Below are positions 1 through 64,000 of a stretch of DNA of 64,000 nucleotides, piece after piece. This DNA is from Gemmatimonadota bacterium (GTDB lineage: Bacteria > Gemmatimonadota > Gemmatimonadetes > Longimicrobiales > Gaopeijiaceae): positions 192,001 through 256,000 of the forward strand of contig JAXHMG010000003.1 of assembly GCA_034521595.1 (NCBI GenBank), read 5' to 3'. The notes under the pieces are model-generated. The model saw nothing but the letters and a program-made list of their open reading frames with translations, did not search any database and was not told the origin of the DNA. A program made the position numbers and the translations under genes. The first letter of the stretch is position 1. Each line of letters starts with the position of its first letter.

Positions 1-426
1 CAATGGGACATCGATGTGAAACCCGACGGTGAAGGCCTCCCGCCGGGACGTGGCACCGTGGAGGAAGGGGAACAGGTGTACATGACGCACTGTGTCGCGT
101 GTCACGGCCCGACGGGCGTCGAAGGTCCGTACGATCGCCTGGTCGCGACGGATCCCTGGGACGAGTGGCCCCTGAACAGGGGGATCGGCAACTACTGGCC
201 GTATGCCACGACGCTGTACGACTACACCCGGAGAGCCATGCCCCAGCTCACGCCCGGAATCCTGACGCCGGACGAGACCTACGCGGTGATCGCCTATCTC
301 CTCTACCGGAACGAGATCATCGACGAAGATGCCGTCATGGACCAGAACACCCTGCCGGAGGTGTCCATGCCGGCGAGGGGACGGTTCGTGGTCGATGACC
401 GCGCCGGCGGAAGCGAGATCAAGTAG
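1..426 (+). CDS. Cytochrome c, SoxD/SorB-like monoheme (5' partial)
   Basis: CVACH heme motif, WDIDVKPDGEGLPPG and GNYWPYATTLYDY..RAMP motifs typical of SoxD-like cytochromes; frame is open from base 1. Confidence 0.85.
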   Translation, partial: QWDIDVKPDGEGLPPGRGTVEEGEQVYMTHCVACHGPTGVEGPYDRLVATDPWDEWPLNRGIGNYWPYATTLYDYTRRAMPQLTPGILTPDETYAVIAYLLYRNEIIDEDAVMDQNTLPEVSMPARGRFVVDDRAGGSEIK

Positions 427-471
427 GGGGCGGGCGGAGCTTTCTACCAGCGGGCGCGGTGGCCGTCGACG

Positions 472-1683
472 TCAGCGGCTCCCCCGCTCCCGGTTCATCA
501 ACGCGTCGAGGTCTTCGGAAAGCTGTCCCGACATGTAGCCCATGAGCGACCTGGTCGCGGAGGATTGGTTGAGGGACGTGAGCTGGATGCTGTAGGCGAC
601 CTCTCCCTCCCCGCCGTCACCGTCTTCGACGACCGCGGTGAACCGGAGCGGGTGTCCGGACCCGAGCCTCCCCAGGTGCGTTGGCGAGAGCGGCATCGTG
701 GCCTCGACCGCGTCTCCGGTACCGGCCGGACCCGTCCAGAGGACGTCGGCGTCTTCCGGCCCGTCGAAGTGGAGAACGTAGAGCGTTTCGCCGGCCAGCG
801 GCTCCGGGACGGTGGCCTGGATTGTGAGCGCCGGCGCGAATGCCATGTCCGGGTGGTCGAACTCGAAGCCCGCGGAGTCGACGATCGATTGGAACCGATC
901 GAGCTGCTCGGGTGTGAAGTCGTCGCGGCTACCGAGGAGCGGGGAGAACGCCGCGGTGAGAGTCACGTTGCCGCTGCGCGCGTACCCGACGGTGCGTGCT
1001 CCCCCGACCTGGCCGTCCTCCCTCACGCCGAGTGACGTGGGGCTCGTCCAAGGACGGAGCTCCTCGACCTCCCACAAATCGCTCGGGGCGTTCACGAACC
1101 GGTAGGGGCTGTCCAGGCTCGGATCACGCGCCGGCTCGCAGACGGGGCTGGAGGTGTTCTCGCATTCCTCGACCACCGCGTCCCGGAGGAGAATGGCGCC
1201 GTCACATCCGCCGACCGACGTCGTGAGATCTCCCGCCGCCGCGATCTTCTCCTCCGCTTCCCTCCGCAGCGAGGTGACGGCTTCCGACACGGTCTGCTTA
1301 ATGGCCTGGCGCCGGGCTGCCCGCTCCTCGACCAGCGCCTCGTCGTCCTCTTCGAGAATGCGTTCCGCCAACGCCTGATCCCGGTCGAACCATTCGGCGA
1401 CGTCGGCCTCGACGGGGTCCGTGGTGTCGAACGGCTCGACGCTCGCACGGTCTTCCAGGGCGATCGCGTTCGAGAGATCCATCAGCCGCTGCGAGCGGTT
1501 CGCGAGGGGCTCCAACTCCGTCTCGAGGGCCTCGATCCGCGCGATGACCTCCACGCACTGCCGGGAGCGCTCGAGTTCGACCCGAGCCAAGCCGGTGGGT
1601 GGTCCCTCCTGTGAGCGGGCTGGCACGGCGAGGCTGCCGAGCAGCAAGAGTGCGACGGTGAGTCGCGAACACGAAGGTGACAA
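472..1683 (-). CDS. Secreted hypothetical protein
   Basis: Probable TTG start at 1683 after GGAG; signal peptide (LTVALLLLGSLAVPARS/Q); acidic helical N-terminal half with 4 Cys. The ORF-track extension to 2097 runs through the MITE. Confidence 0.7.
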   Translation of the reverse strand: MSPSCSRLTVALLLLGSLAVPARSQEGPPTGLARVELERSRQCVEVIARIEALETELEPLANRSQRLMDLSNAIALEDRASVEPFDTTDPVEADVAEWFDRDQALAERILEEDDEALVEERAARRQAIKQTVSEAVTSLRREAEEKIAAAGDLTTSVGGCDGAILLRDAVVEECENTSSPVCEPARDPSLDSPYRFVNAPSDLWEVEELRPWTSPTSLGVREDGQVGGARTVGYARSGNVTLTAAFSPLLGSRDDFTPEQLDRFQSIVDSAGFEFDHPDMAFAPALTIQATVPEPLAGETLYVLHFDGPEDADVLWTGPAGTGDAVEATMPLSPTHLGRLGSGHPLRFTAVVEDGDGGEGEVAYSIQLTSLNQSSATRSLMGYMSGQLSEDLDALMNRERGSR

Positions 1684-1889
1684 CGGTGGCTCCAGTGGTC
1701 GGTTCCGATGGTGATGTAGCTTCTGCGCGTCGGTCTCTACACCGCGCGGCCGTGGGGGTTGCCCGGACGCGCGTGCAACTTTTTTCGCCCGGGTCTCGTC
1801 GTATCCAGTGAAGGGCACGTGAGACCCATCGGTGAGATCGGGTGGCTGGTTGTGTGGGAGTGAGGTCGAGCGTGCCGAGCGCTTCGAGG

Positions 1890-2220
1890 CTAGCAGCCCG
1901 TGGCAGAAGTCTGGTGGGTCGCGTCGCGAGGGTCTCGCGGACCCCGACACGGAAGAGCGACCAATGCGATGCCGAAGGCATCGGGGAGGCGCTATGACGC
2001 TACGTACGATGCCGAGTGGCACCGACGCGACAGCGTTGGGCCGCTGCGCGCCCTTCGGACCACCGCTGGGCACGGCGGTGCCGGCGGCATGGCTCATCGC
2101 CGTCGTTGCTCACTCCTCGACGTAGCTTCGGGCTATCGCCTTCGTCGCTCGTCGCCTGTACGGTATGCCGCCAAGGCGCTCCCGTGCGCGACCCACCAGA
2201 CTTCTGCCACGGGCTGCTAG
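1890..2220. mobile_element. MITE with IS5/IS1182-like termini
   Basis: Perfect 30-bp terminal inverted repeats (1894-1923 cagcccgtggcagaagtctggtgggtcgcg; 2187-2216), each flanked by CTAG; no transposase inside. Confidence 0.85.
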
Positions 2221-2271
2221 GGTGGATGTGTGGATGCCGGGTGGCCTCGTCGTTCGTCGACCCCGGAGGAC

Positions 2272-3225
2272 TCAGTCCTCCGGGGTCACTTCGTTCAGCG
2301 CGACCGCGCACGTCGCGGCGTCCAGAAGCGGCGTGGGCACCCCGACGGCCCGCCCTAGCCGGGCGAGCGTGCCTCCGAGCGCGTCCATCTCCGTCCGGCG
2401 GCCGCTCCGTAAATCGTGCAGGACGCTCGGGTAGAAGCTCTCGGGAAACCCGTCCAGGGTCCGCTCCACGCGGGATTCCGCGTCCGGTGGCAAGGCGACG
2501 CCGTGTCCACGCCCCACGGCCAACACTTCCGAGATCGCTCCGGTTTGGAGGTCGCGGCCGAACGGATGAGCCCGGATCGGACCCAGGGCCGCGCCGGTGA
2601 TGCCGCAGATCGTGGCCAGCGCTGAAACCACGGCCATCTTGAGCCAGATCTCGACTCGGATATCGTCCGCCGTGACGACCTCCACGTCCGTGGGTGCGAA
2701 GAGATCGTGAATGGTTTGGAGTCCCTGGGCGTTATGGCCACCAGTCGATCCGATGACGAGCCTTTGGTGCTCACCCTTACGCTCGACGACTCCGGGCGCG
2801 GTCCGGAAAGCCGTGAGATACGCCACCCCGTCCACCAGGCGATCCTCCGGGACGCCGGCGGCTCGCAGGCGGTCGGAAATGTCCACGCCGTTCAAAAGGG
2901 GGACGACGACCGCGCCCTCGGCGGCGAGCGCGGCCAGCCGCGGCGCGACCTCGTCGAGTGAGTACGCCTTGACCGCCACGAACGCCACGTCGGCCGGAGC
3001 GGGCGCCGACTCGGGGCTCACGGGACGTGGATGTGCGAGAAATCCGTCCCGAGGCGTTCGGATCTCGAGGCCTCGAGTCTCCACGGCCTCGGCGTGCGCT
3101 CCCCGGATGACGAGGCGGACGTCGTGTCCCGCGTTCGCGAGGATCCCGGCTACGTAGCTGCCGAGGCCACCGGCACCGACCACCTCGACCCGTAGCGGCC
3201 GGGCCGCGATCGTCCCGTCGCTCAT
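2272..3225 (-). CDS. panE: 2-dehydropantoate 2-reductase
   Basis: VVGAGGLG Rossmann motif, VAVKAY, PLLNG, WLK, PSVLHDL..GRRTE; ATGA overlap with ilvD stop. Confidence 0.9.
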
Positions 3226-4910
3226 GCGTCGGTCACGCACCCGAAGGACGCCGAGGACACGGTACGCACGTACCGTCCCAGAACGCCGCGCCGGGTGGCT
3301 GGCGGGGGCTCGACCCAGGCCGCTCGCCGGCGCGCTCGCTCCGGCTCCTCGACGTCCCATTCGATGCGATCCGCTTCGGCATCGATCGTCACCGTATCTC
3401 CGTCCCTCAGGAGCGCGATGGGGCCCCCGGACTGCGCTTCGGGCGTGACGTGCCCCACCACGAATCCGTGGCTGCCGCCCGAGAAGCGCCCATCGGTGAT
3501 CAAGGCGACCGAGTCCCCGAGCCCCGCCCCGGTTATGGCGGACGTGATCGTGAGCATCTCCGGCATCCCTGGTCCACCGCGCGGGCCCTCGTACCGGATG
3601 ACGACGACGTCTCCGGGCACGATCTCGCCCTGCTGTATGCCGCGGAGCGCCGCTTCTTCACGGTCGTAGACACGAGCGGGGCCAGTGAAGCGCACCCCCT
3701 CCTTGCCGGTGATCTTCGCCACGGCCCCCTCCGGAGCGAGGCTGCCCTCGAGGATCCGGATGTGGCCGGTCGGCTTGATGGGATCGGCGGGCGGCCGGAC
3801 GATCTCCTGCCCCGCGGACAACCCGGGGAGCTCCGCGAGGTTCTCGGCCAGGGTGTGTCCCGTGACGGTCATGCAGCTCCCGTCGATGAGCCCGTGCTCG
3901 AGGAGGAGCTTGAGCACCGCGGGGATTCCACCGACGCGGTGCAGATCTTCCATCACGTGCCGGCCGCTCGGTTTCAGGTCGGCCAAGTAGGGCACGCGCG
4001 CGCTCACCGCCCGGAAGTCGTCCAGGCTCAAATCGACCTCCGCGGCGTGGGCCACGGCGAGCAGGTGGAGGACCGCGTTCGTCGAGCCGCCCAGCGCGGT
4101 CACGAGCGTCATGGCGTTTTCGAAGGCGGCGCGGGTCATGATGGCCCGGGGCGTCAGGCCCGTCTCCAGCAAGCGGGTGACCGCGGTTCCCGCGGCCCGA
4201 CACTCCTCGAGCTTTCGGGGGTCGGTGGCCGGAGTGCAGGCGCTGTATGGCAGGGTCATGCCCATGGCTTCCGCCGCGCTGGCCATCGTGTTCGCCGTGT
4301 ACATGCCGCCGCATGCTCCGGGGCCGGGGCATGCGTGTCTCACGACCTGCGCGAAGCGCTCTTCATCGATCTTTCCCGAGATCAGAGCGCCATAGCTCTC
4401 GAACGTGCTGACGATGTCGAGCGGCTCGTCTCCGAGGCGGCCGGGACGGATCGTGCCTCCGTAGACCATCAACGAAGGTCGGTCTATCCGGGCCATGGCC
4501 ATGAGCGATCCCGGCATGTTCTTGTCACATCCGGGGATGCTCACGTTCGCGTCGTACCACTGCGCCCGCATGACGGTTTCGATCGAGTCCGCGATGAGGT
4601 CGCGGGACGGCAGCGAGTAGCTCATTCCCTCCGTGCCCATCGAGATGCCGTCACTGACTCCGATGGTATTGAACCGCATGGGAACCAGCCCCGCGTCCCG
4701 GGCACCACTCCCGACCGCTTCAGCCAGGTCGAGGAGGTGCATGTTGCACGGGTTGCCCTCCCACCACATGGAGGCGATGCCCACCTGGGCTTTCGACATG
4801 TCCTCGGGGGTCAGGCCCGTGGCGTAGAGCATGGCCTGCGCGTTCGCGTGCGCCGGATCCTGGGTGACGGTGGCGCTGTGCCGGTTCAGCGTCGGGAGGC
4901 GTCGGGTCAC
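3222..4910 (-). CDS. ilvD: Dihydroxy-acid dehydratase
   Basis: [49 protein letters not shown]. Confidence 0.97.
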
Positions 4911-4994
4911 GTCTTCATCTCACGATCTGGATGGTCGGTATCGCTTGCGCCCCGCCGGAATCCGGCTCTTGCCGGGTGGTTTCGACGCGGTGCC

Positions 4995-5468
4995 TCAGTG
5001 CGGCAGGTTGGGGCGCAGCAGGCCGTACGTCCAGGCTCCGGCCAGGGCGGCGAGGAGTCCCACGACGAGGACACCGATCCCGCTCCCGATGAGCGCGAAC
5101 AGGGGCCCGGGGCAGGCACCGATGAAGCCCCATCCGAGTCCGAACGCGATCCCACCGAGGATGTGGTTCTTACGAGGGCGGGCCTGATCACTCTCCGGAA
5201 ACGCGATGGGCTCGCCCCGGATCGTGCGGATGCCGAACCGCTTCATCAGGAATACGGAGAGCGCCCCCACGGCGACGGCCGAGCCGATCACCCCGTACAT
5301 ATGGACGGCGTCGAAGTGGAACATCTCCTGGATCCGGAACCAAGAGGCGACCTCCGACTTGATGAAGATCACGCCGAGATAGATCCCCACCAGGAAGTAG
5401 ACGGCGAGAGACTCCGAGCGGAGGGACTCTCCCGAGCGTCGCGGGTGTTGGACGGCGGTCGGGCTCAT
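4995..5468 (-). CDS. YeeE/YedE-family membrane protein (small partner, DUF6691-like)
   Basis: SWFRIQEMF, FGLGWGFIGACPGP motif; hydrophobic. Confidence 0.85.
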   Translation of the reverse strand: MSPTAVQHPRRSGESLRSESLAVYFLVGIYLGVIFIKSEVASWFRIQEMFHFDAVHMYGVIGSAVAVGALSVFLMKRFGIRTIRGEPIAFPESDQARPRKNHILGGIAFGLGWGFIGACPGPLFALIGSGIGVLVVGLLAALAGAWTYGLLRPNLPH

Positions 5469-5473
5469 GGCGG

Positions 5474-6037
5474 TCAGAGCACCCAGGGGAGGAGGACGTG
5501 AACCGTGAGCAGGCCTCCGGCGAAGAAGCCGAGGACCGCGACGAGCGAGGAGCGTTGGAGGGTCGAGAGGCCGGAGATCGCGTGCCCGCTGGTGCACCCG
5601 TTCGCATAGCGGGCGCCGAACCCGACCAGGAATCCGCCGAGCAGGACGAGCACGAGTCCCGGCACGGACGTCAGGGCTTCGAAGCTGAAGAGGTCGGAGG
5701 GGACCATTCCCGCGAAGTCACGCACTCCGAGTGCCGTGAGCTCCTCCCGCGTTCCCTCCGCGATGGCGACCACGTGATCGGGGCGCGAGAGCACCCGCCA
5801 GCCCAGGAACCCACCGACGAGCATGCCTCCCGCCATGGCCAGGTGCCAGCCGCCGCGGCGCTTCCAGTCGTATCGGAAGTACTCGAGGCCGCTCGGGACC
5901 GCGGCGGCGCAGAGGTGCTGGAGCGACGATGACACACCCCACTTCTTGCCACCGTACCAGTAGATGAAGGGCACGACGAGCCCGATCAACGGGCCCGCGA
6001 CGTACCAGGGCCAGGGACGCGTCAGGATGTCCAGCAC
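5474..6037 (-). CDS. YeeE/YedE-family sulfur-compound transporter
   Basis: PWPWYVAGPLIG, GVSSS, GFGARYANGCTSGH motifs. Confidence 0.9.
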   Translation of the reverse strand: MLDILTRPWPWYVAGPLIGLVVPFIYWYGGKKWGVSSSLQHLCAAAVPSGLEYFRYDWKRRGGWHLAMAGGMLVGGFLGWRVLSRPDHVVAIAEGTREELTALGVRDFAGMVPSDLFSFEALTSVPGLVLVLLGGFLVGFGARYANGCTSGHAISGLSTLQRSSLVAVLGFFAGGLLTVHVLLPWVL

Positions 6038-6152
6038 TCGGGTGTCCTCCGGGGTCCACGGTGCGCTCGCACGGGAGCGATGCCCATCGTCTCGAACACG
6101 AATCTGCGCGGTCGGTCGGCCGCGTGCCAGCCCGGTCGCCTGCGCCGTCCCG

Positions 6153-7628
6153 TCAACCTCCGCCCGATGCGGCGTCCTCGCGGTAGTCCAGCGGTGGATC
6201 CCTGTCCCCGAGCAAAGGCTCGTAGGTCCAGTCGTCGGGAAGCCGCTCCCGATGCTCGGCGCGTGCCCGGTCCAGCAGCGCCGGATCAGTGAGGAGATCC
6301 GCCGCGGTCAGCGCGAGGGTCTTGGCCGCCACGATCATCCCCTTGTTCCCGATCGAGGTCCCGCCGGCGGCGATGGCCTGCCAGGAGTGGGTCGCCGTCC
6401 CCGGTACCCAGGTCGCCGCGCTCATTCCGCCGGTCGGAACGACCCAGCTGACGTCGGCCACGTCCGTGGACCACGACCCCGCGCTCTCGACGACGGCGAA
6501 CGGCTGGACTTCGGAGGCGGATTCGAGCGGAGGGGCGTCGGACGGCAAGCTCTCGCGCAGTCGCTCGGCGAAGGCGCGCTCGTCCTCGTCGTACGTGACA
6601 CCGCCCACGCGCACCAGATTCTCGTGAATGGCCTCCTGGAGTGCGACGTTGGGCAGGAGGTTGTAGAGGCCGTGCATGACCTCGACGTTCATGGTCGTGC
6701 CCGTTCCGAGCGCCGCACCTTCCGCGGCGGCCGTGATGCGGTCGAAGATGGACTGCACTTCGGCGGGGTCGGGGTGCCGGACGTAGTAGTAGACCTCGGC
6801 TGCGTCCGGGACCACGTTGGGCGCGGCGCCTCCGTTGGTGATCACGTAGTGGATCCGCGTCTCCTGCGGCACGTGCTCGCGCATGAGATTCACCATGTGG
6901 TTCATGGCCTCCACGCCGTCGAGCGCGGAGCGGCCCCGCTCCGGGGCGGCGGCGGCGTGCGCGGACACTCCCGAAAAACGGAACCGTGCGGATTTATTCG
7001 CGAGGGTGCTGATCGCGCCCGCGTCGTTGCGGTCGCCCGGGTGCCAGTTGAGGACGACGTCCGCGTCGTCGAAGAGCCCCTCGCGGACCATGTAGACCTT
7101 TCCGGCGCCGCCTTCCTCGGCCGGCGTTCCGTACAGCCGGATCTCGCCGGCTTCGCCGGTCGCGGCCATCCATTCCTTGGTGGCGACCGCCGCCGCGACC
7201 GAACCGGCCGCGAAGAGATGGTGACCGCAGGCGTGGCCCGCGTGGGTTCCTTCCAGTGGCGCCCGCGTCGGGTCGCGGCCCTGGGTGATGCCGGGAAGGG
7301 CGTCGTATTCGGCCAGGATCCCGATGACCGGGCCTTCTTCCTGCTTCCAACTCGCGACGAAGGCGGTCGGGATTCCGGCGACGCCCATCTCCACCTCGAA
7401 ACCCGCCTCGGTGAGCGACGACGCCAACAGCTCGGCACTTTGCTCTTCCTGGTAGCCGACTTCGGCGAGGTCCCAGATCCGTTGGGCCATCTCCCCGTAC
7501 TCCGCCGCATGCCCGTCGATGAAGTCGGTCAGCGCGGAGGGATCGTACTGGGCTTCGGCGATGGACGGCAACGCGACGAGCCCGGACACGAGGACGAGGC
7601 ACGCTTTCGGGGAGCGGAGTCGAAGCAT
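6153..7628 (-). CDS. Exported M20D amidohydrolase (AbgB-like)
   Basis: Signal peptide; AEYDALPG, GHACGH, GTPAEEGG, WHP, GSWSTDV, HSWQ motifs. Confidence 0.9.
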   Translation of the reverse strand: MLRLRSPKACLVLVSGLVALPSIAEAQYDPSALTDFIDGHAAEYGEMAQRIWDLAEVGYQEEQSAELLASSLTEAGFEVEMGVAGIPTAFVASWKQEEGPVIGILAEYDALPGITQGRDPTRAPLEGTHAGHACGHHLFAAGSVAAAVATKEWMAATGEAGEIRLYGTPAEEGGAGKVYMVREGLFDDADVVLNWHPGDRNDAGAISTLANKSARFRFSGVSAHAAAAPERGRSALDGVEAMNHMVNLMREHVPQETRIHYVITNGGAAPNVVPDAAEVYYYVRHPDPAEVQSIFDRITAAAEGAALGTGTTMNVEVMHGLYNLLPNVALQEAIHENLVRVGGVTYDEDERAFAERLRESLPSDAPPLESASEVQPFAVVESAGSWSTDVADVSWVVPTGGMSAATWVPGTATHSWQAIAAGGTSIGNKGMIVAAKTLALTAADLLTDPALLDRARAEHRERLPDDWTYEPLLGDRDPPLDYREDAASGGG

Positions 7629-7832
7629 GTTCGTGGTTTTCTCCTGTCGTGGTTCGGGGTCGCTCGCTCGATGAGCGGGCGGAACTGGTAACACCGGTAG
7701 GGCTCGGGGGTTGCACTCGCCGTGGCCCCGCAGGGAGCGGAACACCCGCCGAGGCTCACCCTCTCTTGGGAATCCCTCTTCCGTTCGTGAGATTAAAGCG
7801 GCCGCTATCCCCGAGGTGGAGCTTCATGCCCG

Positions 7833-8222
7833 ATGCCCAGAAAGCGTCTCATCGTCGTCGGTGACCGTGTGCTGATCGAGCCGGAGGAAGGTGAAGACCG
7901 GACGAAGGTGGGCCTCTACCTGCCTCAAACAGCCATGGACAACCAGGCCGTGCAAGGAGGAACCGTGGCGGCGACCGGCCCGGGGAACGCCGTGTCTCCT
8001 CCCGCCGATCTCGGGGACGAACCCTGGAAGATGGGGAGCGATACGGCCGAGGCCCAGTATGTCCCTCTGCAGGCGGAGATCGGTGACTACGCGATCTTCT
8101 TCCGCCGCGCCGCCGTGGAGATCACGTTCGAGGACGTACGCTATCTGGTCGTTCCGCAGGCCGCGATTCTCGCGCTCGTCCGGGAAGAGCTCGACGAAGA
8201 CGTGAACCTTCCGCCGCTCTGA
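7833..8222 (+). CDS. GroES-family co-chaperone (atypical, no groEL adjacent)
   Basis: VVGDRVLIEP..T..GLYLP, G.VAATGPG, GD.AIF; longer than canonical GroES. Confidence 0.8.
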   Translation: MPRKRLIVVGDRVLIEPEEGEDRTKVGLYLPQTAMDNQAVQGGTVAATGPGNAVSPPADLGDEPWKMGSDTAEAQYVPLQAEIGDYAIFFRRAAVEITFEDVRYLVVPQAAILALVREELDEDVNLPPL

Positions 8223-8223
8223 G

Positions 8224-9750
8224 ATGGCCGTTCGCACGCCGAGCGGGAGCTCACGCCGGGCGCGGTCCGTGGACCTCGAGCGCTACCGGGCGATCATCCC
8301 GGACTGGAAGGCGTTCACCGACGCGGCCTCTCGTGAGGAACCCACGGTCTTCCGAGTGAGGGCCGGACGCGTCGACGAGTCCGGGCTGGTCGAACGGCTG
8401 CGTGCGCAGGGATTCCGGACCCGCCCGTTGGACGGCATGCCCGGATTTCATCAGGTGGAACGTGAGCCCTATCCGTTGTCGAGAACCTTCGAGCATTGGA
8501 ACGGCCTCCTCTATCTGCAGCAGGCTTCGACCGGAGTGGCCGCGCGGGCGCTGGGACCGCGCCCGGGAGAGCGCGTGCTCGACCTGTGCTCGGCTCCCGG
8601 AGGCAAGACCGCCCATCTCGCGGATCTCATGGAGGACAGTGGGTGCCTCGTCGCCTCCGAGATCAGCGAAAGTCGCATTCGCGGCTTGCTCGGGAACCTG
8701 TACCGATTGGGGCACACCAACGTGCTGACCGTGGCGGCGGACGGCCGTGCGTTCCCCACCGGGGCGCGCTTCGACCGTGTTCTGGTGGATGCTCCGTGCT
8801 CGGGCGAAGGCACCCTCCGGAGACGCGCAGGCAAGGCCGGGCGGCAATCGCGTTCGTTCCTGGGGTACGTCACGTCGGCGCAGCAGCAGCTCCTGGAGCG
8901 AGCCGTCGAGCTCACGAAGCCCGGCGGCGATGTCCTCTATGTCACGTGCACGTTCGCTCCCGAGGAGAACGAGGCCATCGTGAGCCGCGCGCTCGCGGAG
9001 CTTCCGGTCGAGCTCGTGCCGCTCGAGCTTCCGGTTCCCCACGCGCCGGGACTGACCGCCTGGGACGGTGCCCGGTTCGATCCGCGCCTCGAAGGAGCCG
9101 CGCGCATCTACCCGCAACATCTCGATTCGGGTGGGCTCTTCCTGGCCAAGCTGCGGCGCATGGACGACGCCACCGGTACGGCCTCCAGCGCGGGCGCGGG
9201 ATGGACCTCCGTGCCCGAAGCGTTTCCGGATGCCCGGGACGGGGAGGGGACCGAATCCCTCGTCGGCGGGGAGGTGGATCCGCGGGGGTTGGTCACGAGC
9301 GCGATGGACGAGCTCGGGGACCGGTTCGGAGTTTCTCGGGAGCGGCTGAACGCCCTGTCGTGGACGGTGCGTGGGGGACGCGTGTGGATGCACTCGGTGA
9401 GCGGCTGGCCGCTGGAAGCTTGGGCGGAAGGGACGTGGCGCGCGATCTCGATCGGGGTTCGGGCCGTCGAGTTCGACTCGAAGGGACGCGCGCGTCCGAC
9501 CAACGACGCGCTGAGGTTGCTGTCTCGCGATGTGGACGGACGCCGGGTGGAGCTGAGCCGATCCGAGCTACGGCGCTTTCTCGACCGGGAGCCGCTGGCC
9601 TCGACTCTCGATCTGCGCGGGCCGGTAGCGGTCAGCTACGACGGGGACGTGGTCGGACGGGGTGCGCTGACCCGGGAGGGCCTCAAGTCCGAAGTGCCGA
9701 AGGCCAGGGCGCAGGACCTGGTGCGGGTGCTCGACCAGGGCGGCGGCTGA
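8224..9750 (+). CDS. RsmB/RsmF (NOL1/NOP2) RNA m5C methyltransferase
   Basis: VLDLCSAPGGKT, VLVDAPCSGEG, YVTCTFAPEENE. Confidence 0.92.
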   Translation: MAVRTPSGSSRRARSVDLERYRAIIPDWKAFTDAASREEPTVFRVRAGRVDESGLVERLRAQGFRTRPLDGMPGFHQVEREPYPLSRTFEHWNGLLYLQQASTGVAARALGPRPGERVLDLCSAPGGKTAHLADLMEDSGCLVASEISESRIRGLLGNLYRLGHTNVLTVAADGRAFPTGARFDRVLVDAPCSGEGTLRRRAGKAGRQSRSFLGYVTSAQQQLLERAVELTKPGGDVLYVTCTFAPEENEAIVSRALAELPVELVPLELPVPHAPGLTAWDGARFDPRLEGAARIYPQHLDSGGLFLAKLRRMDDATGTASSAGAGWTSVPEAFPDARDGEGTESLVGGEVDPRGLVTSAMDELGDRFGVSRERLNALSWTVRGGRVWMHSVSGWPLEAWAEGTWRAISIGVRAVEFDSKGRARPTNDALRLLSRDVDGRRVELSRSELRRFLDREPLASTLDLRGPVAVSYDGDVVGRGALTREGLKSEVPKARAQDLVRVLDQGGG

Positions 9751-9778
9751 GGTCGGTCCTCGGATCCGGTCCGTGGCC

Positions 9779-10204
9779 TCAACCGCGGCCGGCATCCCGC
9801 CGGTCACTCCGAAGGTGGCGGGCGAACGTCGCGTCCGCGGGGGCCATCGGGATCTCCAGCATCTCTCCGGGGGCGAACCAGCCGACCGCCTCGTGCTCGA
9901 GCGTGCTCGGCGTACCCTCTGCGAATATCTCGACGAACTCGATGAGGAACCGTGAGGTGCCGTCCATGACCGAGAGGAGCGGGCCACCCGCGGCGGTCAC
10001 GAGCAGCCCCATCTCTTCGAGGAGCTCACGTCTGACTGCGTCCAGCGTGGACTCGCCCGGGTCGAGCTTCCCTCCGGGAAACTCCCAAAGGCCCCCGTGT
10101 CTCTTACGGGCGGGACGGCGCCCCAGGAGGTAGCGGCCCTCTCGGTGGAGCACGGCCGCCACCACCCGTACCATCCCTTCCGGAGCCGCGCCGCCCGCGG
10201 TCAC
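9779..10204 (-). CDS. NUDIX (MutT/NudG-like) pyrophosphohydrolase
   Basis: WEFPGGKLDPGE..AVRRELLEEMG Nudix box. Confidence 0.9.
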   Translation of the reverse strand: MTAGGAAPEGMVRVVAAVLHREGRYLLGRRPARKRHGGLWEFPGGKLDPGESTLDAVRRELLEEMGLLVTAAGGPLLSVMDGTSRFLIEFVEIFAEGTPSTLEHEAVGWFAPGEMLEIPMAPADATFARHLRSDRRDAGRG

Positions 10205-10259
10205 TGCGTCGGTCCGGTCATCGGGTCACTCGGTCGTGACGAGGCATACGGAAGCTCCC

Positions 10260-10300
10260 ACTTTTTCAACACCCTTCTAGTACCTGTAGACTGTAATACC
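10260..10300. mobile_element. Solo IS/MITE terminus at a CTAG site
   Basis: actttttcaacacccttCTAG resembles an IS5/IS1182-type right end; no partner end seen in the window. Confidence 0.4.
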
Positions 10301-10389
10301 CGGGCAGGGTAGAGAAAGCCCACGGGTGAACAGCCCGCGACGCGACTCGCGCCCGGTCCGTGTTTCATTGAACGTCGTCCGGAGCACTC

Positions 10390-11367
10390 ATGAACCCGCC
10401 GCGCAAGCTGAGTCGTCGTGCTTTCTTGACCCGGAGCACCATGGGAGCGGCCGGCCTCGGTCTGGCCGGCGTCGGTCTGGACGTGGGGTTCGGCGGACGG
10501 GAATTGGAATCGGCTCTACCCCGCGCGCGAGGGCAGTTCCCCGTCGTCGCCTCCGAGCCGTGGGGACGCATCCTCCGAATCGCGGACCGGGTCTGGGCGC
10601 TCGAATCCGACCCTCTGACCGATCGCACGACGCTTTGCAATGGCGGCATCGTGGCGGGGAGAGCCGGGGTCGTCATGATCGAAGCCTTCGGCTCGGACGA
10701 AGGCGCTCGGTGGATGGCGCGGCAAGCGGAACGGCTGGCCGGCCGGCCGCCCACGCACGTGGTGCTCACGCATCACCACGCGGACCACACGTCGGGCCTT
10801 CGGGGAGCGACCGAGACGCGCGGGCTCGAAATCCTCGCCACCGCCGCGACTCTGGAACGAGTCGCCGAGGCCTCTGGCACCCCGGAAGCGGCACCGGAAG
10901 CGGATGTCACCGTCATCGGGGACGGTCGTCCCACGGAGCTCGACCTCGGGGACCGCTCTCTCCTGCTCGTTCCGCGGCGGGGGCATACCGCTTCGGACCT
11001 CACCGTCGAAGTCTTCGATGCTCCGGTCGTCTTCGCGGGGGACCTCGTTTGGAACGGCATGTTCCCGAACTACGTCGACGCGAGTCCGGGACGCCTTTCC
11101 CGGACCGTTCGCGTCCTCAGGGCGCGTGGCGCGGAGATCTACGTGACCGGGCACGGTGCCCTCGCGGACGGCGAGGCTCTCGATCGCTACATCGACCTCC
11201 TCGACCATGTGGAAGGGGCGGCACGCACCGCGGCCGCCGAAGGATGGTCGGCGGCGGAGGCCGCCGCGCGCTACCGGCTCCCCGCCGAGATGGAAGACTG
11301 GACGTTGTTCGACCCCGGATACGTCCAACGTGCCCTCGGCGCGTGGCTCCGCGAGTTGGAGGGATGA
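10390..11367 (+). CDS. Tat-exported MBL-fold metallo-hydrolase
   Basis: SRRAFL twin-arginine signal; THHHADH, GHT, AGDL, GHG motifs. Confidence 0.9.
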   Translation: MNPPRKLSRRAFLTRSTMGAAGLGLAGVGLDVGFGGRELESALPRARGQFPVVASEPWGRILRIADRVWALESDPLTDRTTLCNGGIVAGRAGVVMIEAFGSDEGARWMARQAERLAGRPPTHVVLTHHHADHTSGLRGATETRGLEILATAATLERVAEASGTPEAAPEADVTVIGDGRPTELDLGDRSLLLVPRRGHTASDLTVEVFDAPVVFAGDLVWNGMFPNYVDASPGRLSRTVRVLRARGAEIYVTGHGALADGEALDRYIDLLDHVEGAARTAAAEGWSAAEAAARYRLPAEMEDWTLFDPGYVQRALGAWLRELEG

Positions 11368-11408
11368 CAATTGTGTAGTATCGTCTAGCGCATACGACAA
11401 AATTGTAA
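11365..11408. promoter_or_regulatory. Paired 14-bp palindromic sites upstream of the NifA-like gene
   Basis: TGACAATTGTGTAG (11365-11378) and CGACAAAATTGTAA (11395-11408), starts 30 bp apart; same arrangement as before glnK. Confidence 0.7.
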
Positions 11409-11451
11409 CCCCCGTGCTCGGGGGCGCCCTTCATCGGACGGACGCCATTCC

Positions 11452-13002
11452 GTGGACCGACGCGACGTACGCAAGCTCTCCACTCTGCTCGAGGTCAGCC
11501 AGACGCTCGGCTCGACGCCCGACCTCCGCACGGCGCTCGTGCGCGTGCTCGAGATCCTCGAGGAGCGACACGGAACGGTCGCGGGCGCGGTCACCCTCTT
11601 CGATCGTGACTCGGGGCGGCTGGCGATCGAGGCCGCGACGGGCATCACCTGGCAGGTGCGGCGGCGGGCGTCGTACAAGCTCGGCGAGGGCGTGACCGGA
11701 CGCGTCGTGCAAAGCGGCAAGCCGGTGGTCGTGCCCCGGGTGAGTCACGAGCCGCTCTTCCTCGACCGCACCGGGGTTTGGAAGGAAGGCGGTCACGACG
11801 AGCTGAGCTTCGTGTGCGTGCCCGTCTCCGTGGACGGACGAACGGAGGGGAGCCTCGGCGTCACCGTTCCGTACGATGGGAATCGCTCGTTCGATCGCGA
11901 GACCGAGTTTCTCGGGGTGGTCGCCTCGATGGTCGGGCAGTCGGTGCGGGTTCATCGGCTCGTCGAGACGGAGCGCGAGCGACTCCTGGAGGAGAACAGC
12001 CAGCTTCGCCAGGAGCTCAAAGAGCGCTACGAGTTCCGGAACATCATCGGCAACAGCCGTGAGATGCGGGAGGTGTACGAAGAGGTGGCGCAGGTGGCGG
12101 GGAGCCCGACCACCGTCATGATCCGCGGAGAGTCCGGGACCGGAAAGGAGATGGTCGCTCACGCCATCCACTACAACTCTCCTCGTGCCGAGCGCCCTTT
12201 CGTGAAGGTGAGCTGCGGGGCGCTCCCCGAGAGCCTGATCGAGTCGGAGCTCTTCGGATACGAGCCCGGGGCCTTCACCGATGCCCGCGCCCAGAAGAAG
12301 GGCCGCTTCGAGCTGGCGGACGGGGGGACGCTCTTTCTCGACGAGGTGGGCGAGCTGTCGCAGTCCACCCAGGTGAAGCTCCTGCGGGTGCTCCAGGAGC
12401 AGGAGTTCGAGCGGTTGGGCGGCGTAGAGTCCATCGCGGTGGACGTGCGCGTGATCGCCGCGACCAACAGAGACCTCGAGGGCGCGATGCGCGAGGGCGA
12501 GTTCCGTGAGGATCTGTATTACCGCCTCAACGTGTTCAGCATCTTCATGCCGTCGCTCCGGGACCGGAAACCGGACATTCTCCTGCTCGCGGATCACTTC
12601 GTCGACAAGTACGCGACCAAGCTGGGTAAGCCCGTCCGCCGGATCTCCACGCCGGCCATCGACATGCTGATGAGCCACCACTGGCCGGGGAACGTGCGGG
12701 AGCTCGAGAACTGTATCGAACGGGCGGTGCTGGTCTGCAACGGTGGGGTGATCCACGGTCACGACCTTCCGGCGACGCTTCAGACCGCACAGGTGTCGGG
12801 GACGCTCCCGGGTGCCTCGCTCGAGGACGCGGTGGGAAACTACGAGATGAACCTCATCGCGGATGCGCTCAAGACCGCGCGCGGCAACCAGGCCGAGGCC
12901 GCGAGGCTTCTCGATACGACCCCACGCGTGATCGGGTACAAGGCGAAGAAGCACGGTATCGATCCCGATCGCTACCGGGCCCCGGGGCGCGTCGACGGCT
13001 GA
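11452..13002 (+). CDS. NifA-like sigma54 enhancer-binding protein (GAF-AAA+-HTH)
   Basis: N-terminal GAF ([24 protein letters not shown]), [31 protein letters not shown], Fis-type HTH; no receiver domain. Confidence 0.93.
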
Positions 13003-13066
13003 TCCGCCGGGCTGCCTCGTGTACGCCCGGGCCCATTCGCTTCTTCGTCTCCCCTTGTCCCCCATG

Positions 13067-13110
13067 CAACGAAATTGTCGTTGTATAGGGCTAGGCCTAC
13101 AAAATTGTAG
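13067..13110. promoter_or_regulatory. Putative upstream activator sites for the glnK operon
   Basis: CAACGAAATTGTCG (13067-13080) and CTACAAAATTGTAG (13097-13110), starts 30 bp apart, ~100-140 bp above the sigma54 promoter. Confidence 0.75.
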
Positions 13111-13147
13111 CTCTTTTTTGGCGCGTGGGTTTCGGCATCTGATCTTG

Positions 13148-13160
13148 TAAGTTCTTGCAG
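13148..13160 (-). promoter_or_regulatory. Possible IHF site
   Basis: Reverse strand ctgCAAgaacTTA is a partial match to WATCAAnnnnTTR and lies between enhancer and promoter. Confidence 0.35.
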
Positions 13161-13178
13161 CCATTGAGGTTGTGGTGA

Positions 13179-13634
<456 letters not shown>

Positions 13635-13689
13635 CGCCCGCCCCGCTCCCGTCCCAAGTCCCTTCCCACTCCACACGGTGATCCGAGTG

Positions 13690-15060
13690 ATGAAGCATCA
13701 CATAGATACGGCGTTCTCGCGCATCCTCCTCCCGGGCCTGGCTCTGCTCCTCGCGTCACTGGCCGCTCCCGCCGCGTTGGCGGCTCAGTCGGAGCCTTCG
13801 GTCGATTCCGTAGCGGCCGCGACAGAGCTCGTACAGCGCCACGCGGATTTTCTCTGGACGCTCCTCGCGGCCATTCTCGTGTTCCTCATGCAGGCCGGCT
13901 TTTCCTTGATCGAGGCCGGCATGACTCGGGCGAAGAACGCCGTCAACATATGCATGAAGAACCTCATGGACCTTTCCCTGGGGTCGTTGGCGTTCTGGCT
14001 CGTCGGCTTCGGGATCATGTTCGGACCGAGCGGCGGCTGGTTCGGCACCAGCGGGTTCATGCTCTCCGACTACGCGGCGGACCAGGATCCGTGGCTCTAC
14101 GTCTTCTGGATCTTCCAGACGGTATTCGCGGCGACCGCGGCGACCATCGTGTCCGGAGCGATGGCCGAGCGAACCAAGTTCTCGGCCTACATCATGTACA
14201 GCGTCTTCCTCACGGCCCTGGTCTATCCCGTGTTCGGAAGCTGGGCGTGGGGGAGCCTGCACAAAGGTGACGGTTGGCTCGAAGGGCTGGGCTTCATCGA
14301 CTTCGCCGGCTCCACGGTGGTTCACAGCGTAGGAGGATGGGGCGCGCTGGCGGGCGCCCTGGTCATCGGGCCTCGGCTCGGCCGGTTCACCGCCGACGGC
14401 AAGCCGCGCGCGATGCCCGGGCACAACCTGATCTTCGCTACCCTCGGCATGTTCATCCTCTGGTTCGGTTGGTTCGGGTTCAACGCGGGGAGCACCACTG
14501 CGGCGACCTCCGACATCGCCCTGATCGCGGTGAACACGAACCTTTCGGCCGCGGCGGGCGCGGTCGCTGCGATGCTCACGTCCTGGACCTTCCTCAGGAA
14601 GCCCGACGCGACCATGACGATCAACGGAGCGCTCGCGGGTCTCGTGGGCATCACGGCGGGGTGCGCGAACGTCGTGCCCGGGTCGTCCATTCTCATCGGT
14701 CTGATCTCCGGGGTCATCGTCGTCTTTTCCGTGCTCTTCTTCGACCGGCTTCGGATCGACGATCCGGTCGGGGCGATCTCCGTGCACGGGGTGTGCGGCG
14801 CGTGGGGTACGCTCGCCGCCGGCTTGTTCAACGTGGGCGGCGTGACCTGGGCCATAATCGGTACGCAGCTCCTGGGCATCGCGGCCGCCTTCGTGTGGGC
14901 GTTCGGCATGATGTTCGTCTTCTTCAAGGTGGTTCACGCGACGTTCGGCATCCGGGTTTCCCCCGAAGAGGAAATCGCAGGCCTGGACGCCTTCGAACAC
15001 GGCAACGAGGCGTACGGCCCGGACACCTTCAGCTCCGACGCGCACGGGGTAACGGCGTGA
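13690..15060 (+). CDS. amtB: Ammonium transporter
   Basis: FLMQAGF, DFAGSTVVH, WFGWFGFNAGS, IDDPVGAISVHG, EEEIAGLD..EHG. Confidence 0.97.
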   Translation: MKHHIDTAFSRILLPGLALLLASLAAPAALAAQSEPSVDSVAAATELVQRHADFLWTLLAAILVFLMQAGFSLIEAGMTRAKNAVNICMKNLMDLSLGSLAFWLVGFGIMFGPSGGWFGTSGFMLSDYAADQDPWLYVFWIFQTVFAATAATIVSGAMAERTKFSAYIMYSVFLTALVYPVFGSWAWGSLHKGDGWLEGLGFIDFAGSTVVHSVGGWGALAGALVIGPRLGRFTADGKPRAMPGHNLIFATLGMFILWFGWFGFNAGSTTAATSDIALIAVNTNLSAAAGAVAAMLTSWTFLRKPDATMTINGALAGLVGITAGCANVVPGSSILIGLISGVIVVFSVLFFDRLRIDDPVGAISVHGVCGAWGTLAAGLFNVGGVTWAIIGTQLLGIAAAFVWAFGMMFVFFKVVHATFGIRVSPEEEIAGLDAFEHGNEAYGPDTFSSDAHGVTA

Positions 15061-15134
15061 GGAGCCTTCCCATGCTCATCGAGTCCGACGGTCGGCCGAC
15101 TCGGGTTCGCTCCCGTCATACATCCACTTCCAGA

Positions 15135-15785
15135 ATGACCAAATCCATGATGAAGCCTTTGATCGTCGCCGTGTTCCTGCTCTCGCTCTCCCTCCCCTCC
15201 CGGGCGGTGAGTCAGGAGGTCGATATGACGGCCAACGTCGGCTGGGTGAGCGAGTATTTGTACCGGGGCATCCCGCAGAACACCTCCTCCGCCAGCATGG
15301 GCCTCGACCTGGCCGTGGGGCCCGTGTATCTGGGCACGTGGGCGGCTGATGTCGGGGAAGGCGCCGAGGTGGATCTCTACGGGGGCGTGGGCATCGACGT
15401 GCACGGGCTCGCCCTCAGCGCCGGCGGGACGGGTTATCTCTACACCGGAGAGTTCGACGACACGTATGCGGAGGGGAACTTCGGCGCCGCCTATGGGCCC
15501 GTGTCCGTGGATTTCGCGGTGGGACGGTATCTCACCGATCCCGAGACCCTCGACTACACCTTCCTGGTGGTCGGAGGAGAGGTGCGCGGGTGGTACGCGA
15601 ACCTCGGGCGGTTCGACGGGGACTTCGACGGCATGTACGGCGAGCTCGGATACGGCTTCACCGTCAGCGAGATCGACTTCACCGTCGGTTGGGTGTTGAG
15701 CGATGCCGAGCTCGCCTTGCTTCCTTCGGGTAGGTCGAATGCCACACTGGTCCTGGGGCTGTCCCGGGTCTTCACGTTGAGGTGA
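15135..15785 (+). CDS. TorF/Gcw_chp-family putative outer-membrane porin
   Basis: Signal peptide; ANVGWVSEYLYRGIPQ, YLGTWA, EVDLYGG motifs; beta-strand C-terminus. Confidence 0.8.
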   Translation: MTKSMMKPLIVAVFLLSLSLPSRAVSQEVDMTANVGWVSEYLYRGIPQNTSSASMGLDLAVGPVYLGTWAADVGEGAEVDLYGGVGIDVHGLALSAGGTGYLYTGEFDDTYAEGNFGAAYGPVSVDFAVGRYLTDPETLDYTFLVVGGEVRGWYANLGRFDGDFDGMYGELGYGFTVSEIDFTVGWVLSDAELALLPSGRSNATLVLGLSRVFTLR

Positions 15786-15794
15786 GTCGACGCC

Positions 15795-18506
15795 ATGCGC
15801 ATCCACGAGCACCGGCTACAGCGTCACGCGCAGCAGCGACTCGAGAAGGTCCCGGCCGAAACGGCCAAGCGGATCCGGTCGTTTCGCTCGTTTCTCGAGC
15901 TCGAGTCCGAGCACCTGAGGCGACGCCACGAGTTCGGCCTCGGGGGGCGGGAGATCGCTCGTGGGCGGAGCGACTTGGTGGATGTAGTGGTGGGGCGGGC
16001 GTGTCGGGCGGTGGCCGAGGACCTGGGGCCTACCGCCCGAGAAGAGCTGCGCGGCTGTGCGGTGGTGGCGTTGGGGGGGTACGGGAGGGGGGAGTTGTCT
16101 CCGTGCTCGGACGTGGACCTCCTCTTCCTGCACCCCGGCCGGCCTTCGGCGCTCGTCACCGACTTCGTGGAGGCCGTGCTGCCGCTGCTCTGGGACATCG
16201 GGCTGGAAGTGGGGCACAGCGTTCGCTCGGTTCCGGATTGCGTGCGTTTCGGCCGTACCGATTTGCATGCGCGCAACGCGATGTCGGAGGCTCGCCTGCT
16301 CCTCGGAAGCGAGGCTCTGTTCGATCGGCTTCGGTCCGAGATGCGTGTCAAGGTCTACGGTCAGCCGAAGGCGAACCGGTTCTTCAAGGAGGCCATGGCC
16401 GCGGAAGTCGAGGACCGGCGCGGTCGGTTCGGCTCCGTGGTCGGCATGCAGGAGCCCCATCTCAAGGAAGGAGCCGGCGGACTCAGGGACCTGCACCTGG
16501 TAGGTTGGGTCGGACTCGCCCGTTGGGGCTTCGGGCATCCGGACGAGCTCGTGCGCGCCGGGATCGTGACGGTGGCCGATCACGCCCGTGCCCTGCGGGC
16601 GTACGACTTCATTCTGCGGATCAGGAACGAGGCCCATTTCCAGACGGGGCGGCGCACCGACCTCATCTCCCTGGAGCTGCAGCCCGATCTCGCCAGCGCG
16701 CTCGGATACGCCGATCAGCGGGTGGCTTCGGCTTCGGAGATCTTCATGCGGGATTTTTACCTGCGGGCTCGCGAGCTCCTGCGCTTCTGTGACGCCTTTC
16801 TGGTCCAAGCGGATTTCTGGACTCCGGACGAGGGCGTTCTGTCGCTTCGGAACCGGCCGGCCGCTCGTGCCGTGGGGCCACACGGCCGGTACCGGCTGCG
16901 GGACGGGCGCCTCTTCGCGGCAGGCGAGGGTGCTGCTCGCCAGGACGATCCGATGCGCCTCTTCGAGGTCTGGGAGGTCGCCCAGAAGCACGGGGCGCGC
17001 GTGAGCGAGGAGTTGCTTCAGGAAGCACACGCCAACCTCGACGTGGTGGATCGTCGGGTCCGTCAGTCGCCCGAAGCGTCGGCCGCCTTCCTGCGCATGC
17101 TGGGGCGGGTCGGCCGGGTCGCGCTCGCCTTGCGGCCGATGCACGAGGCCGGATTGCTCGCGAAGTACCTGCCCGAGTTCCGGCGGGTGACACTGATGGT
17201 GCAGCACGACCACTACCATCGCTATACCATCGACGAGCACACGCTCAAGGCGGTGGAAGCGCTCGATGCTCTCGCGGATCCGGCCTCCCGTCCCGAGGCC
17301 CTCGCGGACCTGGGCGACGCATTGGAGGCGGTGGCCGACGTGCGCCGTCTGGCGCTGGGGATCCTTCTGCACGACATCGGCAAGGGCCAGGGCGGAGATC
17401 ACGTGACGAAGGGGGCTCACATCGCGAAGCGTGTGTGCCGGCGCCTGGGGTTGGACGAAAATACCACGTCCGACGTGGTGTTTCTCGTGGAGAACCATCT
17501 CGTCATGTCACGGATCTCTCAGCGTCGCGACCTGACGGATCAAGCCGTGGTCCGGGGCTTCGCCGAGACGGTGGGAAGCCTGGATCGGCTGCGGATGCTG
17601 TACGTGCTCACCTATGCCGACATTCGGGCGGTCGGGCCCGAGACGTGGAACGACTGGAAGGCGGCCTTGCTTCGCGAGCTCTTCGAGCGGACCGAGCCGC
17701 TCCTCGACGGGGGACGCACCCGTCCGGGGGAGCGTGACGTGGATGTCGCGGAACGTGTGCTCGAGCACCTTCCCGGAGAGCTCCGGAAGAGTGATGTCGA
17801 CGCCTTCCTGGACCGCTTGCCGTCACGGTACGGACGGTTGGTGCCTCCGGCTCTCATCGCGCGCCATGTCGAGATGACGCGCCAACTCGAGGACCGTCCG
17901 GTCTTGGTCGATTGGCGAGCTTCCGAGCGCGGCCCTTATACCGTGGTCACCACCTGCTTCAGGGACGCGCGGGGCAGGCTCGGTCGATTGGCGGGCGCCC
18001 TCACCGGCGCGGGCCTCGACATTCTGAGCGTCGACGTGTTCACGCGCGACGACGGTTTGGCTCTCGACGTGTTCAGGGTGAGCGAGGCCATGGGACCTCG
18101 GCAGGTTCAGCCGGTTCCCGAGCCTCGATGGCACGAGATCACCGCCCAGCTCGAAGCCGTGCTCGCCGGAAAAGCGGATCCGAGTGAAGCGGTCGAGCGT
18201 CAGCGGACGCGCCAGATGCGTCGGAGGGCCCGCCGGCCGCCTGCTTCGCCCCTCGTGCGGTTCGTGCCGCCCGACCGCTCGAACCGGACCGTCCTGGAGG
18301 TCCGGGCGGACGACGAGCCGGGCGTAGTCTATCGGATCGCGAAGACGTTGGCCGGGCTCGATCTCGACATCAAGCTGGCCAAGATCGCGACCGAGAAGAA
18401 CCAGGCGCTCGACATCTTCTACGTCACCGAGGAGGACGGATCCCCGCTCGGGGCGGATCGCCGGTCCGAGGTGGAGTCCGCTCTGCTCGAAGCGCTGGGG
18501 ATTTAG
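15795..18506 (+). CDS. glnD: [Protein-PII] uridylyltransferase/uridylyl-removing enzyme
   Basis: ALGGYGRGEL.P.SDVDLL nucleotidyltransferase motif, EPHLKEGAGGLRD, HRYTIDEH, LLHDIGKG, two C-terminal ACT domains. Confidence 0.97.
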   Translation: MRIHEHRLQRHAQQRLEKVPAETAKRIRSFRSFLELESEHLRRRHEFGLGGREIARGRSDLVDVVVGRACRAVAEDLGPTAREELRGCAVVALGGYGRGELSPCSDVDLLFLHPGRPSALVTDFVEAVLPLLWDIGLEVGHSVRSVPDCVRFGRTDLHARNAMSEARLLLGSEALFDRLRSEMRVKVYGQPKANRFFKEAMAAEVEDRRGRFGSVVGMQEPHLKEGAGGLRDLHLVGWVGLARWGFGHPDELVRAGIVTVADHARALRAYDFILRIRNEAHFQTGRRTDLISLELQPDLASALGYADQRVASASEIFMRDFYLRARELLRFCDAFLVQADFWTPDEGVLSLRNRPAARAVGPHGRYRLRDGRLFAAGEGAARQDDPMRLFEVWEVAQKHGARVSEELLQEAHANLDVVDRRVRQSPEASAAFLRMLGRVGRVALALRPMHEAGLLAKYLPEFRRVTLMVQHDHYHRYTIDEHTLKAVEALDALADPASRPEALADLGDALEAVADVRRLALGILLHDIGKGQGGDHVTKGAHIAKRVCRRLGLDENTTSDVVFLVENHLVMSRISQRRDLTDQAVVRGFAETVGSLDRLRMLYVLTYADIRAVGPETWNDWKAALLRELFERTEPLLDGGRTRPGERDVDVAERVLEHLPGELRKSDVDAFLDRLPSRYGRLVPPALIARHVEMTRQLEDRPVLVDWRASERGPYTVVTTCFRDARGRLGRLAGALTGAGLDILSVDVFTRDDGLALDVFRVSEAMGPRQVQPVPEPRWHEITAQLEAVLAGKADPSEAVERQRTRQMRRRARRPPASPLVRFVPPDRSNRTVLEVRADDEPGVVYRIAKTLAGLDLDIKLAKIATEKNQALDIFYVTEEDGSPLGADRRSEVESALLEALGI

Positions 18507-18591
18507 TAGCCTCGCGTCCGGCGGGGGGCTCGGCGCTCCGAGCGCCTCGGTCGCTCGGTCGTGGCGAGCACGGCGTGTGAGCCACGGGCTA

Positions 18592-19248
18592 TCAGGGGTA
18601 GAGGCGGACGGTGCGCCACTCCGCCCCCACGCGCTCGAAGACGATTCGGTCGTGGAGACGGTCGTCCCGGCCTTGCCAGAACTCGATCCGTTGGGGGGTG
18701 AGGCGGTATCCGCCCCAATGCGGCGGCAGGGGGATCTCGGTTTCTTCGAAGCGTCGCCGGACATCCCGGACGCGCTGCTCGAGCTCCGCGCGGGACGCCA
18801 GCGGACGACTTTGATCCGAAGCCCACGCACCGATCTTGCTGCCTTCCGGGCGCGTGCTGAAGTAGCTGTGGCTTTCCTCCTCGGAGACGCGCGCCACCGG
18901 CCCTTCGATGCGTACTTGCCGGTCCTGCTCTTTCCAGTGGAAGCAGAGTGACGCGTGCGGATTCGCGTCCAACTCCGATGCCTTTCGACTCCCGTAATTC
19001 GTGAAGAAGGTGAAGCCCTGGTCGTCCATTCCCTTGAGGAGCACCATGCGGACGGAGGGGCGGCCTTCGGGCGTCGCCGTCGCGAGCGCCGTGGCTTCGG
19101 GAAGCTCCACGCCATCATCGCGCGCGGCATCGAACCAGCGCTCGAAGAGATCCAGGGGATCCTGCTCGTCATCCAGTTCCAGTTGGTGCGGTGCTCGCCC
19201 GGGCCCCGTGAGCGGCTCCCCTCCGGATGGGGCAACCCTTTCCGACAT
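18592..19248 (-). CDS. pdxH: Pyridoxamine 5'-phosphate oxidase
   Basis: PSVRMVLLK, FFTNYGSRK, RQVRIEG, EFWQGR..RLHDR. Confidence 0.96.
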   Translation of the reverse strand: MSERVAPSGGEPLTGPGRAPHQLELDDEQDPLDLFERWFDAARDDGVELPEATALATATPEGRPSVRMVLLKGMDDQGFTFFTNYGSRKASELDANPHASLCFHWKEQDRQVRIEGPVARVSEEESHSYFSTRPEGSKIGAWASDQSRPLASRAELEQRVRDVRRRFEETEIPLPPHWGGYRLTPQRIEFWQGRDDRLHDRIVFERVGAEWRTVRLYP

Positions 19249-19456
19249 AACGAAATCTCCAGCTCGTGCCGCGGTCGTATCGGTGAGTGCCGGCGGAGGC
19301 TACGTGCTGCGCCGTCGCCACCCGTGGCTCGGCCAATGACTTCCGCCGGGTCTCTGCCATGAACTGCCAACACAACCCCTTCGTGCCCGGGGAGGTCCCG
19401 CGCGCCCGGCGGCGACTTTGTCGATCGCCGGCTTTCCGGTACCTTTCATGACGGAA

Positions 19457-19474
19457 GCCCCCCCCGGGGGGGAT
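19457..19474. promoter_or_regulatory. CsoR-type operator (C-tract/G-tract palindrome)
   Basis: gCCCCCCCCGGGGGGGat about 25 bp upstream of the csoR start. Confidence 0.7.
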
Positions 19475-19496
19475 GGGTTAATAGCAGGAGTGGCTG

Positions 19497-19775
19497 ATGG
19501 CACATGAGGAGAACGATGATGTGCTCCGACGGCTGAAGAGCGTCGAGGGCCATGTGCGGGGCGTTCAGCGCATGGTGGAGGAGGACGCGTACTGCATCGA
19601 TGTCGTCAACCAGATCCTCGCGATTCAGCGGGCCCTGAAGCAGGTGAGCGCTCGCGTGCTCGACGAGCACCTTCATTCGTGCGTGACGGAGGCGGTGCGT
19701 GGCCCGGACGTCGCGGATCGTGAGCGGGTGCTCACCGAGCTGTTACAGGTGTTCGAAGCAACCGGCAAGAGTTGA
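19497..19775 (+). CDS. csoR: Copper-sensing repressor
   Basis: RLKSVEGHVRGV..M, YCIDV, EHLHSCV (Cys/His/Cys ligands). Confidence 0.93.
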   Translation: MAHEENDDVLRRLKSVEGHVRGVQRMVEEDAYCIDVVNQILAIQRALKQVSARVLDEHLHSCVTEAVRGPDVADRERVLTELLQVFEATGKS

Positions 19776-19799
19776 ACCAGACGCAACCAGGAGGAGATC

Positions 19800-20024
19800 A
19801 TGTCCGAGGAGACGAAGAAGACGGTGTCCGTTCCGAACATCAGCTGCGGGCACTGTGTGAACACGATCGAGCGCGAGGTCGGTGAAGTCCCTGGCGTGCG
19901 CGGCGTCGAGGCTGACGAGGGCAGCCGGAAGGTCACCATCAGTTGGGATCCGGAGACCACCGATTGGGTGGTCATCGAGGACACCATGAAGGAGATCGCG
20001 TACCCTCCGGCCGACGAGGCATGA
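19800..20024 (+). CDS. copZ: Copper chaperone (HMA domain)
   Basis: ISCGHC motif, 74 aa, AGGAG RBS. Confidence 0.9.
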   Translation: MSEETKKTVSVPNISCGHCVNTIEREVGEVPGVRGVEADEGSRKVTISWDPETTDWVVIEDTMKEIAYPPADEA

Positions 20025-20046
20025 GCCCGGGATCGGGTTGAGATGA

Positions 20047-22344
20047 GTGATGAGTAGAGCGGAGGAAGGGGGACCGGCGACCGTGCCGACGGACGAGGTC
20101 GAAGCGACCGACCTCGTGTTGCCCATCACGGGCATGACCTGTGCGAACTGTGCGGCCACGGTGGAGCGGACGCTTCGACGGACGGATGGCGTGGCGGAGG
20201 CGTCCGTGTCGTATGCGTCGGAGCGTGCCACCGTACGATACGACCCGGGTGCGGTGACTCCCGACGACCTGGTCGAGGCGGTGGAGCGCGCCGGTTACGG
20301 CGCGATCCTCGTCGACGAGGGTGACTTGGACGAGGCCGAGGCCGAGGCGCGCGACGACGAGCTGAGTGAGCAGAAGCGCACCTTCTGGGTGGGGGTCATC
20401 TTCTCCGCCCCGCTCTTCGTCCTCTCCATGGCGCGTGACTTCGCGCTTCTGGGGGCCTGGGCGCACGAGCCGTGGGTCAACTGGCTCATGCTCGTCCTGG
20501 CGACACCGGTCCAGCTCTACGTGGGCCGCGGCTTCTACGTGGGGGCGCGGAACGCGTTGCGGAACGGCACGGCCAACATGGACGTGCTCGTGGCCCTCGG
20601 CTCGTCCGTGGCCTACGTGTATTCGGTCGCGGTCACGGGGGCCCTCACGGTCGGCTACGCCGGTTGGGGCGACCACGTGTACTTCGAGACGGCCGCGCTC
20701 ATCATCACGCTCATCAAGCTGGGCAAGCTCCTCGAGGTCCGTGCCAAGGGAGAGACCAGCCTGGCGATCCGTCAGCTCATGGACCTGAGCCCGGCCTCGG
20801 CGCGCGTGGTCCGGGACGGCGTCGAGGAGGAGGTGCCCCTCGAGCAGGTGGCGGCGGGCGATGTCCTCGTCGTGCGGCCCGGAGAGCGGATCCCGGTGGA
20901 CGGCGTGGTCCTCGACGGTCGCTCCACGGTCGACGAGAGCATGCTCACGGGGGAAAGCATGCCGGTGGAGAAGGGAGAGGGCGACGAGGTGGTCGGCGCG
21001 ACCATCAACACGAGCGGATCGTTTCGCTTCCGGGCGACCCGAGTCGGATCGGACACGGCGTTGGCGCAGGTCGTGCGCATGGTTCGCGAGGCACAGGCCA
21101 GCAAGGCTCCGATCCAGCAACTGGCCGACCGCATCTCGGCGGTCTTCGTGCCGGTCGTCGTGCTGATCGCGCTCGGCACGCTTCTGGTCTGGTGGTTCTG
21201 GGTGGGAGCGGGCTTCACCCCCTCCATGATCCGGATGGTCGCCGTGCTCGTGATCGCGTGCCCGTGCGCGCTGGGTCTCGCCACCCCGACGGCGGTCATG
21301 GTGGGCACGGGGCGAGGTGCGCGCATGGGCATCCTCTTCCGGAGCTCGGAGGCCCTTCAACGTGCGCGTGAGCTCACCGTGGTGGTGCTCGACAAGACCG
21401 GAACCGTCACCACGGGCGAGCCCACCGTTCGCGAGGTCGTCTCGACCGAGGACGATCCGGATCGTGTGCTCCGCCTGGCGGCGTCCGCCGAGCTTCGCAG
21501 TGAGCACCCGCTCGGGGCGGCGGTGGTTCGCGAGGCGCGTGCGCGGGGCGTGAGCCCGGTGGAGCCCACGCACTTCGACGCCACGGCCGGGCGCGGCGTC
21601 GAAGCGCTCGTCGACGGTGCGCGCGTGCTCGTCGGGACGCGCGCCTTCCTGGAGATGCGGGACGTCCCGACGGCTCCGCTGGAGGCGGAGGCGGCCCGCA
21701 TATCCGACCGTGCGGCCACGCCGCTGTGGGTCGCGGTGGATGGTGCGGCCGTCGGTCTCGTCGGTGTGGCCGACGCCCTGAAGGAGGGGTCGGCCGAGGC
21801 GGTGCGTCGCATGAAGTCGGACGGACTTCGGGTCGTCATGCTCACCGGCGATCACCGCAGCGTCGCCGAGCACATCGGCCGCGAAGTGGGCATCGACGAA
21901 GTGATCGCCGAAGTGCTTCCGGACGAGAAGGCGGCCCGGGTCGCCCGGCTCCGCGAAGAAGCGAACGGGGGCGTCGCGATGGTCGGGGACGGGATCAACG
22001 ACGCGCCCGCGCTGGCGAGCGCCGACGTCGGCATCGCGCTCGGCACGGGGACCGACGTCGCGATGGAGACCGCGGACATCACGCTCATGCGAGGAGATCT
22101 GCGCTCGGTTCCGGAGGCGCTGGCGTTGAGCCGGGCGACGATGCGGTCGATCGTGCAGAACCTCTTCTGGGCGTTCTTCTACAACGTGGCGTTGATCCCC
22201 GTGGCCGCGGGCGCGTTCTACGCCGTGGCGTTCATGCCGGCCATCGTGCGGTCGCTCCATCCGATCCTCGCGGCCGTGGCCATGGCGCTCAGCTCGGTGA
22301 CCGTGGTCTTGAACAGCCTCCGCCTCGGACGCGCGCGCCTTTGA
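20047..22344 (+). CDS. copA: Cu(I)-translocating P1B-1 ATPase
   Basis: [45 protein letters not shown]. Confidence 0.96.
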
Positions 22345-22468
22345 GCCGGTGCGCCACCGTGTCGCTCCTCTGGTCCGGGAGCGCCGGGTGGCCCATCCTT
22401 GGGCGAGCGCCCGGTGGACACCCTCCGGGCGCGTTCGCCGGTTCCACACGAAACCCGAAGGATCCGTG

Positions 22469-24172
22469 ATGCTGAACAGCGCCATTCGCACCCTAGCAGT
22501 CATGACGGGCGTCGCCCTATTCGCTGCGTGCGGCTCCGACCCGGGCGAGGTGGCCGACCTGGTGTTGACGGGCGGCAAGGTCGTCACGGTGGATCCCGAG
22601 GTTCCCGAGGCCGAAGCCGTCGCGCTCCGCGACGGGCGGGTTGCCGCGGTCGGGACGGCCGCCGAGATCACCGAATGGGTCGGCTCGGACACCGAGGTGA
22701 TCGAGCTCGATGGGCGGCTCGCACTGCCGGGCTTCATCGAGGGGCATGCGCATTACATGCGCCTCGGGTCGGCGACCCTCGAACTGGACTTGAGCGACGC
22801 CGGGAATTGGGCCGAGATCGTGGACCGCGTCGAGGCCGCGGTGGCGGAGGCCGAGCCGGGCGAGCTGATCCTGGGGCAGGGGTGGCACCAGGAGCGCTGG
22901 ACGCCCCGGCCCCAGCCGAACGTGGACGGCCTTCCGTTCCATGACGGTCTGAGCGCGGTGTCGCCGGACAATCCGGTGATTCTGTCGCACGCCAGCGGGC
23001 ACGCTTCGTACGCGAACGAGCACGCGATGCGGCTGGCGGGAATCGATCGGAATACCCCGGACCCGGAGGGCGGAGAGATCGTTCGCGACGGTTCGGGGAA
23101 TCCCATCGGCGCGTTCCGCGAGACCGCGTCCGGGCTCCTCGCGCCGGCCCGGGAGGGAGCGTCCCGGCCGGATCCGCGACGGGTCGCCCTGCTCGCCCAG
23201 GAGGAGGCGTTCCGCAACGGGATCACCTCGTTCCAGGACGCGGGCTCCGGCTTCGAGACGATCGATTTGTGGCGGTCCATGGTCGACGACGGCAGTCTCC
23301 GGATCCGGCTGTACACGATGATCCGGGCGGACAACGACGCGCTGGCTCGCCACATGGCGGACTACCGCATGGTCGGCTACGGCGGCGACCGACTGACCGT
23401 GCGCGCGCTCAAGGTGTCGATCGACGGCGCGCTCGGCTCACACGGAGCGTGGCTTCTCGAGCCCTACGACGACCTTCCGACGAGCACCGGCCTCAACACG
23501 ACGCCGCCCGAGGAGATCCGTGAAAAGGCCGACCTCGCGCTCGAGCACGACTATCAGCTCAACGTCCACGCCATCGGTGACCGCGGGAATCGCGAGACGC
23601 TCGACATCTTCGAGGAGGCGTACGCGGCGGCCGACACGGAAGATCTGCGCTGGCGGATCGAGCACGCGCAGCACTTACACCCGGACGATATTCCGCGGTT
23701 CGGCTCGCTCGGCGTGATCGCGTCGATGCAGGGAGTGCACGCGACGTCCGACGGTCCGTGGGTGGAGCCCAAGCTGGGACCCCGGAGGACCGAGGAGGGG
23801 GCCTACGTGTGGCGGAAGCTCATGGACTCCGGCGCGGTGGTCATGAACGGCACGGACGCGCCCGTCGAGGACGTGAGCCCGATCGCGAGCTATTACTCCA
23901 GCGTGTCGCGCGTGATGGCCAACGGGGAGCGCTTCACGCCCGAGCAGCGCATGAGCCGCATGGAAGCCCTCGAGTCGTACACCGTGAACGCGGCGTACGG
24001 AGCGTTCGAGGAGGACGTCAAGGGCTCGTTGACCCCGGGGAAGCTCGCCGACGTGGTGGTGCTCTCCCAGGACATCCTCACGGTCGACGAGGAGCGGATT
24101 CCGGACACGCTTGTCGATCTGACGATCGTCGGCGGTGAGGTGGTCTACGCGCGCTCGGAGGGGGCCGGCTGA
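22469..24172 (+). CDS. Amidohydrolase-3 (YtcJ-like) lipoprotein
   Basis: Lipobox FAAC; PGFIEGHAH, DGALGSHGA, HAIGD, RIEHAQ, GTDAPVE, PGKLAD. Confidence 0.9.
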   Translation: MLNSAIRTLAVMTGVALFAACGSDPGEVADLVLTGGKVVTVDPEVPEAEAVALRDGRVAAVGTAAEITEWVGSDTEVIELDGRLALPGFIEGHAHYMRLGSATLELDLSDAGNWAEIVDRVEAAVAEAEPGELILGQGWHQERWTPRPQPNVDGLPFHDGLSAVSPDNPVILSHASGHASYANEHAMRLAGIDRNTPDPEGGEIVRDGSGNPIGAFRETASGLLAPAREGASRPDPRRVALLAQEEAFRNGITSFQDAGSGFETIDLWRSMVDDGSLRIRLYTMIRADNDALARHMADYRMVGYGGDRLTVRALKVSIDGALGSHGAWLLEPYDDLPTSTGLNTTPPEEIREKADLALEHDYQLNVHAIGDRGNRETLDIFEEAYAAADTEDLRWRIEHAQHLHPDDIPRFGSLGVIASMQGVHATSDGPWVEPKLGPRRTEEGAYVWRKLMDSGAVVMNGTDAPVEDVSPIASYYSSVSRVMANGERFTPEQRMSRMEALESYTVNAAYGAFEEDVKGSLTPGKLADVVVLSQDILTVDEERIPDTLVDLTIVGGEVVYARSEGAG

Positions 24173-24173
24173 C

Positions 24174-24704
24174 ATGTCCGAGTCCCGCGACACGTACGAC
24201 GACATCGTTGCCGTCATCGAGAGCGCGAAAGCGCGTGGAGGTGAAGCGAGCTTGCGTGCGTTCGTCGCCCAGGCGCTTCCCGAGGCGACCGAGGTCGAGA
24301 TCGAAGACGCAGCGGAGCTCGCGCTCGAGATCATCGATTCCGTGCCCGTCTTCCTGGCGCGCGCCCGCCAGGCCGCGAAGGAGCAGGAGCGCGAGCAGCT
24401 CGTCCTGCCCCTCCTCGAGCGGGCCGAGCGGTACTTCCTGAAGCCGATCGACCTGATCCCGGAGATGACGCACGGTCTACCCGGGTTGCTCGACGACTCC
24501 TACCTCGTCATTCGTGCGCTCCAGCACCTGGACGGTGAGGACGAGTCCTTCCTCGACTGGGATCTGGATGCCCCCGTACGGTTCCTGCGCCGGTTGCTGG
24601 GACGCTCCATGACGGGGCGGCTCGACGAGATCGCGGCCGAGGCCCTCGAGGACGTATCCGACCAGCTCGACGCGCTCTGGGACCAGACGGCGCATCGGGC
24701 CTGA
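24174..24704 (+). CDS. DUF1232/YkvA-like protein
   Basis: YFLKPIDLIPE...GLLDD motif. Confidence 0.7.
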   Translation: MSESRDTYDDIVAVIESAKARGGEASLRAFVAQALPEATEVEIEDAAELALEIIDSVPVFLARARQAAKEQEREQLVLPLLERAERYFLKPIDLIPEMTHGLPGLLDDSYLVIRALQHLDGEDESFLDWDLDAPVRFLRRLLGRSMTGRLDEIAAEALEDVSDQLDALWDQTAHRA

Positions 24705-24710
24705 GCTCCC

Positions 24711-25391
24711 ATGCGCATTCTCGTCGTGGAGGACGACCGGAAGGTCGCGAGCTTCCTGGAACGGGGACTCCGAGAAGAGGGATACGCCGTCGATGTGGCA
24801 AACGACGGTGAAGACGGCCGCCTGAAGGCCCACGTGCACGACTACGACCTCCTGCTGCTCGACGTCATGCTCCCGGGAATCTCCGGGCTGGAGATCGTGA
24901 GGGAATTGCGGCGACGGGAGACGCCGACGCCCGTGCTCATGCTCACGGCCCGGGATGCCGAGGACGACGTGGTGTTGGGTCTCGATGCCGGGGCCGACGA
25001 CTATCTGACCAAGCCGTTCGGGTTCGATGAGCTGTTGGCCCGGGTTCGGGCCCTCTTGCGGAGAGGGGGATCGGCGCGGCCGGATCGCCTCATTTACGCC
25101 GACATCGAGCTGGATCGCGTCAAGCACGAGGCGACCAGGGGTGGGGCCAGGCTCGACCTCACGCCGAAGGAGTTCCGCTTGCTGGAGTTCTTCCTGCTCA
25201 ACGCGGAGCGGGTGGTCCGGCGCACCGAGCTGCTCGAGAAGGTGTGGGATCTCACGTTCGATCCCATGAGCAACGTCGTGGACGTCCACGTGGGCCACCT
25301 CCGGCAAAAGCTGCGGCAGGTCGGCTCGGATCCGTTGCTCCACACCGTGCGGGGCGTCGGATATATCCTGGAGCTGGACGCGGACCAATGA
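24711..25391 (+). CDS. OmpR-family response regulator (CusR/CopR-like)
   Basis: MRILVVEDD, LDVMLP, GADDYLTKPF, SNVVDVHV, HTVRGVGY. Confidence 0.93.
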   Translation: MRILVVEDDRKVASFLERGLREEGYAVDVANDGEDGRLKAHVHDYDLLLLDVMLPGISGLEIVRELRRRETPTPVLMLTARDAEDDVVLGLDAGADDYLTKPFGFDELLARVRALLRRGGSARPDRLIYADIELDRVKHEATRGGARLDLTPKEFRLLEFFLLNAERVVRRTELLEKVWDLTFDPMSNVVDVHVGHLRQKLRQVGSDPLLHTVRGVGYILELDADQ

Positions 25392-26806
25392 GTCGAGCGT
25401 TCCGTACCCAGTTGGCGCTTCGCGCCACGCTGGTGATCGCCGGGGCGCTCGTGGCGATCTCGCTCGTCAGCGTGCTCGCGCTCCGCGTGCTCCTCGACCG
25501 GAGGATCGACGCCTCCGTCCTCAACGTCGCTTCGATCCAGGCCGCGTCCGTCACGGACGAGCCCTCCGGCGCCATGCATTTCCACGAGTGGGAGCTGACG
25601 CCCGAGGAAGCCTCGTCGGTTCGAGACCTCATCCAGTACGCACAGATCTGGCGAGCGGACGGGGTGAGCCTGCTTCGAAGCCAGTACATGACGAGCGATC
25701 TCCCCTTGGACCAGGAGGAGCTCTCCCGCGCCGCGGACGGCGAGATCGTGTGGACGCGGAGTTCGTTCGAGGACCTGCCGGTGCGGATCCTCTACTATCC
25801 GCTCGACCGCTTCGGGGCCGCGCACGAGCGACACGTGCTCCAGGTCGCCGCTCCGCTTCGGAATCGGAATCAGCTCGTCGCCAGGGTGGGAGCGTTCCTC
25901 ACGCTGCTCACCTTGGTGGGCGCCGCCGCGACGTACGGCGGGGCTTGGTGGCTGGCCGGTCGGGCCATACGCCCCGTGCACGAGGTCATCGACCAGGCCG
26001 AGGAGATCCGGGCGGGCTCGCTCGACCGACGGATCCATGCGTATGCGGACCTGCGGGAGTATCGACGTCTCGTCGAGGTGTTGAATTCCATGCTCGCGCG
26101 CATCCAGGGCGCGTTCGAGGCCCAGCGTCGCTTCGCGGCGGATGCCAGTCACGAGCTCCGTTCGCCCCTTACGGCGATGCGGGGTGAGCTCGAGATCGCG
26201 CTTAGACGGGACCGGAGCGCCGAAGAGTACCGGAGGGTGCTGGAAAGCACGCTGGAGGAGGTCGTGCGGCTCGGCCGCGTTACGGAGGACCTTCTGCTTC
26301 TCGCCCGATCGGACGCGGGCGCGCTGCGCGGGCACCCCGAGCCGGTCGACATCGGAGGTGCCGTGCGAAGCATCCTGGACCGGCTGGCTCGTCGGACCGC
26401 CGCCGGAGGCGCCGCTGTGGAATTCGACGTGCACGGGGAAGTGACCGCGGAGGCCGATCCGGTGCTCGTCGGCCAGGTCGTCTGGAATCTCGTGGAGAAT
26501 GCGCTGAGGTTCACTCCGGACGACGGAGGCGTGAGGGTGTTGGTCGAAGGTACGCCCGACGCCGTGACACTGGCCGTCGAGGACGACGGTCCCGGCTTTC
26601 CCACAGACGAGGCGGATCGGGTGTTCGACCGCTTCTTCCGTGCCGATTCGGCACGTCCTCATACCGGCGGCACCGGGCTGGGGTTGTCGATCGTGAAGGC
26701 GGTGGCCGATGCGCACGGGGGCAGTGTGCGTGCCGAGAACCGGGCCGAAGGCGGCGCGCGGGTGATCGTGACATTTCCACGTTCACACTCCTCCTCCGAT
26801 GCGTGA
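25388..26806 (+). CDS. Sensor histidine kinase (CusS-like, HAMP-HisKA-HATPase)
   Basis: Two TM segments, periplasmic AMHFHEW, DASHELRSPL, NLVENA, DDGPG, GTGLGL; ATGA overlap with the regulator. Confidence 0.92.
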   Translation: MSRAFRTQLALRATLVIAGALVAISLVSVLALRVLLDRRIDASVLNVASIQAASVTDEPSGAMHFHEWELTPEEASSVRDLIQYAQIWRADGVSLLRSQYMTSDLPLDQEELSRAADGEIVWTRSSFEDLPVRILYYPLDRFGAAHERHVLQVAAPLRNRNQLVARVGAFLTLLTLVGAAATYGGAWWLAGRAIRPVHEVIDQAEEIRAGSLDRRIHAYADLREYRRLVEVLNSMLARIQGAFEAQRRFAADASHELRSPLTAMRGELEIALRRDRSAEEYRRVLESTLEEVVRLGRVTEDLLLLARSDAGALRGHPEPVDIGGAVRSILDRLARRTAAGGAAVEFDVHGEVTAEADPVLVGQVVWNLVENALRFTPDDGGVRVLVEGTPDAVTLAVEDDGPGFPTDEADRVFDRFFRADSARPHTGGTGLGLSIVKAVADAHGGSVRAENRAEGGARVIVTFPRSHSSSDA

Positions 26807-26839
26807 ACCCATCTTCACGCTCGAATCACGGACGCTTCA
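26804..26839 (+). promoter_or_regulatory. 36-bp regulator box, copy 1
   Basis: TGAA-cccatc-TTCA-cgctcga-ATCA-cggacgc-TTCA. Confidence 0.7.
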
Positions 26840-26925
26840 TCCTCGACGGGTTATCCTCCAACCGGAGTCACAGGGTCGGCTGAGGGTTCGTGACCGGTCG
26901 GCCACCGAGAGCAGGAGGTATGACG

Positions 26926-27492
26926 ATGAGCGACGTGCCCGGAAGGCCCCCGGGATCCGGGGACGAAGACGGCAGGCCCGCACCGGCACGTAGAACCTTC
27001 CTCCAGGCGGTCGGGGCAGCGCTCGCGGGTGCGCTGGCCAGCATCCCACCGGTCGTCGCGGGGGCGGCGACACTACTTCACCCACTCCGGCGTGAGGAGA
27101 CGGTTGCGTCCGCGGTCAGGGTGGCGAGCTTGACGGGGCTCCCCGAAGGGGGGGCGCCACGCCGGGTTACCGTGATCGACGACCGGGTCGATGCCTGGAC
27201 CAGCTACGAGGCGACTCCCGTCGGCGCCGTGTACCTGCGGCGTGAAGGCGACCGCATCTCTGCTCTCAACGTCGTCTGTCCGCACGCGGGGTGCTCCGTG
27301 AACCTCGCACCGAATGGCACGCACTTCGCGTGTCCTTGTCATCGGAGCCGTTTCGCACTCGACGGCACTCGGGAGGAGGGCCCCGCGCCGCGCGACCTCG
27401 ATGCGCTCGAGGTGGAGGTCCGGAACGAGACCGAGGTTTGGGTGCGCTTCCAGAACTTCAGGCCGGGGACGGAGGAGAAGATTCCGATGTAG
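26926..27492 (+). CDS. Tat-signal Rieske [2Fe-2S] protein (QcrA-like)
   Basis: RRTFL Tat motif plus TM; CPHAGC and CPCHRS.F boxes, GPAPRDLD; AGGAGG RBS. Confidence 0.9.
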   Translation: MSDVPGRPPGSGDEDGRPAPARRTFLQAVGAALAGALASIPPVVAGAATLLHPLRREETVASAVRVASLTGLPEGGAPRRVTVIDDRVDAWTSYEATPVGAVYLRREGDRISALNVVCPHAGCSVNLAPNGTHFACPCHRSRFALDGTREEGPAPRDLDALEVEVRNETEVWVRFQNFRPGTEEKIPM

Positions 27493-27532
27493 GCGAGGTT
27501 CTCTCGGGCGACGTACGATCGATGCACGAACG

Positions 27533-27568
27533 TGAAGGTGCGTTCATGCCGGTGTCATCGCCCCTTCA
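27533..27568 (+). promoter_or_regulatory. 36-bp regulator box, copy 2
   Basis: TGAA-ggtgcg-TTCA-tgccggt-GTCA-tcgcccc-TTCA. Confidence 0.7.
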
Positions 27569-27629
27569 CGGGACGTCCCGATATTTCAGGATGAGCGCGT
27601 AGTCTTCGTCTCGAGCAGGAGGAGGACCG

Positions 27630-27962
27630 ATGAGCCGGTACGAGAACCTCGGAGCCCTCGCGGTGCGTTGGTTGGGTCTCGCATTCCTCTCCCTGTCGGT
27701 CGTATCGCTGTTGGTGGGCCTCGTCGGTCCCTGGACCATGGGCGGTATGATGGGCGGCAGGATGGGCGGCCAGGGGATGACGGAGCTCCAGGAGCAGATG
27801 ATGCCGGGCAGCTTCGGTCACATGGCGCAAGGTGGCTTCGGAATGTGGTGGGGCCCGACGGTGTTGTTTCTCGTGATGGGGTTGCTGCTCATCGTGCTGG
27901 GGCGTCCGCTCGGCTCGGCGCTCGCGTCGGGGCTGACCGATCGGGAAGAAGGCACGGACTGA
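27630..27962 (+). CDS. Small 2-TM protein with Met/Gly-rich loop
   Basis: Strong AGGAGGAGG RBS; two hydrophobic segments around MGGMMGGRMGGQGM..QMM..HM..GM. Confidence 0.8.
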   Translation: MSRYENLGALAVRWLGLAFLSLSVVSLLVGLVGPWTMGGMMGGRMGGQGMTELQEQMMPGSFGHMAQGGFGMWWGPTVLFLVMGLLLIVLGRPLGSALASGLTDREEGTD

Positions 27963-28069
27963 GTCCGACCCGGCGGATGGACGGGGACGCTTGCCTCGAC
28001 GTCCGAGGTGTCCCCTAATACAGCGGTGAGCTGCCCTGAACGAACATCCGCGCGGAGAGAGGACTGCCG

Positions 28070-28906
28070 ATGAGCAGCACCGGAGACAGACCCACCGATC
28101 CACCCCCACCCCCGGAAGACGAAGACCCGGATGAGCGGCCGAATGTGCCCGGTTCTCCCTCCGGCGCGTCCGTGGAACGGTCGCGATCTCGCCTGGCGTT
28201 GGCCGTACTGGCGCTCGCGCTCCTGGTCGTGGCCCTCGGCGCCCTGTCGGGCTTCGGGAGCCGTTGGGGCCTGTGGAACTTCCGGACGGGCTTCACCTTG
28301 CTACGGTGGAGCGCCTACGGCGCCATCGTGGTCGCGGTGCTCACCTTGCCCGTGCTGTGGCTCACCCGTCCCGGCGCGGGCCGCGCCCGGGATTTCCTCA
28401 CCGCGCTCGTGGCCCTGGTGGTGTCGGTGCCCGTCTTCGGCCTACCGCTCACCTGGCGTGCGCGCGCCGGTGAGGTTCCGCCGATCCACGACATCACCAC
28501 GGACACGAACGATCCGCCCGAGTTCGTCGCTGTCGCGCCGCTGCGCGCGGACGCGCCCAATCCGGTCGAGTACCCCGGTCCCGAGGTCGCGGCCCAGCAG
28601 CGTCGGGGCTATCCGGACATCCGGCCGGTCGTCCTCGACGCGCCGCTGTCCGAAGCGTACGAGACGGCACTCGACGCCGCGCATGCCGAGGGGTGGGAGA
28701 TCGTCGGATCGAACCTCGAGGAAGGGCGGATCGAAGCGACCGACCGAACCTTCTGGTTCGGGTTCCGGGACGACGTGGTCATCCGTCTCACACCGAACGG
28801 GAACCGCACCATCGTGGATGTGCGCTCCAAGTCCCGCGTGGGTGGGAGCGACGTCGGGACGAACGCCCGGCGGATCCGGTCCTACCTGGAACGGTTGGGG
28901 GGCTGA
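28070..28906 (+). CDS. DUF1499 membrane protein
   Basis: Three TM then PPIHDITTD, QQRRGYPDI, IEATDRTFWFGFRDDVVIR, DVRSKSRVG.SD.G.NARRI. Confidence 0.88.
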   Translation: MSSTGDRPTDPPPPPEDEDPDERPNVPGSPSGASVERSRSRLALAVLALALLVVALGALSGFGSRWGLWNFRTGFTLLRWSAYGAIVVAVLTLPVLWLTRPGAGRARDFLTALVALVVSVPVFGLPLTWRARAGEVPPIHDITTDTNDPPEFVAVAPLRADAPNPVEYPGPEVAAQQRRGYPDIRPVVLDAPLSEAYETALDAAHAEGWEIVGSNLEEGRIEATDRTFWFGFRDDVVIRLTPNGNRTIVDVRSKSRVGGSDVGTNARRIRSYLERLGG

Positions 28907-28930
28907 GCCTTCAGTAACAGCCCGGCCGGA

Positions 28931-28966
28931 TGAAGATTCCTTAACCCGGCATTCACGGGGCCTTCA
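28931..28966 (+). promoter_or_regulatory. 36-bp regulator box, copy 3
   Basis: TGAA-gattcc-TTAA-cccggca-TTCA-cggggcc-TTCA. Confidence 0.7.
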
Positions 28967-29079
28967 GCGCGAGTGTGTGTTCGTTGTACCGGTGACGATC
29001 TCCCCGCTCACAAAACGGTGGTCGTCCGCGTCGGTAGCGAACCTCCTTCTCAAGACCTTGTGCTATGACTTCTCCCGTG

Positions 29080-30933
29080 ATGCCGGAATCTCTGTCCCGC
29101 CGTGATTTCGTGCGTGTGGGCGCGACGCTCGGTGGTCTCGCCGGCCTCGACGCGCTGGTTCCCCGGTACGCCCGTGCCGGGGGGGACCTGGCCGCCAGAG
29201 CACCCGAAGTGCTCGACGGCAGCGCGGCTCCCCTCGATCTCACCATCGGACGGGTCTCCGTGCCGATCGGTGATCGTACCGGCCACGCGACCACGATCAA
29301 CGGCTCGCTACCCGGGCCGATCCTGCGTTTCCGTGAGGGGGACGAGGCGGTCATGCGCGTGACGAACGCTCTGGACGAAGACACGTCGGTCCACTGGCAC
29401 GGCATTCTCCTGCCCAACGGCATGGACGGCGTGCCCAACGTGAACTATCCGGGAATTCGGCCGGGCGAGACGTTCGAGTACCGGTATCCGATCGCGCAGT
29501 ACGGAACGTACTGGTACCACAGCCATTCCGGATTGCAGGAGCAGCTCGGCCAGTACGGTGCGCTGATCATCGACCCCGCGGAGCCCGAGCCGTTCGAGTA
29601 CGACCGCGATTACGTCGTGGTGCTGTCCGACTGGACGTTCGAGGATCCGTACCGGATCATGGCGCGCCTCAAGAAGGTCCCCCACTACTACAACCGGCAG
29701 AAACGGACGGTCTTCGACTTCATCCGTGACGCGGGCGATCAGGGCTTCGGTGCCGCATTGAGCGACCGCCTCATGTGGGGCGGGATGCGGATGGATCCCA
29801 CCGACATCGCCGACATCACGGGCGCGACGTACACCTACCTCATGAACGGGCTGCCGCCCGACGCGGGTTGGACCGGCCTCTTCGAGCCGGGAGAGCGGGT
29901 GCGTCTCCGCTTCATCAACGCTTCCGCCGCGTCCTTCTTCGACGTGCGGATCCCCGGGTTGCCGATGACCGTGGTGCAGTCCGACGGCCAGCACGTGAAA
30001 CCGGTCGAGACGGACGAGTTCCGCATCGGGATCGCCGAGACCTACGACGTGATCGTCGAGCCGCGAGAGGATCGTGCGTATACGGTCTTCGCCGAGGCCA
30101 TGGATCGGAGCGGATACGGTGCGGGCACGCTGGCGCCCCGGGAGGGAATGCGCGCCGAGGTACCCGAGCGGCGCGCGCGTCCGTTGCTGTCCATGGCGGA
30201 CATGGGCATGCAGCACGACATGGACGACATGGACGGTATGGGCGATGGCCAGGACATGCCGGGCGACGCGGATCCCGACGAGGCGCCGGCGATGGATCAC
30301 GGGGACCACGGGATGCAGCACATGGCCGGGAACCAGGACCGTCCACCGGGCACCGTCGCGCCGATGACGGAGCACGGCCCCGACGACCACGGCCCCGGAA
30401 GCGCCAGCGTGCCCGACCAGGTCATGAGCCGCCTCCACGAGCCCGGAAACGGCCTCGGTGAGGACGGTTGGCGGGTGCTCACCTACACGGACCTCGAGGC
30501 GCTCGAGGCGCGGCACCACCTCGACCCTCCGGAGCGGGAGATCGAGCTCCACCTCACGGGCAACATGGAGCGCTTCATGTGGTCCATCAACGGCACGACG
30601 TTCTCGGAAGCGGAGCCGATCCAGCTACGCCAAGGTGAGCGCATCCGGCTCACCATGGTGAACGACACCATGATGAACCACCCGATGCACCTGCACGGGA
30701 TGTGGATGGAGCTCGAGAACGGCAAGGGAGGCGCGATTCCCAGACAGCACACCGTGAACGTCAAGCCGGCCGAGAAGCTCTCGGCGCTGGTGACCGCCGA
30801 TGCGCCCGGCCCGTGGGCCTTCCACTGCCACGTCCTCTATCACATGGACGCGGGGATGTTCAGAGTCGTAATGGTCGGGGACGGAGAGGGGACGTACATG
30901 GACCGCTCGGGCACCGAGGGAGACGAAGCATGA
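29080..30933 (+). CDS. pcoA: Copper-resistance multicopper oxidase (PcoA/CopA family)
   Basis: SRRDFV Tat signal; HWHG, YWYHSH, HPMHLH, HCHVLYH; Met/His-rich insert. Confidence 0.95.
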   Translation: MPESLSRRDFVRVGATLGGLAGLDALVPRYARAGGDLAARAPEVLDGSAAPLDLTIGRVSVPIGDRTGHATTINGSLPGPILRFREGDEAVMRVTNALDEDTSVHWHGILLPNGMDGVPNVNYPGIRPGETFEYRYPIAQYGTYWYHSHSGLQEQLGQYGALIIDPAEPEPFEYDRDYVVVLSDWTFEDPYRIMARLKKVPHYYNRQKRTVFDFIRDAGDQGFGAALSDRLMWGGMRMDPTDIADITGATYTYLMNGLPPDAGWTGLFEPGERVRLRFINASAASFFDVRIPGLPMTVVQSDGQHVKPVETDEFRIGIAETYDVIVEPREDRAYTVFAEAMDRSGYGAGTLAPREGMRAEVPERRARPLLSMADMGMQHDMDDMDGMGDGQDMPGDADPDEAPAMDHGDHGMQHMAGNQDRPPGTVAPMTEHGPDDHGPGSASVPDQVMSRLHEPGNGLGEDGWRVLTYTDLEALEARHHLDPPEREIELHLTGNMERFMWSINGTTFSEAEPIQLRQGERIRLTMVNDTMMNHPMHLHGMWMELENGKGGAIPRQHTVNVKPAEKLSALVTADAPGPWAFHCHVLYHMDAGMFRVVMVGDGEGTYMDRSGTEGDEA

Positions 30934-31679
30934 TGCGCTTGTCGAGGGACCGGCCGCGGGCGGTTGGGTTCGCCGGGCTCATGTTGATCGTCCTGGCGCT
31001 TGCGGGACCGAGCCCCGCGGGGGCCCAGACCATGGATGACATGAACTACCTCTTCCTCATGGTCAACGAGCTCGAGCAGGCGCCCAACCTCGCCGAGCGC
31101 CCGGTGCGCCTCGGGGGGGAGGCGTGGTACGGGGGCGATTATAACCGGCTCTGGATGAAGGTCCACGGGGACGCCTCGACGAGGGAGTCCGAAGGCGACC
31201 TCGAGACGCAACTGCTGTTCAGCCGGCTGGTCTCTCCCTGGTGGGACCTCCAGGCGGGCATCCGGGTGGACCACGCTTGGGGCGAAGGGACACGCACCCG
31301 CCCGCACCTCGCGCTCGGGATCCAGGGCCTCGCCCCCTATTGGTTCGAGGTGGAGTCGTCGCTCTTCGTCGACGACGACGGGAACGTCAGCGCGGAAGTC
31401 GACGCGGGGTACGAGCTCCTCTTCTCCCAGAGCCTCATCCTCGAGCCCGAGGTGGCGGTGGGGGTGGCATTCCAGGACGTGCCGGAATGGGGCATCGCCG
31501 CGGGGATTCACGACTTCGAGGTGGGTGCGCGGCTTCGCTACGAGATCAGGCGGGAGTTCGCGCCCTATGTAGGATGGGTCTGGCAGCGGGCGTTCGGGGA
31601 CACCGCCGATCTGTTACGCGCCGGTGGGGCGCCGTACCGTGAGGGAAGCCTCGTGTTCGGGATCCGTGCCTGGTATTGA
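30930..31679 (+). CDS. pcoB: Copper resistance protein B (outer membrane)
   Basis: WYGGDYNRLW, QGLAPYWFEV, RLRYEIRREFAPYVG, C-terminal GIRAWY; ATGA overlap with pcoA. Confidence 0.93.
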   Translation: MMRLSRDRPRAVGFAGLMLIVLALAGPSPAGAQTMDDMNYLFLMVNELEQAPNLAERPVRLGGEAWYGGDYNRLWMKVHGDASTRESEGDLETQLLFSRLVSPWWDLQAGIRVDHAWGEGTRTRPHLALGIQGLAPYWFEVESSLFVDDDGNVSAEVDAGYELLFSQSLILEPEVAVGVAFQDVPEWGIAAGIHDFEVGARLRYEIRREFAPYVGWVWQRAFGDTADLLRAGGAPYREGSLVFGIRAWY

Positions 31680-31735
31680 TCCCACCGTCGGCGTGATCGA
31701 GGCCCAACCAGAGGCACCACCCATGAGGAGGGACG

Positions 31736-33766
31736 ATGTCGGAGGGCGCACACGCCGGTCACGCTGAGCACGGGGGACGTGACGAGCACGGGGGGCACGA
31801 CGAGCACGAGGGCCACAGCCCCGGCATGTTCCGGGACAAGTTCTGGCTCTCCCTGGCCCTCACGGTTCCGGTCGTGTTCTGGTCCGAGCATGTGGCGGGG
31901 CTTCTCGGCTATGAGCCTCCGGTGTTTCCAGGATCGGCGTGGATCGCGCCGGTTCTGGCCACCGTCGTCTTTCTCTACGGGGGCATGGTCTTCCTCCGCG
32001 GAGCCGTTCATGAGCTGAGCGACCGCCTGCCCGGGATGATGACCCTCATCTCCCTGGCGATCGCGGTCGCGTTCGTGTTTTCCTGGGTGGTGCAGGTCGG
32101 GCTCATCGAGGCCGAAGCCCTGTGGTGGGAGCTGGCCACGCTCGTCACGATCATGCTCCTGGGTCACTGGATCGAGATGCGCTCGATCTCCCAGGCCCAG
32201 GGCGCGCTCCAGGAGCTGGCCAAGCTCCTCCCCGACACGGCCACGCGCGTCACGGACGGTGGCGAAGAAACCGTTCACGTGGATCAGCTCCAGGCCGGGG
32301 ACGTCGTGCTCGTGCGGCCCGGCGAGAGCGTGCCGGTGGACGGGGTCGTGCGGCGCGGGTCCAGCGATCTCAACGAGTCGATGATCACCGGGGAGTCCCG
32401 ACCCGTGAAGCGGGGTGAGGGCGACGAGGTGATCGCCGGGACGATCAACGGCGAGGGCTCGCTCCGTGTGGAGGTCGTCGGCACGGGCGAAGACACCAAG
32501 CTGTCCGGAATCATGCGACTGGTGTCCGAGGCCCAGGAATCGAAGTCCCGGGCGCAGCACCTCGCCGACCGCGCGGCCCAGCTGCTCACCGGCGTGGCGA
32601 TCGCTTCCGGAATCCTGACTCTGGTCGTCTGGCAGCTCTTGGGCGCTCCGATCGACTTCTCCATCGTTCGCGTCGTCACGGTGCTCGTGATCGCGTGTCC
32701 CCACGCGCTGGGCCTCGCCGTGCCGCTCGTGGTGGCGATCTCGACGACGCTGGGGGCGCGAGGCGGGCTTCTGGTTCGTGACCGAAGAGGGCTGGAGGAA
32801 GCGCGAAACCTCGATACGGTGATCTTCGACAAGACCGGCACGTTGACGCTCGGGGAGTTCCGGGTGGTCGAGATGGTTACCGCAGAGGGGTGGGCGGAGG
32901 ACGACGCGCTTCGCGCCGCCGCCGGAGTAGAGGCCGAGTCCGAGCACCCGATTGCCCGAGGCATCGTGAAGACGGCGGAAGAGCGGGAGCTCGACGTGCC
33001 GGGCGCTGAAGGCTTTCGGGCACTCACCGGTAAGGGCGTGGCCGCCACCGTGGAGGGCCGGGAGTACCACATGGGTGGCCCCGCCCTCCTGAAGGCCGAG
33101 GAAGCTCACGTGCCCGAGCCGCTCCGGCGCGCGGCGGAGCAGGCGGGAGAGCGGGGGCAGGCCGCGATCTACCTTCTGTCGGATGGCGAAGCGCTCGCCG
33201 TCTTCGCGGTAGCCGACGCGATTCGGGAGGAGAGCCGGGAGGCCATCCGGGCCCTTCACGAGCGTGGCATCGAAGTGGCCATGCTCACAGGCGACGCGCG
33301 GGCCGTGGCCGATGCGGTCGCGGCGGAGCTCGGCATCGACACGGTGTTCGCCGAGGTGCTCCCCGAGGACAAGGCGTCCAAGGTGCGGGAGCTCCAGACG
33401 CAGGGGAAGAAGGTCGCCATGGTGGGCGACGGCGTGAACGACGCGCCCGCGCTCGCGACGGCGGACCTCGGAATCGCCATCGGGGCCGGGACCGACGTGG
33501 CCGTCGAGGCCGGCCACATCGTTTTGGTGCGCTCCGACCCGCGTGACATCCCGCGCATCGTGACGCTCTCCCGTGCGACGTACAACAAGATGCTGCAGAA
33601 TCTGTGGTGGGCCGCGGGCTACAACATCCTCGCCATCCCGCTGGCGGCTGGTGTGCTCGCCGCGTGGGGAATTCTGCTCACACCCGCGGTGGGCGCGGTG
33701 CTGATGTCGGCGAGCACGGTCATCGTGGCCGTGAACGCACAGCTACTGAAGCGTACGGAGCTGTGA
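31736..33766 (+). CDS. P1B-3 copper ATPase (CopB type)
   Basis: His-rich N-terminus, PGMMTLI, CPHALG, DKTGT, SEHPIA, GYN, MSAST. Confidence 0.94.
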   Translation: MSEGAHAGHAEHGGRDEHGGHDEHEGHSPGMFRDKFWLSLALTVPVVFWSEHVAGLLGYEPPVFPGSAWIAPVLATVVFLYGGMVFLRGAVHELSDRLPGMMTLISLAIAVAFVFSWVVQVGLIEAEALWWELATLVTIMLLGHWIEMRSISQAQGALQELAKLLPDTATRVTDGGEETVHVDQLQAGDVVLVRPGESVPVDGVVRRGSSDLNESMITGESRPVKRGEGDEVIAGTINGEGSLRVEVVGTGEDTKLSGIMRLVSEAQESKSRAQHLADRAAQLLTGVAIASGILTLVVWQLLGAPIDFSIVRVVTVLVIACPHALGLAVPLVVAISTTLGARGGLLVRDRRGLEEARNLDTVIFDKTGTLTLGEFRVVEMVTAEGWAEDDALRAAAGVEAESEHPIARGIVKTAEERELDVPGAEGFRALTGKGVAATVEGREYHMGGPALLKAEEAHVPEPLRRAAEQAGERGQAAIYLLSDGEALAVFAVADAIREESREAIRALHERGIEVAMLTGDARAVADAVAAELGIDTVFAEVLPEDKASKVRELQTQGKKVAMVGDGVNDAPALATADLGIAIGAGTDVAVEAGHIVLVRSDPRDIPRIVTLSRATYNKMLQNLWWAAGYNILAIPLAAGVLAAWGILLTPAVGAVLMSASTVIVAVNAQLLKRTEL

Positions 33767-34686
33767 GCGTGGCCGGTGCATCGCCGGGACCGCTGCCCGG
33801 AGGACACCGGCCGTTCGCGCTCGTGCTCGGCGGCGGCGGAGCCCGTGGCTTCGCCCACCTCGGTGTGCTCCGAGCCCTCGAGCGTGCGGGTTACCGACCC
33901 ACGCGTGTCGTCGGTGTGTCCATGGGGGCCCTTGTGGGAGTGGCGTATGCGCGGAGGAGCGACTGGTATGCCGCCGTGCTCGGGATGAACCTCGACGGCT
34001 TTCCCGGCCCGATCGCCTCGTCCGACACGAGCGGTCGGCCTGCGCGGGCGATGTGGGGACGCGCTCGGTCCTTCGCATCGACCGTGCGGCGGGCATTCTC
34101 GATGGTCACGGATTGGGGGCCGGGCGCCCGAGCTCGGGAGGCAGGGTTGGCGGAGCTGCGGAAGCTGGTGGGGCACGGACCCCTCGACGGCGCTCGGATT
34201 CCGGCGGTCGTCACGGCGACCGACCTCCGGAGTGGTGAGCGGGTGGTCCTGACGGATACACCGTGTGACGATTCGGTATACGCCAGTGCGGCCCTCGCCG
34301 GCATCCTGCCGCCCCTCGCGTGGGGTGACTGCCTCCTCGCGGACGGGGCCTATTCCGACTTGGCGCCGGTGGACCTCGCGCGCACTCCGGACTGCGCGTC
34401 GGTCCTCGCCGTCGACGCCGGGTCAATGGCCGAGGCCGGCGACATCCGGAACGGGTACCGGGCGATCATGAGGGCCATGGAGATATGCCATCGCCAACAC
34501 GCGCGGCTCCGGTTTTCCGAGGCCGACCTTGTCCTGCGACCGGCGTTCAAGCGTAGCATCGATATTCTGGATTTCGATGCCCGAAGGGCATGCGTGGCTG
34601 CGGGGATCAGAATCGTGAGAGAGAAGATTCCGGAGATCCGGGCGTTCCTCGACACCGGGCCGGATGAGACGGGTAGGACGACGTGA
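33763..34686 (+). CDS. Patatin-like phospholipase
   Basis: LGGGGARG, GVSMG nucleophile, ADGA; GTGA overlap with the ATPase stop. Confidence 0.88.
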   Translation: MSVAGASPGPLPGGHRPFALVLGGGGARGFAHLGVLRALERAGYRPTRVVGVSMGALVGVAYARRSDWYAAVLGMNLDGFPGPIASSDTSGRPARAMWGRARSFASTVRRAFSMVTDWGPGARAREAGLAELRKLVGHGPLDGARIPAVVTATDLRSGERVVLTDTPCDDSVYASAALAGILPPLAWGDCLLADGAYSDLAPVDLARTPDCASVLAVDAGSMAEAGDIRNGYRAIMRAMEICHRQHARLRFSEADLVLRPAFKRSIDILDFDARRACVAAGIRIVREKIPEIRAFLDTGPDETGRTT

Positions 34687-34905
34687 CGGTCTAGCTTGCG
34701 CGAGAGGGGTGTCGAATGATCTCGTAGCGTAGAGGGCAGGCAAAGCGCCTCGTCGTCCTCTGATCGTTCAGACCAGGAAGGTGCGGTATGGATTCGACCC
34801 GTTGCCCGTCGAGGAGGGTCCGCCGTCTCGCCGGCTCCATGCGAGTGTTGGGCACCGTCCACGGCTCGCCCGCGGAACGACCGCGGAACGGCCGGGGAGG
34901 TGTGC

Positions 34906-36585
34906 ATGTCGGAGCCTGAGCGTGCGCGGAGGGAGCTCGACGCGTGGCGGCGGAGCTTGCCGGCCGATCCGTACGAGGCGGACGATGAGCTACGGGTCCT
35001 GAACCGGTCCCATCTCGAAGGGACGCGGCACGACGACCTGCACCGGCGGGCCTCGGAGCTCGGCCGAGCGGTCACGGCGGTAATCGGGCCGGCGGCCGAG
35101 CGCTACGAGCAGAGAGAGCATCTACCCGAGCTCGCGCGGTACGACGGGCTGGGGCATCGGGTCGAGGAAGTCCGCTTCGATCCCGCCTACGACGCGGCCG
35201 GCGCCGCGGTTTGGAAGAGCGGGTTGGTGCGGGACTGCGGCACCCCCGGGCGAGCGTTCGAGCAGGCGACCCTCTTGTATCTACTTTCGCTCGAAGGCGA
35301 GGCGGGCCACGTGTGCCCGGCCACATGCACCATTGGGCTGGCGCGAGCCCTGCGTCGACGGGCGGCCGACGCGGTCCGGGACCGGTTCCTTCCGCCGCTT
35401 CTCGTCACCGACTACGACCGGACGCAACGGGCATCGCAATTCCTCACCGAGGTGCAGGGGGGGAGCGATGTGGGAGCGAACGCCTGCCGGGCGGTCGCGC
35501 AGCCCGATGGAACCTATCTGATCTCGGGTGAGAAGTGGTTCTGCTCGGTCGCCGACGCCGAGCAGTTCCTGGTCACGGCCCGGCCCGAAGGGGCGCCCGA
35601 AGGCACGCGTGGTCTCGGGTGCTTCGTGGTCCCACGCCGGATCGACGGCGCCCCGAACGGCTTTTCGCTGCGGCGGCTCAAGGACAAGCTCGGCACGCGC
35701 GGCATGGCTTCCGCGGAGATCGACTTCGACGCCGCGGTGGCGTGGCCGATCGGGCCGGTCTCGGAGGGCTTCAAGACGGCGGTGGAGATCGTGTTGAACA
35801 CCAGCCGGTGGGCCACCGCGATCGGATCGACGGGCATGATGCGGCGGGCCCTCGTGGAAGCGAGTGGTTACGCCCGGCACCGTCGCGCCTTCGGACGACC
35901 GATCGTGGAGTACCCGCTGGTGCGCGAGACCCTCGCCGAAATGCACATGGGGTGGCTGGGCGCGTTACGCCTGGTCTGGGTTCTCACCGATCTCGAAGAC
36001 CGGATCGATGCCGGGACGGCGAGCGAAGAGGACGTGCTCTTCCACCGCTTCATGGTGAACGCCGTGAAGTACGTGGCCAGCAGCCGTGCCTCGGCGGTCG
36101 TACGGCAGGGGATCGAAGTCCTCGGCGGTAACGGGACCATCGAGGACTTCAGCGTGCTGCCTCGACTCTATCGGGACGCCGTCGTCTACGAATCCTGGGA
36201 GGGGACGCACAACGTGTTGGTCGCGCAGATCCTGCGGGATCTCGGGCGGCTCCCGATCCTCGATGTCGTCCGCACCCGCGTGAGCGAGATGCTCGAAGAC
36301 TCCGACAGTGAGGCGGCGGCCCTCGCGATTCCGGCGCTCGACGACGCATTGGAGGGTGTCGCGCGCTCGGTCGAGGAGCCGGATTTCGGGGCCGCGCACT
36401 TCCGGAGGCTGCTCGATCGACTCATGTGTACGGTGGAAGTGGGCGCACTCGTGCGCGGCGCCACGCCGCGGAGTGCCGCGGCGGCGGATCTGTTGGTCCA
36501 CCTACGCCTGGTGCCCGGATACCGCCCCGAAAGCGATCCCGAATTCGATGGACGGGTCGATGTGCTCGTCGCCCCCGAAGAATGA
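34906..36585 (+). CDS. Acyl-CoA dehydrogenase, AidB-like
   Basis: EAGHVCP, QFLTEVQGGSDV, GEKWFCS, RLKDKLGTR, WEGTHNV. Confidence 0.88.
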   Translation: MSEPERARRELDAWRRSLPADPYEADDELRVLNRSHLEGTRHDDLHRRASELGRAVTAVIGPAAERYEQREHLPELARYDGLGHRVEEVRFDPAYDAAGAAVWKSGLVRDCGTPGRAFEQATLLYLLSLEGEAGHVCPATCTIGLARALRRRAADAVRDRFLPPLLVTDYDRTQRASQFLTEVQGGSDVGANACRAVAQPDGTYLISGEKWFCSVADAEQFLVTARPEGAPEGTRGLGCFVVPRRIDGAPNGFSLRRLKDKLGTRGMASAEIDFDAAVAWPIGPVSEGFKTAVEIVLNTSRWATAIGSTGMMRRALVEASGYARHRRAFGRPIVEYPLVRETLAEMHMGWLGALRLVWVLTDLEDRIDAGTASEEDVLFHRFMVNAVKYVASSRASAVVRQGIEVLGGNGTIEDFSVLPRLYRDAVVYESWEGTHNVLVAQILRDLGRLPILDVVRTRVSEMLEDSDSEAAALAIPALDDALEGVARSVEEPDFGAAHFRRLLDRLMCTVEVGALVRGATPRSAAAADLLVHLRLVPGYRPESDPEFDGRVDVLVAPEE

Positions 36586-37952
36586 AAAACCTCATGCGCA
36601 CCAGCCAGGATCCACGAGGCGCGCGCGCCCTTGCCCGTCGCGCGCTCGAAGATCTGTTCGGTCCGGTCGAGGAGCGGGGCTTCACCGTCCGCTACTGGGA
36701 TGGCGAAGAGGAAGGACCGCCCGGCGAAGGGGCGTCCGACTTCGTCCTGGTGCTCCGGCATCCCGCGGCCCTCCGCCGGGCCTTCTTGCCCCCGACCGAC
36801 CGTTCCATGGCGCTGGCGTTCGGTCGGGGCGACGTCGACGTCGACGGCGACCTCGAAGCGGCCGCCGGATTGGCGGATGCGGTGAAGGCCACGGTGAGTG
36901 ATCCAGGCCGGGCGGCCAAGCTCCTGTCGCATCTCGCTCGACTGCCGCGCGGCGGGGACCAACAGCTCGAAGGAGGTGCGCCTTTAGAGGGCCGCCAAGC
37001 GGGTCGCTTGCACTCCCGTGCCCGGGACCGCGCGTCGGTGCGGCATCATTACGATCTGGGGAACGACTTCTTCCGGCTGTACCTGGACAGCCGGATGGTC
37101 TACTCGTGTGCGTATTTCGAGGAGGGGAGCGAGTCCATCGACGAGGCGCAGGAGGCGAAGCTCGATCTCGTCTGCCGGAAGCTTCGACTCGAGCCCGGCG
37201 ACCGATTCCTGGATATCGGGTGTGGCTGGGGCAGCCTGGTGGAGTTCGCCGCCAGGCGGTACGGAGTCCGGGCCACGGGCCTGACGCTGAGCCCCAGCCA
37301 GGCCGAGGTCGCCCGTGCGCGTATGCGTGACGCCGGCATCCAGGATCGCTGCCGGATCGAGGTGTGCGACTACCGCGAACTCGATCCGCCCGAACGGTTC
37401 GACAAGATCGCGAGCGTCGGCATGGTGGAGCATGTGGGGCGGCCGCGGTTGCGCACGTACTTCAGATCGGCGGAGCGACTTCTCGAGCCGGGCGGGCTTT
37501 TTCTCAATCACGGGATCGTGGACATCAGGCGTCGGCCCGGTTGGCTGGCGCTGGGGGCTCGACGGCGCCTGGCCCGATACACGTCGTTCATGCAGCGCTT
37601 CATCTTCCCGGATTCCGAGCTGGTGAGTCCCGCGGAGCTCACGGATCCCGGTGAGCGTGTCGGTCTCGAGCTGCGTGACGTCGAGAGTCTCCGGGAACAT
37701 TACGCCCTCACGCTGCGGGCCTGGCTTCGGCGCCTCGAAGCCAGGCAGGACGAGGCCATCGGCCAGGTCGGTATGGAGACGTACCGTTTGTGGCGGCTGT
37801 ACATGGCGGTGAGCGCCTCCCTGTTCGCTACCGGGAAGCTCGGGGTGGTGCAGATGCTCTGGGGTAAGCGTCATGGCGACGGACACTTGCCTCTGCCCCG
37901 GACGCGCGCGGACCTGTACGCCCCCGGGCTCGGGGAGGCACCGTCCGGGTGA
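36582..37952 (+). CDS. cfa: Cyclopropane-fatty-acyl-phospholipid synthase family methyltransferase
   Basis: HHYDLGNDFF, YSCAYF, LDIGCGWG, SVGMVEHVG, ESLREHYA; ATGA overlap. Confidence 0.93.
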   Translation: MKNLMRTSQDPRGARALARRALEDLFGPVEERGFTVRYWDGEEEGPPGEGASDFVLVLRHPAALRRAFLPPTDRSMALAFGRGDVDVDGDLEAAAGLADAVKATVSDPGRAAKLLSHLARLPRGGDQQLEGGAPLEGRQAGRLHSRARDRASVRHHYDLGNDFFRLYLDSRMVYSCAYFEEGSESIDEAQEAKLDLVCRKLRLEPGDRFLDIGCGWGSLVEFAARRYGVRATGLTLSPSQAEVARARMRDAGIQDRCRIEVCDYRELDPPERFDKIASVGMVEHVGRPRLRTYFRSAERLLEPGGLFLNHGIVDIRRRPGWLALGARRRLARYTSFMQRFIFPDSELVSPAELTDPGERVGLELRDVESLREHYALTLRAWLRRLEARQDEAIGQVGMETYRLWRLYMAVSASLFATGKLGVVQMLWGKRHGDGHLPLPRTRADLYAPGLGEAPSG

Positions 37953-38001
37953 TCACTGCGCCAGAGGTCCCTGTCCGCTTCGCCCCCGATCATGGTGACG
38001 T

Positions 38002-38568
38002 ATGCGCACTCGCCGTGGCGCCCGTCGGTCGGGTGTCCAGCGGGTCGAGCCGGTAGGGCGTCGGGTGGAGGGGACGCCGGGAGATCGGCCGGACCTGTGG
38101 AGCAACCGCAGCGGCTATGCGTGGGTAGACCACACATCCGAAGCCACGCTCCGTCTCCGTGGGCCCACGTTCGCGGCGCTGCTCGAGGAGGCCGCCCGTG
38201 CATTCGTCAGTCTGGTCCCCGGGCACTTGGGTGGGGACGGTCCCGAAGCGGATGACGATGACGACGCGGCTTCGGGGGCATGGAGAGAGCTCACGCTGGA
38301 GGAGGGCGACGCCGCGTCCGTATTGGTGGGTTGGCTGAACGAGTTGGTATATCTCGCCGAGGTCGAGCGGTGGGTGCCGACCGAGGTCGCCCTCGAGGCC
38401 GGAGTCGACGAGCAGGAGGACGTGATGAGCACGGGGCCGGTGCGGGTACGTGCCCGGGGGCGCACGCTCGAGCAGCCGTTCGTCCTCGTGAAGGCGGCGA
38501 CGCTGCACGGTGCGAAGGTCCGGAGTCGATCGGGACATCTCGAAGCGGAGGTCACGCTGGACATATGA
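38002..38568 (+). CDS. Archease (start uncertain)
   Basis: DHTSE near N-terminus, WLNELVY, VKAATLH, C-terminal LDI; ATGA overlap with rtcB. Confidence 0.85.
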   Translation: MRTRRGARRSGVQRVEPVGRRVEGTPGDRPDLWSNRSGYAWVDHTSEATLRLRGPTFAALLEEAARAFVSLVPGHLGGDGPEADDDDDAASGAWRELTLEEGDAASVLVGWLNELVYLAEVERWVPTEVALEAGVDEQEDVMSTGPVRVRARGRTLEQPFVLVKAATLHGAKVRSRSGHLEAEVTLDI

Positions 38569-40019
38569 GCACGCGAGCCACGACGGGACCACGGCCGGCC
38601 GAGGCGGCTCGGCGCGTTTCCGAGACGCTCTACGAGATTCCGTCCACCTTTCGGGCCGACATGAAGGTCCCAGCGCGAATCTATGCCGACGAGCGCCTCT
38701 GGGCGCAAATCTCGACCGACCGATCCCTCGATCAGCTCGTCAACGTGGCGACCTTGCCCGGTGTGACTCGCGCCGCTTACGCCATGCCGGACGCGCACGA
38801 AGGCTACGGCTTCCCGGTCGGGGGCGTGGCCGCGTTCGACGCGGAGTCGGGCGTCATATCCCCGGGCGGGGTCGGCTACGATATCAACTGTGGTGTGCGG
38901 ATGCTCGTGTCCGGGCTGCACTCGGACGACCTCGGCGACCGCCTCGAGCCGCTCGTGCACGAGCTCAGTCGGGGCATCCCCTCCGGCATGGGCAGGGGCA
39001 GCCACCTCTCCCTGGACGACGCGGCGCTGGACCGCGTGTTCACGGAGGGCTGCCGCTACTTGGTCGAGCGGGGCATGGCTACCCGGGAGGACCTCGAGCA
39101 CACCGAGTCCGGTGGCTGCCTCCCGGGAGCGGATCCCGCGCGGGTCTCGCGGCGAGCACGCGACCGTGGGCGCAGTCAGCTCGGATCCATGGGCTCGGGC
39201 AACCACTTCGTCGAGGTCGAGCGGGTGGAGCGCATCTTCGATCAGGACGCGGCCGAGACGCTCGGGCTCGAGGTCGGTCACGTCGTCGTGCTCATCCACA
39301 CCGGGTCACGCGGGCTCGGCCACCAAGTCTGCACCGATTACGTCTCCGGGATGGACAAGGGGATGCCCGAGCACGGAATCACGCTGCCCGACCGCCAGCT
39401 CGCCTGCGCCCCGCTCCAGTCCGCGCCCGGGCAGGCCTACTTCGGTGCGATGGCCGCCGCGGCGAACTTCGCGTGGTGCAACCGGCAGGTCATCTCCCAC
39501 GTGGTCCGCGATGCCTTCCATAGGGTCGTCGGCGCCGACGCCGAGCTGCGCCTCCTGTACGATGTCGCACACAACATCGCGAAGGTCGAGGAGCACGACG
39601 GGCGCGCGCTCTGCGTGCACCGTAAGGGGGCGACCCGGGCGCTCGGCCCCTCGCACCCGGAGACGCCGGCCGCCTACCGGAGCGTCGGGCAGCCCGTGTT
39701 CATCCCTGGCAGCATGGGAGCCGGCTCCTACGTGCTGGTGGGCGAGGACGCGTCGTTGGAGCGCTCGTTCGGGAGCGCGTGCCACGGCGCGGGCCGAAGC
39801 ATGAGCCGGGGCGAGGCACGCCGGAGGCAGCACGGAGGCGAGGTTCGCCGTGCCCTCACCGAGCGGGGGATCGTGGTCCGCTGCCCCTCGCTCAAAGAGC
39901 TCGCGGAGGAGGCGCCCCACGCCTACAAGGACGTGGATCAGGTGGTGGAGGTGGTGGAGCGCGCGGGCCTGGCCCGCCGGGTCGCACGCACCGGAGTGTT
40001 GGGGGTCGTGAAGGGCTGA
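38565..40019 (+). CDS. rtcB: RNA ligase RtcB (archease-dependent type)
   Basis: MPDAHEGYGFPVGG, GYDINCG, GSGNHF, HTGSRG, HNIAK, HRKGA, PGSMG, CHGAGR, EEAP.AYK, terminal KG. Confidence 0.96.
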   Translation: MSTRATTGPRPAEAARRVSETLYEIPSTFRADMKVPARIYADERLWAQISTDRSLDQLVNVATLPGVTRAAYAMPDAHEGYGFPVGGVAAFDAESGVISPGGVGYDINCGVRMLVSGLHSDDLGDRLEPLVHELSRGIPSGMGRGSHLSLDDAALDRVFTEGCRYLVERGMATREDLEHTESGGCLPGADPARVSRRARDRGRSQLGSMGSGNHFVEVERVERIFDQDAAETLGLEVGHVVVLIHTGSRGLGHQVCTDYVSGMDKGMPEHGITLPDRQLACAPLQSAPGQAYFGAMAAAANFAWCNRQVISHVVRDAFHRVVGADAELRLLYDVAHNIAKVEEHDGRALCVHRKGATRALGPSHPETPAAYRSVGQPVFIPGSMGAGSYVLVGEDASLERSFGSACHGAGRSMSRGEARRRQHGGEVRRALTERGIVVRCPSLKELAEEAPHAYKDVDQVVEVVERAGLARRVARTGVLGVVKG

Positions 40020-40158
40020 CCCTGGGCTCGGCCCGCCTTGCGCGAGGCCACTCCACCTCCCCGGCTTCAACTCCCGTGGCGACCGACCCCGGTTGGATTT
40101 CCTTCTCTTGTCCCCGATCGACCCTCCCCTTTTCAGGCGAGGGGACCGATTTTGGTTC

Positions 40159-40959
40159 ATGGACATTCACAGCCCGGCGACCACGATCCAACCGACCGCT
40201 CGCTCGCTTTCGCCTTTCCTGCTCACGCTCTTGCTCGGCGTCCTGTTGGCGCCGTATTCCGCCAACGCCCAGGCTGCCCCCACCTGGCGTTTGGAGCTCG
40301 AGGGCGGCCCGGTCTGGCAGAGCTACAACAACGTCGAGATCCCCAACGACGGCACCGCGACCCGATTCTCGCTCCGGGATCTCGCGGGAGCCGGCCCGTG
40401 GGCGTCAGGACGGCTCTACCTCACCTGGAAGGTGAGCAAGCGGCACGCGCTGCGCGCCCTCGTAGCGCCGCTCACCATCCGCGCGACGGGGACTCCCGGC
40501 ACGACCATCGACTTCGCCGGCGCAAGCTATGCGGCGGGTCTGCCGACCGAGGCCACCTACACCTTCGACTCGTACCGCCTGACCTACCGGTACCTTGTCC
40601 ACGCGGGAGACCGAACGACCGCCTGGGTCGGCTTCACCGCCAAGATCCGGGACGCCGTGACCGCGCTCGATCAGGGATCGACGTCGAGCCGGAAGGCGAA
40701 CGTGGGCTTCGTGCCCCTGCTCCATCTCGCCGGTGAATGGCGCCCCGCGCCGCGTTGGACGGCGAGCCTGGATGTGGACGCGCTCGCTGGAGGACCCGGC
40801 CGAGCGGAGGACGCGGCACTCGAGCTGGGATACGACGTGAGCGAAAGATGGACGCTGCAAGGTGGGTATCGGATGGTGGAGGGGGGCGCCGACGTGGACG
40901 AAGTCTACGCGTTCGCCTGGCTGCACTACGCGATCGTATCGGTGGTGTGGAGGCCGTAG
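40159..40959 (+). CDS. Putative outer-membrane beta-barrel protein
   Basis: Signal peptide; alternating aromatic beta-strand pattern; EGGADVDEVY near the C-terminus. Confidence 0.65.
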   Translation: MDIHSPATTIQPTARSLSPFLLTLLLGVLLAPYSANAQAAPTWRLELEGGPVWQSYNNVEIPNDGTATRFSLRDLAGAGPWASGRLYLTWKVSKRHALRALVAPLTIRATGTPGTTIDFAGASYAAGLPTEATYTFDSYRLTYRYLVHAGDRTTAWVGFTAKIRDAVTALDQGSTSSRKANVGFVPLLHLAGEWRPAPRWTASLDVDALAGGPGRAEDAALELGYDVSERWTLQGGYRMVEGGADVDEVYAFAWLHYAIVSVVWRP

Positions 40960-41029
40960 CGGGAGCGGGCACCGGTGAAGGCTCGAGCCTGTTCGGAGGC
41001 GACACCGCTGATCCGTGATCTCCACAGGC

Positions 41030-41147
41030 CGAGTCTGGTGGATCGGCTTCATCGCTCCGCTTCTCCCGGCCCCGTACGAGCCGATCCTCATGATCGCCTG
41101 TACTCCCCGCTCTTCATCTGCATCTGCGCCCCGGGGACCCTCTACTA
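41030..41147 (+). pseudogene. Possible frameshifted fragment of a YqaA/VTT-like membrane protein
   Basis: ..IAPLLPAPYEPILM then, in a shifted frame, RLYSPLFICICAPGTLY*. Confidence 0.3.
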
Positions 41148-41579
41148 AAAGGGCTCGACGACGGTGGCCTGGGGCCCTTCTTCGCCTGCTTCCTCCACGT
41201 AGCGCACCGGTGTGCCGACCTCCAGCGTATCGAAAGCCAGGCCCTTCAGCGCGTTCATGTGGAAGTACACGTCGTAGCCGTCGGGCGCTTCGATGAAGCC
41301 GTAACCATGGTCCAGGAACACCGTGCGCACGCGGCCCGCAGGCGGTGTCTCGTGCTGCTTCACTTCCCCCCGACGCTTGGCCTTCTCCTCGAGCAGCCGC
41401 TTGCGCGCGGCGTCGAAGGCCTGGCCCACGGCCTGATCAACGTCCTCGTGGGCGTGGTGCTCGGGCGGGTTGCGGTTCACGACGATCTCCGAGCCGGGGC
41501 GGGTGAGATCGATCCGGACGTGGTAGAGGTTGCCGGTGCGGTGACGGTGGTCCCGAAGCTCGATGTTCCACGGAGCCAC
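41145..41579 (-). pseudogene. HPF/RaiA + cold-shock-domain protein, N-terminally truncated
   Basis: HRHRTGNLYHVRIDL..EIVV..HEDV..A..AFDAA (HPF C-terminal half), then GYGFIE..DVYFH (CSD); the in-frame ZIP stop lies only 8 codons upstream. Confidence 0.7.
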
Positions 41580-41603
41580 CCTCGCGCCATGCGGTCTCGG
41601 CGT

Positions 41604-42350
41604 TCATCCGTGGACCGCGACCGCGAGCAGATAGAGAAGGCCGGCTCCGAAGAGGAATGCGCCCATCGTGGCCGCGGAGGCGGCGCCCGGACCGTGGGGC
41701 CGGTTCGTCTCGGGGACCAGGTCCGCCGCCGCGATATAGAGGAAGTTTCCCGCCGCGAACGGGAGCACGAAGTCGATGGCCATGGATCGGGAGGCTGCGT
41801 ACGCGATCAGGCCTCCGACGAGAAACGTCGCGCCCGAGAGGGCATTCACCAGGAGCGCCTTTTTGTGGCTCCACCCTCCGTGAACGAGCACGCCGAAGTC
41901 GCCGAGCTCCTGGGGTACCTCGTGCGCCGCGGCGACGAGCCAGGTCGTCACGCCCAGGCGTATGTCGGTGAGAAAAGCGCTCGCGACGGCCAGACCGCCG
42001 AGGAAGTTGTGTAGGCCGTCCGCGATGAGGATCAAATAGGTCACGGGTTGGCGGCCGGCGAACGCCGCGCTGTGGCGGTGATGGCCGTGCAGGAGCTGCT
42101 CGAGCGCATAGAATGCCGTGAACCCCAGCGCCGCCCACAGCCAGGGCCGGAGCGGGTCGGTCGCGCGATCGACGGCCTCCGGGAGCATGTGAAAGAGCGC
42201 CCCGCCCAAAAGGGAGCCCGCGGCGAGTCCGACGAGCGGCAAGAGGAGTCGCTCGAGCGTGCGCGAGTCGAAGACGAGCGTCACGCTTCCGACCAGCGCG
42301 ATGGCGGTCATCGCGACGCCGCCGAGCACGATCCACTCGAGCTCGCTCAC
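41604..42350 (-). CDS. ZIP-family metal transporter
   Basis: HMLPEA, HGHHRH loop, ADGLHNFLGG, HEVPQELGD, LYIAAADLVPE. Confidence 0.93.
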   Translation of the reverse strand: MSELEWIVLGGVAMTAIALVGSVTLVFDSRTLERLLLPLVGLAAGSLLGGALFHMLPEAVDRATDPLRPWLWAALGFTAFYALEQLLHGHHRHSAAFAGRQPVTYLILIADGLHNFLGGLAVASAFLTDIRLGVTTWLVAAAHEVPQELGDFGVLVHGGWSHKKALLVNALSGATFLVGGLIAYAASRSMAIDFVLPFAAGNFLYIAAADLVPETNRPHGPGAASAATMGAFLFGAGLLYLLAVAVHG

Positions 42351-42636
42351 CCGCTTCCTCCGTCAGGGATGATCGATGGTGGCGGCCGCGCCAGGCGACC
42401 GTCCGCCATGCGCCGCCACGCTAACCCGTTCCTCCAACGTCCACCACCGTCCGCTCCCGAGCAGCACCTGACGTAAAGTCGTGGGTGGAGTGCCCCCGAC
42501 TGTGGTACGCCTTCTGCCATGTACGAGGCCGAATACCTCCTGCGCCTAGCTTCCGGTCGCATCGCGGGAGCCACCCCACACGCGAGCCTTCCTCGCGTGA
42601 GAGGATGACCCGCCATTTTGATTCCCTCTCGCGATA

Positions 42637-42674
42637 CGTGACAAAACGTCCCACAATGAGACCGGATAGTCACC
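42637..42674. promoter_or_regulatory. Palindromic sites upstream of the sigma54 response regulator
   Basis: CGTGAC-AAAAC-GTCCCA (42637-42653) and TGAGAC-N6-GTCACC (42657-42674); resemble 44241-44257. Confidence 0.5.
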
Positions 42675-42705
42675 TGATCCACGAAGCTTCGAGGTGCGAA
42701 CGAGC

Positions 42706-44094
42706 ATGGACAGAGACACGGATCACGAGCCGCCGACCAGAGTCCTCGTCGTGGACGACGACCCGACGATCAGGAATCTGCTGCGCGACACGTTGGAGGA
42801 TCAGGACCACGACGTCACGGTGGTCGAGGACGGCCAATCCGCCCTGAACGTGCTCCATGCACGGGACGTGGACGTCGTGCTCCTCGACCTCAATCTCCCG
42901 CGCGTGAGCGGGATGAACGTGCTCGCCGCATTACCGTCGCTCAACACGGACGCACAGTTCATCGTCATGACTGCTTTCGGCACCATCTCCTCGGCCGTGG
43001 AGGCGATGAAGCTCGGAGCCTATGACTACCTGACCAAGCCGTTCGACGAGGACGAGCTTCTGCGCGTCCTGGAACGTGCCGTGTCCGAGCTGTCGATGCG
43101 GCGTGAGCTCCACAGGCTCCGGTTCGAGAGCCGGGAGCGCCCACCCGGAGGCCTGGTCGGGCGTGCGCCGGCAATGGAGCATCTGTTCGGCATGATCAAC
43201 CGCGTGGCGCCCACTCGCGCGACGGTTCTGATCACGGGTGAGACCGGAAGCGGCAAGGAACTCGTGGCCCGGGCGATCCACGAGTCGTCTCCGCGGGCCC
43301 GGCATCCGTTCGTGCCGGTCAACTGCTCGGCGATTCCCGGGACGCTCCTCGAAGCAGAGCTCTTCGGGCACATGAAGGGCGCCTTCACGGGTGCCGTCCA
43401 GAGCCGTAAGGGGCTCATCGAGGAAGCGCATGGCGGGACGCTGTTCCTCGACGAGATCAGCACGCTGTCCCAGGATGTGCAGGTGAAGCTGCTCCGCGTC
43501 CTCCAGGAGCGAAAGATCCAGAGGGTCGGGAGCCCCGAGAGCGTGCCCGTGGATTTCCGTCTGGTCGCCGCGACGAACACGGACCTCCGCTCGCTGGTCG
43601 ATGAGGGCGCATTCCGCGAGGACCTCTTCTTCCGGTTGGACGTGTTCCCGGTCGACGTGCCGCCGCTCCGGGAGCGCACCTCCGATATCCCGCTGCTCGC
43701 TCAGCATTTCCTCACCCGGTTTGCGCGCGAGTACGAGATCGAGCCGCCCAAGCTCTCGACCGGCACGCTCTCCCGCATGATGGCGTATACGTGGCCGGGT
43801 AACGTGCGGGAGCTCGAGAACTTCGTCGAGCGCTCCGTGGTGATGTATCCCGGCGCGCGAAGCTTCCCGTTCGACGTGGAGCGGCGAGGACCTACGAGCG
43901 AGGCGGCCTCGCTGCTCGAAAACGCTCTCGACGGCGATTGGCCCCTCGCCCGCCTCGAGCGCGAGTACATTCTCGCGATGCTCGAACGGAATCGTTGGCA
44001 GAAGGGGGCCACGGCGGAGGTCCTGGGCGTGGACCGGCGCACGATTCACCGGAAGCTCCAACGGTACCGACAGGACGGCGTGCTCGGGGCATGA
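42706..44094 (+). CDS. sigma54-dependent response regulator (NtrC/AtoC/ZraR family)
   Basis: Receiver (VVDDD, LDL, KPF), [27 protein letters not shown]. Confidence 0.94.
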   Translation: MDRDTDHEPPTRVLVVDDDPTIRNLLRDTLEDQDHDVTVVEDGQSALNVLHARDVDVVLLDLNLPRVSGMNVLAALPSLNTDAQFIVMTAFGTISSAVEAMKLGAYDYLTKPFDEDELLRVLERAVSELSMRRELHRLRFESRERPPGGLVGRAPAMEHLFGMINRVAPTRATVLITGETGSGKELVARAIHESSPRARHPFVPVNCSAIPGTLLEAELFGHMKGAFTGAVQSRKGLIEEAHGGTLFLDEISTLSQDVQVKLLRVLQERKIQRVGSPESVPVDFRLVAATNTDLRSLVDEGAFREDLFFRLDVFPVDVPPLRERTSDIPLLAQHFLTRFAREYEIEPPKLSTGTLSRMMAYTWPGNVRELENFVERSVVMYPGARSFPFDVERRGPTSEAASLLENALDGDWPLARLEREYILAMLERNRWQKGATAEVLGVDRRTIHRKLQRYRQDGVLGA

Positions 44095-44240
44095 TGGGCC
44101 ACTACGGTTGGGGTGAGATGATGCCGAACGGCCCACGCTGAGCCGCGGCGTCCAGCGGGAGCTTCTCGGCCGGCGGATGGCGGCCGCCCGGGTGACGAGC
44201 CAGTTCACCATAGACCCACACCACGGGCAGTTCGTCGACA

Positions 44241-44257
44241 TGGGACGAAGTGTCTCA
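44241..44257. promoter_or_regulatory. Putative enhancer palindrome
   Basis: TGGGAC-GAAGT-GTCTCA, about 120 bp above a possible sigma54 promoter. Confidence 0.5.
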
Positions 44258-44375
44258 TCTCCCGGGTCCGCCCCCGCCAATCCGTCCCACATGGTAGCTC
44301 ACCGCGAGGCCCCCGGAGATCGGGGACGTCAGTCATGGCGCGCTGGAGGATGGGTGATGCCGTAACGGGTTCTTC

Positions 44376-44391
44376 GGGACCACGCCTTGCA
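44376..44391 (+). promoter_or_regulatory. Possible sigma54 promoter for the CBS gene
   Basis: GGGACCACGCCTTGCA: GG-N10-GC with TTGCA; weak -24 element. Confidence 0.45.
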
Positions 44392-44451
44392 CCTACGGGT
44401 CACTCCACCGACAACCGTGAACCGCCAATGGCGAGCAGGAGGATGTATCCC

Positions 44452-45108
44452 ATGCCCCGACAGACCCCTTCGAAAAAGACCACCGAGTCCACCGAGCCCG
44501 ACAGCAAAGCATCCGCGGAGAAGAAGTCCGCCTCGAGTCGAAAAGGTGCGTCCGCGACGACGAAGAAAGCAACGACCAAGAAGACCACCAAGAAGACCAC
44601 GGCGAAGAAAGCGACGACGAAGAAGGCGCCCGCCGGGACCACGGTCGCCGAGGTGATGTCGTCTCCGGTGCATCGCGTGGACGTTTCCGCGTCGATGAAC
44701 GAGGCGGCTCAGAGCATGTGGGAGCACGATATCGGCGTGGTGCCCGTGGTCGACGCGGAGGGGCGGATCGAAGGCATCGTGACCGACCGGGACGTCGCCA
44801 TGACGGCCTACTTGCAGGGGCGGGCACTTCGGGACATCCCCGTGCGGGAGGTGATGTCGAGCAATGTCCAGTCCGTCCGCTCGGACGAAGCGGTCGTCGC
44901 GGCAGCGTACAAGATGTCCCAGCACCAGATGCGTCGTCTCCCCGTCCTGGATGGTGAGGGAGCGCTCGTGGGAATGCTCTCCCTCAATGACCTCGCCGGG
45001 GCGTCGAGTGACTCGAAGGACAGCGGAGTCACGGAGCACGATCTGGCCGACACGCTTCGCGCGGTGTGCATGCCCAGGGCGGGCACGGAACCGCTGGCGG
45101 CGAGCTGA
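44452..45108 (+). CDS. CBS-pair protein with Lys/Thr/Ala-rich N-terminal tail
   Basis: AGGAGG RBS; KKATTKKTTKKTTAKKATTKKAPA followed by a CBS pair (GIVTDRD, RRLPVLD). Confidence 0.88.
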   Translation: MPRQTPSKKTTESTEPDSKASAEKKSASSRKGASATTKKATTKKTTKKTTAKKATTKKAPAGTTVAEVMSSPVHRVDVSASMNEAAQSMWEHDIGVVPVVDAEGRIEGIVTDRDVAMTAYLQGRALRDIPVREVMSSNVQSVRSDEAVVAAAYKMSQHQMRRLPVLDGEGALVGMLSLNDLAGASSDSKDSGVTEHDLADTLRAVCMPRAGTEPLAAS

Positions 45109-45191
45109 CCCCCAAGAAGGCCATGCCGTGCCGTGCGCCGGAACGCGCGGACCGAACCTCACCGGAAGATCCTCGAAACCTCATGGAGATC

Positions 45192-46553
45192 ATGCCTACC
45201 ACCACTGACGAATCCCGTGCTTGGAGGTCCACCGCGCACCGGCGTCCGGACCGGCGTCACAGCTACCCGCGCGGCGCGAGCCTCCCGGTGGGCCTCCCGA
45301 CTCAGTTCCACGTGCTGAGCTTCGAGGGTCCGGACGCGTACTCCAGAGCTGGAGGCATCGCGAGCCGAGTCACCGGGCTCACGCGTACCCTGGCCGATAC
45401 GGGGCACGATACCCATCTCTGGTTCGTCGGGGATCCGATCTCTCCCGGGCATGAGGTAGACGGAAGCCTGCACCTGCACCGTTGGTGTCAGTGGCTCAGT
45501 CGATCCTGCCCCGCGGGCGTTTACGACGGCGAAGATGCGAAGCGAGCGGACTACGCGGCTTCGCTCCCTCCCTACCTCGTCTCCGAGATGCTGCTTCCGC
45601 ACCTCGCGGCCGGAGGGAGGGCGGTCGTCCTGGCCGAGGAGTGGCATACCGTGGACGCGGTGCTCCACCTCGATTGGCTGCTCAGGGGCCGGGGCGTTCG
45701 ACACCTCGTGACCATTTTATGGAACGCCAACAACACATTCGGCTTCTCGCACGTCCCTTGGGATCGCCTGGCCGGCGCGGCGCGCATCGTCACGGTGAGC
45801 CGTTACATGAAGTCCCTCATGGGCAGCCATGTCGACGATGTCGAGGTCGTGCCGAACGGGTTGCCTCCGGACGCCTATGATGAGCCGGATCCGGAGGCGG
45901 TCCAGTCTTTCTCGAATCGTGTGCGGGACCGTCTGTGTCTCGCGAAGGTGGGGCGCTGGGATCCGGGCAAGCGATGGTTGGGGGCCGTGGAAGGGGTCGC
46001 CGAGCTGAAGGAGCGGGGAGAGCGCCCCCTTCTCATCGCTCGCGGCGGAATCGAGGAGCACGGCCGCGAGGTTTTCGCTCGAGCGAACGAGCTCGGACTG
46101 CGGGTCCGGGAGCGGACCCAGCGGGAGGCCGGGCCTTCCGGGCTTCTGGAGGTGCTCGAGGACGTCGATGACGTGGATGTCTTGAGCCTGACCGCGCCGC
46201 TTTCACCGGCCGCCTGTCGCCTCCTCTTTCGAGGTGCCGCGGCCGTGCTCGCCGACAGCGAGCACGAGCCGTTCGGCTTGGTGGGACTGGAAGCCATGGC
46301 CGTGGGCGGAGTCGCTTGCACCGGAGGCACCGGAGAGGACTACGCGAAGCGGGGGCGCAACGCGATCGTCCTGGCGGGGGGAGACCCGCGTGAGATGGCG
46401 GGTCTTCTCAGCCACCTACGCCAGTGGCCGGAGGCGGTCAGCACTCTGGCGGGCTGCGCTCTGGAAACCGCCAGGGATTACGCTTGGCACCGGGTGATCG
46501 ACGCGCACGTGCTCCCGCTCGCTCAGGCCACCGTGACGTCCTCGCACAGGTAG
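45192..46553 (+). CDS. Glycosyltransferase family 4
   Basis: [36 protein letters not shown] (EX7E). Confidence 0.85.
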
Positions 46554-47575
46554 ACGTCCTGAATGGCGTTGAGGAGCTCGATGCCATCCTTCCGCGGACG
46601 CTGGAACGCCTTGCGGCCGGAGATCAAGCCCATGCCGCCCGCGCGCTTGTTGATGACCGCGGTCCGCACCGCATCCTGCAGGTCGCTGTCGCCGGACGCG
46701 CCCCCGGAGTTGATCAGGCCGATCCGGCCCATGAACCCGTTCGCGACCTGATACCGGGTGAGGTCGATGGGGTTGTCCGAGGAGAGCTCGCTGTAGACCC
46801 GGTCGTGGGTCTTGCCGAATCCGAGGGCGCGGTAGCCGTCGTTCGTCTCCGGGAGCTTCTGCTTGATGATGTCCGCCTGCAGCGTCACGCCGAGGTGGTT
46901 CGCCTGGCCCGTCAGGTCGGCCGCGACGTGGTAGTCGACGCCGTCCTTCTTGAAGGCCGAGTTGCGGAGATAGCACCACAGAATCGTCACCATGCCGAGC
47001 TCGTGCGCGGCGTGGAACGCCTCCGAGACCTCCTGTAGCTGCCGGGAGGACTCCTCGGAACCCCAGTAGATGGTCGCGCCGACGCCGATCGCGCCCATGT
47101 CGAACGCCTGCCGGACGTCCGCGAACATGACCTGGTCGTACCGGCTCGGATACGAGAGGAGCTCGTTGTGGTTCAGCTTCAGAATGAACGGAATCCGGTG
47201 GGCGTACTTGCGCGCCGTCATCCCGAGGACCCCGAGCGTGGAGGCGACCGCGTTGCAGCCCCCCTCGAGCGCGAGCTCGACGATGTTCGCGGGATCGAAG
47301 TAGTCCGGGTTGGGCGCGAACGACGCGCCGGCGCTGTGCTCGATCCCCTGATCGACCGGGAGGATCGACACGTATCCGGTCCCCGCCAACCGGCCCGAGT
47401 GCAGCAGAAGGTTGTAGTTGCGGTTCACGTTGACCGGCCGGTCGGACGGGACGAACGCGCGGTCCACGAAGTCCGGCCCCGGCAAGTGCAACCGTTCCCG
47501 AGGAATCGTGCGACACTCGTGCTCGAGGAGCCCGGAGTGCTCTTTACCCAGAATCTCTTCGATTCTTTCGATCAT
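46523..47575 (-). CDS. fbaB: Class I fructose-bisphosphate aldolase (DhnA type)
   Basis: [39 protein letters not shown]. Confidence 0.96.
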
Positions 47576-47624
47576 GTCCGTGTGAGGTCCTTGCCCTGCG
47601 TGTGTGCGAGTGCGGCGAAGGCTG

Positions 47625-48761
47625 TTAAATCCAGCCCTTCCGTCGGAAATCTTTGATCGTGGACGCCCAGCGGTCCATCTCGTCGGGCAGTCCGAATGAC
47701 AGCCGGTTCCACTCGAGCATGGGCGGAAAGTGCCGACCCACCAGCAGGCCGGCTTCGCGCATCCGGTCCTGGTAGTCCGAAAGGTCCCCGTGAATCCGGT
47801 GCATCAGGAAGTTGGCTTCGGTGGGCAGGTATTCAAGGCCCAACTCGTCCAACGTCTGCTGCACGATGGCCTTCGACTCCCGGTTGACCTGGGCGCTCCG
47901 CTCGATGAGGCCGTCGTCCTTCAACGAGGCCAGGCCGGCGGCGGCGGCCAGCTCGTTGGGATTGTTCTGCACGACGAACTCGCGGAGCACCCCGGCGGTA
48001 TCCGGGTGCGAGATGCTGTACCCGAGGCGCATGCCCGCCATGGCGAAGATCTTCGAGAAGGTGCGCACCACGACGACGTTGCGCCGGTCCTCGACCCACT
48101 TCACGGCCGACCAGTAGCGCGGATCCTCCACGTATTCGAAGTACGCTTCGTCCATGATGAAGGTCGTGGTCTCCGGGGCCTCCTCGATCCACGCGTCGAT
48201 GGCCTCGGACGACGTGATCGTGCCGGTCGGATTGTTCGGATTGCAGAAGTAGACCACGGCCGGCCGGCCGGATACCGCTTCACGCATGCGCTCCACGTCG
48301 TGCTCGTACCCGTCGGTCAGCGGAATGGAGATGACGTCGTACGATTCGGTCTCCTGATAGTCGCCGATGTCCTCGAAGGTCGGCTCGGCCAGCACGAGCG
48401 GCTTGTTGGGGCCTCGGTACGCCTGGGCGGCGACCTGAAGGATCTCCGTCGAGCCGGCGCTGAGCACCAGGTTTTCCGGGGCGACGCCCGCGTATTCGGC
48501 GAGGCGCTCCATCAGCTCGCGGCGGTGAGCGCCCGGGTATCGGTTGGCGATCGGGAGCGCGTCGATCACGGCTTCTCGAGCCTGAGGCGAGAGCCCGATG
48601 GCGTTCTCGTTGGAGCTGAGCCGGATCGTGCCGTCTTGCAGAGTCTTGCCGCTCGCCCAGCTGGGCACACGACTGATGAACGAGCCCAGGGTGCCACCGG
48701 CACCAGTGAGCCCAGCGAGCCCGGCGGCCATTCCGGCCGTGACGAAACCGCGACGATCCAT
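47625..48761 (-). CDS. Tat-exported HisC-like PLP aminotransferase
   Basis: MDRRGFV Tat signal; [33 protein letters not shown]. Confidence 0.88.
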
Positions 48762-48882
48762 GGGTCCTCCTCCGAGTAACGGTTACGGGTGCCGCAATGT
48801 GAGCCGGGGGCGAGTGGACCGAAAGGGGCGCCTCACGGTACGATCGGGAATCATCGCCGAACTTCATCCGGGATCCGACCGC

Positions 48883-50502
48883 ATGCGACGTCACTCAACC
48901 ACTCTCTTTCTCGCGCTGACGCTGTTCTCGGTCACCTCGCCACGGCTCGAGGTCGCGGCCCAGGTGCCCGAGGCACCCGTCCGCTACGACACCGATCATC
49001 TTCCGGCGGCCTTCCACGAAGGCCGTCGTGCCGCCGTGATGGAGCGTCTTCCGGACGATGCCCTGGCCATCTTCTTCGGAGCGCCCGAGCGGACCCGTTC
49101 CAACGACGTGAGCTACGAGTACCGGCAGGACAGTGACCTCCTCTATCTGACGGGAAGTGCGGAGCCCGGCTCCGCGCTGCTTCTGGCCCCGGGCGGAATC
49201 ACCGTGGACGGCCGCACCGTGCGCGAGATCTTGTTCGTCCCTCCACGTGATCCGGCGGAGGAGGTCTGGCTGGGCCGGCGCTTCGGTGCCGAGCGGGCGA
49301 TGGACGTGCTCGGCGTGGAGCTGGCCCTCGAGAACACGCGTTTCGAGGAGATCGCCGGTCCGTTGCTCGCGAGCGACGAGCACACCGTGCACCACCTGCC
49401 GCTTCCCGACGGCGTGCCGTCCGGCTCGGACCTCGCCGGGCAGCTCGACGTCTTCCGCTCGCGCGTGCAGCCGGTCTCGATCTCCGAGAGCGGCCTCACC
49501 GGTTTCATGCTGCACGGGGTGCTCGCGTCGCCCTCCCCGGAGCTGTTCGAGCGTCTCAAGGTCCTCGTCGAGCGGGGTTTCGATCCCGCGGCCGCTTCGG
49601 ACCCGACGGCCCGTGAGCTGGCCGAAGCGTTCGTGGAGACGGACGACTTCGCCGACTGGACCGAGACCCACGCCGAGCTGACCAGGGGCCATCCCGACGG
49701 CACGGAGCTACGTGAGATCCTGGACGGGCTCCGCACGATCAAGGCGGACGAGGAGCTCGAGGCGATGCGGCGGGCCATCGACATCACCGCCGACGCGCAT
49801 CGCGAAGTCATGCGGCGTCTGGAGCCCGGGTGGAAGGAGTACGAGATCGAGGCGCTCGTCGAGTACACCTTCAAGCGTTCCGGTGCGGAATACCCCGCGT
49901 TCCCCAGCATCGTAGGGAGCGGGGAGAACTCGGTGATTCTCCACTACGAATCGAACCGTCGGACCACCGAGCCCGGTGATCTGGTGGTGATCGACGTCGG
50001 CGCCGAATACCGGGGCTATGCCGCGGACATCACCCGGACCCTACCCGTGACCGGCACGTTCAGCGAAGAACAGCGGGCGATCTATGATCTGGTTCACCGG
50101 GCGCAGCGGGCGGGCATCGAGGCCGCTCAGGCGGGGGCCGCCTACCTGGCGCCGCACCGCGCGGCCGAACGCGTCATGGCCGAGGGGATGGCGGAGCTCG
50201 GCCTCATCCGCGACGCGCGGGACCTCAACGGGCTCCGCCGGTTCTTCATGCATGCGACCAGCCACTACCTCGGGCTCGACGTGCACGACGTCGGTGGTGG
50301 CGGCCCCTTGGAGCCCGGTACCGTCATCACCGTCGAGCCCGGCCTCTACATCGCGCCCGCCGAGGATATCGACCGACGCTGGTGGAACATCGGTGTGCGC
50401 ATCGAGGACGATATCCTGATCACCGACGACGGCCCCGTGAACCTGTCGGGAGGGGCGCCGACCTCGTCCGACGACGTGGAGGCGCTGATGGAAGGGAGCT
50501 GA
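48883..50502 (+). CDS. Exported Xaa-Pro aminopeptidase (M24B)
   Basis: Signal peptide; YRQDSD..YLTG, IDVG, ADITRT, SHYLGLDVHD, VEPG, RIEDD. Confidence 0.9.
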   Translation: MRRHSTTLFLALTLFSVTSPRLEVAAQVPEAPVRYDTDHLPAAFHEGRRAAVMERLPDDALAIFFGAPERTRSNDVSYEYRQDSDLLYLTGSAEPGSALLLAPGGITVDGRTVREILFVPPRDPAEEVWLGRRFGAERAMDVLGVELALENTRFEEIAGPLLASDEHTVHHLPLPDGVPSGSDLAGQLDVFRSRVQPVSISESGLTGFMLHGVLASPSPELFERLKVLVERGFDPAAASDPTARELAEAFVETDDFADWTETHAELTRGHPDGTELREILDGLRTIKADEELEAMRRAIDITADAHREVMRRLEPGWKEYEIEALVEYTFKRSGAEYPAFPSIVGSGENSVILHYESNRRTTEPGDLVVIDVGAEYRGYAADITRTLPVTGTFSEEQRAIYDLVHRAQRAGIEAAQAGAAYLAPHRAAERVMAEGMAELGLIRDARDLNGLRRFFMHATSHYLGLDVHDVGGGGPLEPGTVITVEPGLYIAPAEDIDRRWWNIGVRIEDDILITDDGPVNLSGGAPTSSDDVEALMEGS

Positions 50503-50518
50503 GCGTCCGAGGGAAGCC

Positions 50519-51775
50519 TCAGCGGACCTCCGCATCGACCTCCGTTTCTCCCTCGGAGCGTGCGATCACCGCAGCGCCGCAGGAGTCGCTGAAGATGTTG
50601 ACCGCCGTGCGGTACATGTCGAGCGGGCGGTCGATCGCGAGCATGGAGCCGACGATCACGTTCACGTTCGGACCCCGGAGCCCGACGGCCTCCAGCACGA
50701 TGAAGATCACCACCAACCCCGCCGACGGGACGGCGGCCGCCCCGATGGAGGCGAGCAGGGCCGTCAGCACGACGATGGCCTGCTGCATGATCGAGAGGTC
50801 GAAGCCCAGCACCTGAGCGATGAAGAGCGCGCCCACGCACTCGAAGATCGCGGTGCCGTCCATGTTGATCGTCGCGCCCATGGGCAGCACGAACGACGAG
50901 ACCTTGTTCGAGACGCCGACCTTGTGCTCCACCGTGCTGAGGGTCACCGGAAGGGTGGCGCCCGACGAGCTCGTGGAGAACGCGATCAGGAGCGGCTCCC
51001 GCATGTTCGCGAAATGGATCTTCGGGGAGATCCGGCCCAGCACGATCAGGATGAGCGGCAGCGTCACGAAGAGGTGGATCGTGAGCCCGGAGAAGATGGT
51101 GAAGGCGTAGAGCGCGAGGGGCTGGAAGGCGTCGAATCCGGTGGTGGCCACCATGCGTGCGATCAGCGCGAACACACCGATCGGCAGGAATTTGATGATA
51201 CCGGACGTGAGGCGCATCATCGTTTCGAAGAGCGAGTCGAAGAGCTCGGTGACGATGCGCTGCGGCTTGTCCGGCAGCGTCGTGACCGCGACGCCGAAGA
51301 CGATGCTGAAGAAGATGAGGGCCAGCATGTCCGCGGTGGCGGCCGCCTGGATGACGTTCTCCGGCACGATGTCCAGTATGAGCTGCGCCGGAGTGGCCGG
51401 CGTTTCGAGCTCGGGGAGGTCCTGGCCGGAGCTCTCGGTCATGTTGGCGCCCACGCCCGGCTGGATCAGATTGACCAGGAGCAGCCCCACCGAGACGGCC
51501 AACAGGCTGGAGAGGATGTAGTAGCCGACGGTCTTGCTGAAGAGCCGGCCCAGCGCCTTTCCTCCCCCGACCGACGCGACGCCGGAGATGATCGACGTCA
51601 GCACCAGCGGCACGATGATCATCCGGAGGAGCTTCATGAACAGGTCCCCGAGCCAACCCAGCGTCTCCGCCGCGGGTTCACCGAAGGCCAGCCCGGTCAG
51701 ACCACCGAGGATCATGGCGACGAGGACCTGCCAGTGGAGCCTCATGTACCAGGGTGCGTTCGGGTTGTGATCCAT
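50519..51775 (-). CDS. Dicarboxylate/amino acid:cation symporter (DAACS)
   Basis: FSTSSSGATLP, GATINMDGT, DMYRTAVN. Confidence 0.94.
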   Translation of the reverse strand: MDHNPNAPWYMRLHWQVLVAMILGGLTGLAFGEPAAETLGWLGDLFMKLLRMIIVPLVLTSIISGVASVGGGKALGRLFSKTVGYYILSSLLAVSVGLLLVNLIQPGVGANMTESSGQDLPELETPATPAQLILDIVPENVIQAAATADMLALIFFSIVFGVAVTTLPDKPQRIVTELFDSLFETMMRLTSGIIKFLPIGVFALIARMVATTGFDAFQPLALYAFTIFSGLTIHLFVTLPLILIVLGRISPKIHFANMREPLLIAFSTSSSGATLPVTLSTVEHKVGVSNKVSSFVLPMGATINMDGTAIFECVGALFIAQVLGFDLSIMQQAIVVLTALLASIGAAAVPSAGLVVIFIVLEAVGLRGPNVNVIVGSMLAIDRPLDMYRTAVNIFSDSCGAAVIARSEGETEVDAEVR

Positions 51776-51845
51776 CGAGCTCGACCTCGGAAGGGTGGTG
51801 AGGGAAGCGACAGCGTAAAGGACATGGGCCTCGAAGGCCCCTTCG

Positions 51846-52036
51846 TCAATGCCTCGGCCGAATCTCGGCTCGTACGGTCACGTCGCCGGGCAGGACGGCA
51901 TCGACCGCCTTCATGCCCGCGACTACGCGACGCAACACCGTGTCGTCGCGGTCCGGGGGTACGTTGTCCCGAAGGCTCACGAACATCTTACCGTCGCCGG
52001 TGTGCTGTTATCGTCGCCGGTGTCCCGGCCGCGCGT
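51846..52036 (-). pseudogene. Cyclophilin-type PPIase C-terminal remnant
   Basis: TRGRDTGD / frameshift / TGDGKMFVSLRDNVPPDRDDTVLRRVVAGMKAVDAVLPGDV; 12-bp direct repeat at 51992-52003 and 52012-52023. Confidence 0.65.
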
Positions 52037-52075
52037 GGGGCCCGTCTCCGCGAGCGCCTCGAGCGCCTCCGGATT

Positions 52076-52948
52076 TCAGTGGTGCTCCCGGATGGTTGGG
52101 GAAATGTCCCCGGGCGTCTCGGCGAGAATCCGGTCGACGTAGCGGTCCGCCGGACCCACCAGTCGGTCGTGGAGCGCGTGGAACAGCTCCGTCGCGGATT
52201 CTCCCATCCATCCCTCCGGCAGGAGCGGGCGGGGAAGGTAGGGATCTTCGAGCGGGAATGCCCGGAACTCGTGGATGAGCCCGAACCGCAGCGTATAGCA
52301 CTCTTCGTCGGTGATGCGAGCGTCGTTCCCCGCCTTCGCGCGGTCCAGCACGGGCGTCCATTGGTCGATGAACGCCCTGTAGTGCGCGTTGACGGCCTTC
52401 AGATCCCAACATCGTGCTACGAGCTCTTCGACCGGCGCCCCCGAGATGCGGGTGGCGCGAAAGCATTCGAGGTGCTCTTCGAGGTCGAGTTGCTCGGAGA
52501 GCTCCGTGACCTCTCGCTCGACGTCGTGCGGCGAGATCCAGAGCCCGTTGCCCAGCGATCCGAATCCCAACCACGCCAGCCGGTCCCGAAGACGGTCACG
52601 GAGCTGCCGCTCGTCTTCGGGAATCGAGTACGCGATCAGGAGCCACTGCTCGTCCCAGGGACCGTCCCAGGAGGGGTGGAAGATGCGCGCCTGTCCCTCC
52701 TCGAGCAGCTTGCGGCCACGGGGCGTCAGGTCGTAGAAGGCATGTCTGCCGATCTTGCGCGTGCTCAGCCAATCCTTGCGCGCCATCCGCGAAAGGACCG
52801 TGCGCACGGCACCTTCCGAGAGCCCGAGGGGATGCAGGAGATCGATGAGCGCTCCGACCCAGGTCGGTCCTTCACGGTCCAGGAGGTACTCGCCGAAGAG
52901 GGTGAAGACCAGGTCCTGAGGACGTTGCGTGGGCGATGAAGTCGGCAC
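52076..52948 (-). CDS. PaaX-family transcriptional regulator
   Basis: FTLFGEY, AVRTVLSRM, WDGPWD, LAWLGFG, CWDL, DPYLP..LLP.GW.G. Confidence 0.9.
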   Translation of the reverse strand: MPTSSPTQRPQDLVFTLFGEYLLDREGPTWVGALIDLLHPLGLSEGAVRTVLSRMARKDWLSTRKIGRHAFYDLTPRGRKLLEEGQARIFHPSWDGPWDEQWLLIAYSIPEDERQLRDRLRDRLAWLGFGSLGNGLWISPHDVEREVTELSEQLDLEEHLECFRATRISGAPVEELVARCWDLKAVNAHYRAFIDQWTPVLDRAKAGNDARITDEECYTLRFGLIHEFRAFPLEDPYLPRPLLPEGWMGESATELFHALHDRLVGPADRYVDRILAETPGDISPTIREHH

Positions 52949-53012
52949 CGGTCATCGTCGCGTGCGTGGGGGACGAGCGCTGCGCACCGGACGCGTCGTC
53001 ATCACTCCGGGC

Positions 53013-53678
53013 TCAGAACGCCTCGAGCTTGTGGAAGACCTCCGTGCCGTTCTTGAACCAGTGTTCCCGGAAGGGTTCCACCGAGACTTCTTCCTGTCTC
53101 AGGAGTTCGGCCGTCATGGGGTGCGGAAAAAGGGTCATCCTTCCCGACTCGTTCTCGTGCACGGTGTAATCCCCACTGATCTGGAGCGTCGTGCGCAGCC
53201 GTTGCTCTCCGTTCATCATGAATCCCTGGAGCAGGTGCGTCGTCGTTTCCCAGGCTCCCGGGGTCACGCTCAGGTCGAGGATCGGCGATCCCCCGGTGAA
53301 CACGCGTACCCGCAGACGGTCGTCGGTCTCGATGAACTGCGCGTCGATGTCCCGCTGGTAGTACGGGAAGAAGAAGCGCTCGGACTTGATGCGGCGCGCT
53401 TCCTTCGAGCTCGTCGCGGCTGCGAACGGATAGAACCCGGCCTTCGCATGCTGCCCCCACTCCGCGACCATCGGTGGGACGATGACCGAGAACATGAGCT
53501 CGGTATATGGACCCACGACGCTGTCGTCGAAGAGGAACGCGGTCACGGACAGGACACTCCTCTGGTGACGAACCTCGATCGGCTCGAGATGCGCGGGAAG
53601 CATGGCCTTGGCGTCCGACGTCGACATCTCGAAGAAGGCGCTCACCCCGGTGTTGAACCGGTAGCTGCTCACGGACAT
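53013..53678 (-). CDS. Acetoacetate-decarboxylase-like fold protein
   Basis: LP.HLEP, F..S.VGPYTE; the region corresponding to GRE.WG.PK reads KSERFFFPYY. Confidence 0.65.
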   Translation of the reverse strand: MSVSSYRFNTGVSAFFEMSTSDAKAMLPAHLEPIEVRHQRSVLSVTAFLFDDSVVGPYTELMFSVIVPPMVAEWGQHAKAGFYPFAAATSSKEARRIKSERFFFPYYQRDIDAQFIETDDRLRVRVFTGGSPILDLSVTPGAWETTTHLLQGFMMNGEQRLRTTLQISGDYTVHENESGRMTLFPHPMTAELLRQEEVSVEPFREHWFKNGTEVFHKLEAF

Positions 53679-55030
53679 ACGCCGTACCTCTGGAGGACCT
53701 TCTGGATGATGGCGACGCCTTCCTCGAGCTCCTCGCGGGAATGGGCGGCCGAGATCGACATGCGGAAGCGGGACTTGTGCTTTCCGACCGCCGGGTACTT
53801 CACCGGATTGATGAACACCCCTTCCCGCAGGAGCTCTTCTCCCATCATGAAGATCCGTGCGTCGTCGCGGACCATGATCGGGATGACGTGGGACGTGGAT
53901 TCACCCATCGGAATCTCGGCCTCGGACAAGAGCTTTTGCATATACGCCACGTTGTCCCAGAGCTTGTCGCGCAGCTCGGGCTCACTCGTCGCGAGCTCGA
54001 GCGCTTTGCGCAGGCCCGCCACCACGACCGGCGAGAGCGCGCAGGAGAAGAAACGGGAGCGGGAGAAGCCTCGCAGATAGTTGATGAGCGGTTCGGAGCC
54101 GGCGATGAAGCCACCCTGGCCGCCGAGGCTCTTCGAGAAGGTGCCGAGGTGGATGTCGACCTCCTCGTCGAGCCCTTGAGCCTCGGCCACGCCCTTCCCG
54201 GATCTTCCGAAGACGAAGGTCGAATGGGCTTCGTCGATCATCAGTCGAGCCTTGTGCTTCCTACAGACTTCGACGAGCTCGGCGAGCGGCGGGACGTCTC
54301 CGTCCATCGAGTACACACCCTCGACGATCACGAGCTTCTTCCCGTCGAAGCCGCCGAGCTTGCGGTCGAGGTCGTCCGGGCGGTTGTGCCGGAAAAAGCG
54401 GGACTTCGCCTTCGACAGGATCATCCCGTCCACGATGCTCGCGTGCGAGTACTGGTCGGCGACGATGAGGTCACCGGAGCGCATGAGCCCCGCGATGGTC
54501 CCGACATTGGCGCTGTAGCCCGTCGGGAAGATCATGGCGGCTTCCGTCCCCTTGAAGGCCGCGAGCTCCTCGGCGAGCCGGCTGTGCAGCGCGGTGGTGC
54601 CGCTCAGAATCGGGGACCCCGATGAGCCGCCACCGTATACGTCGACGGCGTCCTTGATCGCCTGCTTGACCTCCGGCCGGTACGAGAGTCCGAGGTAGTT
54701 GTACGAGGCGAAGTTGACGAGCCCGTGGCGAATCTCTCCGGTCTTCGTATCCTCGACGTCGACCCGTGTGCCCGGCTGGCTGTGGATGGGCAGCTCGAAG
54801 AGGTAGTATCCTGCCGGCTTCACCGCCGACCACCAGTCGTCGAACGGTTCGAGGAGCGCAAAAGCGTCGTCGCCCGCCCCGAAGTAGAAGTTCGTGTAGT
54901 CGTACTCCATGGGCCCCGGCTCAGGCGGGGCACCCTCGACATCACTCTGTTCCGTCGGGATTCGACCGGTGGATCGGTTCGTCTCCACGTCGGTGCCGAC
55001 CGTGGATCCGTGCTTCTCGGAGTTGGACAT
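53669..55030 (-). CDS. Alpha-oxoamine synthase family PLP enzyme (SPT/BioF/CqsA-like)
   Basis: NFASYNYLGL, SHASIVDG, EGVYSMDGD, DEAHS, GTFSKSLG. Confidence 0.9.
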   Translation of the reverse strand: MSNSEKHGSTVGTDVETNRSTGRIPTEQSDVEGAPPEPGPMEYDYTNFYFGAGDDAFALLEPFDDWWSAVKPAGYYLFELPIHSQPGTRVDVEDTKTGEIRHGLVNFASYNYLGLSYRPEVKQAIKDAVDVYGGGSSGSPILSGTTALHSRLAEELAAFKGTEAAMIFPTGYSANVGTIAGLMRSGDLIVADQYSHASIVDGMILSKAKSRFFRHNRPDDLDRKLGGFDGKKLVIVEGVYSMDGDVPPLAELVEVCRKHKARLMIDEAHSTFVFGRSGKGVAEAQGLDEEVDIHLGTFSKSLGGQGGFIAGSEPLINYLRGFSRSRFFSCALSPVVVAGLRKALELATSEPELRDKLWDNVAYMQKLLSEAEIPMGESTSHVIPIMVRDDARIFMMGEELLREGVFINPVKYPAVGKHKSRFRMSISAAHSREELEEGVAIIQKVLQRYGVCP

Positions 55031-55176
55031 AGGAGGTACCGGTTGTGAACGGAATTTCCGAACGCTCAATTTCCCGCAATCGGCGGGGCATATCAATAGT
55101 CGGGACCTCGATCGCCGTTCGGGTGGCGTTCGGGGCTGACGATGCCTCCCCGACCCGGGTGGCTCAACGAGGAGGC

Positions 55177-55192
55177 AGCACGTACCGTGCCA
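55177..55192 (-). promoter_or_regulatory. sigma54 promoter of the AOS operon
   Basis: Minus strand TGGCACGGTACGTGCT: consensus TGGCAC, GG-N10-GC. Confidence 0.75.
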
Positions 55193-55295
55193 GTGACCGA
55201 AGGCCGATCCAGCCGCACCGCCCATCGCTCGCGCGCCAGCGTGCTCCGTCGGCCGCGGCCTGCGCGGTCGTCAGCCCGTGCGGTGCGGTGGTGGC

Positions 55296-56081
55296 ATGAC
55301 TGACTCACGTCATCGGGAGCTCCCGCCCGTCGTCCTGATCCACGGCTTCACCGGAGCGGCGGCGTCCTGGAGCCCCGAGCTCCGCGCGGGTCTCGGTGGG
55401 GAGGGCCGTGGCGTGGTCCCGCTCGATCTTCCGGGACACGGGGCCCGAGCGGGGGACGGGGCGGAGGGGATGGATCTCGATGCAGTGCTGGCGGGCATCG
55501 GCTCGGCCGTGCCCGGGACGTTCGACCTCGTCGGATACTCCATGGGCGCGCGTGTCGCGCTTCACTTCGCGGTCCGCTTTCCCGGCCGGGTACGCCGGCT
55601 CGTGCTGGAATCCGGCTCGCCCGGGTTGGCTTCCGCGCGTGAGCGAGCACGACGCCGCGAAGCCGACGAGCGACTGGCCGAGCGGATCGAGGAAGACGGG
55701 GTCGGGGCTTTCGTGGCGGATTGGCGGCGCAACCCCGTGCTCGCGCCCGGCCCCCGACGCGCGCCCACGGCCGACCGCAGAGCGGAGCGCATCCGCCGCG
55801 GGAATCGTGCACACGGACTGGCGGGCGCGCTCAGGACGTTGGGCACGGGCGCATTGCCTTCCCTCTGGGACCGGCTTCCCGCCCTCGCGGCTCCGACCCT
55901 GCTCCTCGTGGGGGCGCTGGACTCGAAGTTCGTGGCGATCGCCGAACGGATGGAGCGGAGCATTCCGGCCGCGACCCTCGAGGTCGTACCCGACGCCGGA
56001 CACACCGTCCACCTCGATCGGCCCGAGGCGTGGCTCACGGCGGTGCGCGGGCATCTGGGACGTGGCCCCGAAGTCGACTAG
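55296..56081 (+). CDS. MenH-like alpha/beta hydrolase
   Basis: HGFTG, DLPGHG, GYSMG, LESGSPGL..R..R...D, GALDSKF, GHTVH. Confidence 0.85.
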   Translation: MTDSRHRELPPVVLIHGFTGAAASWSPELRAGLGGEGRGVVPLDLPGHGARAGDGAEGMDLDAVLAGIGSAVPGTFDLVGYSMGARVALHFAVRFPGRVRRLVLESGSPGLASARERARRREADERLAERIEEDGVGAFVADWRRNPVLAPGPRRAPTADRRAERIRRGNRAHGLAGALRTLGTGALPSLWDRLPALAAPTLLLVGALDSKFVAIAERMERSIPAATLEVVPDAGHTVHLDRPEAWLTAVRGHLGRGPEVD

Positions 56082-56125
56082 ACTTCGGGCCGCCGCACTC
56101 TCGCGTCACGGTTCGCCAGGAGCTC

Positions 56126-57862
56126 ATGAGCCACGTTCGGTCCCAGTCCGCCGGCATGCGCCTGTCCGACAGCGATCGGGTGCTGGTGTACTCGTCGATG
56201 TTGGTGACGCTGTTCCTGGCCGCGCTCGACCAGACGATCGTGGCGACCGCTCTCCCGCGGATGGTCGAGGACCTCCAGGCCGTGGATCGGTACGCCTGGG
56301 TCGCCACCGCATACTTGCTCGCGTCCACGGCGTTGGCGCTCGTCTACGGAAAGCTGGCCGACACGTATTCGCGAAAGCGGATCACGCTCGGCGCGGTGGT
56401 GCTGTTCCTCACGGGTTCCATACTGTGTGGGCTCGCCGGCATGGTCGGGCGCCTGCCGGTTCTCGGCGACGGGATGAACCAGTTGATCGTGGCCCGCGGA
56501 CTCCAGGGTCTCGGTGGGGGCGGGATCTTCGCCATGACGTTCATCATCATCGCCGATCTGTTCACGCCCGCCGAGCGGGGGCGCTATCAAGGGTACGTTG
56601 GAGCCGTGTTCGGGCTGGCGTCCGTGTTGGGTCCGCTGGTCGGCGGGCTGCTCACGGACCATGCGGGCGGGTTCATCCCGGGCGTCGAAGGCTGGCGATG
56701 GGTGTTCTTCGTGAACGTGCCGATCGGGGGCGTCGCGCTCTGGCTCATTCTCCGGCGGATGCCGGTGCTCGAGCCCCCCGGCGAAAGGGCACGCCCCGAC
56801 TTCGTCGGTGGCTTTCTCCTGATGGGTGGCCTGGTTCCACTCATTCTCTCGATTCAGCTCGACAAGCGTGCGTATCCATGGTTCCCCGGCCTGGGCGTGG
56901 GCACGACTGCGAGCGGGTGGGCCGCCTGGACGACTCCCGGACTCTTTCTGGTCGGAGTGCTGGGCATCGTCGGCTTCATCATTCGTTCACGCGGCTCCGC
57001 GAGCCCCATCCTCGACCTGCGGTTGTTTCGCAACCGGGTCTTCCGGACGGCGAACACAGCCACGTTCTTCTTCGGGGCCTCGGTGATGTCGATCACGATC
57101 TTTCTCCCCCTTCTCCTGGTCAACGTGCTGGGCATCTCCGCGACCGGCGCGGGAGCCGCGCTCATCCCGTTCTCGGGTGGCGTCGTGCTCGGAGCGACGA
57201 TGGCGGGACATTACGTGGACCGGGTCGGATACCGGCGCCAGATCTTCGGGGGAGGCCTTCTGTTCGCCGCGGCCGTGCTCCTGCTCGCGGGGCTCGATGC
57301 AGACGCGTCGTACGCTCGGGTCATGCTCTACACGGTGCTCTGCGGCCTGGGCGCCGGACCCTCGATGCCCCTGTTCACGTTGGCGGTCCAGAACGCCGTC
57401 GACGTGCGCATGGTCGGACAGGCGACGAGCGCGTCGCAGTTCTTCCGGCAGATCGGAGCCACGGTGGGAGCGGCGGTCATGGGAACCGTCCTCGTGACGA
57501 CCCTGAGCGTCTCGTTCGCCACGTTGGAGATCCCCCCCGCGGTGCTCGACGCCCTGCCTCACGAGACGGAGCAGCTCGTTTCGACCGGTGGCGCGAGCTT
57601 GCCCGAAACCATACGGGAGCGGTATCGCGGGCTCGCCGCGGAGGCCACGTCTCCCGAGCGTGCCGGTGAGCTGCGCGCGGAAGGGCAGGCGCTCGCGGAA
57701 CGGGTCTCGGGCGCGGTCGTCACGGCTTTCGAGCGCGCCACGAGGCGAATCTACTGGCTCACTTCGGCCATCATCCTGGTGGCCACGCTGCTCACGCTGC
57801 GCATCCCTGAGCTCCGACTACGAACCACGCATGACCGCGACGCGTTGCAGCAGGGCCCGTGA
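56126..57862 (+). CDS. MFS efflux transporter (DHA2)
   Basis: ALDQTIVATALP, GKLAD..SRK, RGLQGLG, WRWVFFVNVPIG. Confidence 0.93.
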   Translation: MSHVRSQSAGMRLSDSDRVLVYSSMLVTLFLAALDQTIVATALPRMVEDLQAVDRYAWVATAYLLASTALALVYGKLADTYSRKRITLGAVVLFLTGSILCGLAGMVGRLPVLGDGMNQLIVARGLQGLGGGGIFAMTFIIIADLFTPAERGRYQGYVGAVFGLASVLGPLVGGLLTDHAGGFIPGVEGWRWVFFVNVPIGGVALWLILRRMPVLEPPGERARPDFVGGFLLMGGLVPLILSIQLDKRAYPWFPGLGVGTTASGWAAWTTPGLFLVGVLGIVGFIIRSRGSASPILDLRLFRNRVFRTANTATFFFGASVMSITIFLPLLLVNVLGISATGAGAALIPFSGGVVLGATMAGHYVDRVGYRRQIFGGGLLFAAAVLLLAGLDADASYARVMLYTVLCGLGAGPSMPLFTLAVQNAVDVRMVGQATSASQFFRQIGATVGAAVMGTVLVTTLSVSFATLEIPPAVLDALPHETEQLVSTGGASLPETIRERYRGLAAEATSPERAGELRAEGQALAERVSGAVVTAFERATRRIYWLTSAIILVATLLTLRIPELRLRTTHDRDALQQGP

Positions 57863-57995
57863 GCGCCGCTCGCGGCATGGGGGAGCGGTTCCTCAGGGTC
57901 GCGATCACGCAGGCGTGGCATGATCGACGCGCCCTCTGCAGCTTGGTAGAGAGCGTACGGCCGCTGAAAACGGACGAAACACGGACGATACCGGG

Positions 57996-58382
57996 ATGAT
58001 CAAAAAGCTCTTCTACATGGGACTCATCGCTCTCGGCGTGACGATGGCGGTGCCCAGCCTGCGGGCCGAGTTGACCGAGGCCGTGCGGCCGTACGTCGAC
58101 GACGTGAAGGCCCGGTTCGTTCCAAGACGTCTCCGGAGCATGGCCGATCAACTGGACGCGAGGCTGAGGCGCGCGGAGGGCTTGCCGGGTGTGTTCGAAG
58201 GTTGGCTGCGTCGGGATTTCACGGGCTCCGAGCTCGATCCCTGGGAGAACCCGTACTACCTGGAGGCGGGACGTCGTGAGTACTTCGTCGGGTCGATGGG
58301 CCCCGACGGTGAACGAGGCACGGAGGACGACATCACCGAACCTCCGCGCCCGCTCAGCGGTGAGGGGCCCCGCGAGCGCTAA
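57996..58382 (+). CDS. Small protein with GspG-like C-terminal domain
   Basis: N-terminal TM; DPWENPYY..SMGPDG..GTEDDI. Confidence 0.7.
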   Translation: MIKKLFYMGLIALGVTMAVPSLRAELTEAVRPYVDDVKARFVPRRLRSMADQLDARLRRAEGLPGVFEGWLRRDFTGSELDPWENPYYLEAGRREYFVGSMGPDGERGTEDDITEPPRPLSGEGPRER

Positions 58383-58407
58383 GCGTTTCGGGGGAAGGGT
58401 TCGGATC

Positions 58408-59052
58408 TCACCCCAGCGGCGTCATCTCCAGCCTCGAGATGTGCAGGTTCAACCCGTGATTGACCCGAAACCCGTAGGCCCCGTCCACGGCGAGGTCGTC
58501 CCGCGGACCGCGCCACACCTCGCGCCCGTTCACGAGGAAGCGGAGGGTGCCGTCGTCGGCCTCGACCGTCAGCACGTTGCGGACCGATGCGTCGTCTCCT
58601 CGCTCGGAGTACGACAAGATCGCTTCGTGCCCCGTCCACGGCTCGATGGTGGGCGCCTCGGACCCGTCGCGATGCTTCACGATGAACTGTCCGCCGTTCC
58701 GGATCAGGAAGTACGTGTAGGCGAGCTCCTGCGCGTCGAGGTTTCGGCCCCCGATGAAGATGCCGAAGGCCTCCCTGCGTTCCCCTGGATCGAAGAGATA
58801 CACCTCCATCTCGACGCGAAACGAGCCCGTCGCCTCCGCTTCGGGGTGCCAGTAGATACCCGCCGGACCCGAAGTGACGTGCCAGCCCGGAGGCATTTCG
58901 ACGAACTGCTCGAGCTGCTCCTCGGTCGCTCCCGGTTGGTCGAAGCGGACCCGCCAGTCGCTGGGCCGTTCGAAGTCCTGTGCCGACAGGGCGGTGGCCG
59001 GGAGCACGCTGGCGGAAAGCACCGCGAGCACGAGGGGGAAGCGAAGTCGCAT
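58408..59052 (-). CDS. Secreted hypothetical protein (lectin/ConA-like beta fold suspected)
   Basis: Signal peptide; beta-rich, FLVNG..G.YGFRVNH. Confidence 0.7.
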   Translation of the reverse strand: MRLRFPLVLAVLSASVLPATALSAQDFERPSDWRVRFDQPGATEEQLEQFVEMPPGWHVTSGPAGIYWHPEAEATGSFRVEMEVYLFDPGERREAFGIFIGGRNLDAQELAYTYFLIRNGGQFIVKHRDGSEAPTIEPWTGHEAILSYSERGDDASVRNVLTVEADDGTLRFLVNGREVWRGPRDDLAVDGAYGFRVNHGLNLHISRLEMTPLG

Positions 59053-59175
59053 CAGGGTTCCTGGCGAAGGGGGGATCCGCTGTAAAACGAAGGTCGGATG
59101 CCGGGGTTCCGGTGTCAAACCGGCGGGCGTGGGGCTACCTTCGACCCTCACGATTCCCGTTGAGAGGAAGCGCGC

Positions 59176-60123
59176 ATGAAGCCCCTAGCTCTTTTCGCCG
59201 CATGGATTTCCGTCGGCGCTTCGGTTCTGCCCGCCCAGGAGCCGACGGATCCGGTGTCCGAGGAGGGGACACCGGTCGAAGGGGAGGACTTTCGCGTCTT
59301 CCGAGCGGATGGCTCGGCGGCCGCGTTCGACGACGTGCTCGCCGGGCTCGACACGGTGGAGGTGCTTCTCGTGGGAGAGGAGCACGGGAACCGGGTTGGA
59401 CACCGGATCGAGGAGGCGCTTCTGCGCGAGGCCGTGGAGCGCTATCGGGGCTCGACGCGGTGGCTCACCCTCTCGCTGGAGATGTTCGAGCGTGACGTGC
59501 AGTACGTTCTGGACGAATATCTCGACGGATTGATCACGGAGACGCACTTCCTCGACAGTGCGCGTCCGTGGGAGGAATACGGCGTCCGGTATCGGCCGTT
59601 GATCGAGCTCGCTCGCCAGGAGGGCATGCCGGTCGTCGCCGCCAACGCCCCACGCCGGTACGTGAATCGGGTTACGAGAGAAGGCCCCGAAGCTCTCGAG
59701 GACTTGGGTCCATTGGCGAGATTCTTCCTGCCACCGCTGCCCTATCCGGGACCTTCGGAGGCGTACCGTGCCCAATGGAACGAGATCATGGCGGCGGCCA
59801 TGGGTGATTCCACGGAAGCGCATGCAGCGGACCGGGACTACGCCGGAAGCGAGAACGCGTTGCAGGCACAGGCGTTGTGGGACGCGTCCATGGGACACGC
59901 CATCACGGGGGCACTCGACGTTTCGCCCGACCGCGTCGTCCTCCACTTCGCGGGCTCGTTCCACGTGGAGAGGGGAACCGGCATCGCGGAACGGATCGAG
60001 GACTATCGCCCCGGAACGTCCGTGCTTTCGGTCGTCATGACGGAGGTCGGCGAGGAGAGCCCGCTCCAGTGGGACGCCGAAGCGTACGGAGGGTTGGCGG
60101 ACTTCGTCGTTCTCACGCGCTAA
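59176..60123 (+). CDS. ChaN-family (Tiki/EreA superfamily) exported protein
   Basis: LVGEEH, LSLEMFERD, YRPL, AANAP, QALWDASM, GSFH. Confidence 0.85.
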   Translation: MKPLALFAAWISVGASVLPAQEPTDPVSEEGTPVEGEDFRVFRADGSAAAFDDVLAGLDTVEVLLVGEEHGNRVGHRIEEALLREAVERYRGSTRWLTLSLEMFERDVQYVLDEYLDGLITETHFLDSARPWEEYGVRYRPLIELARQEGMPVVAANAPRRYVNRVTREGPEALEDLGPLARFFLPPLPYPGPSEAYRAQWNEIMAAAMGDSTEAHAADRDYAGSENALQAQALWDASMGHAITGALDVSPDRVVLHFAGSFHVERGTGIAERIEDYRPGTSVLSVVMTEVGEESPLQWDAEAYGGLADFVVLTR

Positions 60124-60191
60124 TCGTCCGTGGCGATGCGGGGGGCGACGATCCCACCGCGCCGCGGGCCCTGACGCCCCCGCACGGAAGG

Positions 60192-60764
60192 TCACGATCC
60201 GTTGCGACGACCCCATAGCGGAATGTTGACACCGACCGTGACGGCGCGCGGATCGAACTCGACGCCCGGTAGGAACACCCAGCGGAACTCGACCTGGGTG
60301 CCCAGGCCCGCGGGGCCGCCCGTCTTCAGCCCGATGACCGCTCCGAAGCCGGTCTTGGTCTCACGTGCGCTCTCGGGATCCGTGCCATAGACGGAATTCC
60401 GGAGCGCGATCCCGCCGCCTCCGTAGAAGCCGCCCTGGCGGCCGCCGCTGACGTAGACCAGGTCGGCGGTGAAGCCGTACTCACGGAGTCGGGTCACGAA
60501 GGTGACGTCCGCTCCCGGCACCACCTCGAGATGGCCGTTCCGGAGCACGGGGATTCTCAACTGGGCTCCCAGGACCTCCCCGTTGGCGGATTGGTCGTAG
60601 CCGAACCGGAGCCCCGCGGAGGCGGGCGGCCACGGGCCCGCCTCCTGTTGGTTTCCGGCCGCGCCGCCTTGCGCGTGCAGAGCCGAGGCCGGAGCCGATA
60701 CGGCCAGCGCGACGGCCAGACTCAGGATCGTGGCACGGAGCCCGCTCCGGGGTGAGCCGCGCAC
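60192..60764 (-). CDS. Putative small outer-membrane beta-barrel
   Basis: Signal peptide; Gly/aromatic beta-strands. Confidence 0.65.
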   Translation of the reverse strand: MRGSPRSGLRATILSLAVALAVSAPASALHAQGGAAGNQQEAGPWPPASAGLRFGYDQSANGEVLGAQLRIPVLRNGHLEVVPGADVTFVTRLREYGFTADLVYVSGGRQGGFYGGGGIALRNSVYGTDPESARETKTGFGAVIGLKTGGPAGLGTQVEFRWVFLPGVEFDPRAVTVGVNIPLWGRRNGS

Positions 60765-60796
60765 GACCCGATGGCGGCTCCCTCGCCCGAGCGGCC

Positions 60797-61348
60797 TCAG
60801 CTCGTGATCCGCCCGTCCGCCACCGCGCGGAGGACGTCTGCGGAGGTCACGATCCCGGCGAGCTGCTGCCGGTCTTCGATTACGACCGCCCGGTGGATCC
60901 GGCCTCGAACCAGGAACTCGCAGAGCTCGGCGACCGTCGTGTCGGGTCGGACCGTGAAGGAGACCGGGGTCATGATCTCCTCGACCGTGGTCCTGTCGAG
61001 CTCACTCTCGGGGAGCTCTGCGAGCATGGCCTGGTCCGTCGCCGGGGTATCCTCGGGTAGGAAGAACCCGTAGGGATCGGACCCGGGATCGTCATCACTG
61101 TCGTCGAAGTCGGCGATCTCGTCCTCGTCGCGTCGCATGGCGGAGGTCACGAGCTGAACGTCGGAATCCTCGGCGGCGAGCCGCACCAGATCGGTCGACG
61201 AGACGACCCCGACGAGCGTTCCACCGGCGTCCAAGACCGGAACGCCGCTTATCTGCTCGTCCGCGAGGAGCCGGGCGAGGTCGCGGGCGACGGCGTCGGT
61301 GGTCACGGTGACCACCTTGGGCTGCATGATATCCCGAACGTAGAGCAT
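60797..61348 (-). CDS. CBS-domain protein
   Basis: VRDIM, ISGVPV, GVVSSTDL, acidic insert, GIVTSADV. Confidence 0.9.
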   Translation of the reverse strand: MLYVRDIMQPKVVTVTTDAVARDLARLLADEQISGVPVLDAGGTLVGVVSSTDLVRLAAEDSDVQLVTSAMRRDEDEIADFDDSDDDPGSDPYGFFLPEDTPATDQAMLAELPESELDRTTVEEIMTPVSFTVRPDTTVAELCEFLVRGRIHRAVVIEDRQQLAGIVTSADVLRAVADGRITS

Positions 61349-61411
61349 GATGATCCTTTATCGGTTTACGAGTGCGCTGTTGTCGGTCTCGGCGTGTGCC
61401 GGCCGCGGGGG

Positions 61412-62320
61412 TCAGCTCTTCTGCTGGCCGACGGGGCGGTGGAGGAGGAGCGGCAGATGCGTGCCGCGGAGCACTTTGTCCGCGGTGCTCCCGAGTAGCG
61501 CCCGGCTCAGGCCCTTCCGTCCATGGGTCGCCATCGCGATCGCGTCGGAGTCGACGGCCTCCGCCTCCAGCAAGATTCCGTGTCCCGCCTGGGCGTCGAC
61601 CGTAACCGACGTGGTGACGCGGAGCCCCCGCCGGCGCATACGCTCGGCCTGCATCTCCAGGTGCTCGGCGGCGCGCTCTTTCGCCTCCTCGAGCACTTCC
61701 TGATTCATCTGCGCGGTATGGGGCAGGTAGGGCGACGCGAGATCCACGGGGTATGCGACCACACGCGTCAGGTGGTACGCCGATCCGAACAGCTCACCGA
61801 ACTCCGTGGCGTGAGCGAGAGCGGACTCCGCGAGCTCCGAGCCGTCCAAGGGCACGAGAAGGTTGTCGAACGCCGTCTCGTCTTCGAGGTCGGGCGTCTC
61901 CTTTTCGTCCGGTCGAACGAGAAGGACCGGCCGGTCGGCCTGCCGAACGAAGCGGTCCGCGACGCTGCCGAGCCAGAGACGCGAGATGGCTCCGCGCCCG
62001 TGCGACGCCATCACCACGAGATCCACTTGCTGGCCCGACGCTTCCTTCTGGAGCATGTCCACGGCATGGCCGCTGAGGATGGACGAAGTCACCTTGCCGT
62101 TCGTCCGATTCGATACGTCCTCGGTCAGCTTCGCGAGGTATTCACGGGTCCACTCCTCCGCCGCTGACGCCCACTCCTCGTACGCGAACGCCGGCACGGG
62201 CTCGACGACCGTCACGAGGTGGAGGGCCGCCCCCGTCCTCCGGCTCAGCGTGATCGCGAGCGGGAGCGCCGCTTCCGCGAACTTGGAGCCGTCCAGGGTC
62301 ACCATGATCTGATTGTACAC
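61412..62320 (-). CDS. Tandem universal stress protein
   Basis: Two USP domains: LDGS..A, MASHGRG...LGSVAD and MATHGRKG...LGSTAD. Confidence 0.94.
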   Translation of the reverse strand: MYNQIMVTLDGSKFAEAALPLAITLSRRTGAALHLVTVVEPVPAFAYEEWASAAEEWTREYLAKLTEDVSNRTNGKVTSSILSGHAVDMLQKEASGQQVDLVVMASHGRGAISRLWLGSVADRFVRQADRPVLLVRPDEKETPDLEDETAFDNLLVPLDGSELAESALAHATEFGELFGSAYHLTRVVAYPVDLASPYLPHTAQMNQEVLEEAKERAAEHLEMQAERMRRRGLRVTTSVTVDAQAGHGILLEAEAVDSDAIAMATHGRKGLSRALLGSTADKVLRGTHLPLLLHRPVGQQKS

Positions 62321-62544
62321 GCTACCTCCTCGTTGTGTCGGGCCGTGTAACGCTCCCCGCCCGGAATCATCCGGATGACGGGGTTGGCTCAGGCCCTGAT
62401 GTGTCCCGCGACGACTGCTTAAATTCTCAGGCCTCGGCGATTCCGGCGGTGTCGGGACGGCAGACGTCCGACCGTCGGGGATCGACCGCGCTCGAGCGTA
62501 GGGTATTTCGCCACAGCGTTCCGCGAAATAGGGGAGCCGTCCGC

Positions 62545-63576
62545 GTGCTACCTTCAGAAGAATACCATGCCATCTTTCTCGCCGCCCCGGACGGGATGTT
62601 CGTGGTCGATGATGACGGAATCATCCGTGACGTCAATCCGAAGGCCGTGGAGTTGTTCGGTTGGACGCGGGAGGAGCTCGTCGAGCAGCCCGTGGAGGTG
62701 CTGGTGCCGGAGGCCCTGCGGGGCCGCCACTGCGAGCATCGCGGCGGATTCATGGCACACCCGCGGAATCGGCCCATGGGGATGGGCCTCGACCTCCTGG
62801 GTCGGCGCAAGGACGGCACGACCTTTCCGGTCGAGATCAGTCTGAGCCCTTGGAAGATGGCCGACGCCCGGGTCCGCGTGATCTGTGCCGTTCGCGACGT
62901 TACGGCCCATCGGCGTCTGAGGGATTTTTCCGAAGGTGCGCTGCGGGCGACCGAGGACGAGCGCCGACGGATCGCGCGGGAGCTTCACGACGACACGGCC
63001 CAACGCCTCGCGACCCTGATCCTCAGGGTCCGCGCCCTCGCGGAGGAGCGGGACGAGGACGCGCGGTTGAGCCTCCTGGAAGAGGTCCGTGCCGAGATCG
63101 TAGCGGCCGCCGAGGACGTGAAGCGCATCTCCCGCGGGCTCCGGCCTCCCGAGCTCGAAGAGGTCGGGTTGGCGCTTGCCCTGCGGGCGCACCTCAGGGT
63201 GCTCCGGGAACGGCTCGCGTTCGAAGTCGATGCCGACCTCGTCGAGGTCGGGACACGACTCGACCTCACGGGTAAGCTCGCGCTCTACCGAATCATCCAG
63301 GAGGCGCTGTCCAACGCGCGTCGGCATGCCGACGCGGAGCGGGTTCACCTCAGTCTGTTCGTCGAGGAGGGGGCGGTGGTGGTGGAGGTGACCGACGATG
63401 GACGGGGCTTCGATCCTGCTTCTCCGATGGAGCGGGACCGGGGGCTCGGTCTCATCGGGATGAAGGAGCGCACCACGATGGTCGGGGGACGCCTCCACAT
63501 CGAGAGCGCGCCGGGCCACGGGACGTCCGTCCGGGTGGCCGTTCCGTTCACGACTTCGGAGGCCGATCATGGGTGA
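62545..63576 (+). CDS. Cytoplasmic PAS sensor kinase (HisKA_3)
   Basis: FixL-like PAS (RGRH..HR..RPMG..GRRKDG), RIARELHD, QEALSN, DDGRGF, GL.GMKER. Confidence 0.9.
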   Translation: MLPSEEYHAIFLAAPDGMFVVDDDGIIRDVNPKAVELFGWTREELVEQPVEVLVPEALRGRHCEHRGGFMAHPRNRPMGMGLDLLGRRKDGTTFPVEISLSPWKMADARVRVICAVRDVTAHRRLRDFSEGALRATEDERRRIARELHDDTAQRLATLILRVRALAEERDEDARLSLLEEVRAEIVAAAEDVKRISRGLRPPELEEVGLALALRAHLRVLRERLAFEVDADLVEVGTRLDLTGKLALYRIIQEALSNARRHADAERVHLSLFVEEGAVVVEVTDDGRGFDPASPMERDRGLGLIGMKERTTMVGGRLHIESAPGHGTSVRVAVPFTTSEADHG

Positions 63577-64000
63577 GGTGCTCCGTGTCCTTCTCGTGGA
63601 CGACCATCCGATGTTTCGGGCCGGGATCAAGGCCCTGCTCGAAGCGGAGGGGAGGGTCGTCGTCGTCGGAGAGGCGGGCTCGGGAGAGGAAGCGGTGGAT
63701 CAGGTGCGCTCCCTGAAGCCGGACGTGGTGGTCATGGACCTTTCCATGCCGGGATCGAGCGGGCTCGAAGCGACTCGGCGCATCGCGGCGCTGGAGCTCG
63801 ATACCAAAGTGTTGGTGCTCACCGTTCACGCGGAAGAGGAGTACCTCGTCCCGGTCGTGGAGGCCGGCGCGAGTGGCTACCTGACCAAGACCAGCGCGGA
63901 CACGGACCTGCACGAGGCGCTTCGCGTGGTCGCGCGCGGGCAGATCTTCCTGCCCCCGACGGCCACGACGCTCCTCCTGCAGCGCTATAAGGAGCGAGAC
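63569..64000 (+). CDS. NarL/FixJ-family response regulator (3' partial)
   Basis: Own translation: MGEVLRVLLVDDHPMFRAG..VMDLSMP..GASGYLTK; overlaps the kinase stop. Confidence 0.92.
   Translation, partial: MGEVLRVLLVDDHPMFRAGIKALLEAEGRVVVVGEAGSGEEAVDQVRSLKPDVVVMDLSMPGSSGLEATRRIAALELDTKVLVLTVHAEEEYLVPVVEAGASGYLTKTSADTDLHEALRVVARGQIFLPPTATTLLLQRYKERD

Follow-up and report, generated by a model that had tools for sequence, protein, structure and literature searches.

Why should a bacterium in whose genome no nitrogenase was found keep a NifA-type regulator directly in front of genes for ammonium uptake and nitrogen signaling? The question is raised by a 64,000-nucleotide stretch of a Gemmatimonadota genome (the window), for which a preliminary description had reported five genes, encoding a NifA-like activator, GlnK, AmtB, a porin, and GlnD; all five were found, on the plus strand, at the positions that it gave (Table 1). 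The genome surveyed comprises 3.49 Mb in three contigs and is 93% complete.

TABLE 1 Features of the locus, with positions counted from the first nucleotide of the window
Feature	Positions	Strand	Remarks
Dyad A	11365..11378		TGACAATTGTGTAG; 30 bp from dyad B, with which it forms the pair preceding the activator gene
Dyad B	11395..11408		CGACAAAATTGTAA; 55 bp ahead of the start codon of the activator gene; presumed site of autoregulation
NifA-family sigma54 activator	11452..13002	+	516 aa; GAF-AAA+-HTH, GAFTDA loop
Dyad C	13067..13080		CAACGAAATTGTCG; putative upstream activator site 1 of the glnK promoter
Dyad D	13097..13110		CTACAAAATTGTAG; putative upstream activator site 2; perfect palindrome CTACA-N4-TGTAG
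Predicted -24/-12 (sigma54-type) promoter	13210..13224	+	TGGTATGGCGCTTGC; pattern match; 72 bp before glnK ATG
glnK	13296..13634	+	112 aa; P-II models; Tyr51 present
amtB	13690..15060	+	TIGR00836, 436.6 bits, over cut-off
TorF/Gcw_chp-family putative outer-membrane porin	15135..15785	+	43.7 bits; Pfam PF09694, 30.3 bits
glnD	15795..18506	+	P-II uridylyltransferase/uridylyl-removing enzyme; GlnD_UR_UTase, HD, ACT (Pfam)

The activator falls in a clade that is sister to proteobacterial NifA

Pfam assigns the activator a GAF domain (residues 24 to 164), a Sigma54_activat domain (198 to 364), an AAA_lid_14 domain, and an HTH_8 domain (465 to 500), the GAF-sigma54 AAA+-Fis-type HTH architecture of NifA. 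No Response_reg (receiver) domain was identified by Pfam, the GAF domain standing in that place; the protein has no N-terminal receiver of the kind that NtrB phosphorylates in NtrC, and its match to the NtrC model (328.5 bits) is confined to the AAA+ part. Among NCBIfam models, TIGR01817 (nifA) fits it best, with 526.1 bits against a cut-off of 528.85, a marginal miss of the NifA equivalog threshold; this score and the Pfam domains bear out the earlier view of a NifA-like activator without a receiver domain. The GAFTDA loop has been listed in the literature among variants compatible with activation. Over residues 8 to 500 the best PDB match is A. vinelandii NifA (9qq6 chain C, 406 bits), and the closest solved GAF domain is that of Aquifex Nlh1 (84 bits, residues 8 to 181). 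The activator differs from NifA in its recognition-helix sequence and in the linker before the HTH, which is short, not Cys-rich, and devoid of the C-X4-C present in the Bradyrhizobium, Azospirillum, and Aromatoleum proteins; it is not the long Cys-bearing interdomain linker of oxygen-sensitive, NifL-independent NifA proteins.

Phylogeny against NifA, suggested in the preliminary description, placed the activator in a 41-row clade (SH-aLRT 93 in a quick tree without bootstrap), that of activators beside paired CTACA-N4-TGTAG dyads. Proteobacterial NifA is the sister group of this dyad clade, and the joint branch has an SH-aLRT of 99. A clade member from Prosthecochloris scores 535.1 with TIGR01817, over the cut-off. 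In the 120 protein clusters most similar to the activator, all at least 68% identical, most of the proteins that have a name are labeled "Nif-specific regulatory protein."

A predicted sigma54 promoter precedes glnK-amtB-porin-glnD

The activator gene had been said to precede directly a sigma54 promoter and glnK-amtB-porin-glnD, and a predicted -24/-12 match does lie in that interval. By itself, the -24/-12 pattern does not exceed chance in the window (3 matches against 1.55 expected; 18 of 100 shuffles reach 3), and TGGTATGGCGCTTGC is imperfect, agreeing with 9 of the 12 specified consensus positions; support for this promoter comes from the conservation of its position in related loci, L020 and L288 having the same element at an equal distance. 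Transcription is predicted, by the spacing rule for such promoters, to start near 13236.

GlnK keeps Tyr51, as had been reported, and a canonical T-loop in the alignment, and so has the uridylylation site of canonical P-II; its P-II models score 142 and 135 bits, under the enterobacterial equivalog cut-offs, and Pfam P-II scores 107 bits, over its cut-off. The porin falls just under the TorF/Gcw_chp cut-off (47.15 bits) and exceeds that of PF09694 (24 bits). GlnD gives a full-length match to TIGR01693 at 660.7 bits (cut-off, 519.4) over residues 40 to 901, with UTase, HD, and ACT regions. Each of the AmtB and porin N-termini has a hydrophobic stretch that was taken by eye for a signal peptide. 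Intergenic gaps from glnK through amtB and the porin gene to glnD are 55, 74, and 9 bp, no terminator-like site was found on the plus strand from 11000 to 19500, and the four genes are predicted to be cotranscribed as one operon. A search for RNA runs that contain this stretch found none.

Paired dyads flank the activator gene and are restricted to this locus

Two pairs of dyads with the consensus CTACA-N4-TGTAG were found at the locus, the members of each pair being 30 bp apart, within the range of 27 to 32 bp that is characteristic of pairs adjoining an activator gene and preceding a -24/-12 promoter. One pair lies just upstream of the activator gene, in an 84-bp gap, with dyad A overlapping the stop of the upstream metallo-beta-lactamase-fold gene; this pair would most likely serve autoregulation. 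The other lies 111 to 143 bp upstream of the -24/-12 promoter, its centers at about -162 (dyad C, an imperfect palindrome) and -132 (dyad D) relative to the predicted transcription start. NifA upstream activator sequences have the consensus TGT-N10-ACA, which does not occur in the 310 bp between the activator gene and glnK; the putative enhancer here is instead centered on ACA-N4-TGT.

The exact sequence CTACANNNNTGTAG occurs in the genome at dyad D only. The core AC[AG]W4[TC]GT occurs 44 times in 3.49 Mb, three times within 1.75 kb around the activator gene; those are all three matches in the window, a number that 1 of 100 shuffles reaches. The genome has 64 loose dyad pairs; ranked by the AT content of their spacers, the two on either side of the activator gene come first (7 and 8 of 8), ahead of three pairs with 6, one of which (C2:173351) lies inside a long coding frame. 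The pairs at the locus are the only AT-spaced pairs of their kind, and no other locus in the genome has the enhancer, which fits the earlier notion of a self-contained circuit.

The genome has neither nifH nor an NtrC equivalog

The absence of nif genes from the window, noted previously, extends to the whole genome, where the best nifH match (26.9 bits; cut-off, 394) gives no sign of nif genes that might be the real target of the activator. The window had also been described as free of ntrBC, but an NtrC-family response regulator (REC-AAA+-HTH) is encoded at 42694 to 44094 and is the second-best NtrC match of the genome (430.6 bits); no histidine kinase was found in the scanned ORFs adjoining its gene. 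This regulator is one of ten receiver-type bacterial enhancer-binding proteins (bEBPs), and the genome-wide ntrC search that had been proposed found none above the NtrC equivalog cut-off of 558.6 bits, the best scoring 449.8. The genome contains rpoN, one ammonium transporter (the amtB of the locus), and one glutamine synthetase, of type III; glnK encodes its sole canonical P-II, a second P-II match being the end of a CzcA-like efflux frame. The upstream regions of its glnN and gltB contain neither dyads nor a -24/-12 match.

The dyads-promoter layout recurs in other phyla

A synteny survey, another of the checks proposed, found the same layout beside orthologous activators in other phyla. Several loci were found by protein similarity alone. 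In L288, whose activator is 81% identical, two dyads at a distance of 30 bp are followed 113 bp on by TGGTACGACCCTTGC and then by amtB-glnK-TorF, the operon ending with a porin copy 50% identical to that described here; in L020 (78%), dyads 32 bp apart and TGGTACGCCCCTTGC precede amtB-glnK. Four genomes of the same family and a Spirochaetaceae MAG, also found in this way (activator 52% identical in both cases), have paired CTACA-N4-TGTAG and GG-N10-GC followed by amtB-glnK. In L021 (76%) glnD also follows the activator, and no clear dyads were seen. Dyads upstream of the activator gene were also observed in L022, L023, L024, L147, L165, L214, and L216. Altogether, dyads adjoin the activator gene, at one end or at both, in 24 of 30 dyad-clade loci from several phyla; 20 of these loci had been retrieved by the dyad pattern itself and so are not independent of it.

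A blind scan of genome contigs with the paired dyad alone as query yielded 120 loci, 45 of them (44 of the 78 outside Bacillota) with an activator (at least 44% identity), amtB, or glnK no more than 8 kb away; fewer than one of the 120 would be expected by chance, an arithmetic estimate from gene size against genome size rather than a run control. Other targets were glutamine synthetase genes (GSIII in L170, GSI in L197) and, in diazotrophs, nifB-nifV (L199) and nifH-I1-I2-D-K (L167). In the five genomes examined that have the linkage, of which two are 96 to 97% complete, no nifH match exceeds the cut-off. Thirteen orthologues from another family of the phylum (54 to 65% identity) are not next to nitrogen genes; the six scanned for dyads have none around the activator gene, and in five of those genomes amtB-glnK lacks paired dyads and a strong -24/-12 match next to amtB, with a single dyad-like site upstream of amtB in two loci. 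The link between activator and amtB is therefore lineage specific.

A probable one-component circuit for ammonium scavenging

Taken as a whole, the NifA-sister activator, paired dyads, -24/-12 promoter, and glnK-amtB-porin-glnD operon most likely represent a dedicated, autoregulated one-component sigma54 activator of ammonium scavenging and its targets, a reading to which we assign a probability of roughly 0.7. The activator, as a dimer or higher oligomer, would bind the two dyads upstream of the glnK promoter; its GAF domain would report nitrogen shortage, upon which glnK, amtB, the TorF-type porin gene, and glnD would be induced, and the second dyad pair would place the activator under its own control. 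GlnD, the glutamine sensor, and GlnK, through Tyr51, would act posttranslationally, GlnK plugging AmtB when nitrogen returns. Comparison among sequences supports the gene content, the predicted promoter, and the dyads, which are conserved among relatives and within this genome confined to the locus; binding, the direction of autoregulation, cotranscription, and the GAF signal we infer. Much of the preliminary description stands, namely a NifA-like activator in a genome without nitrogenase, wired through a conserved enhancer-promoter unit to glnK-amtB-porin-glnD, and the proposed role in ammonium scavenging rather than nitrogen fixation is the likelier one. The NtrBC independence that it asserted is plausible, although the ten receiver-type bEBPs could in principle act also on the glnK promoter.

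For the GAF signal, we tentatively favor a small ligand such as 2-oxoglutarate, at somewhat less than even odds, over direct gating by GlnK. In the latter scheme, GlnD would uridylylate Tyr51 of GlnK according to glutamine, and GlnK or GlnK-UMP would bind the GAF domain and switch the activator, closing a loop of sensor, signal, and transporter. For NifA proteins that work without NifL, control by P-II by way of the GAF domain has been described (PMC3854208), and such gating would be consistent with a sole canonical P-II that keeps Tyr51 and its T-loop and with a glnD in the same operon, as also in L021; the P-II of L148 keeps Tyr51 as well. However, of the 21 amtB-linked P-II proteins aligned, 18 have a residue other than Tyr at position 51, no glnD was found beside those, and activators, GAF domains, and dyads are nonetheless conserved, so the input shared by the family cannot need uridylylation. 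The closest solved GAF relatives are, moreover, Nlh1, for which a review proposes a pocket ligand, and A. vinelandii NifA, whose GAF domain binds 2-oxoglutarate. We regard gating by GlnK as rather unlikely, and the two inputs may act together.

It is improbable that one of the ten receiver-type activators is a functional NtrC at this promoter, with the NifA-like neighbor regulating something else and its position coincidental. Their NtrC-model scores, the NtrC dependence of proteobacterial glnK-amtB, and the unlinked orthologues in the other family lend this some weight, but none reaches the equivalog cut-off, the NifA-like gene has dyads at both of its ends in this genome and at one or both in most dyad-clade loci (20 of the 30 fetched by the dyad itself), and the dyad pair alone retrieves NifA-like genes, not receiver-type bEBPs. 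A true NifA, with nif targets in the unassembled 7% or recently lost and the glnK operon a secondary target or chance neighbor, is very improbable: despite the near-cut-off score, the incomplete assembly, and diazotroph clade members directly before nifHDK (L167, NifA score 535.1, over the cut-off) or with dyads before nifB (L199), no nifH was found in the three contigs here, none lies over the cut-off in the five linked-arrangement genomes, and the only AT-spaced dyad pairs are at the glnK locus.

Relation to known systems

Proteobacterial NifA is likewise a GAF-AAA+-HTH one-component sigma54 activator, but it activates nif genes in diazotrophs, and the activator of the locus has none to regulate. 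Enterobacterial NtrBC acts at a sigma54 promoter with paired upstream bEBP sites before glnK-amtB and at sites in the regulator's own promoter for autoregulation; the activator here differs in having neither receiver domain nor partner kinase, its signal presumably entering by the GAF domain. The earlier remark that glnD usually lies apart holds for proteobacteria; in actinobacteria, amtB-glnK-glnD is a standard operon name, with transporter, P-II, and modifying enzyme in one operon as here. There, GlnR or AmtR governs the operon from sigma70-type promoters, in contrast to the order glnK-amtB-porin-glnD under a sigma54 activator.

Aquifex is a nondiazotroph. Its NifA-like homologues Nlh1 and Nlh2 (PDB 4g3k, 4g3v) include the nearest solved relative of our GAF domain; Nlh1 is "speculated" to control nitrogen assimilation, not fixation, through an unknown GAF pocket ligand, and the available text of the review names no target genes or binding site (PMC9866876). 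Leptospira interrogans EbpA, a GAF-type bEBP without a receiver domain, activates amtB with sigma54, and growth at low nitrogen depends on it, with binding and knockout data reported (PMC12655853). As described in the available part of that source, EbpA resembles FhlA and has two GAF domains, its gene (LIC_10132) does not adjoin amtB (LIC_10441), and its regulon includes two lipoproteins, with no glnK or glnD named (PMC12655853). Precedents thus exist in Nlh1 (speculated), EbpA-amtB (shown), and actinobacterial amtB-glnK-glnD; new here are the two pairs of putative CTACA-N4-TGTAG enhancer dyads and the same predicted dyads-promoter layout beside activators in other phyla.

Implications

Nitrogen control has been worked out in Proteobacteria (NtrBC), Firmicutes (GlnR/TnrA), Actinobacteria (GlnR/AmtR), and Cyanobacteria (NtcA). 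The literature searched yielded Leptospira EbpA as a nitrogen regulator for Spirochaetota and none for Gemmatimonadota, Acidobacteriota, or Planctomycetota. These three phyla and most Spirochaetota are abundant in soils, sediments, and salt pans. It is conceivable, though we would not quite bet on it, that the NifA-sister clade is a general one-component nitrogen regulator of NtrBC-less bacteria in at least a dozen phyla (Gemmatimonadota, Acidobacteriota, Planctomycetota, Spirochaetota, Chlorobiota, Bacteroidota, Myxococcota, Verrucomicrobiota, Bdellovibrionota, Omnitrophota, Margulisiibacteriota, and others). Its conserved GAF pocket would read nitrogen or carbon status, and paired TACA-N4-TGTA enhancers would direct it to amtB-glnK, glutamine synthetase, and diazotroph nif operons; "NifA" would be one specialized offshoot, and the Gemmatimonadota version would have added GlnD and a Tyr51 P-II for a self-contained loop.

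The automatic label "Nif-specific regulatory protein" cannot count as evidence of nitrogen fixation, a caveat that matters for metagenomic surveys counting nifA. In this non-fixing bacterium, a NifA-type regulator appears to be wired to an ammonium transporter, a nitrogen-signal protein, a porin, and a glutamine sensor. The locus is a compact, testable candidate, with a defined activator, a putative enhancer, a predicted promoter, and four target genes, and, if the GAF ligand is found, two dyads and a -24/-12 promoter may offer a portable nitrogen-responsive switch.

Gene content of the locus and the genome

The window is G000:C3:192001-256000. Its genome (G000) spans 3.49 Mb in three contigs with ~67% G+C and a completeness rating of 93%; the closest relatives of the activator are labeled Gemmatimonadota, and L171, from a same-family genome, is labeled Longimicrobiales. 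The preliminary description had reported a NifA-like GAF-AAA+-HTH activator without a receiver domain, followed by a -24/-12 (sigma54-type) promoter match, glnK, amtB, a porin gene, and glnD, with Tyr51 intact in GlnK. A domain search found no receiver domain in the activator, and as the genes, the promoter match, and (by alignment) Tyr51 were all located, this observation is confirmed. Gaps of 55, 74, and 9 bp separate glnK, amtB, the porin gene, and glnD from one another, no terminator-like site was found on the + strand at the locus, and the gene after glnD, encoding a pyridoxamine-phosphate oxidase, lies on the opposite strand. Rfam gave no match at E values up to 0.1 over 10500 to 19500; there is therefore no known riboswitch or leader in that interval. 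A search of sequencing runs listed no RNA run containing the stretch; part or all of it occurs in four DNA runs from two studies. The best of these carries the label salt pan metagenome and is possibly the sample from which the genome came.

Features of the activator locus and a second sigma54 activator gene in the window
Feature	Position	Strand	Remarks
Dyad TGACAATTGTGTAG	11365-11378		Upstream of activator gene
Dyad CGACAAAATTGTAA	11395-11408		Upstream of activator gene, 30 bp from 11365 dyad
Activator	11452-13002	+	516 aa; GAF 24-164, sigma54-interaction AAA+ 198-364, lid, Fis-type HTH 465-500
Dyad CAACGAAATTGTCG	13067-13080		Between activator stop and promoter
Dyad CTACAAAATTGTAG	13097-13110		Perfect palindrome, 30 bp from 13067 dyad
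-24/-12 match TGGTATGGCGCTTGC	13210-13224	+	
glnK	13296-13634	+	Tyr51 present (alignment)
amtB	13690-15060	+	
TorF/Gcw_chp-type putative porin	15135-15785	+	
glnD	15795-18506	+	
Receiver-type sigma54 activator gene	42694-44094		

The reported absence of nif genes from the window extends to the whole genome, in which the best nifH match scores 26.9 bits (cut-off, 394). The genome encodes rpoN and 11 proteins with a full sigma54-interaction module; 10 of these begin with receiver domains, and the activator is the only one with a GAF domain. The claim that ntrBC is missing from the window held in part: all sigma54 activators (bEBPs) of the genome fall short of the NtrC equivalog cut-off (highest score, 449.8 versus 558.6), but the window itself contains a receiver-type bEBP gene. 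As other phyla were used to tune this cut-off, a protein scoring below it may still be a functional NtrC. A second -24/-12-like match, TGGTACGCCTTCTGC, lies at 42503 to 42517, ~180 bp before the receiver-type activator gene, and the ORFs between an RtcB RNA ligase gene (38280 to 40019) and this activator gene have no Pfam match.

Single copies of amtB and of the large GOGAT subunit are present, and one glutamine synthetase was found, type III by length (~730 aa) and match; neither dyads nor a -24/-12 match is present upstream of its gene, glnN, or of gltB. The match to this glutamine synthetase lies outside the window at G000:C3:2574525-2574980 (- strand), and the region upstream of the gene is AT-rich. 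There are two P-II matches, the second also outside the window (G000:C3:1071570-1071854, - strand). This second match closes a 1183-codon frame whose start resembles a CzcA-type RND efflux pump, and it is either fused to the pump or encoded directly after it. We take this match to be a metal-efflux-linked P-II-like protein and not GlnB, which leaves GlnK as the only canonical P-II of the genome. The amtB, glnK, and glnD genes of the genome all lie within this single predicted operon.

Paired dyads and the predicted sigma54-type promoter

Taken alone, the -24/-12 pattern occurs three times in the window against 1.55 expected, which is not above chance, and the glnK promoter scores 9/12 consensus positions. 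A genome-wide scan returned 162 candidates at ≥10/12 positions in this 67% G+C genome and was abandoned as too noisy to define a regulon. The interval between the activator stop and the promoter holds a pair of dyads of the CTACA-N4-TGTAG type, the second starting 113 bp ahead of the -24/-12 element, and a further pair occupies the 84-bp gap ahead of the activator gene. The core AC[AG]W4[TC]GT occurs 44 times in the genome, three of them at this locus; these are its only occurrences in the window, and 1 of 100 shuffles yields three anywhere. Among 64 loose dyad pairs genome-wide, the two at this locus have the most AT-rich spacers, followed by three runners-up at 6/8.

One runner-up, a 30-bp pair at C2:173351, was judged to be a chance match because it lies inside a 1677-aa coding frame, as were the two AT-spaced single sites C3:1012504 and C3:1012636, given their 132-bp separation and lack of palindromic symmetry. 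A degenerate pattern, C[TG]AC[AG]N4[TC]GT[AC]G, gave 295 matches, mostly intragenic CGACG...CGTCG, and was replaced by the AT-spacer pattern. The region around the two single sites, G000:C3:1010000-1016000 (L276), lies outside the window; its G+C seems well below that of the genome (by eye, over 900 bases), it has few long ORFs and no tRNA, and it is possibly an island that was acquired or has decayed. The motif scan found no second copy of the paired enhancer elsewhere in the genome and, within the reach of such a scan, the regulon would be this locus alone.

The activator would bind the dyads, oligomerize, and remodel the sigma54 holoenzyme at the -24/-12 element. The dyad pair before its own gene points to autoregulation, expected to take the form of repression of a sigma70-type promoter; no such promoter of the activator gene was detected. 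NtrC represses at its own promoter.

Conservation of the unit in relatives

A protein-similarity search with the activator gave 80 loci, and three of the five closest have nitrogen genes after it: amtB-glnK in L020 (activator 78% identical), glnD-glnK-amtB in L021 (76%), and amtB-glnK in L024, a Spirochaetaceae MAG (52%). None of the proteobacterial NifA loci among those 80 has this arrangement. A full-length orthologue (≥52% identity) was present in 18 of 200 other genomes sampled from the phylum (unpublished G057 among the positives and three unpublished genomes among the negatives), and 17 of the 18 loci were fetched, 4 from the window's own family and 13 from another family, f4. The order activator-amtB-glnK is found in 4/4 own-family loci. 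In the f4 loci, 0/13 have a nitrogen gene near the activator; its neighbors there are alpha-2-macroglobulin/PBP1c or trigger factor/ClpXP. The large ORFs after f4 activators had been considered as glutamate synthase, which was ruled out by their Pfam matches to alpha-2-macroglobulin and PBP1c.

In L288, from a further genome of the same family (activator 81% identical), the activator gene precedes two dyads 30 bp apart, which are followed 113 bp further by TGGTACGACCCTTGC and then by amtB-glnK-TorF porin. Dyads paired at 28 to 32 bp together with a GG-N10-GC element occur in L020, L024, and the four own-family loci above; in L021 the promoter element is present without clear dyads. Dyads also lie upstream of the activator gene in L022, L023, L024 (found by protein similarity), and many others, and are present in the Planctomycetota loci L165, L214, and L216. 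nifH exceeded the cut-off in 0/5 genomes with the amtB-linked arrangement. Comparison supports reading the activator gene, paired dyads, -24/-12 promoter, and ammonium-uptake genes as a conserved unit, which in this genome also takes in the porin gene and glnD.

Five f4 genomes (G125, G121, G025, G045, and G122; L267-L275) have amtB-glnK without paired dyads or a strong -24/-12 element, and encode a 54 to 65% identical NifA-like gene elsewhere. At two of these loci, one isolated dyad-like site precedes amtB. Several have a TTGACA-type promoter flanked by repeats of a TGCA-containing box, a sign that a different regulator may act there.

Dyad scan without protein information

We also scanned the genome collection by DNA pattern only, for CTACANNNNTGTAG, a 12- to 18-base gap, and CTACANNNNTGTAG. 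An activator (≥44% identity), amtB, or glnK lay within a stretch of ≤8 kb in 45/120 of the matches listed, or 44/78 of those listed when Bacillota are left out. In other loci tested, the dyads lie ~150 to 170 bp from a glutamine synthetase ORF, of type III in L170 (Verrucomicrobiota) and of type I in L197 (Phycisphaerae), or from nifB-nifV in L199 (Bacteroidales MAG, 2882-5818). In the green sulfur bacterium Prosthecochloris ethylica (L167, 598-7269), a member of the activator's clade that scores 535.1 bits, over the NifA cut-off, is followed by the paired dyads and nifH-nifI1-nifI2-nifD-nifK (nifI names assigned by position and P-II likeness); in diazotrophs, the clade appears to supply the real nif activator. 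A dyad pair in L209 (Saccharicrinis, 1792-3018) has a gene for a phosphate-selective-type porin 287 bp away. Taken with the TorF porins of this locus and of L288, outer-membrane channels would seem to be a recurring part of the regulon.

The Bacillota loci (L157, L188, L196, and others) carry an extended dyad, TACTACA-N4-TGTAGTA, presumably a BlaI/MecI-type operator, and in 3/3 loci tested the flanking ORF, ~375 to 420 bp off, is of BlaR1 type (peptidase M56). They were rejected as part of the activator system given this neighbor, which looks like that of a separate repressor-type system, and the shared TACA/TGTA core looks like coincidence.

Phylogeny of the activator

Comparison with NifA was made in a quick maximum-likelihood tree of 66 proteins hand-picked from the fetched loci (LG+G4; SH-aLRT support only, no bootstrap), with three receiver-type bEBPs of this genome as the outgroup. 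A clade of 41 rows (support 93) brings the activator together with every dyad-associated activator, Chlorobi NifA, and the f4 orthologues. The sister group of this clade has 14 rows (86), namely the 13 proteobacterial NifA rows plus a Desulfobulbus relative; support for joining both is 99, with NifA-like proteins of the Nitrospira type placed outside. Proteobacterial NifA has a long Cys-bearing linker, which is absent from the activator's clade, and the HTH also differs. The window's activator groups with L020 and L021 (100) and lies closer to rows from f4 and from two MAGs, one of Vicinamibacterales and one of Calditrichaceae, than to rows from four genomes of g2, a genus of its own family (52% identical), a placement that suggests horizontal transfer or old paralogy. 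Among solved structures, the whole protein matches Azotobacter vinelandii NifA best (406 bits), and its GAF domain taken separately matches Aquifex Nlh1 best (84 bits). More than 120 metagenome clusters are at least 68% identical to the activator, many called "Nif-specific regulatory protein" by one source.

Input signal

The preliminary description proposed a relay from GlnD through GlnK to the GAF domain, which fits this genome. Among 21 aligned P-II proteins from amtB-linked loci, however, canonical Tyr51 is found only in the window, L021, and L148; the other 18 (L020, L024, L143-146, L153, L160, L164, L165, L176, L181, L194, L201, L212-214, and L216) carry V, F, I, M, H, or T in place of Tyr51 with a GCGQQKG T-loop base, and none of their loci has a linked glnD, yet members of the activator's clade share a strongly conserved GAF domain. 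A shared small ligand is therefore favored as the GAF input, and GlnK may add a second layer of control in this genome. The precedent is 2-oxoglutarate, as the ligand of A. vinelandii NifA (PMC12998190). Complex prediction for the GlnK trimer with the GAF domain (residues 1 to 190), both supplied as alignments, scored 0.00 in two runs whose controls did not fold, and so bears on neither reading.

Relation to known systems

NifA-family proteins in nondiazotrophs are already on record (PMC9866876, PMC6606698): in a review, the role of Aquifex Nlh1 in nitrogen assimilation is "speculated," with a GAF ligand of unknown identity (PMC9866876), and in Nitrospira, nxrAB has a NifA-like gene as its neighbor (PMC6606698). 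In Leptospira, a GAF-type bEBP and sigma54 were shown by experiment to activate amtB; this bEBP is described as FhlA-like, with a pair of GAF domains, and its gene does not adjoin amtB (PMC12655853). Operons of amtB-glnK-glnD are standard in actinobacteria. Our literature search, with the primary Leptospira and Aquifex papers and supplements outside its scope, returned no account of the dyad enhancer or of nitrogen control in Gemmatimonadota. What appears to be new, allowing that an earlier description may exist, is a putative NifA-sister one-component activator with its own enhancer, closed onto glnK-amtB-porin-glnD. The association of activator, dyads, and operon is directly testable.
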